Source: Podarcis cretensis
Lineage: Eukaryota
Length of the DNA: 64,000 nt
Reading direction: 5' to 3'
Assembly (NCBI GenBank): GCA_951804945.1
Contig: OX638154.1
Span: 53,010,001-53,074,000 of the forward strand
The position numbers and the translations under genes are program-made. Positions 1 to 64,000 of this stretch are shown one piece after another (the first letter of the stretch is position 1; the number at the start of each line of letters is the position of its first letter). The notes beneath the pieces are model-generated. The model made no database searches, was not told the origin of the DNA, and was given only the letters and a program-made list of their open reading frames with translations.

Positions 1-772
1 GAGACAGTTCCAACCTATGTTCAAATGGACAAGCAAAGATGTGAATTAAGGTCACATTCATACCACATGGCTTCCCCCAGAGAATTCTGGGAACTGTAAT
101 TTACCTCCCACAGAGCTACAATTTCCAGAAACGCTCTGCAGGTCTGTGGCTGAGGTAGAATTTGACTTCCGGACTCTTCTGTGGTGAACCTCAGCAGCAC
201 ATCTCTCACTGCTAGATGAAAGTGAATCACTAAGTCATGCCACTATTGCACATGGACTCAGACTCAAGTGGCCACTACGCCAAACCCATCCAACATCTCT
301 GCCCCTGTCCAGCTAAATCAGAACATGCATTGCTATATCTACATTCAGGATAGCCATTTCAGTTCAATATCCATTTGTACTTTCACATCAAAAAGAGGAA
401 GGCAAATGAAGAGAGAAGGGGGAGGTGCAACAAGTAGGTTAATGCTATCCAAGCACAATCTGTATTCTTCATGACTGCTGCTCTTGGATGAACACATTTA
501 TTCAGTATCATGCTTAAATGCCAGAAAAGTAATTGTGCTCTTCTCTATTACACCTTGCTCCTAACACAGCATGCATATGTCTGAGGAAAACTCCCAGTCA
601 TTTAATCACAATTAAGAAATCGAAAAATGTTCTATCTGCACAGAGTACATACAGTAGCTTCTGGTCATGCAACCTCACCTTTCTATGCAGCCACAGATTA
701 AAAGAAAAAGAATCAATGGTTTTAACAGAGTTCTAGAATTCCCCTCTCTCAAACACTAAATTCACGGCTTAC

Positions 773-862
773 CTGTCCAGTGTCACTCTTCCAAGTACCC
801 AATCCAACAAGAGGCAGCTTTTGCCCAGTATGAAGCAAAGCACAGTTGGCCTCAGAAGACAT
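773..862 (-). CDS. AKR1A1: Aldo-keto reductase 1A1 (aldehyde reductase), first coding exon; the rest of the gene lies off the left edge
   Basis: Reverse strand reads MSSEANCALLHTGQKLPLVGLGTWKSDTGQ then GTAAG donor, with acceptor ATTTTAG ending at 869. This matches the AKR1A1 N-terminus (LHTGQKMPLIGLGTWKS). Divergent adjacency to PRDX1 is as in other vertebrates. Confidence 0.93.
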
Positions 863-1896
863 CTTTACCTAAAATAAATGCAATAATAAAAATATTAACT
901 AGGACGCTATACCAATTTGTTTCACTACACAGAACAGAATGTGTAGTAGACTTGACATTATTCTTATTTAAGCTGAAACTGAGAGAGTGGAATGCAAAGT
1001 GTAAATATATAATAGGATGAATTATATTACATTTTATCCATGTAGAAAATTTAAATCCTGCCCTTCCATGGCAGACTCCATGTTCACAGTGGCTTACAAC
1101 AATTTAAAAACATCTACACATACACACACAAAATAAAAATCCATATTTGGACAATACCTTTATTAAACCAACAGCATATTAAGAGGAATCACTGTAGACG
1201 TAACCTGCAGGATGGGAGAGTTGTGCCTTTGCTGATAGTACTGTAAAGACAGGCTTTCCTTAAACAAGAGGTGCAGCTCAAGTTATTCTTTATAAATTAG
1301 AAGAGCTTGCTTTATTCCAAAAAGTGAAGCATGGATGCTACAAGTCTGAGTTTAGAAAGGACTGACCACAAGGATTTAGGCATAGTATTCCCCAAGCTCA
1401 TACCCTCTCCTTCCCCTACCATGTACCTTGGGATGTACCGTAACTTGAAGATATCGTAAGTCTATGCACTTCAATGAATAAATCTGTGCATAAACTGGCT
1501 GGCAGGTCTGTACCTGTAGCCTGATGCTTGCTTGTTATCAGAACAAGATATCAGTTTATCTTCTGACAAACTTAGAGAAGCATATAAAGGCAAGGTCTCT
1601 TGGTCTGTCCCAAAGCGACGGTCAGAGCCTGTTTCATAACAAGCAGATCTACAGAGCAGTATCAGGTTTTCATTCTCAACTTTCTGTTCACTGTCCAAAA
1701 CTTACACAATATACCACCATTAACTAACTCCTTCCCTGTTTCCTTCACACCTATTGCCTGAAAGTTGCAGATTCAATGGATTTTTATTCAGATGCAGGTT
1801 TCACTGAATTCAGCTGCAGTCTTACTCCCAAGTGTATGTGCATGGAACTGAAAGTAATTAAAAGGCATTCTGCTCAACTCTTTGTTGGATTAGTTT

Positions 1897-2305
1897 AAGG
1901 TAAAGGTAAGGTAAAGGTAAAGGACCCCTGAACGCTTAAGTCCAGTCAAAGGCAACTATGGGGTGTGGCACTCAGCTCACTTTTCAGGCCAATGGAGCTG
2001 GCATTTGTCCACAGACAGTTTTCCGGGTCATGTGACTAGCATTACTAAACCGCTTTGGCGCAATAGGACACCGTAACGGAAGCCAGAGCGCACGGAAACA
2101 CCATTTACCTTCCCGCTGCAGGGGAAGGTATTTATCTATTTGCCTATTTATCTATTTGCACTGGTGGGCTTTCAAACTGTTAGGTTGGCAGAAGCTGGGA
2201 CAGAGCATCGGGAGCTCACCCCGTCACATGAATTCGAACCACCAACCTTCCGATCAGCAAGCCCAAGAGGCTCAGTGGTTTAGACCACAGCGCCACCCGC
2301 GTCCC
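1897..2305 (-). mobile_element. Sauria SINE
   Basis: Reverse-strand head GGGACGCGGGTGGCGCTGTGGTCTAAACC with a B-box-like GGTTCGAATTC, and an (ACCTTT)n tail. Confidence 0.88.
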
Positions 2306-2799
2306 TTGACTTACTGTACGTGTTTGTGCTGATTGAAAAGTATTTTGTTTATGAAAGAGGAACATCCTACAATGCGATCTAAAAGCTGCTTTGCTGGCTG
2401 AACTGTAAAAGGAAATGATGTTTCAAGAGATTCCAGTCTCCGTCAACTTCCTCAGCTTTTGCTGAGATCAGCTGTATAGCAGTGTCCCATGAAACTGCTT
2501 CCTCCATTTAAGCACCAGCTCCTTTAGAAAATTAAGGCAGGATGAAAATTATATTCCTACTTTTACTATTAAATTTCTAATAAAATAATCATAAATGCCT
2601 ATTGGTTACTGCCAATGAGGAAAACGAGCTTAAGTTACAGGGCCTACGTGCAAACAATGGCTTGGTGTGCAGAACTAGTCTCCCTCTTTAAAACTCTTAT
2701 CCACACTATATATTCACAACACATGTATATTCATAGCTTCCTTGTTTTTAAAATCATAGAACAGAATCATAGAGTTGGAAGGGACAAATATATATATAC

Positions 2800-2962
2800 A
2801 TAATCCTATACATAATCATAAGCAAGTCCCATTCAGTTTAATAGGCTTTTCTCCCAAGGAAGCATGCACAGGTTTGCGGTGCAACCCTATACATGATTAC
2901 TCAGAAGTAAAGTCCAATTGAATTCAATGGCATTTACTCCCAAGTGATTATGACTTGCAGCC
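2800..2962. repeat. Two adjacent copies of a ~85-bp hairpin-like dispersed element (CTCAGAAGTAA...TTCAATGG...TTACTCCCA); related copies at ~7930-8003 and ~55150-55230
   Basis: Imperfect palindrome GCAACCCTAT...GATTGCAG recurring through the window; family not assigned. Confidence 0.55.
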
Positions 2963-3404
2963 TCAGCCTCACCATTATTCTTGGGGAGGTCCTTGAAACC
3001 AGCATGCTAGGATTCAAACTCATGTACAAAGCTAGCATATTAACCACTTGGTTACACTGATCCATTGTCCTGTGAAAATATGACATGGAAGCCTTTAAGA
3101 GGACAACCAGCAAAGAAAAGTACATGTTATTTTAAAAATGCCCAAGAATCTCATTTGACAAAGCATAATTAGCACCTATATGATTTGAATTGTGCAGTTC
3201 AGTATACTAGCAGAGGCTGATGAGCAGACTCTTGGGCTGGGGTACTGTTTAGGGTTTTTTTTTGGAGGGGGGTCTTGTTGCTGTTGTTGCCAGTTCTTTG
3301 TGTTTTTATTTTAGTTCTTGTGATATATGTGGCAATTATTCCATATGGTTGTATATTTTTTGAATGTTTTATTTATTGTTTTATTTATTGTTTATTACTA
3401 ATAA

Positions 3405-3765
3405 ACGCAGGTGGCGCTGTGGGTTAAAGCCTCAGCGCCTAGGACTTGCCGATCGAAAGGTCGGCGGTTCGAATCCCTGCGGCGGGGTGCGCTCCCGCTG
3501 CTCGGTCCCAGCGCCTGCCAACCTAGCAGTTCGAAAGCACCTCCGGGTGCAAGTAGATAAATAGGGACCGCTTACCAGTGGGAAGGTAAACGGCGTTTCC
3601 GTGTGCGGCTCTGGCTCGCCAGAGCAGCGATGTCACGCTGGCCACGTGACCCGGAAGTGTCTCCGGACAGCGCTGGCCCCTGGCCTCTTAAGTGAGATGG
3701 GCGCACAACCCCAGAGTCTGTCAAGACTGGCCCGTACGGGCAGGAGTACCTTTACCTTTACCTTA
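3405..3765 (+). mobile_element. Sauria SINE
   Basis: ACGCAGGTGGCGCTGTGGGTTAAA head, GGTTCGAATCC B-box, (ACCTTT)n tail. Confidence 0.9.
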
Positions 3766-4222
3766 CTACTTGTGTTATTTTGCAGTTCTGTATTTTTTTC
3801 ATGTTGTAAGCTGCCTTGAGCATAAAAAACTGTGGAAATGTGGCGTAAAAATAAAGTTATATATGCACTGTATGTATACTATTCATTCCAGCTCTGCACT
3901 TTAGGTAAGATACACATCAATCTAAACTTTAACCTGGGGCAAGTTATAATATATAATCAGTAACTTGATCAGTAGATGCCAGCAGTTTCATCCTATTTCA
4001 CCTGACACAGAGGCAAATAAACCCAGTTCCAACTGCAGCTATAGTGCATAGATTGCAGAATTAAAACAGCAAAGGCTATAATTGATTCTGTTTTGAAGAC
4101 AAGTTATATGAATTTTTTCATTTATGCTTTAGTCTAGACATCTCTCCTAAAATTATTATCCTTTAAAGTGCATGGTTTACAAAGTCTATCATATTACCAA
4201 GATGGTTCAGGGTTACTCTATA

Positions 4223-4440
4223 CAGTGGTACCTCAGGTTAAGTACTTAATTTGTTCTGGAGGTCCATACTTAACCTGAAACTGTTCTTAACCTGAAGTAC
4301 CACTTTAGCTAATGGGGCCTCCTGCTGCCGCCGGAGCACGATTTCTGTTCTCATCCTGAAGCAAAGTTCTTAACCTGAAGCACTATTTCTGGGTTAGCGG
4401 AGTCTGTAACCTGAAGCGTATGTAACCTGAGGTACCACTG
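4223..4440. mobile_element. Tc1/mariner (Tigger/pogo-like) MITE
   Basis: TIRs CAGTGGTACCTCAGGTTA / TAACCTGAGGTACCACTG flanked by TA duplications. Confidence 0.88.
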
Positions 4441-6229
4441 TATCTGTAAAATAGAAACAGAGGCTGATAGTGACTTTTTTGTTGTTTAGTGACTTATCCA
4501 ACACCATAAAGTTAGTCCAATCAAAGTTAGGAACTAAGTTCAGGGTTCTTAGGAGCTAGTTTAACCCACCACCAGCCATGAGGCCACACTGGTTCAAACT
4601 GCTTGCTTTAGAAAGCAAGTACAGTCCAGCAGATAGTGGATTTAGAAGCGTTGACTTTAAATCACTGCTGAACAGCCTTGGGCAAAGGGCACACAGGACT
4701 TTGGGCGGCAGGGGCAGGAACAGTACAGAAGCTGTCCGAAACAAAATTACCAGCTGATAGTATTACAAGTAATAGTTGATTCACACAACATTATTGATGT
4801 GACAGTATCTTCTAAAACATATGAGCTGCAGTCTAGTTTGGGGTGAGAGAAAAGACATTCCGTGAGAATGCACACAGCTCTCTCCTGCAAGTAAGGGGAA
4901 TAGGGGTCCTGGGGGTGCTGTTGCCTCCCCACCCCAAAACTCAACTATCAGCATACTTACTTGTGCACTGAGCAACAATCCTATGCACACCCAATTTTTA
5001 CTGAACATTACATACGCAGGAGGAAACTACAAGTCTAATTAGTTTGCACACTAATCCCAGAAAAAAATGCCCTCTGGTTTTAGTTAGCTTTCTTCTAGAC
5101 AAATTTATGATTAGGATAAAACCTACAAAACTTTTTCTTTAAACACTCTGTTAAATGGTTTCTGAATCAGGTTAAATTGTGAATATGATCAACCAGAGCA
5201 ATTTAGTTTTTTCAGTTTAGATATAATTGAACCAAGTACAAATTGAGGCAGTCTGAATAATTGAGACAGCAAAATAATTAAGAGAACTTGCTCAAGCAAA
5301 TCTTCAGGGAATCCCTTAGCACCTCAACTTGCCATAGTGCCAATTGTTACACCACACTCCTAGCTATTGGATGCTTGTCATTTGCCTCAAGGTTTATTGC
5401 AACCACTCGCAACAGAAATGCATGGGGAGTGGGTGGGTGATGGCAAGTGAGCAGAGTTTTGCCCAGAGGCATGTGATACAAAATGTAGGCTCCCTGCATT
5501 TTGGTAGAGAATCCCCCAACTATGTTACTTGTACCTCTATTTCAAAATTAAAAAGGCATTGCACTCAACCCACAAACATTAGTAGTTTAACCTTTTCTGT
5601 TTCTCCAAAAAAATATATGGTTTACCCATGCATACATTACTGGCAGACATTACCAAGGATTTCTAAACAGGACTGCCAAGGGGTAAACTAAGCTACTCCG
5701 GGGTGGTGCGTGCTCAGTGGTAGTAATCTCCAGGAAGAGTGGTTACAGCACCCATAATTAAATATCTGTTAAGTGTGGAAGCAACTGGATTTTGATACAG
5801 TCGCTGCAAAATACACTACAGATACGGTTGTACTGGTGTGAATACATGCATCGCCTGCCAGAGTTCTTAATGCAGCCAGATATTTCTACACCTTCACGGG
5901 GAGGGGAGGGACAAAAACCCACAGCTTTCAATGGGACTTATTTCCAAACAAATACTGTATACGTAACTCCTATGAACACTTAGTTGGAAAGAAGACCATG
6001 TGGAACTCACTTCAATGCAAACACGTGTAGTTTCACTCGCCACGTATAATACCACGTTGCGCTTAATGCACGTTAGAGGTACACGTTGTTGTTGTTGTTT
6101 TCCCCCCTCCCTCCTTCTTTTAACAATTTTTCCATCCCCAAGCCCACCAAAAGGGGAGGGGAATCGAAATAAAAAAGCAGAGCCTCCGGGACAGGAGCGA
6201 TTCCCCTATTTTCTACCCCACCTCCTGAT

Positions 6230-6480
6230 TATACACGAATCTGACTGACGCCAATCAAGTCAGGCAAAGCAAGAGATTAGCTAACGACGGGAAACTCACA
6301 GCCAGTTTGCAGCGCGCCGCGTCCTCGGGCGCTCCCTTCCCTCACCGCAGTTCAAAATACTGTGCATCGACAACTCCCCCGGCCTCCAACTTCAACGTTT
6401 CCGTTTCCGGGTTTGATATGTAACCGTTTACTCCTCACTTTTCAACATTTTCCAGCTCACGTGGGCGCGATGCGTTAACA
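6230..6480 (-). promoter_or_regulatory. Probable AKR1A1 promoter / non-coding exon 1 (CpG-rich patch)
   Basis: Local CpG enrichment, a reverse-strand GTGAGT donor at ~6294-6299, an ETS-like TTCCGG at ~6405 and an E-box CACGTG at ~6458. Confidence 0.55.
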
Positions 6481-6987
6481 GTTATTGCTCTATATTCCCC
6501 CTCTTTCGGAAAGGGTTTGGTAGAATTAAATCGCTTCCATTACAATCTGGCAGAAAGCTTTACTGAAGAAAGTTTGCATTCCAATTTTGGGTATATTATC
6601 TACGACAGCTGGGGTGGGGTTGCCTGGTCATGCTGCAACCAGAGTATGATAAAAGGACAGGATCCCAGGATTGCCTCATCTCAGTCAAAGCTAGAAAGAT
6701 GTTCATAATTAGATAAGGAATGTGGCGAAAGATACTACCAGGATTGTCAGTGGTAGCAATAACAGAAACTATGCCAAAAGGTATCTTTACTCCTGCCTGA
6801 CTCCATTTGCAGCAATTCATTTACACGGGAGAAATGTGCATTCAAGGGCATGATGAGACCAGGACTAAATGCCTAACTGCCAACCTCTGATAGCTTCAGT
6901 TTCTTTCAGATTTGCTGGTTGCAACCTATTTGTTCCATATAACGTAATAAAGAAAACAGAACATTTCCTTGTCTGACTAGTTACACC

Positions 6988-7177
6988 CAATGCTTTTTTT
7001 CTTAAAAAAAAAAGTTTAGGGGTACTCACATTCTCTTTTTTTAAAAAATATTTTTATTGAGCTCTTTTTCATTCTCGTACTCATATTGAAATGCTGCCCC
7101 TCAATGAGGCCAAACTTAGATTCACAAAATGTTTAGGGGTATGTGTACCCCTGCATCCCCCCAGAAAAAAAAAATGG
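6988..7177. mobile_element. hAT-type MITE
   Basis: 8-bp TSD GTTACACC at 6980-6987 and 7178-7185; ends resemble the 32625-32760 element. Confidence 0.7.
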
Positions 7178-9029
7178 GTTACACCCCTTTATATGCACAT
7201 ACCCCACCTTATATTCTACTTCCACTCATGCTTGAATCTACTCGCTTGAACCCACTCCCATCCTTTTTTAATGGTAAAGCAGTTTGTGGAGGTTGAAGTG
7301 TGTAGTCCTGTCACGGGTCCCACTACCACCTCACATACATATGTGCACAGGTAGAGCTCTTGTTCCACCCATGGTTTTTGGGATCCTACACACATCAGGC
7401 TGTGTAAATATATATATGTCAGTATATGCCAAGGGCTCTTCATGTGAATGCAAAATGCATAGCTGACAGCAAATTGAGCTACACAGTGCTGACGCTGCAT
7501 CTCCCACATGCATTATTTCGATGTGTGAATGGGCTGAAGTGACACGTCCCTCCTCCCCAGTATGACAAATAAAATTTATTAAGTGTTTGTAAAATACAAA
7601 CATTTCTTCCTTATCTTCTCCACCTATCATAATAATAGGCATTATTTTAGTCATAATTGCACAATGTGGTAAGGAGTCAGATCCCTTGGCAATGGAGGCT
7701 GGGTCTAGTCTCTGGAGCAGGCATGTTTTGCCTTCCCTACACAATTGTTTTCAAATGCAGTACTTTACCTTTCTCCACAGGTGTGAATAGAAATTATTCA
7801 TTTATATACTGTATAAAGGTAGCCAGATGCAAGAGGATAGGACTCCTGCACCTAAGAGTTGTGTGGATAAAGGAATTTCAGGCCTCATTTACGTAGATAG
7901 ATTGGAGATCAAGAATGCAGTACCAACCATGCCTACTCAGAAGTAAACCCTACTATATTCAGCGTGGACTTGCTACCAGGTAAATGGAGTTAGGATTGCA
8001 GTCTCAATCTGCTACTTGCTTCTGACAAACTCAGCCATTGATAATCAAGTCTATATTTGTCCCCCTTACCTGCTGCCTTGCAGGACATTTTAGGGAGAAG
8101 ATAAGGCTAAGAATTAAACTACACAAATCTGGATTGGAATCCCTAAAATGGCTGGATGGCATCTTGTACAGCTCCTTCCAGCAACTCCTGCAGCCATGCT
8201 GGTGCCCAATGTATTGCCCTGCTTTCCTTTGGATCACATCAACTTTCCTTTGGATCACGTCAGCGAGGCTAAGAGGTGGGGCTTGTCATCTGGGCAGGGC
8301 CAGATTAAGACTTTTAAAGACTTTTAGAGCACTTAAAATGTTTTGGTGCCCCCATATATATCCAATTCATAATATGAACCATAATAAATTATAAAATAGT
8401 TAGAAACACTGTATCTTGGTATACAGTAATTCTTATTATGAATGTAGTTCCTGTGACCCTTCATGAACTCCCACTGAAGAGATTATATGGCTCACATGAG
8501 TAGACCAATGGCATATGAAGTAATTTAAGGAGTTAAATCATGTGCAGTAACACCTGCATTCCTCTCCCCCCACCCCGAACCTGTTGTAACATTGAGTGAT
8601 GAAGCAGCCTCAGACAGATGATATTGCGTGTCATGAAAGAGTAGCAAATTGTTAGCTATTTAATGTATTGTTATTGTATTTTTACTGCAAGGGAGAAGTA
8701 CTACATGTGGGATTTTCTGCCTCTGGTGTCAAAATAACTTGGCCAGCCCTAGGGATTGGGTGGTGGTAGTGTTTTTTTATTTGCTTTTTGCATCAGGCAG
8801 CAAAAAGTATTGTACCAGCTCCGGTTCTTTCACTTACGGTAGTTTAAAAAATTCCAGATTGTTTTCTAGACCTCCCTAATTGAGGTCTAATGGATAGTTT
8901 CTAGACCTCTTTAGATTATGAATTTACACAGAGATATTATATAATTTACATTTATGAATAAATACATGAATACATTATTTCCTTTTGTATAGGGAGTTGG
9001 TAATATGTAACACATTCCTTACTATTTTA

Positions 9030-9117
9030 ATAGAATCATAGAATCATAGAGTTGGAAGAGACCACAAGGGCCATCGAGTCCAACCCCCTGCCAAGCAGGA
9101 AACACCATCAGAGCACT
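9030..9117 (-). mobile_element. CR1 LINE 3' end fragment
   Basis: Reverse-strand (ATTCTATG)n tail and CR1 3'UTR core; essentially identical to the start of the 18689 copy. Confidence 0.8.
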
Positions 9118-10571
9118 CTTTTGCACACTTGTACATGTGGCTTGGACTTTAGACATTAATTCTGCTGTTATTGATTAATCCATCTTTCCTTCCCCCCCTC
9201 AGATTAGCATTTTATAGTCGTGAATTTCAAATACACTATTCAAATCATATAAAATAAAGTTAAACATAAACCCAAAAGATAAGAATATTATCCTGTATAA
9301 CATTATGTGTTTTAAAGAATTAAACACTGAGTTTCAGATCATTATTCTTGCAACATAATCCATGAAAAAAATCATAGTGGATCAGTTCAATCATACTTCT
9401 AATCTAGCACAGTGTTTCAATACTAAACTTTGTTACCCATAAGTAAGCCTCGCTGAGTTCAATGAGTTCAAACCTACTTGGAAGTGTGCATTGAGCTTTT
9501 TGTGTGTCTTACTTCTGAGTAAACATTTATTGAATTAGTTTGCCCATCTCGTTTTTCCTCCTCCTGGATTATATAATCACCAGTCCTGAGTGTCATTATT
9601 CCACAATGCATACTAATTCAAACTCTTGATTCTTTACAATAATGTAATAGCAGCCTGTATCTGAGAAGTAGCATAGCATTAAAATGGAAATATTGTTTCA
9701 ATAAATGGAAACACCGACATGCATTTAAAGGCAACTGGGACTTGGGGCAGGTGTTATTTGCTTCTGAAATGATTCATTATTCCTCTCAGTCAACCTTCAT
9801 GATTACTGCAGTCATTTGGCCCAAATCCATACATCTCAGAGGCACAGAAACAAATCCCCATTTGGCTTCTCACATGATTACTTCTCCACAGTGTTATCTG
9901 TCTCTTGGAATCAAAGTAAAAAAGAGGTATCCCAGAGGAAAGGAACAGAAAAGTTGCATAAGAAAGTTGAGCAGAGAGAAAATAAAGCAACAATAAATAC
10001 CTGAGTTGAAGAGAACAGATGAATAAGCTATTCAAAGCAGCATGTATGAGCCACTGACAAGAGAATAGCTCATGTGAATAAGACTAACTAATGAATAGCA
10101 GAGATTTTAAAATAATTAACCTTCAAATAGGAAAAATAGATTATCCAGTAACATGCCACCTCCCTGGTTACAGGGAAATATGGCACTGGTATCTTGAAAA
10201 CACTGTTGATAATGTTGTTTTTGGCTGAATCAACAAAATACTGAGTTTCTGTTTGCTTCCAGTTACAGCTAAGTGACTGAAAATGTGGCTTTATTTGGCC
10301 TTGCAGGATAATGTGCACATCAATGGTTAAGAATAGTATATGCCTCTGAGCGTAAAGTAACATTCTCTCACCACTAACAGCCCAAAGGTAATCTGGGATT
10401 ATGGAAAAATCCACATCAAGCAACTCCCATTTTATAAAACCTGTTTGAACAGAACTATTGGCTATTCAGTGTTGTAATTCCAGCAGAAAACTGACAAAAC
10501 AATTTGATTGAATTTTATACTACTTACAATCAGTGCATTTTCTAGTAAAAAAATAGGTGCTAGTACTACTA

Positions 10572-10880
10572 CGATGCAGGTGGCACTGTGGTCTAAACCA
10601 CTGAGCCTAGGGTTTGCCAATCAGAAGGTTGGCGGTGAGCTCCCGTTGCTCGGTCCCTGCTCCTGCCAACCTAGCAGTTCAAAAGAACTTCAAAGTGCAA
10701 GTAGATAACTAGGTACCACTCCGGCAGGAAGGTAAACGGCGTTTCTGTGTGCTGCTCTGGTTCGCCAGAAGCGGCTTAGACCCGGAAGCTGTACGCCGGC
10801 TCCCTCGGCCAATAAAGGGAGATGAGCGCCGCAACCCCATAATCATCCATGACTGGACCTAACAGTCAGGGGTCCCTTTA
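10572..10880 (+). mobile_element. Sauria SINE (internally deleted)
   Basis: GCAGGTGGCACTGTGGTCTAAACC head, Sauria body, ends GGTCCCTTTA; TACTACT on both flanks. Confidence 0.82.
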
Positions 10881-11489
10881 CTACTCATTTTGTTAACAGT
10901 GTGTTGTCTGGGATGCTTGGACACAAAATGGAGAATTTTGTGTACGAATGCTGCTTGTATTCAGGATTTACAGGCCATTGTCTTTTGCTTTATGTGGGAC
11001 AGCAATTTTGGGTTCATTATAGAGGAAGATGGGAGACTGTAGGTAGCTATTGTTAGTCATGTTGATTATATATCACTTACAGGTTCAGAAGTACCTTGAT
11101 ACTTCAGCTCTAGAGCAACAAAGGCAGAGGGATGTGTTTTCACCTTCTGCTTTTGGCCTCCCAGGGCACACCTGATTGTGCATTGTGGAGAACATGATAC
11201 TGGACAGGCCTTTGGTATGATCCTTAAATAAATATATTATGACTATTCCTATGTCAGCAAGGAACAGGAATTCAGTTGTAAATTGTATGGCAGGAACCCA
11301 ACTAGTCTGAAGCAATGTACAGGTCTACACCGAAAACTAAAGTTGTGAAATGAAGGATCCCAGGAATGAATAGAATCCATGAGGTTTCCACATTTTTACA
11401 ACAAAGGGACGTGATAGTTTAAATGCCAACGTGTCACATCTATCTGAAAACAGAATTCCTTATGTGACCCAAGTTTCGCTCAAGCACCA

Positions 11490-12780
11490 TCGTTGTGACC
11501 AAGCTGTGGTGTTAACTGGGCAAATCCCAAAGTCCTTCCCTTTCACACAGCAAACTGTCTATTCCACATGACTTTGCATTTTCAATTCAGATCGATTGCA
11601 CAACACGGTTTCAGTGAAACGACTGCAACCACCGCCGCCGCCGCTTTGTAGTCATGCATGGTTTGCATCACCCATAAAACCCGAGTCTAATGCAACCATA
11701 ACTCTGCAGCTAGAATTCACGTTTCTTCCCTTCCCCACGCGATTTGTCGAAGGGGAGGGGGCACCTTTCCCCAAAAAAACTATCAAGATCTGTGCAGTAC
11801 AGTTGGCCCTGATTCCCACCCACCCACCAACTACAAAAAACAACAACACCCGATTCTAAAACCAGCAGCACCAAAAGTTATGCTGGCGAACAAAAAGCCG
11901 CAAAATGCAAAGTCATGCTGGCGCAGCAGCTACGCCAGAAAGCAGGAGAGCCGGGAAGGAGGCGCCAACCGACAAGTTCTTCGGCTTCGTGCTCTCGCGA
12001 GAGTTGAGAATGTATAAAACAGAAGGGGCACTGCCTGCAGGGCTGGATCTTTTTTTGTTTCGAGCCGGGAGCGGCAAGAGGATATTTGAAGAAGCGGGTA
12101 ATTTCGCATTAGGTAAAACATACCTCTCTCTCCGCCGTCCAAAATGAGAATCTGGGCCAGGGCAGGGCTGGCCTGCAGTTCGTACAGGTTTTGTTCGTTT
12201 GCTGTAATAGAATGTGCTTCCTAATAGTATTTGAGATCTGCTGTTTTGTGTGTCAAATTAATTGTAGACGGTTTCATGATGGAGATCTGTGTGTGTAACT
12301 TAGCTGGGCTTTGCTCCCCGGCGCCTGGTAGCCCAACAGGTGGAGGGAGAGCCGAGCTGAGTTCAGTTTCCTGCCTTGGTCGAGCTTCGGGTCGTTTTTC
12401 TTCGCCTCGGTTTCCTGGCGCAACAAAAGATCCCGGTTTAAAGAGGCTCGGAAGTTGGGAAGTGCAGCCTGCAGGGTGGGGAAAAGCTCTGGGTGCGATC
12501 GACGCCCGAGCTATTAAGTGAAATTGTGCTATTAAATCAATGAACTTCAAAGGACGTCGCGGTTCTGGCCGCGCCTGCTGCAGTCGGGCTGGCCGCCGGC
12601 TCCTTCCGCTGGTCGTTTCAATGGGCTGATGGTGGGTTTGGTTGGGCGTGAAGCTGCATTTATCTTGGTAGGGAGAGAAGTTGGGATGCTTGGACGCAAA
12701 ATAGGGAATTTGGGAGTTGGAAGGCTGCTGCCTCCGCGGGTTAGGGGCCGTTGTCTTGTGTTCCACGAGAGATGGCAGTT
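11490..12780 (+). promoter_or_regulatory. PRDX1 CpG-island promoter with antioxidant response elements
   Basis: CpG-rich ~11900-12780. TGACnnnGC motifs at 11495-11504, 11568-11578 and 11906-11916 (-). Lies ~2.5 kb upstream of the first coding exon. Confidence 0.7.
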
Positions 12781-14138
12781 TTTAAATATAATTATAGAGT
12801 AAGGTCGAGGTTGTAGCCCTGGGCTCAGGTACCTGAAAAGGTGCTACTGAGCTCCATGGAATTTAGCGAATGAACATGACGCACAGTGTGCAAGAGAGTT
12901 GAAATGGGCGAAGGCTAGCTAGTTATGAACGAGTTTCCTCTTATCGGTTTCATTTCCATACCATTGCGTAATGGAAAACTAAACCGTTTAAAGTTAACTG
13001 CACTGATTTGAGTAGTGTTACTATTATTTTTGGCATATTGGGGTTGAGATGATCATCTGGAACTCTGATTTGTGCACCGTTGCCTGTTTTGGGATGTACT
13101 GAGTTTGTACTTGGAATACTTCTTGTGCATTACGCAGCTAATCTCAAGGCTTACTTTTAAAATAACGCAGCTGTTATTTTCTTGTGCTAGAGCCAAGTTG
13201 TATGGGGAACGGTGTTAGAAACTGAGATATGAAAGCTCAGAGCTAAGTGGCGCCTTAAACCTGGGTTATGGGTGCAACAATGGAATGTTTAGGCGCACTT
13301 TTTATAACAAGAATACAAAGCTGAAAATGAATGAACTGCAGCTAAAATATTATGTTCATTTTTCACATGGTCTAGTCCTTCCCCTAATATTCTTAAGAGG
13401 GTCTCTTCTCCAGTTTTCAGAGAGTAGCTAGAAGTGGAGAGGCAGAAAAAGGTCCTCCTTTCCTTCCACTCTGCATTTTTATTCTGAAATCTTAGATGCA
13501 GTACTGCACCCAGAGCTCAGAAACCGCTTACCCTAATTAAATTCCCTGTCGCAAAATGCGCCTAGAACAATAGGAGTTTCGAACACTGATGGGGAGCTAC
13601 CAAAGCCACTGAAATGTATTGTGGTTTAAAATTCCTTTTTAATTTTTTGGCCCAAGGGCTGTACACACTTTCACATACATGTGCATGCACACACAGAGTC
13701 AGACAATCCTCCCTATGCAGCTGATCCAGGCAGATCTCCTGAAGGGGAATTACTGCTCCTCATGTGGTTATCAGATTGCTCCTTTGGGAACTGTTTGCAG
13801 CCATCCTTATTAAATATGCTTACAATGCATATTTCACATTACCTTTAATTTTATATTTTTAATAGTTTTGCATTTTATTATATACTTATTGTATACCGCC
13901 TTGATACTTTAGCAGATGGTGGTATATAAATACTTTTATAATTTTAGTCTAGAGGTTTTCCACTCCCCAACCCAGTTCTGCATGTAATATTTTTTTCATT
14001 TTGCCCCTGCTGCCCCATGGGTGATGGTGGGAGGGGGAAAAATGTTTGTGGGAGCCACTCTTGTTCTACAGAATGCTGTTAAGTTTCATGTTCCTATTGT
14101 TAGTATAGATTATCCCTTAAAGTGTCTCTTGTTGGACA

Positions 14139-14302
14139 GTGGAACAGACTTCCTTGGGAGGTTGTGGACTCTCCTTCCTTGGAGGTTTTTAAGTGGAGGT
14201 TGGATGCCCATCTGTCATGGATGCTTTAGCTGAGATTCCTGCACTGCATGGGGTTGGACTACTAGACGACCCTTGAGGGTCTCTTGCAGTTCTGTGAATC
14301 TG
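14139..14302 (+). mobile_element. CR1 LINE 3' fragment
   Basis: GACTCTCCTTCCTTGGAGGTTTTTAAG...GGGGTTGGACT...TTCTGTGA, typical of the CR1 3' end. Confidence 0.7.
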
Positions 14303-15200
14303 AAAAAAACAAAATTGATACATTTACACTTGACTGAGCGCTTCCCTCAGTATCTTTCCAGTTTGCTTAAAGATGGCAGGATGCACACATCTAATCTTTT
14401 TCTGCTCTGTTGAGACAATTAATGTTGGCATTTAAAGGTGATTGGTATGTATTCTTGAGTCATATTATATCTTAAAAACTATGCTAATGCATAGTTGGCT
14501 ACAATCACAGTAGAAAATTTGGTTGTGTTAAGGTTCAGATATTTAAAATTATGTGGCAACATAAACTTAGTTGAAGTACATACTTTAAAATGAATTTCAG
14601 GCTGCATGCATGATGGCATTTGGCCTTGCTCATCATTATTTATGCAGACCTTTGGTAGAGGGACCCTATGACTCCTATTGCGACTTCATACTCTGCAGTT
14701 CAACTTTGGTGGGTGGGGCCGCTTTCCTTTGCCCATGTTCGTACGGTAGTTTGAAATCAAAGAGTATGGGCGTAGCTTGCTTGCCTGAAATAACCTCTTG
14801 GGCTGAAGGCTCCCCCGTGCTGCAGAGTAGATACTGAAGGGTAAAAGTAGAGTTTACTTACTTGTACCCATGGAGTTTATAACTCAGCAGATACTGCTTA
14901 AATTAAAGCATGTGGAACATTTAACATCTGTTTTGTGTGCTACATCGATTGTGTTTTAAAAAAGTATTGAATATACAGATAGTGAAGGTTCTTTTTCTTT
15001 TGGTGCAAATACTGAGGTAATGAAATAGTTGTTCCTACAATATCTTGACAAACCTGCAGTAGTTCTGTTCAGTCCAGCACATTCTAAATTGTATTTTAAA
15101 TGTATGCTAAACTTTTGCTAATGGGTTTCCTCTTCTGGGGTGGGTCAATGTAAAAGCCACAGAACCTAACAAGTTCAAACTTTCTCCAGCTCCAGTCAGA

Positions 15201-17812
15201 ATGTCAGCAGGAGATGCTCACATTGGGAAGCCAGCCCCAGACTTTCTGGCCACGGCTGTAATGCCAGATGGGCAATTCAAAGAAATCACACTCTCTCAGT
15301 ACAAAGGTAAGTGCAATAAAGCATGTTGTATTTGTATTTGTTGGCAAGGGTTTACTGAGGTACTGATAAGTATGTGACATGTATAAAACCCTAACTTAAC
15401 TGTCTGGACTAACAACATAACCTTCTTTGATTCTGAAATGGAAGTTTTGTTGGCATTCACAAAAATGCATTGGATAGTATTGCAAATAAGTCCTCAGAAA
15501 GTTACTAACACATCTGCATGTAGGTACCCTATTCTGTTCTAGTATGTATGTTGTCCTTGCATGTGTCACTTCTGCTAGCTTGGAAGAAAATAGTTACGAC
15601 TTTTATTTGCAGCACTTCTTTTGTTTATTTGGAGATCAAGGAGAGAAGAGAGCATGGGTGGGAAACTTTCAGCCTACAATCCAAACTAGGCTCACTAGGC
15701 TGTCCTATATGTGACCTCAGGTGTGGCAGATGCCCAGGGAGTTCAATCCTGCTTTGTGATGTATACAGTGGTACCTCTGGTTATGTACTTAATTCGTTCA
15801 GGAGGTCCGTTCTTAACCTGAAAATGTTCTTAACCTGAAGCACCACTTTAGCTAATGGGGCCTCCCGCTGCCTCCACATTACCGCCGCCCAATTTCTGTT
15901 CTTATCCTGAAGCAAAGTTCTTAACCTGAGGTACTATTTCTGGGTTAGCGGAGTCTGTAACCTGAAGCATATGTAACCTGAAGCGTATGTAACCCGAGGT
16001 ACCACTGTATATCTCTCTCTTAGCCCTCCCTAGTCGTCCAACTCACCTGTCAAATCAACTGGTGGCAGTATGACATCAGATGACTGACAAGTAAGGTGAT
16101 CGTGTGCAAAGTTTGCTAGCCATGGTGGCAGAAGATAAACAACTGGCCTGCCATGCCAAAAAAGGCTCCTCACCTCTGGGGTAGAATGCCACAAAGCTGT
16201 TAATGTTTGGAATCAGAAATTTGTGACTTTTGAATTGCTTCCAGCTTTGCTGTGGTGGGAATCTTAACTTGTTACCTTCTTCTCCAGGGAAATATGTTGT
16301 GTTCTTTTTCTATCCACTTGACTTTACCTTTGTCTGCCCAACTGAGATCATTGCATTCAGTGACAGATCTGAGGAGTTTAGAAAAATCAACTGCGAAGTG
16401 ATTGGTGCTTCTGTCGACTCTCACTTTTGCCATCTTGCCTGGTAAGAATATTTGGACCTCAGCCTTTTTATTCTCTGGGGGTCTCCTACGTTAAAAGTTA
16501 TAAGCCTATTAAATGGGTGAAAGAAGTAGCTACCAACAAGTGACTATTGCCAGCTATTTCTCTCCCCCCCCAACCCATCCTCATGACCTGTGCAAGAGAG
16601 AGAAAACACCATCCTGCTCACAAATCAATTTGTGCTAGAAAGAGGGTTGGTTAAGGGTTTTTTGCCCACCCTTCACAATCCTGTTCTGATCCAGTCCTGT
16701 AGCTTTTTAAGTGTAGTCATCTTAAGTCCCTGAACTTGAGCAGCTTGACCCAATGAAGCTGCTTCTCTGGTAAGAACCATTATGGTAAGAACAACGTGGG
16801 TTTCCTTTATTGGATATTGTAAGAGCAGTGTGGAACCGGACCACTAGGAAGCTGTTCCCACACCACTCCAGTAACATGGATTGGGACTTATTCCAAACTA
16901 GTGCTTGAAACTAGACAGGAAGTTTTGGGTCACTGCCTCTTTTGCAAAGACCACTGAATCTCCTGTACTTTAGATATTCTGCTCCAGTCGAATGTGTAAG
17001 TGTACAGAAGGACAAGTATATTATTGAAATACTAACCTGCTTTATAAAATGCCTTTCTTCTTCTTGTTAACAGGATCAACACACCCAAAAAACAGGGTGG
17101 ACTAGGCTGCATGCGTATTCCCTTGGTGTCTGACACAAACCGTGAAATTTCTAAAAAGTATGGAGTATTAAAAGAAGATGAAGGCATTTCCTACAGGTAA
17201 GGTTACCACTGCAGCCTCTTAGTGACTTGTGGTATATAGAGCACTGCATGATAAAGGTTCTAAAAGATAAAACTTAATCAGAGGGAGAAGCCCACAGAAA
17301 ATAAGTGAATCAAGTTTTGAGTCAACATGCACACTTTACTAGCCCTGTTAATAAGGCTGCCCTTAATTATGAATGTCCTTTTCACTGGGAAGAGGAAAGT
17401 GAATGTGTGAATATGTGCAATCTCCATTTGGCATCTTCCCAGATCCGCTATCAGCACCTGGGTTGAAAAACACCAATTCAAATTTAAACTCCGTTCTTCA
17501 GAATAGTGCTAGTATCTTGTAACAAAAGTTTGAACATTCAAGTTAGAAGTCTCTTGAAGGGTGAAAGGTAAAGAGGCTGTACGTAGAAAGTTTTACCACA
17601 TTCCTTTATGAAATGTTCTATATAGGTTTTAGTGCTTGGAATTGCAAATGAGTCTCTCTATAGTTTTGCTTTTAATTTATATATAGTGTGGAAGTTGTAC
17701 CAGATCTTAAGAGAACTGGTTTTGCTGTTTTCAGAAGAACTAAAAGGGTACAGAACTTGGTATTGAATGCTAGCTTGTAGTTTTGTGTATTCTGCCACCA
17801 TACATTTAAGTG

Positions 17813-17850
<38 letters not shown>

Positions 17851-20137
17851 CTTCTCTCTTTAGGGGCCTCTTCATCATTGATGATAAGGGAATCTTGCGC
17901 CAGATCACAATCAATGATCTCCCTGTTGGTCGCTCAGTTGATGAAACACTCCGGCTAGTTCAGGCTTTTCAGTTTACAGACAAACATGGAGAAGGTAAGA
18001 CTGTCAAATTCAGGCTAGGCAAGCTTGAACTGCAGTACGTTTCTCAGTGAAAAAGGAGGATGCACTTAACAGTTCATAGCGTATCCTCTTCCCTGCAAAA
18101 GGGGATACTATGTTTAAGGAAACATAAATGTGAAAATCTAGGACTATACAGTGGTACCTTGGGTTACATACGCTTCAGGTTACATACGCTTCAGGTTACA
18201 GACTCTGTTAACCCAGAAATAGTGCTTCAGGTTAAAAACTTTGCTTCAGGTTCAGAACAGAAATCGTGCTCCGGCGGCGCGGCAGCAGCAGGGGGCCCCG
18301 TTAGCTAACCCAGGAATATTACCTCAGGTTAAGAACTTTGCTTCAGGATGAGAACAGAAATTGTGCAGCGGCGGCACAGAGGCAGCAGGAGGCCCCATTA
18401 GCTAAAGTGGTGCTTCAGGTTAAGAACAGTTTCAGGTTAAGAACGGACCTCTGGAACGAATTAAGTACTTAACCCGAGGTACCACTGTAGTTCTCTAAAA
18501 CAGTATCTCATTGATAAAAATCCAGTTCCTGAGTAGCATTTTGTATGGCTAAAAAAAAGTCCAGGAATAGGTAAATAGAAATAGGCTTTTAAGAGTCTCT
18601 GTGGTTTCTAGCCATATCTACAGGACAAATAAGAGATAGTATTGACAGCTGGTGGAGGGGCAGAACATCTTTCCACCGAGAAACTAGAGTCATAGAATCA
18701 TAGAGTTGGAAGAGACCACAAGGGCCATCGAGTCCAACCCCCTGCCAAGCAGGAAACACCATCAGAGCACTCCTGACATATGGTTGTCAAGCCTCTGCTT
18801 AAAGACCTCCAAAGAAGGAGACTCCACCACACTCCTTGGCAGCAAATTCCACTGTCGAACAGCTCTTACTGTCAGGAGGTAGACAGCAACTACTGTCCCT
18901 GTAAAGACAGTATCCCATATACACAGTAGCATTTTTCCACATAAGTGAGTAGCTCCCATTCATTCCCATGGCGTTTGGGGGCTGCTGTGTTAGAGAAAGC
19001 ATTGGCACCTCACATTATTTGCTTGTCTTCTCTGTGGGATCCTTGTTGAGGCCATTTCCTACAGAACATACCATATTTTTCCGTCCATAAGACACCCCCA
19101 TGTATTTTTGCAGCAACAACCAATCGCTAGTCCAACCTCAACACTATCCATGTATAAGACGCCCCCTAATTTTTCACATCATTTTTTAGGGAAAAAACGT
19201 AGACTCAGGGCACAACATGCATCCTTTTCTTCCCTACTGCCAACAAATAAATGTCAGTTATAGCTCATATATATTACTATTCTGCCACATTGCCACAATA
19301 TTGTGATATTCGCAGGCTCCCTTGCAAAGGTTTGTTTCCAGGTGGGCACTAAGGGCATTCCTCCTTTATCACTGAATCAAGACTTTTCTTAAAAGACCTG
19401 CATCAACCACCTATTTACTTACAGAAAGCAATATATTCTTAGTCAGTGAGATATATTTACATTAGACTCTACCCTGACCAGAACAATTAAAACAGAAACA
19501 TGTATTTACTTAAGGAACATAACGTCCAGGACTGTGTACAGACTGTTCTAACTTTCATAATGTCTATCCTTTTCTACATATGCCTCTCATTGGCTCGCTA
19601 AACTCATTCCCATTTCATTCAGTCCCTCAAAGGGACTCTTTCAGCTGTTACTTTTCAATGGACACACAATCCTAGTCTTTCGCTCTCAACTCTGGCCCAT
19701 ATTCCATCCAACCTCCCTGCTCTCAGTCATTATTTCAGTCTTCTGTTGCTGTCAGGCATTTATTTGGCTAGTAATTTATATGCATAAACTGTGAATCGCT
19801 TTGGTTTTTCCAAGAGGCGGCTGTCCTGTACAACTCAGGTACACAATTGCATCAAGAAGCCCTTCTGTAGGAGAGGTGGGGTGGTGACTGCTGCTAGTTC
19901 CAGCAGTTAGTCAAATAGATGACGGAGCTTGTAGTGATCCAAGTCATCTTGTGTGAAGTCTAGTGATGGACATAACAACTTAGTTCTTTGTATGCTGTTT
20001 TCGGTCTGTACTCCTGGAGTAACTTAAAAGTTAATATTATTATCTCCTCAGTGTGTCCTGCTGGCTGGCATCCTGGGAAAGACACTATCAAGCCTGATGT
20101 TCAGAAGAGTAGAGAGTACTTCTCCAAGCAGAACTAA
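15201..20137 (+). CDS. PRDX1: Peroxiredoxin-1 (typical 2-Cys Prx), 199 aa; coding exons 15201-15306, 16288-16441, 17074-17196, 17864-17994, 20052-20137
   Basis: Exons of 106+154+123+131+86 = 600 nt, all GT-AG. Peroxidatic [19 protein letters not shown], resolving GEVCPAGW and C-terminal EYFSKQN motifs present. AATAAA at ~20238. Confidence 0.97.
15766..16007. mobile_element. Tigger/pogo-like MITE (same family as 4223)
   Basis: CAGTGGTACCTC...GAGGTACCACTG with TA TSD. Confidence 0.88.
17816..17849 (+). repeat. (TG)n microsatellite abutting the PRDX1 acceptor at 17863
   Basis: About 17 TG units directly before CCTTCTCTCTTTAG. Confidence 0.95.
18149..18487. mobile_element. Tigger/pogo-like MITE with an internal duplication
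   Basis: Same TIRs with TA TSD; the internal ACTTTGCTTCAGG...AACAGAAAT...TTAGCTAA block occurs twice. Confidence 0.86.
18689..18877 (-). mobile_element. CR1 LINE 3' fragment
   Basis: Encodes the CR1 ORF2 C-terminal-like [35 protein letters not shown], followed by an (ATTCTATG)n tail. Confidence 0.88.
19071..19202. mobile_element. Truncated Tc2-like MITE
   Basis: TA|CCATATTTTTCCGTCCATAAGACAC end resembles the 51540 element. Confidence 0.5.
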
Positions 20138-22084
20138 ATGTGCTGTGTGATTGTTGTTGTTTTTTGTACAAGGCATCTATTCTGTAACCTGTAAAAGTAA
20201 AAGCAGACCTGTACTTGTCATTCCCTTTATTTTTAATAATAAAATTATTGTGAGCTAACTGGTTTATAGTTCAGATGCCATTTATTCTGGATCAATCCAA
20301 TGTATGTTACTAGGACAGCTTTGGAGTAAATGGATTATGAACTGAAAAACTGGTCAGTACTTAATAGCTATTGTTAATAGTATATGTCCTTTTGATCAGA
20401 ACCAGGAAAGGGAAATTGCTCCTTGTGCTAGTGTGGATAAAAAGGACCAGTACCATGTATATGATTGGCCCAGGGATGCATGTAGAACAGTCGGTTTTTC
20501 TGATGTTTTGTACTGTCATTAAACTCGGGGGAAATCGGAATCCTATGTCTCTAATTAATTGAGTGATCTCAGTATAGCAGGAACATGCAATAGCTCTTCT
20601 GAAAGGGCATTATTTCTGTTAGAAAGCTTATCTTTGTACTCCTTTGAGGGGAGATGGTATTTCTGAGCTGGGTGTGAAAAGATAATTCAACGTGTAAAAA
20701 ACCCTAAGCTTTATGCAACCCCTGCTACATAGATTTTGTTAACCATGTTGCCAAACCCTTTTAGCCATGTAACAGATGCTGCAGCCTTCAGTCTAATAAC
20801 TCATGACTTACAGATTTTCACTATCCAAAACCTGAATGGCAAGCCCAAAATCATCGATTGATCTTAGTCCTTGCATAGTCCTAATTGCCTTCCTATCAGT
20901 ACTGGCTCTGATAAGGTCCTTTCCCTCTCACAACGTTTTGGTACTTACGCAGTTCTGGAATTTCTCTACATTATTTATTTTCTGTTTTCAAGTGTATGAA
21001 CTGCCAAGTCATAGAAAAAAATCATGGCAGTATACAGTACAATAAAACAACATAAAATACAAATCAAATTACCAACAAGGAATCAAATAAATCATCTAAA
21101 AATGACTGAAGAAAGCAACTTTTATCGGTGGCAAATTATCAAAGTGGTAATTCTTGAAACAATGTTCCAGAGCACCTGTGCTGCTATGTTAAATGTTGGT
21201 TCCTGTAGAAACTTAATCTATGTCAGGAGGGCTTCAGAAGAGTGCTGTGATCTGGCCGGTTTATAAGGGATAAAGTGGTCATTTAGGTAACGTAGATGTT
21301 TAGAAGCATTGGGGATATGATGGTACCGTGAGAGACCCAATAGTAAAAATTCCAGGGGTTTATAGTCCTCCAGAGTCATTCTCTGAAAGGTCCTGCAGAA
21401 AGGAACAGAACCAGTGAAGTAAAGTGCCACAAATCCCCACCCAACACTGTTGGTCCAAGTGGGTACCTTGATTGTTGTCAAAAAAGAGTGAGCTGCGGGG
21501 TCACACTCTCCTGTGATCAAGGTCATCCATCAGGACCACTAATGCTGACTAGGTCCCAAAACAACCTGAAGCCAGACTGAGGTAGCTCAAGATTACATGT
21601 TTCACACCTGTGCTCAGTAAATTGGAGGATCAACATACTTCCCAGAAATCTGAAAGGAATAAATATATGATATATAATTTGATAAAATAGCATCTTAAAA
21701 GCAAACTTCCTGTTCTTGTCCAAGCATTAGAATACAAAAGAGCTGCCAAAAGTGCTTGATCTTGAGAAGCCATTCAGGTTGAAGAACATCCTGCAATTTA
21801 GGGCATATCCTGAGGAAGCGGGAAACAGTACTTGCTGCACTAACTGATAGAACCCACAATGTGGCACTGCCACCTAACATTAGGAAATATCCCCACAAGG
21901 CACTATATTAAAAGGACTTGATTTCCTAAGATTGCAGAGCATCCATTGAGATGGTGATATTCAAATACCTCCTATAGCTGGGATCCTCTCTTAAATTGAT
22001 AGCGTCAAGTGGATTAATGCAGTAAGGATTACTAGCAGACTTCTGGTTAATTCAAAGTACATTCTTCTGAGGCAGTGCCTTCAC

Positions 22085-22566
22085 TTTATCCCCCTTGCCC
22101 TGCTTCCATGGGTGCCTCTAAGAGGACTGGCTGGAATGGGCTGGCACACACCCAAGACTTCTGTAGCTGTTTTCTATTTTCTGTGAGCTTTGTACCCAGG
22201 GCTGAGTGTTCTTTGGCTCTCCTTTCCTTCTGATTCTCCATGTTTGGTATCCTCACTTGCCGTCATACTAGTCTTTGCTGTGTTACACACCTGTGAAGGT
22301 AATAATAGGCATCTGGTGTATCACACAGACAAACAGAATTAACGGCTAGAAAAATTAGAGGGGAGCTAACAAAGGCAGTTGCTATTTCTTCTTGTGTACA
22401 AGGAGTAAGATTAGTGAGGATTAGGAATCAGAAGAGCTTCATACTTCTGTACCAAGAACAATTGCCACATTGATCCTTGCATGTGGAGCGCACAACTTTT
22501 CAACATCATTATGATATTGGCAGATAACACTGTAGATTATGGATGTAGAAATCTAGCTTACCACAC
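22085..22566 (-). pseudogene. Decayed partial tandem duplicate of SELENOP2 (copies of the last two exons at ~22445-22566 and ~22085-22290)
   Basis: 22445-22566 gives CGKLDFYI...VE..VVRSTCKDQCGNCSWY, with frameshifts and a stop, versus CSRLAFHI...VEAAVRYTHSKDYCGNCSWY. 22290 starts after the same acceptor TTACCTTCACAG and gives VCNTAKTSMTASE versus VNKTASTNVTTTE. An intronic block is also shared (22375-22404 vs 28519-28545). Confidence 0.8.
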
Positions 22567-24454
22567 CTCCAAAGCACGTGAAGATAAGCAGGATAAGAAC
22601 TGGTGCCACAAAACCTGGAGATTAATCATGATGCTTTTAAAAATTATATGTTGTAAGCTGTTCTTAAAACTTTTTTTGTAGGTGTGGGATTTAAAATTGC
22701 AGAAAGTTGCCATTAAAGTTGCAGCAACCCATACCTAAAACAAAAATAAAATATTTAGATGTGCTGGAGAAGACTGTTCTTATTTTTAGGAAATGGCCTG
22801 TTGAGTTTTGAGCTCACAGCTAGTTTTCAAATGTATTTCATGCAAAAATAGAATCATATACATTAGAGTGAAGTAATTATTCTTACTGTATTTTATGAAG
22901 CTCTACCAATATTTTGTAGAAGCTATACAATATAAAACCTACATATTCATGAGAGAACTTCTGAGTTGTCGGTAGAAATATTGTTTAAAATGATGATTTG
23001 AAATAATTTCTTAAACTTTTCTGAGCTCCTCATTATAAAATGAATATCACTGTAAACCAGAAGCATACTGCTTTGAATTATTTGATAAATGAGTTTTATA
23101 CTTGGGAATTACATGTGAGGACTCTTATTTATACAACAGATGGTGAAAGATTCAAAGCACAATCCCATGCATTCGTATCCAGAAGAAAATCCTAGTGATT
23201 TCAGTGTGCATGTAAGATTTTAATCAGTATGTAGAAGATTGCAAACTTAATGAATACTCAAACATGGCCTATCTATAGGGAATGACTCTTAAATAAGTTT
23301 TAGAAACTCATTAGCATGTTGGATTTTATATTGTATCACTTATGTAAATACTCCTGAATACTATATGAACATAACATTCCAATGGAAGCAATTATTCTAC
23401 ATGCGTAAACTTTAAATGTGCCAGACCATTTTCTATAAACGAGTTTCTACTGCACTGTTAGACATTTTAATTGAATAATGAAGCCAGTTAGCAAAACCCC
23501 TCTGAATTGGCTAGATAGGCTTTTGTTTCTTTTTACTTCACTGCCCAACAGGGGAAAGTGGATTGGGCAGGGAAAGGGTACTTAAGAGGCATTAAAGCAT
23601 ATTTACCCCTCAGCTGCCTCCTCCGTTGCTGATTAAAGTCTAATGCTGTCCCACTTTTGAGGCTTCCAACAGAAGTACTACATCTCCTAAATGCAGCCCA
23701 TAGTGTGAATTCCATGGAGAAATAGACATGGACACAGCCTCTCCTTCCCTCCTCATCTCTCTCTCTCACTCACTTACACACACACACACACACACCATTC
23801 TGCTTTTCATTCTTTCGCTGATCCCTCAGATGAACAGGGTTAAAGGGCCTCTAGAGCAAATGACAATGTTAAGTAGAAGATAAAAAAGCTGTACAGATGT
23901 TTACACAACCTCATGGTCCTTGGTGCTAGTCAAGTAAGAGACAAGCTTATGGGTGCAAATGCAGGGGGAATTGTAAACAGAGCATACATGAAGGGAGGAA
24001 GGAGGACTGTTCCTCACAGACTGTAGCCTAGCAAATTTTATCACTCCTTTCTCTGTGTGCTATACTACCCACCGTGTAGACTCGTGTAGGTTTGATTTTT
24101 AAGGCAAATAATCAGAAGGGTAAGAGGATCCGAACCCTCCTTCCACTCAGTACTTAATTTTCCATAGTTCCCTGCCAAAACGCTTCTCATCCAGTCAAAG
24201 TCACTTCCAATATCCATGGAGAAAAATTATTGGAGGGGAAGATGTTAACATCAATAATATTGTTACTGCTTCCCTCTGGAGAGCTTTAACAATAAAAATC
24301 TGTGGGAAAGGCTTTGCTGTTCTACCAGTTCTACCCTAAATGCTAAGGCTCCTTTAACTGAGTATCTATTTGATTTGATTCTGTAATCAAGCAGTCAAAC
24401 AAAACCCTAATGCGATTTAGTGCCAAGGCAAAATACATGTAATACTAAAAATAG

Positions 24455-24580
24455 TTTTATTATTTGCACCCCACCCATCTGACTGGGTTGCCCCAGCCAC
24501 TCTGGGCTGCTTCCAACATATATAAAAACATAATTAAACATTACAAAACTTCCCTATGCAGGGCGGCCTTCAGATGTCTT
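24455..24580 (-). mobile_element. LINE (L2-like) 3' fragment
   Basis: Reverse complement of the AAGCCACCCAGAGTGGCTGGGG tail seen at 43078-43120. Confidence 0.65.
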
Positions 24581-26666
24581 CTTTTTCCATTCGCAATGGG
24601 ATTGCATCCTCCACCATGCCTGAGGGCAGCAGGGGAGGCTGTGTGTGGCACAGGCAATTCTCTTCCAACATCTTGCCTCCACTTTTATCCCCCTAGCATC
24701 TACCACCTGAGGTGGCTGCTTCACTCTGCCCAATGTTAGGGCCAGCCTTGTCCATCAAAAAAAGACTACGCCTGCAATGCTATAGCCACATACTTGGCAG
24801 TAAGTGCCATAGAACTCAAATGAGGCTTTATTCTGAGTAGGCATAAACAGGCAAACTATAAGAGATTTTCTGGCTGCTGCAATCAGAGAGGCCAGTTTAA
24901 AGAGGATCTTTAGCAAATATTTGACCTGCATGTTAGATGAGATTAGCATTAAACATGATAATAATAGTCTTGCTCCAGTTTTGCTGTGAACCTGTGGACT
25001 CTGCTGCAAATGTAAGCAAACAGGACATGACGCAAAGGAGTTTAGTTTGGATAATGGGAGCTGTGGGCTGGGGCAGAGGGCATCAGGAAAGCTGGATCAG
25101 AGCCCAAGGCCAGCATTAGGTAGGAATGTTGTTGTCCTAAGCAAAACATAATTTTGACCAACTTTTTTTAGCACTGGTACTACTGAAGATTTTTTCTTTG
25201 GTAATTAATAGTATGTAATACTGTACATAGAAATAAAGGGAAGAGATTGTAAATATAATTGGAATGTTAAAAAAAACCAAAATAAGCCAGCCATATAATT
25301 ACTTTGGTTGGTACAAAACTATCAGCAAGAAAATATTCTCTTAACAATTATGACCTAGCTGTTGTAGATTGGGCCTCTACAGATTTCTGGGGGGCAGGGA
25401 TGGTTTCAGCTAGGTATTTACATAAGTAGGAAATGAACTAAAGGAACATAAAAAGGGAATGGAACAGCATGTGGGAAGGACAGCTAAATCTTTGCATGTC
25501 AGTTGGGCAAGTAATCAAATATTACACCAGATCATAGCAGCTACCATACGGCTGCACGGTGGGGTGGGGATATTTTTGTTTGTTACTACGTTATGTATTG
25601 TGGAGAGCAAGATTGCTAAGAACATTAAACTAGTTGTTAAGCAACTAAGGCTGCAAGTTGAATCACAGTTGCGAGCATTTTATTTAGAGTCCATTGTGCT
25701 GGTTATGCCCTGGGTGAAGGCGATTACTTATACGACATATTACCAAAAGCTATAAATTATGTTATAGCTCTAATACATGTATGTTAAGAGTAGCCAGCAT
25801 GTACAGATATCAGGAGAGTTTTGATATACACAAGGGGATAAATAAATCTGCAGTAAGTATGCTGTTTACACCAAAGGTGGGTTGTTAACTATAAGCACCT
25901 GACAGCCTAATGCCCTTTTATTGCTTTGCAGAATTTCAAAGGCTGCCTTCTTCCACAAGAACCTCCTGAACTACTAATATTATACCAGGAGGCCCTTCTT
26001 CAGATCTCCCCACTTTCAGGGACTCTGATTGGGTCTTTCCAGCTATACTGCCCTATCTTTCCTAGAAAAGCTTGCCTGACACCAGCAGCAAGCCTAATGA
26101 ATATCTGGGGCCAGGTGAAGAACTGTTTTATTTCCCCAAAACTTCAAGGTATTGTGTTTTAAATATTATTTTAATCTCATCCTTTCTACTGCTACTGTTC
26201 TGTGCTGCTTTTTTTGTATGTATTGTTATTGTTTTTTTCTTTAACCAGCTAACACATAAGGGCACACACCCTGGGCTGTCATGGAATCTTATGATGTTAA
26301 GTGTATCCTATACTAACTAGGGTTACTTTGGAATAAACAGATTTTAGGTGGATACATATCAGCATTAACAATACAATAAAGACAGATTACACCCTCCCGT
26401 AAATATTTGTAGCAGTAGCTTCCTAAAACTGGGATGTGGAGGACTTGTACAGTGTGCACCCATTCACTGACCTTCAACAAATAACAGGAACCTGGACTAT
26501 TCTCAATAAGGACTGCTTAGTATGCCATAAATGCAGATAAACTATGGGGCATCTCTTAAATGTTGAAGGTGAATACGTGTTCTACAATGCTGGGTACTGT
26601 CTGAAATAAATGACACCATTTGTACATTAAGGTATTGTGAGCAAAGACTTCAAACATTTCAGAGAA

Positions 26667-26672
26667 TTTATT
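26667..26672 (-). terminator. Candidate SELENOP2 polyadenylation signal AATAAA
   Basis: Minus-strand AATAAA ~400 nt after the SECIS. Confidence 0.5.
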
Positions 26673-27072
26673 TCCAACATTCTTCCCCAGAAACAGTTAT
26701 ACTACTTTTAATCAGCAAGCAGTGCATCCCTTTCCATGAATTTTCCTGATAAATGGCATTTTCTTCCCTTGTTCAGCTCTCATAGCACTGACAAACTCAA
26801 CTCTCACCTCAGACTTCTCTGTCTTTCGTACCTCTATCAACATACCTATAAACTTGGCTAATTCTGTCTCACCACTTTCATTCCTACAAACCGCAAATGT
26901 TCTTTACTTCCAGCAACACAACAAATGTCATTTTACAAGCTAGTAATTTGTGTGCATGGACTTTAATGTACAAAATCTTGAGCCCCAGGCTCAAAGTCAG
27001 CCTTCTCTGCCACAGTCAGTCACCCTCCTGCTAATACCAGATCTGATCCCCATCCTTCCATCTCCAAGGACA

Positions 27073-27145
27073 TGCTTTTATGTACAGTGTCAGCATGTGG
27101 TGACAGAAAGTTTACATCACATGCTTCATTGAGTGCAGAAAAGCA
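27073..27145 (-). promoter_or_regulatory. SECIS element in the SELENOP2 3'UTR
   Basis: RNA reads UGCUUUUCUGCACUCA-AUGA-AGCAUGUGAUG-UAAA-CUUUCUGU-CACCACAUGCU-GA-CACUGUACAUAAAAGCA. It has the AUGA/GA quartet, an 11-bp helix II with one mismatch, an apical AAA, and helix I UGCUUUU/AAAAGCA. Confidence 0.92.
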
Positions 27146-27626
27146 GGAAATGCAAAAATGGGGTCAAAATTGGCTTCTCAAGAAGCAGCTCTGTGTTCCT
27201 GAGGAAAACAAGATGGCTTCCTTAGGCAGTCCTCACCACAGAAATGGGATGTATCTAAAAATCCATCTGAGCCCAAGAGGAACACCACCTTAAGGCTTGG
27301 TGGAATAAAACTGGTGCATATGAGGTTAACTGGGAGACAGATTCAAAATGAGGATAGAGGTCTCATTGTGGACAAGCAGTTAAACTTTCCAATCACATAT
27401 ATGACACTACAAAAGTTTGTGTTGTGTCCTCTGCTATCTGTTGAGAGACCTTGAACGTCTAGGGAGTGGAACATTCACTTCCCTTCCCCTGCTGAAAACT
27501 GAGCCATCATATTTCTTCCTTCTGATGCATGTAGGTTTGCCCCCTGGCTCTTCTTAAAAGCTTGCTTAGTGCTAAGTATCCTTATGGCTAACAGTTGGGT
27601 GTTGCACACATTGAAGTTTAAATGTT

Positions 27627-30600
27627 TTATGGGGATTCCCTTGTTTGATGCTTCTGTGAGCGATTCTGAGAGTGGAGAACTGGCTGGTGTGTACTGCTCA
27701 AACCCAAGGCTTTATGGTTGCCGACTCCTCCATGATATGAATAGTGATGGGCTGTGTGCTTGGTGTTAGGTGCTTCTTGGCTTGGCTCATCATGATGGTA
27801 CCTGGGTTCTTCCAGGTGCTTCTCTTTGTGTCCAGATGCCTCAGTTGTCGTCACGTTAGTACTTGCTGTCTTATTCACCTGTGAAGGTAATGAAAGATTC
27901 TATATATGTACATGCAGATGGGCTTAGGGTGAAGACAGAAACACATTTTTAAAAGTGAAGATGGATGTATATATCTGAAGTGATCTGCATTCAGCCCTTT
28001 TTGACAAAATATGTAAACTTCCAAAATAAACTGAGCTCAGAGCAACTGCTACTTTCTGTTTTCAGGAGAAATTGGCTGTGAAGAATGGTGATTGCCTGGC
28101 AGTCACTTAAAAAGTGGTTTTAAAGAATGTGTAAAATAGAAGTTTAAATGAGTAAACATGCTGGATGTTTAGGCGTAGAAATGGTTTTTAAAAGCCCAAC
28201 GTTTGAGAGGCAAAAAGCTGCACAGGAGTTTAAGCCAAGTATATATATCTCTCAAAAGAGCTGGGAGGAAAGAAGGTTTGATTTCTCCAGATCAGAAAAA
28301 CCTGCACCCGCTCTTGGAAGGAGATCTGTTTGACTTCACTCTCGGTATGGTCGAAATGGCTTAAAAGGTATTTATAATATTTTGCTGCCTTGGCTATCAG
28401 GACAGCAAAAAACTAAAATAGGTAATACATCAGCCCCCCCCCCCCCCCGCAATCCCACCTTGAGGAATGAACTTTCAGATCACTGATGGGGCAGGAAGTG
28501 ACACCACAGGACAAGACAGCAGTTACTATTTCTTCTGTCCAAGGAACAATATGCTCCCATTCATTGAGAACAGGAAGCACTTCAACCTGACAAATTAAGG
28601 CTGTTAATTTCTTTTTTTTTCAATAACTGAGGGCAGACTATGGCTACTGGGTGAGGCTCAAGCAGTACATGATGGCAGAAGATCCAGGTCTTGACCCACC
28701 ATGTACAAAACAGGAAGGTGGGGTTGACTTTAGAGATAAGGGGTGCCTGGGTGAGAGGAACCAAACCTTTCCTGCACTTGATGCCACACAGCTTCTGTTC
28801 CAAAGTGTTTTTCTTCAAGTCAATCTCACTTTTAGTATCTGAACTCAACTGGGGAGAAAAGCACTTGGGGGAGTGTGAGAAGCTGAAAGTGGGGGGGGGG
28901 GTAGTTTAGCATTTCCTCCCACCTGGGTTCTCCTGGACCCCTCCACGCTACACTATCTGTGACTGCGGCAGACCTGGTGTCTCCATCTGCAATTTGCTTC
29001 TGAGGTTTTTATTTCAAGATGGTTTACTTCCTGTCGAGATGAAAGATGCTTTGTGGTATCTCAACATCCTTGCTTGTTGTAGCGGCCCAATATAATAAAA
29101 CCCTCCCTTCCACCTTCTCCTCCCACATCCCTGCTGTAAGACCAATCTGATCAGAAACCTAGAATTCCCAGGCAGAAGTTCAGGATGGGCAAATGAGGAA
29201 ACATCTGGCTTAAACAAAATGAGTTGAAAAGGAAGTTGATGAGGGGATTCAAGTCCCTACCTCCTGGCTGCTGTTAGAGGGGTACCAGGAACAATTGCCG
29301 CAGTAGTCTTTGCTGTGTGTGTACCGCACGGCTGCTTCAACATAGGGCAAGTGCAGAAAACTGTATGGCAGCTGGATGTGGAAAGCCAGCCTGCTGCACC
29401 TGCAAAGCCCGAGAGCCATGAAACAAATGGACATAAAGTTAGTGTCAGGAGAGCATGTAATCCACTAATTTACACTGGAAATGAATCTAACCTGGCCTGA
29501 AGAATCTGGTTTTCATCACCAACAGTTGTGAGGCATGATGGTAAAGAGAAACACTTACATCATGGTATGTCCTTTCTTTCCAGATGTGTCCTCAAACAGA
29601 CTTTTTGATAATGTATTCAGGAATCCCGAATTCCATATATCTTACTTTCCTTCCTTCTGCCCAGGCCTGCAGACCCCCATTGGCCTCCCATCAGCAGCTG
29701 CCTATGGAGCAACCCACTTCTGCCCCCACTAGTGCTGCTGATGGGATCCCTACTGGTGGCAGCAGGGGCTTTCAGTAGCCAAGGAAGGAGCTGGACTGAG
29801 CCGCCTTGCAGTCCATTGGATCCTGAGATGGTCCCACTGCCAGAACTGGGCTTCTTCCAGGCTCAATTGCTGCACCAGCTCCAAGCTGGCTCAGTGATCT
29901 GCCTTCCCTCCCTTCTGCCCCGGCTGCTATGCACAGCAGTGGCCCTGACTCTCCAAAAACCCTAATCAGTCTTGGGTGGGTGGGGAGTTAGAATTGCTCC
30001 CTTAAGCACTGACCTGTCATAGATCAGGAAGTCATCCTTGTCCCCATCTAGAATTTGCCAGACGTCAGGCTCCAGAATCTGCTGCTGGTAAACAGGAACT
30101 CCCTCTGGGGCATGCCGTTTGAGCTCCCAGTACATAGCCCTGGAGAAAGGAGTCTTCTCATTCACAATCATGAAGCTGACATTGGTCACTCCTTCAAGTG
30201 ACAGCTTCCTCTGCAAGCTGCCAAGGCTGGTGGGTAGGAAGAACAAGCAACGTTTAGGAATTGCGGTGCACAGATATAGGTTCCAGCCCTGCCCTCTACA
30301 CATACCATGTGGGATATGAGCCTGCACTGCTGGACGGAGGCCCCTTCATTTATCAGTTCACTGGACTTGCAATTACAGCGGTCCCTGCTACATAGATCCA
30401 GCAATAAGTTAAATGATACATATTATGCTTGAGCTGTAATTCACCAGGAAAATTGGATCTACCTTCTATATGTGTGTTATATCTGGCCTGCTGCAGCCCA
30501 GGCCTCAATTTTTGATTGCTGAACTGGAGCTTATAGACAATCAGTTCAGTTCTGTGTTTCCTGGTAGAAAGCCTAGGGGCAAAGATGTGACCTTAAGAGT

Positions 30601-31076
30601 TGTGATATTGCCACTGAACACCAGATACAGGGTTCCAACACATATCTGACTTTCTAGTCACATCCAGACCATCTTTTTAAAGCATGCGACTTTCCCCAAA
30701 GCATTATGGGAACTGTGATTTACCCCCTGACAGAGCTACAGTTCCCAGCACTCTTAAACTACAGTTCCCATGACTCTTTGGGGAAAGCCATGTGCGTCAA
30801 ATGTATGGTGTGGCTGCGACCTAACAGCTCCTGACTCAGGCAATCTTCTCTATGAACTCACCTGGCGGCCTGCTTGAGACAGAACTGTCAGCTGGCTTTC
30901 AACAGTGCCACCACTGTCACTTGGCCCTCCATCCCAGCCATGGGGGCCACCCCATTGATCTTCCAGAGTGGTGCAAGCTGGCATATTTGGGTCCTGTTCT
31001 CAGCCACATCTGCCAGCGTAGCAGCAATTGCCAGGAGCAGCAGCAAGGTTGTTGTGGCTAGGGCTGAATAGCCCAT
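27627..31076 (-). CDS. SELENOP2: Selenoprotein P paralogue (SelPb / SELENOP2), 272 aa with a single Sec at codon 63; coding exons 31076-30862, 30226-30014, 29399-29261, 27878-27627
   Basis: Signal peptide, then GQVTVVALLKAS-UGA-QFCLKQA (UxxC), VYQQ...DVWQILDGDKDDFLIYDRC, YVEAAV...YCGNCS and a His-rich tail. Exons 215+213+139+252 nt are in phase with GT-AG sites. SECIS downstream; no Sec-rich C-terminus. Confidence 0.93.
30655..30818. mobile_element. Palindromic MITE-like element (related copy ~55-150)
   Basis: Inverted arms CTTTCCCCAAAG...TGGGAACTGT / ACAGTTCCCA...CTTTGGGGAAAG. Confidence 0.6.
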
Positions 31077-31139
31077 CCTGGCCACCTCCCTTCAGCCTAA
31101 AGTGGAAGAGAGCAGCTTAAGACCATAAGAACTTCCCTC

Positions 31140-31230
31140 GGGGGGGGGGGTTGAAGGGCAAAAAATAATGAATATGATATGTTTTGATAATTTGTTATGT
31201 TGAAATTGTTAATAAAAACTTTTTTTAAAA
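31140..31230 (+). mobile_element. Severely 5'-truncated non-LTR (L1-like) 3' tail insertion
   Basis: G-run, AATAAA and A-rich end, flanked by the 13-bp direct repeat AAGAACTTCCCTC (31127-31139, 31231-31243). Confidence 0.7.
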
Positions 31231-31467
31231 AAGAACTTCCCTCAGCAGGCCAGATGCAGCCTCTAAGTCTCAGTAGACTTTCTTCTTAGTAAACATAGAT
31301 AGGATTGTCCTACATGGATGCCCTAGTGCCCTGTATTTGAAAGTGACAGTAATGGATGCTTAAAGACACACTCACATATTAGCTGCCCAGGATTTCAGCT
31401 ACAGCAAGGGTTGTTGCTATCCTCTGGCCCTCTGGATATTGTTGCAGTACAACTCCCAGCATGGTCA

Positions 31468-31682
31468 TTAAGAACATATGAAGAGACCTGCTAGATCAGA
31501 CCAAAGGCCATCTAGTCCAGCATCCTGTTCTCACAGTGGCCATCCAGATGCCTAGTGCCACAGCACTCCCTCTATTTGTGATTCCTATTGACTGGTAGGC
31601 AGAAGTGTCTCAGACAGTGGAGGTATCCATCATATCTAGTGGTTATGAATAGCCCTGTCCTCCAGGAATTTGTCTAATCCTC
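31468..31682 (-). mobile_element. Old CR1/L3 3' fragment (related piece ~60555-60625)
   Basis: AAGAACATATGAAGAGACCTGCTAGATCAGACCAAAGGCCATCTAGTCCAGC, typical reverse CR1 tail. Confidence 0.55.
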
Positions 31683-32239
31683 CTGTCTTGCCAAAGGCAA
31701 GGTGGTTCTTTTAAAATGAGATTCAGAAGCAATACAAAATACACAAGTGAGCGAGAAGTTTAAATATTTTATTCTAAAACAGCAAGCAAGGTATACATAT
31801 ACCAAGCAAGCACTTCAACCTGCCACTTGGAAGCCCTCAAGAAGCGGCGATGCGACTCCCCCAAGTACCCTCAGTTTGCACGGCCCTGTGGCCAATCAGT
31901 CTGTGCATGAACTTCAAAGAAACTCTGCCCAAACCGTCCAATATTATAGACAGCCTGTGTGGCTTCCAAGACTGGCTACATGCAGATCACCCATTAGCCA
32001 CCCCCTCCCAAGGCCTCACTTTCTCAAAACAATGTCCAGCATCAAAGAAGGTACCCAGAATTATCCTCCACAACTGATGAAGGCAGCTGTGAGTGGGGCT
32101 TCACCTCCTCCCAAAGTTCTCAGGACATTAAAGACTGTTCTCACAGCATCAAAAAAATTAACAAGAGCAAGGGAGGGGGAAAGAACAGAGGCAGGAAGGG
32201 TAACTGTGTCAGATCACTAACTCCTCAATACATTTTGTT

Positions 32240-32616
32240 TTCCAGATGCATTTCCCATACACCTCCAAAATAGTGGCTATCTCCACATCCTGTGAGAGCA
32301 AGTACTTATATAGTACTTCTTTTTGCCTGCCCTGAATTTCCCAATATTCAGCTTCATTGGATGGCCTAATATTCTGGAAAATAGAGAACAACTTCTCTCC
32401 ATCCACATTCTCCATCCCATGCATAATTGTAGACATCACTATCATGTCCCTGTCTTATACACCTTTTTTTCTAATCTGGAAATCCCTAAATGCTGTAACC
32501 TTTCCTCATATGATGATTATACCAGCCCTTTGATCATTTTAGTTGCCCTCGCCTTTTCTGAAACTTTTCCAACTCTACAGAATATATTTTTAGGGGAGGT
32601 GACCTGAATGGTACAC
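32240..32616 (-). mobile_element. Degenerate CR1 ORF2 3' region
   Basis: Remnants EKARATKMIKGL and IMHGMENVDGEKLFS resemble the CR1 ORF2 C-terminus. Confidence 0.6.
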
Positions 32617-32624
32617 AGTATGCC

Positions 32625-32760
32625 CAGTGCTTTTTTTCCTAGAAAAACAGGTGCCGGTACAATGAAGTTGTTACAGTAAGCGCCACACTTTTTAACAACA
32701 ACAAAATGAGGTGCTGGTGCTGCGTACCCTTGAGTACCCCCCCCGGGGGGAAAAGCACTG
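32625..32760. mobile_element. hAT-type MITE
   Basis: TIR CAGTGCTTTT / AAAAGCACTG with perfect 8-bp TSD AGTATGCC (32617-32624, 32761-32768). Confidence 0.85.
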
Positions 32761-35674
32761 AGTATGCCTAGTACTGTGTTGTCCCACCATAATTTGATGA
32801 GTAGATAGGGCCAAGGAAGGAGTCTGGCAGCCAAGCACTCTGGTTTGGCAGACAATGGTGAAGACAACACAATCTGGACTGGAACATGCCTCAAGCAGAA
32901 AGTGGGATCTAAAAATGAATGCAAGCAAATATCTAGACCAGACAAAAGCAATCAGGTAAGCCGCAGGCCACAAGTCAATTCACATATGTAAGACACATAT
33001 AGGCACCCTATTGCTTTTAGAGGATATTGGCCCCATTTTACAAGTGGGACACAGCACCCTATATGAGTCAGATAACCATGGGAGAGAATGCACAAATAGT
33101 TAAACATTAATAAAGAGTGTGCCTCTGAGCATATTCAGAGTAATTCCCCATGCTGCTTAACAGCTGCAGCTTCCCCTTCCTCCCTGCACTTAGAATTTAG
33201 GAATAGTGTGCATCTGAGAATAAGTTTTCACTTGTTACTAAACAACTGCAGTTTTCCTTTCCCTATACTTTTATAAATACAAAGCAGGGCTGATGATGTG
33301 ATGGCATGTTTCCTACACAGATGAAGGCTCCAGTATAAGTTTTGCTAGAAATTAAGAACTGTTCAAAAAGCAAAGAGGGAAAATAGCACTGCCTTCCTTT
33401 GTTGTCAGCAAACTAAAACAAGAGAATTCTCATGTGCAGCTTACGCAACAAACTGTATTCCTAACCCAGAGCCCCCTGTTTACTGACATTCATCCTGATT
33501 TGCTTGCACAAAGCTTACACAGAAGTTATACTTTAGCTAGTCTTTGCTGAGTATTCATTCTGATTTGTTTGCAGGGTAGTTAGTTATATGAGAATTAGCA
33601 TCCATTCAGATTTGCTTGCAGGGTGTTTATACGTCTTCCCATTAGTCATTTGCTCATTGCACATGTTTTCAGTGCATTTCCCCATCACTTTCCAAACTGC
33701 AAAAAGTCTGGTGTTTTTGTGTGAAGTGGATTTGTTGCCCAGAATCCTTTAATCTGCTTTAACTGTGCAAATCTAAATTTCCAGCATGTATTTGCATCCC
33801 TTCTGCAAGATAGTGAAAGTTCGGAGGCACCGTTAGTTTCTCCCCCACATTTTTTTACAGCTCTGGCTGCATTCACATCTAATGCTAAGCAAAGCCATAG
33901 TTTAGTGTGAACTGGCTGCTGGGGAGAAAATTACAGCTGCTCCTCTGTGGCCCCTTTAGCTCAGTGGGGTGCAGCACCAAAGCCAAGGGTGGCTTAGTGA
34001 GTTGTCTGAACTTGGGATACGGATTAAGCTCTTGCCTCCTTAACAATTATCTACAGTACAGCCAAGATTTGTTACTGGCTACATATTGCAGCTTAGTTAC
34101 CCAACTGAGCTAAAAAGCCTAGGGAGGAACAAAACAGGTGAAAGCTCCTCTCTGGGAGCCAGCCTATTTTGCACAGTCCTGGTGAGCCACACACATTAGT
34201 CACATGGATGAAATCTCAGCAAGAGTCTTGTTGCTTTCCAACACACTGGTTAGAAAAGGAAACACACCCAAGCCTTGTTAAACTTGTAAAAACAAGCCAC
34301 CGAAACCCAGCATGATTCAGCCACACCACCCTAAACTCTCAATAAAAATAGTTATTTAGAAAGCCCTTGTTGATCCCAGAAAGTGGCAAAACAGGGAAGG
34401 CAATGCCTTTGGTTGGGCCAAATCTTGGCAGGATGTTCCCCTCCCCTAATTGTCCTCTGGAACAGGGTCCAAGCTTTTGAGTCCACCATCAGAAGCAGTG
34501 GCGCTTGCATTCTAAAGCTGGTCACAACGTCCCCGTCATCCCCTGCTTGCCACCACACAGGCTGTGTGCAATTCCCTCCCATATACTCCCCATATCCAAG
34601 AAAAACAGCCTTGGGGTGGTGGCAGTAGATTAGGAACAACTCAGAGATCAGATAATGCTTATCTTGGCAAGATTCAAAACCTCTCACAGTCTCACCCACA
34701 AAAGGTGGTTCAGTCAAAGGTGATTTGACACCTTGCCAATGTTGGGCCTCTCAGGAATCCACCAAGACTTTGTTCTAGGAAGCAGTAGCACAACTTTGCC
34801 TTCCTTGTTTGGAACCTTTCTGCTCTAACTTCATTGTGATAAATATTTCTCATGAGCCTTCAAAGCACCAGCTATATTGACCAACTGCAGAAATTGAACT
34901 TAATAGACATTGCCACCCCCCCTTCCCAACAAGTCTGCACCAAGAATTCCCACCAGGTGATACTCTGCCTTTTCTCAGGTGACTCCAGCTGTTGTTCTAC
35001 TCCAATCTATGACAGTCTTACTGTAGCTCTGTTCTCTCAGATCTCTTATCCCCAGGCTGGCTGTGGCGTACTTTATCTCTCATTCAAGGTCTCTCCACCC
35101 AGAAGGGGCTGGGAGAGAGGAGGTGCTTGGCTGGGGGCTAGATACACAGATGTCCTTGAAGAATTTCAGAGCAGCATGAATTGCGTTCACCACTGCCATA
35201 CACCCAGCGGTACTTGTTTTTCATTCAGAGACATCACATTCAGGAACTGAAGAAATACCATGCAGTGCCAGGCAAGGAACACTGGAAAGCATTATGCTCT
35301 TGGAAGATGACAGGACTGCATCCTGGGAGTTTTCAGTTACATTGAGGAATACATTACTGGTGTGATGAGATGGGCTGCCTTGCTATAAAGCAAAAGGAAG
35401 CAATTGTTACAGGCTGGCTATTTTTCTAGAAAAAGAAGTGCCGGAACTCACCATGAATGCCTCCATTGTTCTCTTATCATGGCAACGGTGTCCGCCTGAA
35501 AGATGCTGGAACTGAGTTCCGGTGAGTTCTGGATGAAAAGAAGCTCTGGTTATAGGCAACAGATTCCAAAAGAGACAAACTGTACCCACTCAACTTGCAT
35601 TATTGTGATGGGGTGGTATATGTTGACTTTTTGCTTCAGATGAAAAATTGTTTTAAGATTAGTAAGTAAAGATA

Positions 35675-36043
35675 AAAGGTAAAGGGCTGCTGGATGGTTA
35701 AGTCCAGTCAAAGGCAACTATGGGGTTGTGGTGCTCATCTCACTTTCAGGCCGAGGGAACTGGCGTTTGTCCACAGACAACTTTCCGAGTCATTTGACCA
35801 GCATGACTAAATTGCTTCTGGTGCAACACAACACTGTGGTGAAAGCCAGAGCACACGGAAACACCGTTTACCTTCCTGCTGCAGCGGTACAAATTTATCT
35901 ATTTGCACTGGTGTGATTTGAACTGCTAGGTTGGCAGAAGCTGGGACAGAGCAACAGGAGCTCACGCCATTGAGCAGATTCAAACTGCCGACCTTCAAAT
36001 TGGCAAGAGGCTCAGTGGTTTAGACCACAGTGCCACCCGCATC
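35675..36043 (-). mobile_element. Sauria SINE
   Basis: Close to the 1897-2305 copy (TAAGTCCAGTCAAAGGCAACTATGGGG...TAGACCACAGTGCCACCCGC). Confidence 0.85.
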
Positions 36044-37267
36044 CAACTAGTAGGACTGGTACAGCATGATGAGATATCCATGAGTATATGAAAAACAGTT
36101 CCTTTGAGTTTCCAATTCAGGCATGAACTCCCTAATATTCCTACTCTAAAGTATATGAGAGGACAGATTTGACAATGAGCAGTCAACTATGGGGTTGGAG
36201 GAAATTTAACTGAATGTGAACTGACATGAGAGAACCTGGGTGGAAAACTGGTTTTCTGGGATAATAAAAGTGAATTGATTGAGTGATGTGAGGTACAAGT
36301 GAAATAGAGTTCCTCTGAACATGTGCAGAACACCTCTGCCTTGCAAGAGAAAAGCTGTCATGTATAATACATTTTGAAACAGGATTTCCTGAGCAGATTG
36401 TATGGCTTCCAGACTGCCCCTTAAGGCCCCCGTACTCATGTTACCCCAACAACGCTGGGACTGCTGCAGTGCTGCTGCTTCTTGCATTGCTGGGTAACAG
36501 TGAGAAGCCCAGACCATGAGTAACAAAGCCCACATCACAGCTTCTTCCTGTGCCAATGCTAACCATTAAGATACACTCATGTACCATGCAGGAGTGGTGC
36601 TGCTGCAGATCCCATACTAGCAGAGTAACGTAAGAACCTAGAAATTATGTCCTGTCCCCATTTTCTTGCCAGGTTTCTGTACAACTAGTACCTACAGGCC
36701 ATTCCCAATCAACCCCCGCCCCCAAGTATTGGCCTTCTCCAAATCTATACCTTTCCAGCAGTACACACGCACTCTTTTCCCTCACAATAGTCCCCACCCC
36801 ACTTTAGAAGCCCTGAAGGGAGAGAAAAGAATTTCCCAAGATCTGATAAAGACACATGCAAACCTGATGTACCTGGAACTGGGAGTAGAGAGTGCAGCTG
36901 AGTGGGACACCGTCGAGGGCAGCCTGTGGAAGTCCCATCCACCTTGGATCTGCAAGTCTCCGAGAGGATAGGGTGATTTCTGAGATTTCCAGGAACTCTT
37001 CTCATTGTGAAACTTTTGTTGGTGAGCTGAGAGTTTGTTTCGACCCTGGGTGCTGAGAGGGAGGGTGTTGTCAGAAGGAAAATGCATTGATATGGATTTA
37101 AATATAGTGGTAAATTTCTATTACTGTAATATTTTTATGTGTGTTTTTGTAATATTTTGTTTTGTCTGCTGTTGCTGTTTCAGCTTATTGTAAACCGTTT
37201 AAGAGACATTTTAAATAAGCAGCACAAAAATTAAATAATCAGTCATCATCATCAACATCATAAAGTA

Positions 37268-37490
37268 CCGTGGTACCTCAGGTTAAGTACTTAATTCGTT
37301 CCAGAGGTCTGTACTTAACCTGAAACTGTTAACCTGAAGCACCACTTTAGCTAATGGGGCCTCCTGCTGCCTCTGTGCCGCCGCTGCACAATTTCTGTTC
37401 TCATCCTGAAGCAAAGTTCTTAACCTGAGGTAATATTTCTGGGTTAGTGGAGTCTGTAACCTGAAGCGTATGTAACCCGAGGTACCAATG
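37268..37490. mobile_element. Tigger/pogo-like MITE
   Basis: Slightly mutated CCGTGGTACCTC / GAGGTACCAATG TIRs with TA flanks. Confidence 0.85.
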
Positions 37491-37779
37491 TATACCACTT
37501 CCTTGTGCCTTTCCACTGAAATCTAAAACTGTTACGAGTGTTCTTAAAAATACTTTCAAGATTGAATTGCAAAGCTCCTCCTCACATAAAAAATAAAAAT
37601 AACAACAATACTTAACAAGGCTGCCCACTCAGTGGTGGCGGTATGAAAGCAATGTATTTTAAGAACATTCCTTGGGATTTTTAAAAATAAAATAATTGTA
37701 GCACAAAACAGTGTTGTCAACAAAGGTAAAATAAACGCTCTTGGTTGTTGTTGTTGTTGGTTTTTTTTTTTGGGGGGGG

Positions 37780-38060
37780 GAATGGCGTTGTAGGAAAGGA
37801 GATTGCGGCTCCGGTATACGCAGCCCATTGAATGGCTGATAAGCGTAGCAACTGCTTTTGCTTAGGACCTGCGAGCCGGTGGAAGATGTTGGCGTAGCTC
37901 CACGTGCGCCCTGGGGACACTCGCCTTCCGCTTCCGACCGCGTGTTGCGGAGCCCCTCCTTGCGGGAGATTCAAGTCAGCGGCGGGAGGAGGAGGAGTTC
38001 CGGCGCCTGCCTGCCTGCCTGCCCGCTCGCTGCGTGAAAGTCACTTTCACGTGAGGAATC
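37780..38060 (+). promoter_or_regulatory. HPDL CpG-island promoter / likely non-coding exon 1
   Basis: CpG-rich, CACGTG E-boxes at 37901 and 38048, candidate donor GTGAGG at 38051. Confidence 0.6.
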
Positions 38061-38343
38061 AAAGACACACGGCAGATAAGCTTTCAATCAGGAGGCCTGA
38101 GGCAAGATCTAAAGGGGGAAGAGAGGGAGAGGATAGACTCTGCAACTAGGCAGAGAGACAAGGAGAAACGTGCAGATTTCTGGGGGAGGGGCAGATTCCC
38201 CCCCCCCCCTTAGACCTGGATTCCTTTGATTTTTCAGGCACACGTCAGCCGAAGGGAGGTGGCATAGAGCTGCCTCCTCCTCCTCCTGCCCCCCCTACAA
38301 AACCTGGAGGCACTAACAGAACAGGCCCCTGTTCCCATCCAGG

Positions 38344-38459
38344 GAAGGGACCACTAGGGTCATCTAGCCCAACCCCCTCTGTAATGCAGGGAACGTTTGC
38401 CTAACCTGGGACTCGAACTCATGAGCCCGTGATTAAGAGTCTTGTGCTCTACCGACTGA
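38344..38459 (-). mobile_element. tRNA-Lys(CTT)-derived SINE with CR1-type tail
   Basis: Reverse strand TCAGTCGGTAGAGCACAAGACTCTTAATC...GAGTTCGAGTCCC (tRNA-Lys-like), followed by GGGGGTTGGGCTAGATGACCC (CR1 3' end). Confidence 0.75.
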
Positions 38460-38559
38460 CCTTCCCCACCCCACAACAACTGAGCTGGCTTTCTTTTCTG
38501 TTTCTGTAGGTTTAGCAGCAAAAGTTGTGTTACCATTGACCACCCTTTCAAACTGCATA

Positions 38560-39762
38560 ATGCCTGGTCTTCTGAACCGGATGTGCCACATTGGGTTCCA
38601 CGTCCCTGAAGGGCAACAGCTGGCCAGCAACCTGGTGCGCCAGTTTGGATTCGAGCTGTTTGCTGCACGGGGGGCAGAATGGAGCAGGCAGATGGCCTTC
38701 CGGAGAGGGGATGCCGTTTTTCTCGTCAATGAAAGGCTGAAGTCTGCCAAGAGAGACGCTCCACCTGTGCCATCTTCAGGCTGCCGCAAGGATAAAGGAA
38801 TTCTGTACGACGTGGACCTAGAATACGCCGTCAGTACAGCCTCCAACATTTGCTTTGAGGCAGAAGATGTACCTGGCATCTCCCAAAGCCTACAGGAACG
38901 AGGATGCCAGATTCTCATCCCTCCCACAGCCGTGGGAGATGAAAATGGCCACGTCACTTATTCAGTAGTGGGATCCATCATAGGCAACATCAGCCACACA
39001 CTGCTTGACAGATCTCGGTACAGTGGACCGTTCCTGCCTGGTTTCCACATGGTGGAGGGTGCTCCCAAGGTCCAGGTGGGTGGCCGGGTGACACATTTTG
39101 ACCATATCACCTATGCTTGCCCCCAAGGTAGCTCGCAAGCTGTGTTGGACTGGTACAAGAACTGTTTGGGATTCCAGCGCTTCCCCATCCACCAGCAAGA
39201 CAACGGTACTGATGGTTATACAATCCAGGGAGCTGGTATGGGTCTTCGTCTTACTGCCATGCAGTCCAATGGGAGCGATTCGACTCAGCTTTGCAATGAC
39301 TGTAAAATTATTCTAGCTGAGTCTCTGTCAGAGCAAAAGAAGAACCAGGTGGATACTTTCTTAGAGCAGCACGGTGGATCGGGCATCCAACACGTGGCAC
39401 TCTACACCACAGGTATTATAGGGGCCGCTGCGGCCATGGCCAGATCTGGCGCAAACTTTTTCAAGCCCCCCTTATCATACTACAGTGAGAAAAGGAAGGT
39501 GGAGGAGATAAGGCAAGCTGGGCAAAATCTTCAGCTCCTGAAGGACCACGGTATCCTTTTGGATGCTGGCGTAGGAGGCAACGGTGGCTCTGGAGGCCTT
39601 TGTGAGAAGCAATACCTCATGCAGATCTTCACAAAGCCTCTCTTTACAGAGGATACTTTCTTCCTGGAGCTTATAGAGCGATGTGGGGCCACAGGTTTTG
39701 GCGAGGGAAACATTCGTGCTCTCTGGCAGTCTGTACAAAACTATATGGACCAGCAAGTTTGA
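38560..39762 (+). CDS. HPDL: 4-hydroxyphenylpyruvate dioxygenase-like protein, 400 aa, single coding exon
   Basis: First ATG at 38560 in the 411-codon ORF. HPPD-family motifs CHIGFHV, FDHITY, GIQHVAL, LMQIFTKPLF, FFLELIER.GATGFG.GNIRALW; adjacent to MUTYH. Confidence 0.95.
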   Translation: MPGLLNRMCHIGFHVPEGQQLASNLVRQFGFELFAARGAEWSRQMAFRRGDAVFLVNERLKSAKRDAPPVPSSGCRKDKGILYDVDLEYAVSTASNICFEAEDVPGISQSLQERGCQILIPPTAVGDENGHVTYSVVGSIIGNISHTLLDRSRYSGPFLPGFHMVEGAPKVQVGGRVTHFDHITYACPQGSSQAVLDWYKNCLGFQRFPIHQQDNGTDGYTIQGAGMGLRLTAMQSNGSDSTQLCNDCKIILAESLSEQKKNQVDTFLEQHGGSGIQHVALYTTGIIGAAAAMARSGANFFKPPLSYYSEKRKVEEIRQAGQNLQLLKDHGILLDAGVGGNGGSGGLCEKQYLMQIFTKPLFTEDTFFLELIERCGATGFGEGNIRALWQSVQNYMDQQV

Positions 39763-40891
39763 AGAATGCGCACCAACACCCCGTTACACAATCTTGTGTT
39801 CAGTGTATATGTTAACCTGATGGTGCGAGTTCTGCAAACCTGCTCCTAAGGGGTTGGTTTCCCTGTTATATCGATAACATAAGGAGTTCTAGATCATGTG
39901 CATACTTCCTAAACTGGCTCTGCACCTCCACCAGAGTTGCTTTCACTGGTGTAAAAAGTATCCATGTGATCTGGATGACCCACCTAATCAGAACTTTTTA
40001 CACATTGCTGAACTATTTTGAGTTGGGAGCTCTAACCACAGCGAAGAAACATTGTGTTGGCAGCTGCATCTTGCCTGCAAACAAGTGTGGTCAATACTCC
40101 TAGAACAGGGCTTCTCTATTCTGCATCTTTATCAACAAGCTTCACTGCTGGAACAAGCGAGACAAACAGAAAGCATAGAAATCTGGCTCTTAATTCCTTG
40201 TAGATCTGGGGCTCCAGAGGCAAAGACTAAGAAACATGGAAAGGGGCAGTATCTGGTTGGTGCTTGCCCAACATTGTCCCAGAACAGGAAATGGTGTTCT
40301 TCAATAATATGAAATCCATCTTCTTCAGTACAAAACTATGTGCTGAAGCACTTTGTAAAAACTGTTACTTGAATGGTTTCTGTCTCAAGTATATTTGTGA
40401 TGAGATCACAGCAAAACATTAATATGTTTATTAACAACAATTTAAATTATAAGATTTATTTATAACTTATTATTTAAATTATAACTTTGAAGTATAATGT
40501 TCTTTTAAGTGTTGGGTATAATAGCATTTTTTCTGTTTTAGGTCTAGTTGGTAATATGTTTTACTATTTCAATTTGGCCTGCTAGTCAGCTGAAGAACAG
40601 CTTATTTCTTTAGTAAACTTGCTTAATTTTTGTTACAATTGTGTTAAGTTTTAAACATCTTTCAATTGTCAGTCTTGTTTGGATATTTATTTGGGCATGT
40701 GGAATGCTTATAGTAATAAAGATATATGTGTTTAAGTCAGGATTGATCTTTAAAAAAAATTCTTAATATCAGTTGAGACTATTTTTTGTTATATTTGCAT
40801 TAAAAACACAATTGTGTTAACTTTAAATATTTCTTTGTAGTTCTGTAATAGAACACATTGTTACATGCTTCTCTGTATTAATTCCCTTCTG

Positions 40892-41262
40892 TAAGGTAAA
40901 GGTAAAGGTACCCCTGCCCATACAGGCCAGTCGTGTCCGACTCTAGGGTTGCGTGCTCATCTTGCTCTAGAGGCCGTGAGCCGGCGCCATCCGAAGACAC
41001 TTCCAGGTCACGTGGCCAGTGTGACGAAGCTGCAGCTGGCGAGCCAGCACCAGCACAGCACACGGAAACGCCGTTTACCTTCCCGCTATAAAGCGGTACC
41101 TATTTATCTACTTGCACTTAAGAGTGCTTTCGAACTGCTAGGTGGGCAGGAGCAGGGACCGAACGACGGGAGCTCGTTCCGCCGCGGGGATTCGAACCAC
41201 CGACCATACGATCAGCAAGTCCTAGGCACAGAGGTTTTACCCACAGCGCCACCCGCGTCCCC
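40892..41262 (-). mobile_element. Sauria SINE with intact TSD
   Basis: Full head and (ACCTTT)n tail; 13-bp TSD TAATTCCCTTCTG at 40879-40891 and 41264-41276. Confidence 0.92.
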
Positions 41263-42611
41263 ATAATTCCCTTCTGAGTTTAGAATATTTAGAATCTGAT
41301 TCTTATCAACATTATGCAACAAACAAGGTCTTATTTATGTGTTTGTTCACTGTGTGGCTGAGCTTTTATGAACTTGCTGTTTCTTCATCTTGGGGAACAG
41401 ATACTGCTACTTAGCTGTACTTTACAAAAAGGACATGCCTAATAGCACATTTTCCAAATTGCTTATGGCGGGGTAGTTACCCTTTTGATAAATGTTACCA
41501 ATGTGCCCCTTTTGGTCGCAGGGGAGCAATGGGGATATTATAGAGCGGTCATTTATTGTGCTTTTTTCACCTGTGAAATGGCAAATACTAGAAATAGTGG
41601 GAAAAGAACTGAAAACTCCACAATATTCCACCTTTGTATTAACAGATTTCTGAATGCTTGCTTTTAAAGGGACTTTCTTGGTTCCTTGCCAGTGACATAG
41701 CTGTGCAGGTATCAACATGCTAGTACAATATTTAAGGTTGTGTGTGTGCCAATTTTCAACGCTACAGTGTGAATAATACAATCAGTTAAGAAGAAGAAAG
41801 CATAACTAAATAACCGCCACAGTAAAAATTCATTAAAATTTTATTAGCAAACCCACAATTAAAACAGGACACTGCATGTACTGAAAAACAGTTTCATCTG
41901 TGAACTCCAGCAATTGTGGCATCTAGTACAGCAGCAAAACACTTTCTTGACTATGGATGTGAGCAAATGGCAATTGCATAGTTACTTTTCCTTGAGAATA
42001 AACTAGCTCTAAGAAAGCAGCATTTAAGAAGGATGCAGAAGAGACATTGAGTCTTTTTGCTTAGCATCCACTGGAGAATAAGTCTTTCAGTCAGCCTGCC
42101 TCATATACTTTTTTATAAAGTCCATTTTACTGCAGTGTGGCACACCAATAAACTCTGACCTCCTAGGAGCCACTACAGCCACACTTGTTTGAATTGTGCC
42201 CGTGTTACGTATTGGAGTGGAGGGGGGCAATGTTAAAGTCACAACATCCCCATGATGCCCTCATTGCAGCCACTGTGTTTCATTCCAGTATGACCACATC
42301 CTTGCTGGAGATCAGTCCCTCATCTCCGAAACTAAAAGGTAAGGCACATCAGATGAATGGTAATGCAGACGAAACAACTGGACTCATCCCACTGCCCTGA
42401 ACTCTAGTAAGATTATGGAGCTTAGCACTGTTTACAACAGGCAGGCACACCTCACTGCCTGGGTAGTGTGGTCATCCCAGCTGAGAATCCTGAGACCTTT
42501 CGGTGATGCTCACTGAGAAGGCACCAATGGGGCTTCCAAGTGTTGGACAAGGTTGCTAGGAGTGGAATGAGGTGTACTCACGTGAGGTCAGGCAGAGCAT
42601 AGAGACTGCTA

Positions 42612-43125
42612 TCAGTCCCCGGGATTTGTTGCAAGAAATGAATCCAGAGAAAGTTGCCTCTTGGAAAAACTACCTTCTTCATGCAGGGTCTGGCTGGTGT
42701 GTAGGGAGTCCCGTTTCCTCTTGACAATCTGTACAGTCACACATGCATATGAATTTGACGGAGAAAGCACTGCGGCCACCTCTAAATCCCATCCTCTTGC
42801 TTATAGGCCTAACATTGGTAAGAAGGGTGGAGACAAACCAGCAGGACCCACCCAGTGTGATTGGAAGGATGTGCAGTTGGCAAGCCTCAAACTGGTGGCT
42901 CCCAACATGCAGGACCAGTGATGGAGCTCAGTAGACAGAGGGGCGAGATGCTGTTCCCTGTGGAAAGCCCTCCCTTCAGATGTCAAGAAGATAAAGAAGT
43001 ACAAAACTTTTAGAAGACATCTGAAGGCAGCCCTGTATTGGGAGGTTTCTAACACTTGATGTTTTTAGATATGCTGTAAGCCACCCAGAGTGGCTGGGGA
43101 AACCCAGCCAGATGGGCAGGGAATA

Positions 43126-43171
<46 letters not shown>

Positions 43172-46100
43172 GGAACATGATTGGAGCTGCACAGAGAGAG
43201 GTAAGAGCTGTTCAGCTCTAGTAAATGGATGTCCTTACCTTGGCAGTACTGATTGTAGGGCTCCACTTTTCATAAGCTTTGAAGACCTGGAAAAGTAGGA
43301 CAGTCCACATAACACATCTAGCACCATAATGAATACATGGTGTTGACTCCATATGAGGGGGCAGGTTGCAACTGTTTACGTACAAAGGCGTTTTTAACGT
43401 ATCAGCTGCCCCCTGGAACCACTGATTGCTTGAGCCAGAAACACAGGGACAGTGTGAAAGAGGAGACAGAGCACACGCAACAAGAGAAGCAGCTAAAAGT
43501 GGGCCAAGTGTATCCCTTGCTAGAAAGCTATGTTCAGTCATACTTCCAGCTGCAGTTAACGTTTGCATTTCCCCAGAAGCTGTGGCTAACATTCCACGCT
43601 GTTGCATCACCTGCATCTCTCAGGAGAAACTGACATGTGGGTCCATTGGGAAACTTGAAGCAACCAAGCTCTAGATTCTCAGTACCTTCTTCATGGCTGT
43701 GGAGATGGCAGAGTTGTGGAATTCTGTTTCAGTCACCCACCGGGATGCTGGCAGCTCCAGCTCTGCATCCCAGTTTCCTTCATCTTGATCCAGAGTCAAA
43801 GAGTAGATCACATATGTCTGGCGGATGTGGGAGAAGATATGGAGAACCTGGTGAAGGAGGTGAAGATATGTAGATGTGGTTAGGGAAGGTGAGAGATGCC
43901 GTTATGTCACAGCATCCCTTCCCTCCCTACCTTCTGGCAGGTAAGAAGGACAAGTTCCTTGGGAAGGAAGAAACCCAGCTGCTGCCTCATAGAGGGAGGC
44001 TGGGCTTTGCATGGAGACCTGGGAGCTTCTCCTTCCCAACCTTCATTGTTTCAGAACAAGGAGCTGCAGGTACATAACCTACTTGTATGTGGGAATGAAG
44101 ACAGGGAAGAAAGCAGAGACTGTGCTCTAGGACTAGGACAGGGGCGCAGGCCTGGAGGCAGGCTGCAGTTCTCTAGGCTTCTCTTCCCAGTCGCTGAGAC
44201 TCACACTAGGTTGTGCCTCCTTCCCATTCCACACCCCTCCCCAGTCAAACTCCTCCAAGTGTTTTTGCCTGGCTGGAATGTGGCCTTGAAGTGCAATAAT
44301 GCTCCTGGCCTGCCTGGATGAAAGTATGTGTGTGTGTATATATATTAAAACCTGACTTTTGTTTGGCTGGAATGTAGCCTGTTGGCATCCGTCTGTCTCG
44401 GGAGATAATGGAGGAGTGTGCCTTTGGGGGTCAAGAAGTTCACTCCACTTGTCAAGTGATACTCTGAGCTCCAAGCAACCATTGAAGCAGGTGGACAGTG
44501 AGGGGCCAGGACTTTATTGACTGGGGTTGCTAAGCTCAAGACGGGCAGTATCTGACTAGCGAGACATGATCTCTCCCACCTATGGCATAACTTGAGTGAT
44601 AATCTAAAAATAATCTGAGGGCTGAATGGCTGGAAGTGAGATTTAATTCAATCCTGACAAATACTGTTCCAGATATTCATGGGGGCAGTAATTTCATTGC
44701 CAGCTATTTAACTGCAAAACTTTCCATCTGTCAGTTACAAAATAGAACAACTGTCTTCCCCTTCAAACCAGCTTCACGCATGGCACACATCCTGAAGGTT
44801 TTGTTTGGCAGTTCATAGCAACAGAGATTCTGATGCTAATGCCACCCCAGGTTGTAGGTTGTAAATCCTATGCAAGGGGAGGTGGCGGCGAGAGAGGAGG
44901 TACTCGCTGGAGAGACACAGTATAAACAGTGGGCCAATTCTGCAGGGAGAGGGGTCCAATGTACCTCTCCAACATGCTGCAGGCTTCTTGTTGTCACATT
45001 ACTACCAACCCAGGCTTGGAGGTGATCTGCCAGCGCTGCTTTCTGCCGCTTCTCCTGCCCTGACTCAAGGAGGCGGCTTGGAAACTCCCAAAGCCCTGCC
45101 AACAGACCTGCAAGAAAATGTACCATCACCAGCACAAGCTGATATTGTATCGTGGTTAAGAGCCTGAGTTATGAGCTAGAAATCCCTGGTTCACAAAATC
45201 ATCTTGGACATAAAATTTGGTATCCTCTGGCAAAGTTACACATTCTCAGCCATATCTAAAAACCTGGAATAATATGTATCTACTTAATAATGCTGTTGCA
45301 GAGATTCCTAGGATAATGTACACAAAACACCTAGGAAATGCTCTAAATAAATACTGTGTTGTCAATATCATATTTTAAACATAACCACCCTCTATCAGGC
45401 ACACATGACATGTATTTAGACAACACTGCTTTCATAGTAAACGAGCAGTGCTCCTAAGGTACATGCCTACGTCAGGGCTGTGCTCTCTCCCTTGACTAGT
45501 GCAGGCGAAAGTAATGCCTTAAATAATTCAGCTGGTTTTCTTTTACTTCAACTGCGGCATGAATTTTTTAACAGCTGAAAAAATGCTCAATAACAGAGAC
45601 AGGTCTGGGTGCCCAGGGTATCTATCTATTTATTAAATGTGTATACCACCCTTCACCTGAAAACCACAGGGTGGTTCACAAGATAAAAATACAAAATGAG
45701 AACACAAGATACATAATAAACAAAAGCAAACCAATAACCCTCCCTCCCACAATCACATTTTAAAGACCACAGAACCTTAATCAGCCAAAGGCCTGGTTAT
45801 ATTGAAACGTTTTTGCCTGGCACCTAGTATAGCAGCCTGGAATGGACTGGCAGATAAACTTGACCCATCTTGCAGGCATCTGTTTTCTGCAACCACTAGC
45901 TCAACGTCATAATAAATGTGCTCAACATAAAATTGGAATGATCACTGATGTGGGTGGGTTACAGGAGCTGGAGATGTAACAACTGATTTTCTAGGCATGG
46001 TAAGCCTCCCTTTCTCAGACCATTACCTGTGCTAGGTCTCTGCACAATAAGGTACTCTGGTTTCCCATCACTGCACTTTCTCTGTAGCACACATGTGGCT

Positions 46101-49100
46101 GTGCACTCGATCCTGGGCTGCTTCTTGCCAGTTTTCCTGGGGAAGTTGGTCACACCAAGGCTGGGATCCCATGGCTCTGAAGGAGGCAGGCAGAGAGAGC
46201 AGCTCCCTGTGGCGGCAGCGGCTACAAATCAGAAGAATGAAACAGATGAGATGCCTGGCTCTGAACTGCTGGCAACAGGTAACTGTCTGCAAAGCATCTT
46301 TGTGGGAGATGGCATGTTCTAGGACAGGAAGGCCTGGCTTGCTAATGAAGCCAGAGTTAAACCAATGCTGCCCATTCCATGGTGGCAAAGCTGACAAATG
46401 TCAATTCACAACCAAAGAAACCACTAATCTCACTGCAAATAAATAAATAAATTGCTCAGTGAAGCATGAACTGCACACCTAAACTGAATTTGAGCCAGTC
46501 TAGCCAATAGCTCTATACCAGGGTGGGAAACCTCCAGTCATCCAGGTTTCTCTATTGGACCCTCGGAACTCTCCACAGGTCATGCCTCTCATGGCCTCCT
46601 CAAGTGTCTCAGCCTGGCAGGAATGTTCCCTGAACTGTGATAATACATTTTGCTTGCCTGGCTGAAGGATAGAGACGTTTGTGTTGCCCGTTACAGAACG
46701 TAGCACTTGGGGTGAAAAAATGTTTCCCGCCTCTGATCTATCTATAGATTCTATGCAATCACACGCGTGAAAGAGATCAATGTGTAGCCATTTACTAGCT
46801 TCTCATAGATAAACCTACACAATTCAAACAATAAATTACCAGAAGCAGAGAGCAACTATGGTACAAAAAATTACCTGCAGGGGAAATAAAATACTTCAGA
46901 GGAAGGATCCAGTGCTCCTCTGCTTCTCTACCAGAGAGCTTTTAGGGACAGACATGTTTAAAAGTGAAATTTTGCCATGCATTTGCCATAAGCCTAAGGC
47001 AGCATACAAATACAAGCATAAAATACACCAGCTTGATAATTAAAATGCAATTAACATATTAAGGGTGGGTTTGTTTGTTTGTTTGCATTTTAATAATTAT
47101 TTTTATGGAACCTCATCAAAAACCATTCATCACAGCAACTCTCATAAACCATCACAAAAGCCTGCTCAAATAAAAAGGCCACATGTTGCTCCTTAAAAAT
47201 GGAACTGGATTTAGTATGTTTGGTTTTTTGGTGGGGAGTGGGGGGGGGCTTAATTTGCTGGCTACAGAAGTTGGCTGTGGTTCTTCCCCCTCCTTCTTGC
47301 ATCTACTACCCTGAATAAAGAAGGGCTGCTGGTGGAATTGGGAAGAGAAGGTAGAGATTTTGCTGGAGGTCGAGATCTGAGAGCTTTCCCACCTTGTAAA
47401 AACTTCAAACCACCAACCTGGTAATGCCAGGTGTTCTCAAGCGCTTACCACATTCTTCTACATCCAGCACCTGGGGGCACTTAGAAGGAGGTTTTCCTAA
47501 CAGTTTCTTGGCAGAGGCTGCTTGCTCTTTTTCCACCTGCAGGAAAAGGTTCCAACCATCAGTGAACAGAGAGGTGGGGGACTGTGCAAGTACCTGAGGC
47601 TTCTTCTAGAACTTCCATGTCCTCAGTCTTAACTTCAAGCTATATGCTGACCTTAGCCATGATTCCAAAGTTGAGACCAAACCCAAGGGCAGAATAGGAT
47701 GCACACCTGTGTTGTATATGCAACATTTTAAAAAAGAGATGAAGTGGGCCTGGTTATGTGAAAGGAATTATTTAGAATATTTAGAATTTAGAATATGATT
47801 TAGAATAATATGGTTTAGAATAATTTAAATATGATTAACTGAAGACATTATAACGAAGCATTAATAGGTGACTTTGTTAGACTGTATTTCTGCTCAGGAG
47901 GAGATCCAACCATATGAAACTGAACGAACCCCGAGGGAATTTATGTGCATGGCAGCATTCCTAAACACACTTACTGGGGAGTAAGCACCACTGAACAAAG
48001 TACTTCTGAGCAGACATGCAGGTAGACATGCAGAACCCCCATACAATGTCTGTGTGGTATGTGTACAAGGAGTGTTAAGTTCTTCAGGGAGCTTTGCAGG
48101 AAATGGCTCTTCTTTCCCAACAGATAATAATAATCTGACTCCACAGCAAAACACCAGAGCATGGGGAACAGCAAAGGGTATAAAGGAGGAGCTCCCTTAC
48201 TTTGTGGTGTGCTCTGCAGTGCTGCTTCACGGGACACTCCATGCACCGTGGGGCCTTGGGAGTGCACACAGTTGCCCCCAATTCCATCATCGCTTGGTTA
48301 AAGTCACCGGGATAGGATGGGTCCACCAGAGTGTGTGCTAAAGCCCTAAGAACAACAGCAGCCTACATGAGCAAGCATAACAAGTCTTTCTAAAGCAGCA
48401 GCCTCAAAAAAGAACAACTCCTGAGCTTTCTCGACCTACAACCGCATTGATGGGAGAGCTGAGAGTGAAAAAAAGAGACAGAGAGAGGTGCTAGTTTTGC
48501 ACAAAAACTGCCCTGGGGCTGCCAGCTGTCGCTCTGTGCTGTAGGGAAGCATTTCTTAGGGAGGTGGCTACCTACTCCCTAATTTTAGAGGGGGCTTTAG
48601 AAACCAGCATTCTGTAAAAGCTCAGCAATCAGTAATGGGGAGTTTCCAAAAGATAAAGAGCAGCATTTCTAAATTCTCTGCCCTCTTTCACTCTTCACAG
48701 CACCTAGCTCTTCCGCCTGAGCCAACGAACATTTAGTTAGGACTCCCATTGATTTGAATGGAATTTTCTTACATGTGAAGGACTATTCGCGCCTACTTCT
48801 CTGGGTGTGTGTACAGCTCCTGGTTTGCTGATTGAACTGCTAATTCACTATATTTTTGACCTTAAGAGTTCAAACTCAGCAAGGGGAGGCCAACTGCAAG
48901 TCCACTATATGCAATTAGGGACTGACTGTGAAGAGCTTAGATTTTGCCAGGACGTGTTGTCCCCAGTTTGGATATCTGATGGGGAAGAAGGAACAAAATA
49001 CTTTTATCTTCCAAAAGCTATTGTCCTCTCCTGACTCTCAGGTCCTAAAGCTAGGCTTGCACCATCCCAACCCCATTCCTTCCCTTACCAGAGTCTCTCA

Positions 49101-52100
49101 GCAACAGATGCATTGGCAGGGTCAGCACCAATGGCTCGTGTACGGCACAAGACCCGAATTACGTTCCCATCCACCACACCGGTCACCTGGATGCATTGGA
49201 CAAAACAGCAACCCAGCCGTTACTGCACTTGTGACAACTTCTGCTCCAGCCTCCATTAAGGGCTGCTGACAGAGCTACTGAAGAGCCCAACTAGGCCACA
49301 GAGGGCCCTCTGCCTGCATCAAATTCACTCTGTGAATCCATGGAAAGTTGAGATTACGTAGTGGTTAGGATATCAAGTATGGTTCAGGAAGTCTTTGGTT
49401 TGAAGCAGAGTGCACAGAGGTACAAGTCATTGTTTAGTGGCTTAGATAGTAATGTCTAGTGACTATATTAAATTCTGTATTAATATCTGTTTCTCTTGCC
49501 AGACACCACCTCTGTATGGTTTGTGTTTGTATTGTACAAAAGGAAGTTACTATTTAGGACTGATGACCAAGACTAGCCACAATTTAGTCTTTCTTCCAGT
49601 CACAGGGTTAGAAAAGTATCAATACTCTTTCTTTTCATTTATACAGGTTATGAAGTCATGCCATACAGTGCAGAAATCTAAATTACACACCACTTCCTTG
49701 GCTGAGATCTTCCTATTCCTACTTGTTCTAGCTCTAACAGTGAGGGAATTAGTAGCCAATTCACTGTTTTTAGGGGCATCAAGGGAAACACAGGAGTGAA
49801 CAACAGCTGCAAAGGGAAAGGAGATAAGAAAATGTCTAGCCCTCTAGATTGACTAAGGACTTAGAATCCCAAAGCCAGGTTGGGTAATATTCCTTTGTGC
49901 ATATTCCTAAAGCAAATCTGCCCACTCAGATTGCAACCTCATTACCTGACCAAACGCTATGGATGCAATAGCTCCTGCAGTGTACTTTCCAACTCCCGGC
50001 AACTGCTTCTGCAGCTCTTCTGCTGTCCTGGGCATATGTCCTTCCATCTGTGACACCAACTGCGAAATAAACCCAGTTGAAGCAACACAGGGACATCGTC
50101 ACTCAAAAGCACCACCTCTGGTGGTTCTTAGGCACACCGTTAAAACTTCCAACATCCCTTTAAGGTGTCATGATCCTGGAGTCAGATTCCCCTTCTTCAG
50201 GGGATGAGGTTGAGGACTCTGAAGAAGGAGGGGAAAGGGAATGGAGGGCCAGCCCCAGAAGTACTTCTATCTGATGAGCCTGTGAGGGCAGTGTTCCTCC
50301 AGCCAGAGGATGTGGCACTGCTGTCCTTGGAAGAAACTATTGCAGAACATTCCTAGCCCCCTGCTCTATTGCAATAGGAGTAGGTTGGCTTTCACTGAAG
50401 AAGCACTTGCCTTTGCAGATGGGGCTAACAATTGGGATGGCCTTGCTGCCACTATATAGGGTTCAGTGACTGAAACAGAGCTCCGTGTTTCTATAGCACA
50501 ACCTGAGCAGCTCATTAAGAAGCAGGTGATCTTTCTGGTGATAAGATATCATGAGATGAAAATACTGCCCATTGCCTCTTGGAGGAAGGGTGGGATACAA
50601 ACATTAGGGGATTTTGGATATACATTTCCTACAAACTATGCCCTCAGTTTTAGGAAGCTACTCAGCTCAAGAGTAAACCATTTGGGGTTCCCACCTTGCC
50701 ATCTAATAACACTTTGCTATTCCTACCTGAACTCCCAATTAGACTAGTTAGTACAATAGCTACAGTAGCTAGTTATCTTGCACCTGGTTCTTTCTTAAGT
50801 GGCTATTAGAAAATCTTTCTTTCTGTAAGCACAGGACATAAAGGGAACTATCTTCTTGCAAAAATGCCTTGTGTCTTGACCCCCTGCCTATAGAGTACCT
50901 TATGTGCACCTTCCTGGAGTCGCTTCCCTCGGGAATAGTAGCCAAGCCCTGCCCATAGCTCATTCACCTCCTATTTCCAAATAGAAAGAGTTAGAAAAAA
51001 ATATTAGACCAGACCAATAATGAATGCTTTTGCTTAGTGTATTTTTTTTGCTATTTCATTTTTGTTGATTTTTTGGGTATTTCTGTATTTTTTTTTAAAA
51101 AAAGTATTTAAATCCTTTTTTAAAGTGGGGTGGAGAGCAAAGCTGCATGTTCCATTCAAATATTCATCCATGAACACACACAAAATATTGCTTTCTCATT
51201 CTTACCTCTAGTGAAGCCTGAGCCAGGTCCTGCAAGGTTGGCCATTTCTGTATCAAAAAGGAAAACAGGGACTTATTTACAAGGTCTCCAAAGCACAATG
51301 GATCCCAGATCCAGAATTCAGGAGCTAATGCACAACAGAGCATGCCACAGAGAGAAAAGGATCTCAGCATCACCTGCATCCAGCGATTGTAGTAGTTGAT
51401 CACTGAAGCCACCTGGGTCTGCTGGAGCATTATCTCCGATACCCACACTGCAGGCACAAAGATAAAGCAGGTGCATCAGGCATTCTGATACCTTCCTTGT
51501 TCTGCATGGCAAGTGGGAGGGGATGTGCTGCTCAATATACCGTATTTTTTGCCCCATAGGGCGCACCGGCCCATAGGATGCACCTAGGGTTTTTTTTTGG
51601 GGGGGGGGAAATAAAGAAAAAAAATTTTATTCTCCCCCCAGGCACGGGGCTGGGGCGGGGGAAGCCCCCCACCAGGCACGGGGCTGGGGAAGCCCGAGCT
51701 TCCCCCGACCCCAGCCCCCAGAACAGGCAGCTCTCCGCAAGCCTTGGGAGACTGGTGTGACTTCCCGCCGGGCTCCCACGGCTTGCGGATATCTGCCTGA
51801 AGCCCAAACCAGGTCGGGGAACAGCGGGATGGCGGCGCTCCGCCTCCCCATTGTCCCCCGAGCTTGTGGGGCTGACGGCAGGGAGAAGTGCGCTTCTCCC
51901 CGCCGCAAGCCTCCAAACCAGGTCGGGGAACCGAAGCCCGGGGTGCGCTGTGCAGCGTGCCCCAGGCTTCGAGATGCAGGCTGCTATCCGCAAGTCTAGG
52001 GAGCCCGACGGGAACTCCCGCAGGCTCCCAAGGCTTGCGGAGAGCTTCCTGAAGCCAGCATTCGCCCCATAGGATGCACACACATTTCCCCTTCATTTTT

Positions 52101-53996
52101 GGAAGGGAAAAAGTGCGTCCTATAGGGCGAAAAATACAGTACTTTAAAGGCAATTGTAAGAGGTTAAGCAACCTTTTTATATCCCAGGGGGACTGTTTAG
52201 CTGGAGATAACTAGTTCTGCATGCGGTTCTATCTTGCCCCTTAAATATTACACTGCTGCCAAAAGTCAAGTGCCATGATCTGACTAGGGGATCTCTAGCA
52301 ACACAGAACACCAATGTCCTTAATTGGACTAAGGAGCCACAATTCAAAGTATTTTTCTCAGCAGTAAAACTGATACCACCACATTGCTGCTACCACTAGG
52401 ACAGTGTTGTGTGCAGCCTGCGGCATTTATCTCTAGAGCACCCCTGAATGCAGATAGATGGCAGGAATCCCCAGCAGAATTCCTGAGGGTTCCTGCTCTC
52501 ACCAGCATATGCTCGTCTGTCAGCATCCTCTTCACTTGCAGCCTGTAGAAAAGTGAACAGGGGACTTTAGGGAACAGGACACAGCAAAGCAATTGTCTCT
52601 CTCTTCTGAGATATTTCTGTGCATCCTAGAAGCCCAGCACAATATGCCATACCAATTTCCTCCAAGGAAGATCTCGTTTGCATTTGTTGTACCAGGTGAG
52701 CAGCCTCTTCCGAAACTCTTTGATTTCAGCCGCATTGCTGAAGGTGTGGAATGGAGACTGTTGGCTGGGAACTCCTGCAACAAAGAGAGGCCAGTTACAA
52801 TTTTTGCAGTGGCAATTTCTATCGGGTTGTACAAATATACATGGCAGTTGATAAACCTGCGCTGGGCCAGAGGGGAATATGTATTTGATAGACAGTTGAA
52901 GAACAGCAGTCCTACTGGCATACCCCTCTACAAATATTTCCCAAAGATCTGCTCTTTCTGTAAACCTCAGAAACAGAAGTCCAGATATCTCCTTTGTCCA
53001 TGTCATTCTTCCAGGGCTGGGGAAACCTTTTTCAGCCCAAGGGCCACATTCCCTTCTGAGTGACCTTCTTGGGGCCACATGCCAATGGTGGGCAGGGCTG
53101 GAGACAAATGTGGGTAGAGAGCAATGAATGTGGATTTTTACTTTTGTGTAGTAGGCTACTTTCTTACGCAATCAAGCATTCTTCTCTATGTTCCATCCAA
53201 CTCAAGCAAGAAGCATTTCCCCAGAGTTCAAGGACACATTCTAGCCAGCAAAAACACTTAAGGAGGATGCAAAGCAGGGCTAATGAGCAGCGGGGCTCTG
53301 GAGGTTGTGTGGCCTGGGGAGGGTCCTATGGGCTAGATAGAGATTCTTGGAGGATCATATTAGACCCCAGCCTGGATGTTCCACATCCCTGTATCACACA
53401 AATTCAAAGCAGGAAGATGAGCCCCTATGATGGCAAACTAGACAACAAGCACCGTGTCTGCTTATGTCACACTATTCTAAAACAGAATACTTTTCTGACT
53501 CTACAAGTTTCAATTAAATTTCTTTTTTTAAAAAAAGTCACCAAATAAATTTGGGTCGAAGAATGTTACAAGAACGGAGGCAAGGAAGGTACAAATTTTC
53601 AGGTTTTGTGTTGTTGGCCAAGCAACGCTAAACATTTTCTAATTCCTTCATAAGGAAAACTCCATCTATCCCAAAGCCAGTTTGTGGAATCAGTGATGCA
53701 TTAAATCTGAGATATTTGTGACTTTAGCTTCTGATTCAGTCTTTGAATGCATAGCCAGCTAAAAAGTTGAGGGGAGTTCAATAGCTGTTACCACAAAATA
53801 AGTGATCCTGAAAAGAGGTTCAAACAATTCTTTTCAATTTTCTTTCATCCTACACTGATGAAAAAAATATTTTTGTAACTCAAGCACCTTTGCATAGTGT
53901 GGTATTTCCTTCACATTTTTTCAGTGATTTCTGTTGTTTCCCAGTGTTCCTTTGTATTCCTAGCTTGCTGCGTGTTGCCAACTGGAGTTTGTTCAT
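42612..53996 (-). CDS. MUTYH: Adenine DNA glycosylase MUTYH, 522 aa; coding exons 53996-53888, 52774-52653, 52542-52503, 51447-51374, 51247-51206, 50970-50899, 50059-49946, 49186-49089, 48345-48201, 47536-47449, 46221-46027, 45107-44965, 43847-43686, 43286-43239, 42728-42612
   Basis: Motifs [28 protein letters not shown], Hh[26 protein letters not shown], Fe-[33 protein letters not shown] and C-terminal QLSLDSFL. Exons sum to 1569 nt in frame with GT-AG sites. Confidence 0.96.
42935..43171 (+). mobile_element. LINE (L2-like) 3' end with (AAT)n tail
   Basis: TTTTAGAAGACATCTGAAGGCAGCCCTG...GTAAGCCACCCAGAGTGG followed by ~15 AAT units. Confidence 0.7.
45625..45826 (-). mobile_element. LINE 3' fragment (L2-like); second copy ~59040-59268
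   Basis: Both copies share CAGGGTGGTTCACAA...GCCAAAGGCCTGGTT...AACGTTTT...CCTGG. Confidence 0.6.
51540..52139. mobile_element. Tc1/mariner (Tc2-like) non-autonomous DNA transposon with a GC-rich, internally repetitive core
   Basis: TIRs CCGTATTTTTTGCCCCATAGGGCGCAC / GTGCGTCCTATAGGGCGAAAAATACAG with TA on both sides. Confidence 0.85.
53012..53391. mobile_element. hAT/Charlie-like MITE; partial relative at ~55250-55450
   Basis: Ends CAGGGCTGGGGAAAC / GTTCCACATCCCTG; shared core GAGAGCAATGAATG...TTTTACTTT. Confidence 0.65.
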
Positions 53997-54300
53997 TGCC
54001 AGCCTAGAAAAAAAATGTACCACTGTCAAATTATATTTCTCTTCACCATCTCCAGATCCAAAATTAGCAATATGTGCAACACTCTATACTGTATACAGTA
54101 CCCTGTACTCCATCAAGGTGGCAAGATGTTAATAAGAACTATGAATATAAATGCTGACAATATGGATAGACAGAACTATAGGGCAACTGAAGAGTGATAT
54201 AAGAGGCCTGCCTTTATTACTCCTTAATAGATGTAGTCTACATATACAAGAATAGACAGATAATGAATCCTGAGTTTCTGTAATAGATTGCATCACTTTA

Positions 54301-54302
54301 GA

Positions 54303-54340
<38 letters not shown>
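54301..54340 (+). repeat. (TATC)n tetranucleotide microsatellite
   Basis: About 9 perfect units. Confidence 0.95.
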
Positions 54341-54659
54341 AATCTCCTATACAAAACTCTTTGAAAGTACAAAATTTAACACATCAGAGAGAAAAGTTCT
54401 ACACGGGTCACTCCCTTGTTGTGCTAGTTTTCTATCTGCAGGAAGCTCCCAGCTCCCCAATAGGGGAGAAATGCGGATCCTTCATCCGTAGCCTGAACTG
54501 GCATGGTACATTCTACCACCTCAAGTTTCTGTAACCTCATCCGCTGCGTGTGTAGTAAAACCAAAGGGCTCGGCTCCCCATATCACATGCACGAAGGAAT
54601 ATGCACACTAGGGAGTGTTCTATGCACTTTCACACTCAGAACGGTGTTATTAGAGAGAC

Positions 54660-55620
54660 AGGCCACGAGTAACATCCCTACCTTCGTCTCTTTGTTGATT
54701 TCTTTGCGCGCGTCCAACTCAGAACCTCCTTCCAACTAGCGTGGAGCCAATCAACCGAAGCACAACTTCATCCCGGCAAGCGGAAGGCTCGCAAGGAAAG
54801 GGGCTGACAGCATCAAGCCAATCGGCGTCAAAGACGGAACAAAAACTGAGTCACGACGACCAACTTCCTGATTTCTTTTGGCGCCATTTTCGCACAGAGT
54901 TGAAATGAAATGTATCCATAGGGGCAACGCAAAAAAGCTAGGATTTTAGCGTTAACTGCGATTGGGCAGTAAAAGCCCGCCCGTGCTGTTCCTAACATTT
55001 CGTGAAGAAAATGTGTAGTTTCCACCATTCACAACATCCCTGCAGTGTAGCGCACCGCGGATGTTGCAAGTTAGAAGTGGGGCTGTGGTCAAAAGCGAGT
55101 GAGTGAGAATGAATACAGTAGGGAACAACAAGGGGGTAGTTTACCGCACATTGCAACTATGTCTACTCAGAAGTAAGTCCTGCATAATTCAATGAGCCTC
55201 ATTCAGATACGTAGGGTTATGATTCCAGCCCTTAGTATTACTATCCTTCTACCTTCCGGACGCCACATGCAAATCGTGGGCAGAGAGCAATGAATGCGAG
55301 TTTTACTTTGGTGCAGTAGGCTAGTTTTTACACACTCACACATCCCACCCTATCCAAGCCCAGAAATCATTTTCAGAGTACATTTTCGCCATGCAAAGCT
55401 GGGCTGGTGAACAGCTGGGTGAGCTAAGGAGATTGTGGGCCTGGGGAGAATGAGTGGGTTTGGATGCGGCGAAAGGCACTTGCAAAGACAGCTAGGCCTA
55501 CGCGCCACCCTTAGAGGAAGGACCCCAGAGAGCAGGACGCGCCGGAAGCTGGCGAGTTGAACGACAAGGGAGATGGCGGTTCTCTAAGTAACTCGCAGGT
55601 GTCACTTCTCGAAGGTAAGA
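54660..55620. promoter_or_regulatory. MUTYH/TOE1 bidirectional promoter with probable non-coding first exons
   Basis: Minus donor GAAG|GTAGGG at 54682 and plus donor GAAG|GTAAGA at 55614. CCAAT boxes at ~54748 and ~54819, ETS ACTTCCTG at ~54863, YY1-like CGCCATTTT at ~54882 and AGATGGCG at 55571. Confidence 0.72.
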
Positions 55621-56060
55621 GAAGGTCTTTCGAAAGCACCTTCTGGGAGGAGGTATTGTGCTCAGCGGTTTCTTGTGCAGACGATGTGCATTCTCCTAAA
55701 CGAGTTAGTGGCCAGGGACCAGGAAATGGTGGTGGAGCGGAGGTTTAAACTTGATCTTACCTATAACGTGCATGTTATGGATCATGTACTGATTACTTTT
55801 TACTGTTCCCGTTCTAGTTCTGGTTTGAGCTTTAACGAGATGAGGCATTTACTATACCTGGGGCTCTTGGGTTTTTTGCCATATAAAGCAGCGGTTCCTA
55901 TTCTCTTTTTTTCTGAGGTGTTGTTATTTGATATATGCAGGGAGCAATCTGTGGGTTCGGGTTTTTTTAATTAGTCATTGGTATCCCCAAAGCAAAATTA
56001 ACCATTGGATTGTAAAAGTTATGCATGTCTAATCTCTTGTGTCCCAACAGCTGCATAAGG

Positions 56061-59000
56061 ATGACTTCCTTGAAAGTGCCAGTCATCGATGTCCAGAATG
56101 ATAATTTCAAGGAGCTCTGGCCATCCATGCTCTTGGCCATCAAAACATCTAGCTTTATAGCTATTGACACGGTGGGTAGAGTTGCCCTTCTTTGTGATTT
56201 CTCAAAAAGGGCAGGGGCGGGGACTGTAACTTTGATGGTAATTGGGTTGCTGTCTTTGCTAGGGAAAGCTGACACCATTTTATTTAATTTTTCCATTGGT
56301 CTATCTACCTATTCTTTATACTACTTTCCAGGGTTTCAGACAGGAGTTTTCCAGCTCTGCATGGGAGACATCAGGGATTAAACCTTGAACCTTGTACATG
56401 TAAAACTGTAACACTGAGCTACAACTTATTTTACATAACTTGTTCTACCATGGAGTGGAAATCTAATTGTTATCTTTGTCCATAGGAGCTTAGTGGGCTT
56501 GGAACAAGGAAGAGTTTGTTAAATCAGTAAGTAATGTGCTGCTTCTGTGTGAGTCCTGAAGCATGATGTTCTCATTCTTGTTGTTCTGAATTATTAGGTC
56601 CTTGAGTATGGACAGCATTGTGGAGTGTCTGCCGATACTTTCAGGAGTCTTTGTTTCCCCCAACTCAGTTTCAGACACTAGTTGAGTGGACCTATTGGGA
56701 TTCACAGTGGAAGCAGTTCTTTGACTGTGTGGGTGTGGATGGCTTAAGATGTGCTTGCCCATTTGGAGTAATCAGTTCTTTGAGGGCTGGAAATATGCAA
56801 GCTGTGGGGAACAGGCCCACATGCTATTAATATGCTTCAAAATTCAGGCTGGTCTCGATCTTGAATGGAAAGGTGAAATTTGTCATGTCAATAGGGAAGC
56901 TATGGTTCAGTGGTCTAAATTTCCTACTAAGCTGCCTGAGGCTTCTCCCCACAGGTGTATTGAAGAACGATACAAATCTGTTTGCAGTGCTGCCAGAACA
57001 CGCTCCATTTTGTCTCTAGGAATTGCTTGTTTCAAACATCTTCCTGATAAGGTATAGTGCTCATTGTCTGGCTTTCACCCTAATTCTACTGCTGAGTTAA
57101 GAATGTGTTGCTTATAAGAGGATGGTATATTGAAGGTTCAGTCTTCAATGCATAAAGTGGTGCATAAAGTGACCAGTATTGATTCTAGACACTAAAGGAA
57201 GTAGTTGTTGATTTCTAGGATGTTACTGTTTGCACTTTTTCTGTGCTGCTCTCAATTTCTTTGAACTGGCCTGTATTTGCAGTCAGAGAACACGTACCTC
57301 TCCCAGATCTACAACCTGACCCTGCTCTGTATGGAGGATTATATCATTGAACCACAGTCAGTTCAGTTCCTGGTGCAACATGGCTTTGACTTCAACAAGC
57401 AGTATTCTCAGGGCATTCCTTATCACAGAGGCAATGACAAGGTATGGGGACTCTTTACTGTAAGGTATAAATGAGGTGAGACCACAATGAGAAAGTAACA
57501 GGTTTCTTTCTTAATATCTGCTTGGCTTCGTTTGCATTTCACACTTCTTTTGCTAATCAAAATTATCCACGTGTATTTTTAAAAAACCTTTATTAACATC
57601 AATTAACAACCCACAATGCATTTCACACTTCAGTGTCATGGGGCTGAATTGATGCTGCACAAAAATAGCCACCACCTAGTCAAAGTAGTTCTGTGGAGCT
57701 TCTGTGGAGGAGTCAGTCTGCTAGCAGCTGGTTTCACCATTGAGCTGGAGGAGAACTGCCCTCACAGAAATAAGCTTGGGAACACATACCAGGGCCTGAG
57801 CTGAAGGGGTGCGAAATGTCCTGCACTTTCATCTGACAGAGTACAGGAGAGAGTGGTGGTGGGCATCCTGCCTTTTCCAGGCTTTACCTCAGCGAAAACT
57901 AGGTGTGGTGGTTCTGCCCTAGAACCTGGGTCATGAATCCATAAGCAGTGGCAGAATTTGGGCTGTAGACCTGTACCATCAAAACAGGTGAAGGGAACTC
58001 CAGGGGATCAATGCCACCCTCTTTTGCATTTACCTCTGCTGCCTTTGCCTGCATTGACCACCCAACACTTCTTCATCCAGGCTGTTCCCATATCATAGAA
58101 ACTAGTGCAGGCTTTGGAAATGAGGCCAGCTAACCTTATCCCCTCTTTGCTCTCTCACAGGGAAATGAAAACCACAGCCAGACAGTCCGTACTTTTTTCC
58201 TGGAACTGATCCGAGCCAAGAAGCCCCTCATTCTGCACAATGGCCTAATTGATTTGGTTTTCCTGTACCAGTGCTTTTATGCTCACCTTCCTGACAATTT
58301 GGGCACCTTCACTGCTGATCTTTCAGAGATGTTCCCAGCTGGAATCTATGACACCAAGTATGCTTCTGAGTTTGAGGCACGTTTTGTGGCTTCTTACCTA
58401 GAGTATGCTTACAAGAAATGGTAGGTATCTCTTGCCAGGTCAAGCTGTAAGCACCCTGACAAGGATTTTTGGGCCGAGATCCATCGTAGCACAAGTGGAC
58501 ATTTGCCTGATCACATAATAAGGCTTTTCCTTCCTCCCCTCCCCCCTTCACCTCCCCATGTACTCCCAAAATCTACTCTGGAGATTTGAGGGACCAGGTT
58601 TTTGGAGCACATGGGTGTGGGAGGTAGAATAGAAATTGGAAGTTCCATTGCACAGGCTGATTTCTGTTGGGTAAGCAGGCATACATCATTGAATGCTGCT
58701 CCTGGGCTTTAAGTAACGAGAACACAACTGCTGGGTCCAAGGCTGCTGCTCTTCTATTTTTACCGGAACAGGGTCTGATTTGGGTATGAATGAGTAGGGT
58801 GGAGGACAAGAAGTATGAATACCATATCTAGTTAGTGACTTTGTTACTTTCCATATAGGTTATTCTATTTATGTGCATTTTGGGCAAATACTGTGATTCA
58901 GTTAAATCTTAATTGTGATTCAATTAATCCCCAGGCTCCACTACAAACTCATAACTCCACATGCATGTACTTGCCTGCCATTTGTCTCAGGTTGTTTCCT

Positions 59001-61746
59001 TGCTACAGCTTTCAGCTGAAATTCTTTATGAGTTTAAATTATTATTATTACTAAATTTGTATTCTGCCCTATACCTGTAGATCTCAGGGTGGTTCACAAC
59101 ATAAAATTACAATATAAAAGACACAAAATACATGATAGAAATATGAACAAAACCAAACCAATAATCGCCCCTTCCACAACCCATTTTAAAGGGCATCGGA
59201 TGTCAATCGGCCAAAGGCCTGGTTGAAGAGGAACGTTTTCACCTGGTGCCTAAAGATGTATAATGAAAATGAGTTGCATTTCTTTTTACTGCTTAGGAGA
59301 CTGAAATCTCCTATTTGATACTAGAGCTTGGATTCTAAGTAAAGTATTTTACTTAATTCCAGTCCACAAAATTTTGACTGGCCTTGGCAGTTAGCCATAA
59401 TTTATGGTCTCCACAAACTCTGCTCTGTTGGCACATGCAGAGGACCCAAGAGATGAAGGGTCAGTCACATTCCATGCTGTGCCTTTAAAACATTAAAATA
59501 CAGCAAGAAGGATTCTCACTCAATTTTCAGTATCTTCAAAATGTGACATGAAGAAAAAGTTATTTGCATATATCAGAAGACTTGAAAAAGAGACTGCAAC
59601 AGTCTTGTCTGCCTAATGCGGCTCCTGCCTTAAGTTCTCTGTGGCAGCAGAATGAAGGGGTAGGGTTTTTCATGTTGTCCTTGGCTACTAGCAGAAGAAA
59701 CTAGTAGAAATGTGTGGAACTGACTAAACAACTCCTCAGGTTTTCTCTTCCCTTTTCTGTTTCCCCACTCCCTGATTCTAATAATCAAATGAGAGGTTTG
59801 CCTTCTGCTTATAGAAAAGTACTAGTTTGGGAAGATGCTCATACCCTGTTATGGTGTTCCAGGTATCTGGCAGTCAGGGGAACAAGCAGTTGTGCTGATA
59901 GCATTTTTATGTATCTCTGCTTCTCTTCTAAAAGGCAATGCTATGTATCTTTTATATTCTTATTTCCGCTTTAGCTCATTTTTCTACATTCAGGGGGCTT
60001 TCCTATGAGTACATAGAGGAGCCTGTCCTGAAGGGCAGTTGATCTCCTTGCTCTGACACAGCCTCTGTTCCAGGTTCTAATGCTATTCTTGCCTTCCAGC
60101 AAGCGAGAAAACTACAGGTTGAAGAATTCAGAAAAGCAGCACCTCAGCATAGAGTTCTGCAACTACCCAGACAGCATAGCTTCTTACATCGATTATCGCT
60201 TCTGTTCCCTATCAGATGCCAGCCAGTCTGGGCTTGACCCTGCAAACAAAGTCACCATCTGTCAGACATTTTCTGTAAGTATTACTTCTGTCTCCCTTCT
60301 ATCTTGAAAGTTTGTCAAATAGTAAATTGTAAATAGTTCATTCAGTGTGGTGGATATTCTCAGATAGGGACTATGAGGACAAGCTGTCTAGGATGAGAGA
60401 CAGGCTCTTGGGCTGGATGTGTGTTTGGCAGTGGGAGGCAAATGCTTATGCTGGTATTATGGTCAATTTTAAAGCATGGTACCTCTTTCTGCAGCTTTCT
60501 GATAAAAATGGAGAGGTGCTACCTTTTAATAATGAGGGTATCTGGGAGCTTACTAGAGAACACAAGAGACCTGCTGGGTCAGGCTAAAGGTCCATTTAGT
60601 CCAGTATATTTTCCCAACAGTGGCCCAGCCCAGAAGCCTGCAAGTAATGCATGAGGTTTGGATGATCCAGAATAGTCTTTTAATATTGCTATTTTCTGGT
60701 TAATTAGCATGGCACAATCTCACAAATGTGATAAATATCCAGAAGTTAATGTTGAAAGTTGCTCTAGGGCAACATTTCTCAAATTTGGGTCCCCAGCTGT
60801 TGGACTACAACTCCCATCATCCCTGACCACTGGTTCTGCTAGCTAGGGATGATGGGAGCTGTAGTCCAACAACAGCTGGAGACCCAAGTTTGAGAATCAC
60901 TGCTGTAGGGTATCTAAGATCCAGTGATATTTTCTCAAGTGTGCTAATGATTCTCACTCTCCCCTGTAGGCCTATGGCTGGTGTCCAGATGGATTGAAGT
61001 GTTCACAGTCTCACAACATTGACCTAATAATTAATGAAGATGAGAACCACAAAGAGGACAAGCGGAAGAAAAGAAAGCAGAAGTGGAAGCATCGGAAGAA
61101 TTTTGTAGAGCCCTCAAAGGAACCTGTGTTGAGAAGCCCTGAGAAGGAAGGAGAGGTGGCTTGCAATATGGAAGACGGTCCCCCATCCAAGCAGTCCTGT
61201 TTAAGCAACAAGGTTGCTCCTACTGTAGATTCTGCAGGCACAGAAACTGTATCCAGCAATGAGGAGAGTTCTATGGATGTGGAACGAGAACTAGGCTCTG
61301 ACACGACAACTGATACTAAGATGGATGAGGAACAAGCCAGTGCCACAGACAATGAGGGCATCACTTTATCACCATCCAAAGATGGGCCACAACAAAGGGC
61401 AGCAGGGACTGAAGGATCCGGACCAGAAGTCCAGATAGAGTGTGCTTCTGTAGTGACGGCTTTGTCTGGCACCCAGAACCCAGTGGCACCAGTGCCTGGC
61501 TGTTCAGAGGGTGGTATTCACCGGGCTGGCTTTGATGCCTTCATGACAGGTTACATTATTGCCTACGTCCATATGCTCAAAAATGATGAACACAAAGACT
61601 CAAGTAAAGGGCCTTGGTTGCCGGACTGCCATAACAAAGTGTACCTCAGTGGGAAGTCTGTCCCCCTTCAGATAGTGAAAAGTTTGTTTTCTAAATCCTC
61701 CAAAGCTCACAGCCAGAAGATGAAATTGGCTTGGGCTAGTAAGTAG
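56061..61746 (+). CDS. TOE1: Target of EGR1 protein 1 (CAF1-like DEDD deadenylase), 539 aa; coding exons 56061-56171, 56486-56526, 56955-57051, 57283-57441, 58161-58420, 60100-60274, 60970-61746
   Basis: [16 protein letters not shown], catalytic [16 protein letters not shown]3H finger [20 protein letters not shown], basic [13 protein letters not shown] and [11 protein letters not shown]. Exons sum to 1620 nt in frame. Confidence 0.96.
60770..60902. mobile_element. Palindromic hAT-type MITE
   Basis: Near-perfect hairpin (TTGGACTACAACTCCCATCATCCCT / AGGGATGATGGGAGCTGTAGTCCAA); 8-bp TSD CTCTAGGG / CTGTAGGG. Confidence 0.8.
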
Positions 61747-62194
61747 AGCTGGGAAACCTCCTACTTGGGACTTTACATAAGAGCTGCTGAAAATAGCAGC
61801 AGCTTCTACCCACAGTCATCAAACAAAAGCAGCAGACTGTGACTTTATTTTTAAACATCTGCACAATTAAATTACTCTGTACAGTACTAGAATTTCCGTT
61901 TTTGTTTGTTAAAGGTAGAGCCTTTATGTACACAGGACCAGGCAACTGTCTTAAACATGGGAGAGCTATGAGGAGCCCTAATTTATAGCATATTAATTTA
62001 ATCCACTCATTCAAACCAACAGCATGAGAACCAGAAGCTTATTTTTGTAACGACCATGGAGACCACTTCTTCTCTTGCATACAAAGACCAAACAGCTTCC
62101 ATATATAAGTAACAATATTTATAGCAGTATAAAACCTTGTATCTATGCAGTATTTGTGCATTTTAAATTTCAGATCAGAGCCTGTTGGGGATTA

Positions 62195-62394
62195 CAGTCA
62201 TACCTCATGCTAAGTTTGCTTCACGTTGCGGCTTTTCAGGTTATGAACATGGCAAACCCAGAAGTGTTTACTTCCGGGTTCGCCACACACAGAAGCGCTT
62301 TGCACATGTGCAGTAGCGGCGCTCTACTTAGGGACTTTTCGGGGTGCAAACAGCACCCCGAAATGGATCGTGTTTGTAAGTAGGGGAACCACTG
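62195..62394. mobile_element. Tigger-like MITE, divergent family
   Basis: TA|CAGTCATACCTC ... GGGGAACCACTG|TA termini. Confidence 0.55.
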
Positions 62395-64000
62395 TATATT
62401 GGTAAGTATGCACCAGCATACTTACCAAACTATATACAGTATTGTGTAAATTCCATTAAAGTGCATATTCAAAAAGATGCAAATTGCAGAGGGAGGAATG
62501 GGAGAAGGAACAACATTCAGACTCCAGGGTATGTGGTAGTGGGGGTGCTTTCATCCCACCCTGCTGCTTGTGCCCACCATTTGCATATTTTAAAATGCAC
62601 ATGGTAGTCATATAATTAAGCTCATTGTTTTGATGATTGAGTCTTTGGATGGGTTGGAAAAGTAGTTAACTAAAGTTCTATGGGCCTCATCAGTGCCTAG
62701 TACAAGGCATGTGCAGAAAACCTAGTAAAAGACTCTGCTCCTTAAAGTAACTTAAGACATTCTTGAGGTTCAGCAGGTCTGTTTTGAACAAGGCACCAAC
62801 AGTACAACAACATACCTTTTGCAGACTTGCTGTTGCTCATATCACCTTTTATGAAATATTTCATTGTAACCAACTAAATAATTGTGTACACTGAATGACT
62901 TCCACAAGTACAACAGTGTTCCCTTTCTTCCCATTGCATGCCCCCCATGTGCTCTTGACATTTCTGCAACCTGGCAGTGTGTGCAATGATTTGGTTAGAT
63001 ACGGCCTATTCTTTTCTGTAACAATAATGGTGAAACTCTTGCCGCAGGAGCTAGAAAACTGCAGCTATGTGTGAGACAGAGGATGGCACAAGAGCTTGAA
63101 GATGCAAGAGAATTTCAGAAATAGGTTTCATGCTTTTCTTCTACCCATACCACTTGCCTGTTTTTTGGTAAGTTTGCTGCAGAATAAATGAGTAAGAACC
63201 TAGATGGGCTTCTGCGAACCTTAGTTTGCAAAGGGCAGAGGAAGGTATCTGCATCATTCTCTGCATTCTGTTGTTCTCAAACTAAATCAAACTGCTCAAG
63301 CCTTGGAGTGTACTTTAGGTAAAACCTACTGGAAACAACAAAGGATAAAAAATCGATTTACAAATGCTACCTTTAAAGTCACATTTGGCATTAGTAGAGG
63401 GGAAATGTGCCCAGCCAACTAATGCAGTTACAGCTGAGGTTTAATCTCTTGCTGGCTGCCTTTACTTATAAAAGGCTTTTAATCTTACTCAACTTTGTCA
63501 CCACTAGTTTTAGCAGGGAAAGAAAACAGTCTGTTTTGTTAATACTCTCTTTCTCAGGCCAAATGATCCTTCCACCAATTAGTTGCAAAGACAGTGGCCT
63601 CCCCATGCTGTGGTAGTTTGGCCCTCTGACCAATCTAATCTCAGTAGAAGTATAGTATGCCCAAGTATCAGCTGCGCACAAACTTCCTTTTTGTGAACAA
63701 GCAGAAAGCCTTGGTTGATCATAGTGCTTGGTTATGCCCAAATGGCTTCCAAACAAGCCAAAATATGGAGTTAAAGGTTTTAAGTTTGCTTATATATCTT
63801 AGCTTGTTTGGCAGCTATTAACCATTTGTTCATAGTGGGAACAGGAAACCATGCTTAACTAGGATTTCCTGGCTTGTTTCACAGCTCACACAAAGGGAGG
63901 AGCAAAGCTTCCATGTGTGGGTGCCTGACACTCCTGCATATTGCAGCTTAGAATTTATTGTCATAGCACAATTATCAAGCAAACTTGGTATACAACTAAA

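Follow-up and report, generated by a model that had tools for sequence, protein, structure and literature searches.

One of the closest described systems to the locus reported here is the single-Sec selenoprotein P, SELENOP2 or SELENOPb (Pfam PF04592), whose family was reportedly the subject of an evolutionary study by Baclaocos et al. in 2019. Synteny around SelPb is conserved from fish to chicken in the account of PMC6301783, with reptiles outside its coverage, and a second copy, SELENOP2b, is on record from salmonids (PMC6301783, PMC13134290). The SELENOP section of a 314-genome survey names salmonid duplications alone and no tetrapod one, with two SELENOP genes given for reptiles (PMC13134290). 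Among the papers returned by our literature search, judged by title or the start of the abstract, none dealt with a SELENOP2 relic or with SELENOP2 duplicates in reptiles.

The window, that is, the whole 64,000-nt stretch of Podarcis cretensis DNA that we analyzed, holds an intact SELENOP2 gene of four coding exons on the minus strand, facing PRDX1 on the plus strand (Table 1). The exon preceding the last exon of PRDX1 has Peroxiredoxin-1 structures as its best PDB matches. SELENOP2 exon 1 begins with a sequence resembling a signal peptide and carries an in-frame TGA within its UxxC motif, and the product of exon 2 is 100% identical to Podarcis muralis and P. lilfordi proteins. A SECIS pattern scan of the whole window returned one minus-strand site, that of the intact gene, with a fold z score of -2.26 (9 of 200 shuffles were equally stable). 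This hairpin has a canonical core, yet Rfam misses it (E up to 5), and across 19000-32000 Rfam reported neither a SECIS nor any match at gathering level.

Beyond SELENOP2 stands an intronless HPPD-like gene (38560-39762), which we take to be HPDL, faced by minus-strand exons at 43500-54800 that presumably belong to MUTYH. The window also contains a palindromic repeat family with 85-95% identity (4219-4443, 15764-16011, 18145-18492 and 37263-37494), presumably a MITE; two members lie in PRDX1 introns, and one is a nested inverted pair. An 88-nt stretch occurs at both 9031-9118 and 18685-18772 (98.9% identical), and these are probably pieces of a young repeat. Genome-wide, a protein search found two SelP_N loci, SELENOP2 here and one on a second contig (C11), and no further intact SELENOP locus; because this search misses even the half-copy described below, other decayed copies could escape it likewise.

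Table 1. Features of the PRDX1-SELENOP2 region, in positions of the window.
Feature	Position	Strand	Basis or remark
PRDX1 last exon and main 3' UTR	20052..21200	+	sequence, RNA contigs; stop 20135-20137
Unspliced low-depth RNA-like contigs over the copy	21150..22955	+ (inferred)	related species
Decayed copy of SELENOP2 exon 4, coding part	22085..22290	-	similarity dwindles near the gene's stop codon
Copy of SELENOP2 intron 3	22291..22444	-	154 nt against 1382 in the gene
Decayed copy of SELENOP2 exon 3	22445..22566	-	122 nt against 139 in the gene
Second faint SELENOP2 intron 3 match	24118..24214	-	against 28749-28839, 63/98 columns
SECIS-like hairpin of intact SELENOP2	27089..27129	-	pattern scan; AUGA, AAA loop, UGA
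SELENOP2 exon 4, coding part, intact; parent of the copy's exon 4	27627..27878	-	His-rich tail, TAA stop
SELENOP2 exon 3, intact; parent of the copy's exon 3	29261..29399	-	
SELENOP2 exon 2, intact	30014..30226	-	
SELENOP2 exon 1, coding part, intact	30862..31076	-	translation, Pfam SelP_N, splice joint

Between PRDX1 and SELENOP2 lies a decayed copy of SELENOP2 exons 3 and 4, on the strand of the gene and downstream of it at offsets of 6833 nt (exon 3) and 5588 nt (exon 4). The original prediction had placed duplicates of these exons 5.5 to 7 kb downstream on the same strand, had noted that the copy retains the motif CGNCSWY, and had named alignment of the two exon pairs as its check; all of this held. 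Exon 3 aligns with 22449-22581 on the same strand with a score of 273.5, against a mean of 120 and a maximum of 155.5 in 60 dinucleotide shuffles (z = 14.9), and exon 4 aligns with 22092-22308 with a score of 341.5 (shuffle mean, 168; maximum, 228.5; z = 10.5). Neither score was reached by any of 300 real genomic stretches per exon. Identity to the gene is about 70% in each exon (98 of 139 and 155 of 221 ungapped columns), and plain blastn recovers a sole match, the piece at the exon-4 acceptor (81% over 53 nt; E = 1e-6). The copy's exon 4 (22269-22283, minus strand) also shares an exact word of 15 nt with the gene's exon 3, probably by coincidence, given that exons 3 and 4 of the gene are themselves similar at this place.

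Intronic sequence accompanies the copied exons. The 15 bases upstream of exon 3 in the copy agree with the end of the gene's intron in 12 cases, the last 13 intronic bases ahead of its exon 4 are all identical to those of the gene (13/13), and a GT donor is retained after exon 3. The end of the previous exon is absent ahead of the copy's exons. Because intronic flanks are present where a retrocopy would carry that end, the copy is a DNA duplicate of SELENOP2 and not a processed retrocopy, as had been proposed: flanks at both acceptors, the donor and a colinear intron block agree on this.

The lengths of the two introns, originally put at about 1.38 kb and 155 bp, were close to those measured; the difference may come from shrinkage in the copy, as first proposed, or from growth in the gene. 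Within the two introns, 22375-22411 aligns colinearly with 28519-28552 in 29 of 37 columns. With intron compared against intron, none of 1,000 shuffles and none of 300 real stretches reach the score of this block; a region-wide search yields 8 real stretches out of 74 with as high a score, so the block is supportive and not stand-alone evidence. The earlier claim of a shared intronic block is therefore borne out when the two introns are compared with each other and falls short as evidence standing by itself.

The second faint match to intron 3, at 24118-24214, does not fit one simple duplication. Its score of 51 is reached by none of 74 real stretches (top, 46), and it has the same orientation as intron 3 but is out of colinear order with the copy. 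Two candidate accounts were rejected. As a common repeat, the block should recur, and no match above 39.5 occurs in 400 kb on both strands; whole-genome DNA searches, which are blind to 70% matches, returned the query itself only. Nor did it pass as part of a third copy lying midway at its offset, all seven constrained tests for which were negative (7/7; p = 0.06-0.99).

The copy scores closer to SELENOP2 (frameshift-aware score, 35.9) than to the SELENOP1 exon of the same genome (20.5; null maximum, 17.7). It keeps the Trp of CGNCSW, a residue found among the matches listed in 18 of 319 proteins, all of them squamate-named or squamate-like. Codon likelihood favors squamates (7) over turtles, crocodilians and birds (9 sequences) by 25 log units, with a bootstrap of 0.998 for squamate affinity (0.91 for exon 3 alone), and rates geckos and Podarcis as equal (-0.2). 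In a maximum likelihood tree the copy falls inside squamates with 97% support and beside geckos with only 53%. The approximately unbiased (AU) test retains all seven placements, outside squamates included (p = 0.135), and the site signals for placing the copy in the codon likelihood conflict.

Divergence from the gene gives a rough date. With 0.00178 changes per site and My as the squamate rate (PMC7116210), the Kimura two-parameter (K2P) distance of 0.33 corresponds to 94-188 My and the dS of 0.65 to 182 My (83-402); at 0.0008, a slower rate likewise in use (PMC8735750), these estimates more than double. Judged from such sequence comparisons, the copy likely arose early in squamate history, about 90-190 My ago.

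Decay is evident in both exons. In exon 3 the acceptor CAG has become GAG, indels of +4, -1, -3 and -17 nt have accumulated, the 17-nt deletion alters the exon phase, and three stops stand in the frame of the gene. Exon 4 has 38 open codons from its acceptor, followed by a stop, and carries many deletions. In exon 3, 26 differences set G/C of the gene against A/T of the copy and 6 are the reverse, a bias expected of drift; exon 4 is without such bias (25 versus 26).

The remainder of the gene has left no detectable mark. The first reading of this DNA had found no copies of the first two coding exons, and our alignment searches agree: neither exons 1 and 2 nor introns 1-2, the 3' UTR or the SECIS has a detected copy in the interval (for exon 1, exon 2, UTR and SECIS, p = 0.49-0.92 when compared with 300 real stretches), and the 200-kb flank (100 kb on each side) holds no match to any of these pieces. 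A SECIS remnant proposed by eye near 21600 was rejected (score, 18; p = 0.92). Of the features of a functional gene tested at the copy, start, signal peptide, UxxC, exon 2 and SECIS are all lacking. With 30% divergence and so many deletions, the copy may once have included exons 1-2 and lost every trace of them.

Taken together, these observations are probably best read as a dead, passively transcribed, intron-bearing fragment from an early squamate tandem duplication. A tandem DNA duplication at that time, by unequal crossing-over or a similar local event, would have produced the copy of exons 3 and 4, with the 5' half lost afterward or absent from birth. The copy likely never yielded a working protein and would have no function now, being read passively, antisense, in what is presumably a minor long PRDX1 3' tail. 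The ratio of nonsynonymous to synonymous differences (pN/pS) between copy and gene is 0.51 over 43 gap-free codons (26 of exon 3 and 17 of exon 4; bootstrap, 0.26-1.06), with the last 7 codons of exon 3 excluded, along with 13 of its first 39 that aligned poorly. A value of about 0.5 is expected when one copy evolves neutrally and the other is constrained, as for a copy dead on arrival, and the overall ratio is compatible with a copy that was never under constraint while its parent was.

It is unlikely that the copy is instead the remnant of a complete second SELENOP2 that once worked and survives, intact or relaxed, in other lizards. Slightly more doubtful still is the fuller form of this idea, that early squamates had a working tandem SELENOP2 in the PRDX1-SELENOP2 interval, now dead in wall lizards and alive elsewhere. 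Exon 3 lends it some weight: identity to the gene by codon position is 22, 23 and 16 of 26, and pN/pS is 0.27 (0.09-0.75) against 1.13 in exon 4, which hints at a period under selection, with the aligned blocks having been chosen by motif likeness, so that pN is lowered and the exon-3 value is biased low. The missing exons 1-2 and SECIS at the locus speak against a complete gene. So do the proteins: in a pool from four sets of matches, one of which comprised 120 of 643 and another 150 of 350, 198 of 319 proteins could be scored on the exon-3 columns of the copy, and among these matches listed none exceeded ordinary squamate SELENOP2 (best, -61.8; own gene, -62.7).

Two leads bear on the same question. 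The text of Fig. S22 in PMC13134290 lists together four Pogona vitticeps leaves, in a block with one leaf each for 8 other squamates, tuatara, 8 turtles and a crocodile; the presence of platypus and marsupials identifies the block as SELENOP2. These leaves would favor a second gene, but they seem to cluster among themselves, which suggests Pogona-specific copies, gene fragments or duplicates of the assembly, or perhaps an expansion in agamids; the SELENOP section of that survey, which has salmonid duplications only, makes no mention of them. The protein records P0013 and P0142 have a squamate-type exon 2 with 6 and 5 private residues, respectively, at sites conserved elsewhere (at most 3 in 24 references), and on sequence grounds are possibly relaxed SELENOP2 duplicates in other lizards. 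We regard both as leads for squamate SELENOP2 duplicates, not for a living orthologue of the copy. The suggestion in the original prediction of a paralogue still intact in related reptiles is thus unlikely to be right: only two exons are detectable, the overall pN/pS fits death from birth, and no protein closer to the copy appears among the matches listed.

RNA data over 19800-31400 came from 4 runs among 6 RNA-like rows, covering 3 studies of one related species; the label "RNA-like" is a guess of the tool, and the contigs carry no strand and lose rare forms. All three joints of intact SELENOP2 are present in 4/4 runs. Its introns have scant or zero cover, which indicates little genomic DNA in these runs. 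The copy is covered in all four runs, and in three of them one contig crosses its intron unspliced. The main PRDX1 UTR contigs extend to about 21160-21430 at depths of 145-304, and the contigs covering 21150-22955 have depths of 4-14, so that the long tail has roughly 2-10% of the depth of the main UTR contig, contig depth being a poor measure. The latter contigs end at 22832, 22929, 22953 and 22955, with TATAAA at 22931, about 20 nt ahead of their common end. Only one of the four runs connects them to the main PRDX1 UTR contig through an overlap above 3 nt (72 nt). Bins within 23670-25200 are partly without RNA cover, which we do not take as silence. The sequence AATAAA occurs in the PRDX1 3' region at 20238, 21041, 21086, 21658 and 22745. 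The main 3' UTR of PRDX1 seems to be 1.1 kb long, with a minor form that extends to about 22955. The cover, the end position and the TATAAA suit transcription from the PRDX1 strand, and the contigs over the copy likely represent this minor long 3' UTR or read-through, antisense to the copy.

These data weigh on the idea that duplication involved the last exons alone and supplied SELENOP2 with alternative 3' exons, such that exon 3 might still splice to the acceptor in the copy and yield a 38-residue alternative tail, which we consider very improbable. It would account for the missing exons 1-2, and the copy does lie downstream on the same strand, with the exon-4 acceptor as its best-kept piece and 38 open codons in phase behind it. 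No splice joint to the copy occurs in any of the four RNA-like runs of the related species, however, and the SELENOP2 contigs end at variable positions between 26369 and 26769. By established Sec biology, moreover, such an isoform would bypass the sole SECIS, so that the UGA of exon 1 would act as a stop.

A regulatory role for the antisense RNA is unlikely, and we give very little credence, even less than to alternative exons, to the specific proposal that the copy is a cis antisense regulator coupling the two antioxidant genes, through base-pairing of the long PRDX1 tail with the SELENOP2 mRNA or with the acceptor of exon 4. In its favor are RNA-like cover in 4/4 runs from 3 studies, ending near TATAAA, an exact match of 16 nt across the exon-4 acceptor, and a predicted duplex with exon 3 whose energy, -91.9 kcal/mol, is well below that of shuffles (-39 +/- 5). 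That energy is 30% of a perfect match (-306 kcal/mol), however, and is explained by descent alone. A pseudogene-derived antisense regulator would be expected to form a long, near-perfect duplex with its target, of about 21 nt or more, and none of that length exists between copy and SELENOP2: the longest exact pairing runs are 11 nt for in-register exonic sequence (exon 3), 15 nt for any word against the spliced mRNA, and 16 nt across the exon-4 acceptor. By hand calculation, about 0.36 runs of 16 nt are to be expected in 360 columns at 70% identity. The low depth of the tail also counts against regulation.

Retroposition, chance and misassembly can be practically dismissed as sources of the copy: blastn does find one 53-nt piece alone and most of intron 3 is missing, but splice flanks and donor are kept, the z scores are 10-15 with 0/300 controls reaching the alignments, and the stretch recurs in contigs of the related species at about 96-98% identity, with 38-68% of its sampled words found in runs under 7 other organism labels.

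The dead tandem fragment is the reading that we prefer, and several observations sit less easily with it. They are the retention by the AU test of a placement outside squamates, the unbiased differences in exon 4, the low exon-3 pN/pS, the out-of-order block at 24118-24214, and RNA evidence that comes from another species, is of guessed kind and without strand, and joins the PRDX1 UTR by a real overlap in one run. For annotation, the copy matters because it could pass for alternative SELENOP2 exons. It also marks one duplication of the SELENOP2 locus in squamate history. An intact duplicate in some lizards would make this the first known duplication of SELENOP in tetrapods, overlooked by vertebrate selenoproteome surveys, and an antisense PRDX1 tail, if true, would tie a peroxiredoxin to a selenoprotein.

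Among known systems, exons 3-4 of the copy are of the squamate SELENOP2 type, and unlike coding SELENOP2 or SELENOPb the copy is without the start, signal peptide, UxxC, exon 2 and SECIS of such a gene. With salmonid SELENOP2b it shares the status of a second SELENOP2 copy; the salmonid genes are intact, lie on other chromosomes and stem from whole-genome duplication, whereas the lizard copy is local and dead (PMC6301783, PMC13134290). The copy is likely transcribed antisense to the mRNA of its parent, and it resembles in this the pseudogenes that give rise to antisense RNAs. Antisense RNAs and endo-siRNAs derived from pseudogenes are known, for example in mouse oocytes; unlike these, the lizard copy is only 70% complementary, and its exact runs do not exceed 11-16 nt. 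The copy differs from typical unprocessed pseudogene fragments beside their parents in comprising exons 3-4 only, in its far shorter intron and in its position beneath the likely extended 3' UTR of a neighbor. It agrees with them in its tandem arrangement on the same strand, its exon order and splice flanks, its stops and frameshifts and its lack of a poly(A) junction, and it is an ordinary unprocessed (duplicated) pseudogene fragment of SELENOP2.

What the first reader, a model, noticed from the sequence alone, without database searches (positions are those of the whole stretch)
27073..31076. Stop-codon recoding system hidden from the ORF track: UGA-selenocysteine plus SECIS in a single-Sec SELENOP paralogue
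Seen: the ORF track ends 30888..31085 at a 'stop', but the frame continues (KAS-UGA-QFCLKQAAS) to a GTGAGT donor. It splices in phase through three more SelP-like exons, and a canonical SECIS lies ~500 nt after the true TAA. Known: SELENOP N-terminal domains carry a redox UxxC, and UGA is read as Sec via SECIS/SBP2/eEFSec. A short SelPb paralogue exists in fish and other non-placental vertebrates. Inference: this is a secreted, glycosylated (NRT, NVS, NKT, NVT), His-rich redox protein without the Se-transport tail. Automated annotation could easily truncate it.
Basis: partly seen in the sequence, partly recalled or inferred. Interest (0 to 1): 0.8.

Follow-up and report, generated by a model that had tools for sequence, protein, structure and literature searches.

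The report
Single-selenocysteine SELENOP2 (SelPb) gene

Summary
On the minus strand, an ATG at 31076 opens a frame that meets a TGA at 30890-30888. The frame then continues (QFCLKQAA) to a GT donor at 30861 and splices in phase through exons 30226-30014, 29399-29261 and 27878-27627 (TAA). That gives 272 codons with Sec at 63, in a UQFC motif.

- **Family:** Pfam SelP_N hits the pieces collinearly, and the 10 residues around the UGA fill the profile gap exactly.
- **Transcripts:** Spliced contigs from three RNA-like runs (three related organisms, three studies) show all three predicted junctions to the base. A DNA run shows the unspliced locus.
- **SECIS:** A SECIS-shaped hairpin lies at 27144-27074, with AUGA 27129, AAA 27113 and GA 27091, about 500 nt after the stop. 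It is the only hit of a simple SECIS descriptor in 128 kb. Rfam's SECIS_1 model gives only 16.5 bits, below its threshold of 35.
- **Paralogue:** There is no Sec-rich tail, no SelP_C hit and no second convincing SECIS. The neighbours are PRDX1, an HPDL-like gene, a MUTYH-like gene and a TOE1-like gene, which fits the published SelPb locus.

SelPb/SELENOP2 has been described in non-placental vertebrates since 2008-2012. This is a correct call of a known gene, of low novelty. I made no tree against SELENOP1/2, because operator rules excluded joined-protein searches.

The parts
34969..35000 (-). 3' end of an upstream non-coding exon (inferred). The exon ends at 34969 and is followed by GC rather than GT in this genome.
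   Evidence: The 4132-nt spliced contig of run X4 carries 118 further letters upstream of 31098 (table 7). 27 of them match here with 1 mismatch, against 0 expected by chance. Sequence read. This is seen only in a related organism's transcript.
30862..31096 (-). First coding exon: acceptor AG at 31098-31097, ATG at 31076 in a good Kozak context (A at -3, G at +4), hydrophobic signal-peptide-like N-terminus, donor GT at 30861.
   Evidence: Pfam SelP_N profile positions 3-36, E 7e-9. Junction 30862/30226 in X1, X2 and X4.
30879..30890 (-). UQFC motif: TGA (30890-30888, codon 63, Sec), then CAG TTC TGT.
   Evidence: The 10 residues U-QFCLKQAA-S fill exactly the 10 SelP_N profile positions (37-46) between the hits of exon 1 and exon 2.
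30014..30226 (-). Coding exon 2 (thioredoxin-fold part of the SelP N-terminal domain).
   Evidence: SelP_N positions 47-116, E 1.7e-24. Both junctions are seen in spliced contigs.
29261..29399 (-). Coding exon 3 (Cys-containing part, CGNC).
   Evidence: SelP_N positions 118-161, E 1.3e-14. Both junctions are seen in spliced contigs.
27627..27878 (-). Coding part of the last exon: His-rich (12 of 83), sequons NKT, NVT and NRS, TAA at 27629-27627. No further UGA and no Sec-rich tail.
   Evidence: No SelP_C or other Pfam hit. Contigs run continuously from here into the 3' UTR.
27074..27144 (-). SECIS element: helix 1 27144-27131 / 27087-27074; AUGA 27129-27126; helix 2 27125-27115 / 27102-27092; apical-loop AAA 27113-27111; GA 27091-27090.
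   Evidence: The MFE fold reproduces this architecture. Rfam SECIS_1 aligns full length with AUGA, UAAAC and CUGA in register, but at 16.5 bits against a threshold of 35. It is the only hit of a SECIS descriptor in the window on either strand; random sequences gave 0.18 hits per 64 kb at loose thresholds and 0 in 100 at the observed quality.
26640..27626 (-). 3' UTR of the main transcript form. AATAAA lies at 26673-26668, and contig depth drops below about 26570-26730.
   Evidence: table 2. A lower-depth form continues beyond 26400 (X4 record 22, X1 record 1).

Best explanation
The stretch is the SELENOP2 (SelPb) gene of a non-placental vertebrate. It has four coding exons on the minus strand, and probably a non-coding exon about 3.9 kb upstream. 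It encodes a 272-residue protein made of a signal peptide, the thioredoxin-fold SelP N-terminal domain with a U63-x-x-C66 redox motif, and a His-rich C-terminal region without the Sec-rich selenium-transport tail. The UGA at 30890-30888 is decoded as selenocysteine. The mRNA carries a kink-turn SECIS hairpin in its 3' UTR, about 1.1 kb downstream of the UGA in the spliced mRNA. In vertebrates such a hairpin recruits SBP2 and eEFSec with Sec-tRNA[Ser]Sec to the ribosome. Shown here: the gene structure, the splicing, the family homology across the UGA, the presence and uniqueness of the SECIS-shaped element, and the synteny. Inferred from established knowledge: actual Sec insertion, secretion, glycosylation and redox function.
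For: (1) Pfam SelP_N hits the three N-terminal pieces in strict order, at profile positions 3-36, 47-116 and 118-161 (E 7e-9, 2e-24, 1e-14). The gaps equal the number of residues at the UGA segment and at the split codon.

(2) Spliced contigs in X1, X2 and X4 (three organisms, three studies) join 30862/30226, 30014/29399 and 29261/27878, with GT..AG ends on the minus strand. One 4132-nt contig (X4 record 22) spans all four exons, the UGA, the stop and the SECIS. The DNA run X17 holds the unspliced locus with 0 differences.

(3) In these relatives the exons differ far less than the introns. Exon 2, exon 3 and coding exon 1 show 0-3 differences each (0-1.3%), against 3.3-4.9% for intron contigs (table 8). 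This indicates purifying selection on the exons downstream of the UGA.

(4) The SECIS features are all present: AUGA, a helix 2 of 8 bp + mismatch + 2 bp, AAA 12 nt after AUGA, GA directly after helix 2, and a helix 1 of 10 pairs in 12 positions. It is the only descriptor hit in 128 kb and sits on the right strand inside a roughly 1-kb 3' UTR. The two listed differences in relatives within the element (27086, and an insertion at 27106) fall in the internal loop and the apical loop.

(5) There is no second in-frame UGA and no SelP_C hit, and the frame ends at TAA.

(6) The neighbours are PRDX1 (45 of 46 residues aligned to human peroxiredoxin-1, one conservative difference, E 7e-25), an intronless 411-aa glyoxalase-fold ORF that I read as HPDL-like, HhH-GPD/FeS exons that I read as MUTYH-like, and CAF1-family exons that I read as TOE1-like. 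To my knowledge these genes lie together at human 1p34.1. PMC6301783 reports that the SelPb locus is syntenic with a human chromosome 1 locus that lacks SelPb.

Against: Rfam SECIS_1 scores only 16.5 bits (gathering 35), with E 0.79 even in a 141-nt search, and nothing reaches gathering score in the whole window. The hairpin's folding energy is not unusual (z -1.48). I set the thresholds of my descriptor scan after seeing the element, and a first, stricter version missed it. The runs are only guessed to be RNA, they come from related organisms rather than demonstrably from the window's own species, and they are contigs, so they give no quantitative expression. I could not read the relatives' base calls at the UGA itself, because 123 difference rows were not shown. 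I made no alignment or tree against named SELENOP1/SELENOP2 proteins. Sec insertion itself is not shown.
Confidence: 0.93

Rival explanations
1. The UGA is a real stop. The locus would then make only a 62-residue peptide or be a decaying pseudogene, and the SECIS-like hairpin would be a chance structure.
For: Rfam SECIS_1 is below threshold. The hairpin's energy z-score is only -1.48.
Against: The frame after the UGA stays open across three introns for 209 more codons and carries strong, collinear SelP_N homology. The exons downstream of the UGA are more conserved than the introns in relatives. All splice sites are intact and used. A stop 26 nt before the first of three downstream junctions would make the mRNA a target of nonsense-mediated decay, yet the spliced contigs carry high word depth in three runs (contig depth is a poor measure of expression). 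The SECIS descriptor hit is unique in 128 kb and correctly placed.
Confidence: 0.03
2. It is the multi-Sec paralogue SELENOP1 (SelPa), with its Sec-rich tail missed by the model.
For: Both paralogues share the SelP_N domain, the UxxC motif and the exon structure (PMC6301783). No tree was built here.
Against: Transcript contigs run from exon 4 straight through the TAA into the 3' UTR without a further junction. In-frame sequence after the TAA has several stops and no UGA/Cys-rich stretch. There is no SelP_C hit. Only one convincing SECIS was found (a second, GUGA-cored candidate at 26872-26837 passes only loosened thresholds). The synteny is of the chromosome-1 type (PRDX1, HPDL-like, MUTYH-like, TOE1-like), not the SELENOP1 locus.
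Confidence: 0.02
3. The gene is a SELENOP2 whose UGA is decoded, but the functional SECIS is somewhere other than 27074-27144, for example further down the long 3' UTR form.
For: The Rfam score for the proposed element is weak. A longer transcript form extends at least 1.9 kb beyond 26400.
Against: The descriptor scan finds no other candidate on the minus strand anywhere in the window. The proposed element has every consensus feature, in register with the Rfam model.
Confidence: 0.02

Closest known systems
SELENOP2 / SelPb (selenoprotein Pb) of fish, birds, reptiles, monotremes and marsupials
   Same: [quoted passage not shown] It is about 270-280 aa, with four coding exons after a non-coding exon, at a locus syntenic with human chromosome 1 (PMC2397514, PMC3316567, PMC6301783, bioRxiv 10.1101/2025.05.29.656587).
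   Different: I found nothing substantive. The motif here is UQFC. The first intron appears to start with GC in this genome. A decayed partial duplicate of exons 3-4 lies about 5 kb downstream.
SELENOP / SELENOP1 (SelPa), the plasma selenium-transport protein
   Same: It shares the N-terminal domain, the UxxC motif, the exon phases, the signal peptide and the His-rich segment.
   Different: SELENOP1 has a C-terminal domain with many Sec residues (9 further in human, 16 in zebrafish) and usually two SECIS elements, and it lies at a different locus. None of these is seen here.
Eukaryotic SECIS element (Rfam RF00031, SECIS_1)
   Same: It shares the AUGA / GA kink-turn quartet, a helix 2 of about 11 positions, unpaired AAA in the apical loop, a helix 1 below an internal loop, and a location in the 3' UTR.
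   Different: It scores below the Rfam gathering threshold (16.5 against 35 bits). Helix 1 is interrupted by two mismatches.

Membership tests
Selenoprotein P family (Pfam SelP_N, PF04592) | Homology to the SelP N-terminal domain above Pfam's gathering score | tested here: met
   Exon pieces score 35.8, 86.9 and 54.6 bits (cut-off 23.2) at collinear profile positions 3-36, 47-116 and 118-161.
Selenoprotein P family | Sec (or Cys) in a UxxC motif in the N-terminal domain | tested here: met
   TGA CAG TTC TGT at 30890-30879 reads U-Q-F-C, falling at profile positions 37-40 by collinearity. Alignment of this U to the Sec of human SELENOP rests on my own recall of the human sequence; I did not run it.
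SELENOP2 / SelPb subfamily | Only one Sec; no Sec-rich C-terminal domain | tested here: met
   No stop codon occurs inside the translated pieces other than codon 63. The frame ends at TAA 27629-27627, and exon 4 has no SelP_C hit. The transcript is continuous through the stop.
SELENOP2 / SelPb subfamily | Single SECIS in the 3' UTR | tested here: met
   There is one descriptor hit in the 3' UTR and in the whole window. A second candidate (26872-26837, GUGA core) passes only loosened thresholds.
SELENOP2 / SelPb subfamily | Gene structure: four coding exons preceded by a non-coding exon (PMC6301783) | tested here: met
   The four coding exons are confirmed by spliced contigs. The upstream non-coding exon is seen in one relative's contig and located at 34969-35000. 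In two other relatives the contigs run unspliced past 31098, so the 5' end varies.
SELENOP2 / SelPb subfamily | Conserved synteny of the SelPb locus (counterpart on human chromosome 1) | tested here: met
   PRDX1 exon at 17859-17993. HPDL-like ORF at 38527-39762, MUTYH-like exons at 48087-53171 and TOE1-like exons at 56025-61743. That these genes lie at human 1p34.1 is my own knowledge. PMC6301783 states the chromosome-1 synteny without naming the genes in its text.
SELENOP2 / SelPb subfamily | Phylogenetic placement inside the SELENOP2 clade | not tested
Eukaryotic SECIS element | AUGA...AA...GA core with helix 1, internal loop, helix 2 and apical loop | tested here: met
   MFE structure, register of the Rfam alignment and descriptor scan.
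Eukaryotic SECIS element | Score at or above the Rfam SECIS_1 gathering threshold | tested here: not met
   16.5 bits against 35, E 0.79. No hit at gathering score. This is a database threshold rather than a biological criterion.
Eukaryotic SECIS element | Binds SBP2 and supports Sec insertion | not testable with these tools
   Needs a reporter assay or 75Se labelling.

The most novel reading that the evidence does not exclude
The decayed duplicate of exon 3 and of the start of exon 4, about 5 kb downstream (22251-22581), keeps an intact acceptor. The lower-depth transcript form also reads on past the main poly(A) site. Together these could let some transcripts end in an alternative terminal exon without the SECIS. 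Such transcripts would yield a truncated 62-residue product or an NMD-regulated isoform, that is, a lineage-specific switch on Sec decoding.
Probability: 0.03. Interest if true: 0.45.

Novelty: already known. Interest (0 to 1): 0.12.

Why it matters
This is a clean, fully supported example of UGA-to-selenocysteine recoding that a plain ORF track truncates at codon 63. That makes it useful as a positive control for the scan and for annotating this genome. It adds nothing new to biology. SELENOP2/SelPb has been described across non-placental vertebrates for well over a decade, including its single Sec, its single SECIS, its locus and its loss in placentals.

Tried and rejected
- **Rfam, whole window at gathering score:** no hit.
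- **Rfam, 1.2 kb at E<=10:** only two chance microRNA-like matches.
- **Rfam, 141 nt:** SECIS_1 appears at 16.5 bits, below threshold.
- **First SECIS descriptor:** it demanded an uninterrupted 5-bp helix 1 close to the core. It missed the element and returned one unrelated hit at 56086-56042. I replaced it with a version that allows mismatches in helix 1. The thresholds are therefore post hoc.
- **PDB sequence search with exon 2:** no solved relative.
- **Pfam on the PRDX1 exon piece:** nothing at E<=0.01. It was identified through PDB instead.
- **First translation of exon 3:** out of frame, corrected.
any search, fold or alignment of the joined (spliced) protein, and any protein read through the UGA.
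- **Not run:** the big protein search (family scans already settle the family) and the word search (single exons of 46-83 aa can only recover proteins of up to 145 aa).
- **Rivals:** pseudogene, SELENOP1 and chance hairpin were considered and rejected (see rival explanations).
Full report
**What is in the sequence**

I read 26500-31400 on the minus strand. An ATG at 31076, with A at -3 and G at +4, opens a frame of 62 sense codons (MGYSALATTTLLLLLAIAATLADVAENRTQIC...VVALLKAS). This frame meets TGA at 30890-30888, which is the stop that ends the mechanical ORF 30888..31085.

The same frame continues QFCLKQAA plus two bases, up to a gtgagt donor at 30861. Three further exons follow in phase:
- 30226-30014, LGSLQRKL...DDFLIYD;
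- 29399-29261, CSRLAFHIQLPYSF...CGNCSWYPSNSSQE;
- 27878-27627, VNKTASTNVT...QKHQTRESP and then TAA.

The lengths are 215+213+139+252 = 819 nt, giving 272 codons plus the stop. Sec is residue 63 and Cys is residue 66 (UQFC). All acceptors are AG and all donors GT. Three more sequons exist: NCS, NSS and NRS.

**Is it a SelP gene across the UGA?**

I did not build, search or fold the joined protein, and I sent no read-through of the UGA.

Pfam SelP_N (PF04592) matches:
- the pre-UGA piece at profile positions 3-36 (E 7e-9);
- exon 2 at 47-116 (E 1.7e-24);
- exon 3 at 118-161 (E 1.3e-14).

The ten profile positions 37-46 are exactly filled by U-QFCLKQAA-S. Position 117 is filled by the split Arg codon. 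Homology therefore runs straight through the UGA and across both splice junctions. Exon 4 has no Pfam hit, and in particular no SelP_C hit.

**Transcripts**

The look-up of sequencing runs gave DNA-like runs that hold 0.68-0.97 of the stretch's words (organisms D and E). It also gave many RNA-like runs (a guess on the tool's part) holding 0.19-0.25, roughly what the exons alone would give.

I laid X1, X2 and X4 (organisms A, B and C; three studies) and X17 (DNA, organism D) on 26400-31400.
- All three RNA-like runs have contigs that skip 27879-29260, 29400-30013 and 30227-30861, with CT..AC ends on the plus strand (GT..AG on the minus strand). These are exactly the predicted introns.
- X4 record 22 (4132 nt) covers all four exons, the UGA, the TAA and the SECIS in one piece.
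- X17 covers the locus unspliced with 0 differences.
- In the relatives, exon 2, exon 3 and coding exon 1 carry 0-3 differences each (0-1.3%), whereas low-depth intron contigs differ by 3.3-4.9% (table 8). The exons downstream of the UGA are therefore under constraint.

Caveats: these are contigs, not reads. They come from relatives rather than demonstrably from the window's own species. 123 difference rows were not shown, so I cannot state the relatives' bases at the UGA.

**The SECIS**

The fold of 27160-27060 (minus strand) gives the classical architecture:
- helix 1: GCUUUU.CU.G.AC / GU.CA.AAAAGC;
- an internal loop holding AUGA (27129-27126) opposite GA (27091-27090);
- helix 2 of 8 bp, one mismatch and 2 bp;
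- a 12-nt apical loop with AAA (27113-27111), starting 12 nt after AUGA.

Rfam finds nothing at gathering score in the window. At E<=10 on 1.2 kb there are only chance microRNA-like matches. In a 141-nt search, SECIS_1 aligns full length with AUGA, UAAAC and CUGA in register, but at 16.5 bits against a threshold of 35 (E 0.79). That is not significant on its own.

I then wrote a simple descriptor with four requirements: ATGA; AA 9-13 nt later; GA directly after a helix 2 with at least 9 of 11 pairs; and a helix 1 with at least 9 of 12 pairs. It finds one hit in both strands of the whole window, and it is this element. First-order Markov random sequences of 64 kb give 0.18 hits on average, and 0 in 100 at the observed quality.

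I set these thresholds after seeing the element. A stricter first version missed it, so the figures are indicative only.

The placement is what a SECIS requires: right strand, inside a roughly 1-kb 3' UTR, 497 nt after the stop and about 1130 nt after the UGA in the mRNA. The two differences listed for relatives inside the element (27086, and an insertion behind 27106) fall in the internal loop and the apical loop.

**Which paralogue**

There is one Sec, no Sec-rich tail and one convincing SECIS. The protein has 272 residues from four coding exons.

A non-coding upstream exon is suggested by the 118 extra letters of X4's contig. 27 of them match at 34974-35000 with one mismatch. The exon ends at 34969 and is followed by GC in this genome. 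In organisms A and B the contigs instead run unspliced past 31098, so the 5' end varies.

The neighbours are:
- a PRDX1 exon at 17859-17993 (+), with 45 residues aligned to human peroxiredoxin-1, one conservative difference, E 7e-25;
- an intronless 411-aa glyoxalase-fold ORF at 38527-39762 (+), which I read as HPDL-like;
- HhH-GPD and Fe-S exons on the minus strand at 48087-53171, which I read as MUTYH-like;
- CAF1-family exons at 56025-61743 (+), which I read as TOE1-like.

To my knowledge these genes lie together at human 1p34.1.

**Comparison with what is known**

- PMC6301783 reports that SelPb loci share conserved synteny from fish to chicken and that the counterpart on human chromosome 1 lacks SelPb. 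[quoted passage not shown]
- PMC2397514 states that SelPb lacks the Sec-rich region, keeps the His-rich region and has a single Sec (Cys in Xenopus).
- PMC3316567 and bioRxiv 10.1101/2025.05.29.656587 place SELENOP2 at the root of vertebrates, with loss in Eutheria.

The gene here matches every tested feature. I did not test clade membership by phylogeny.

**Mechanism**

By established knowledge, the SECIS kink-turn binds SBP2. SBP2 brings eEFSec and Sec-tRNA[Ser]Sec to the ribosome when it reaches the UGA, so Sec enters the UxxC redox centre of a thioredoxin-fold domain. The hydrophobic N-terminus (LLLLLAIAATLA, followed by DV) and the sequons suggest a secreted glycoprotein. The His-rich segment is the heparin-binding type region of SelP (PMC2397514). 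These last points are inference and were not tested here.

**Verdict**

The observation and the interpretation are both correct. The element is a known gene of a known kind, so interest is low.

Noticed in passing
window 22251-22303 and 22449-22581 (minus strand): A decayed partial duplicate of SELENOP2 lies between PRDX1 and SELENOP2. One part resembles exon 3 (67% over 137 nt, acceptor changed from cag to gag). The other resembles the acceptor and start of exon 4 (81% over 53 nt, acceptor ttaccttcacag|gtg intact). The frame decays soon after.
   Followed up: partly
window 34969-35000 (minus strand): A likely non-coding first exon of SELENOP2 lies 3.9 kb upstream of the coding exon. It was located from the loose end of a related organism's spliced contig. 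In this genome it is followed by GC, not GT, so the intron may be GC-AG.
   Followed up: partly
window 24475-26400 (approximate, minus strand): A lower-depth transcript form continues past the AATAAA at 26673-26668. X4's contig extends about 1.9 kb beyond 26400 and X1 has an 1838-nt contig there. This is either a long 3' UTR isoform or read-through.
   Followed up: no
window 30466-30800 and 31127-31232: These are high-copy interspersed repeats (DNA-run depth 5300 and 3900 against about 12 elsewhere). Contigs of organism B skip 30466-30735 and 31127-31230, so these look like lineage-specific insertions in intron 1 and just upstream of the first coding exon. Part of the first repeat also matches window 64-128.
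   Followed up: no
window 17859-17993 (+), 38527-39762 (+), 48087-53171 (-), 56025-61743 (+): The neighbouring genes are PRDX1 (convergent with SELENOP2), an intronless HPDL-like ORF of 411 aa, MUTYH-like exons and TOE1-like (CAF1 family) exons. This is a 1p34.1-type syntenic block.
   Followed up: partly
window 17800-17860: A (TG)n/(CA)n microsatellite lies directly upstream of the PRDX1 exon. It appears as CVCVCV / HTHTHT in the ORF translations.
   Followed up: no
window 26837-26872 (minus strand): This is a weak SECIS-like candidate with a GUGA core. It passes only loosened descriptor thresholds (helix 2 with 8 of 11 pairs, helix 1 with 8 of 12). It is probably chance.
   Followed up: no
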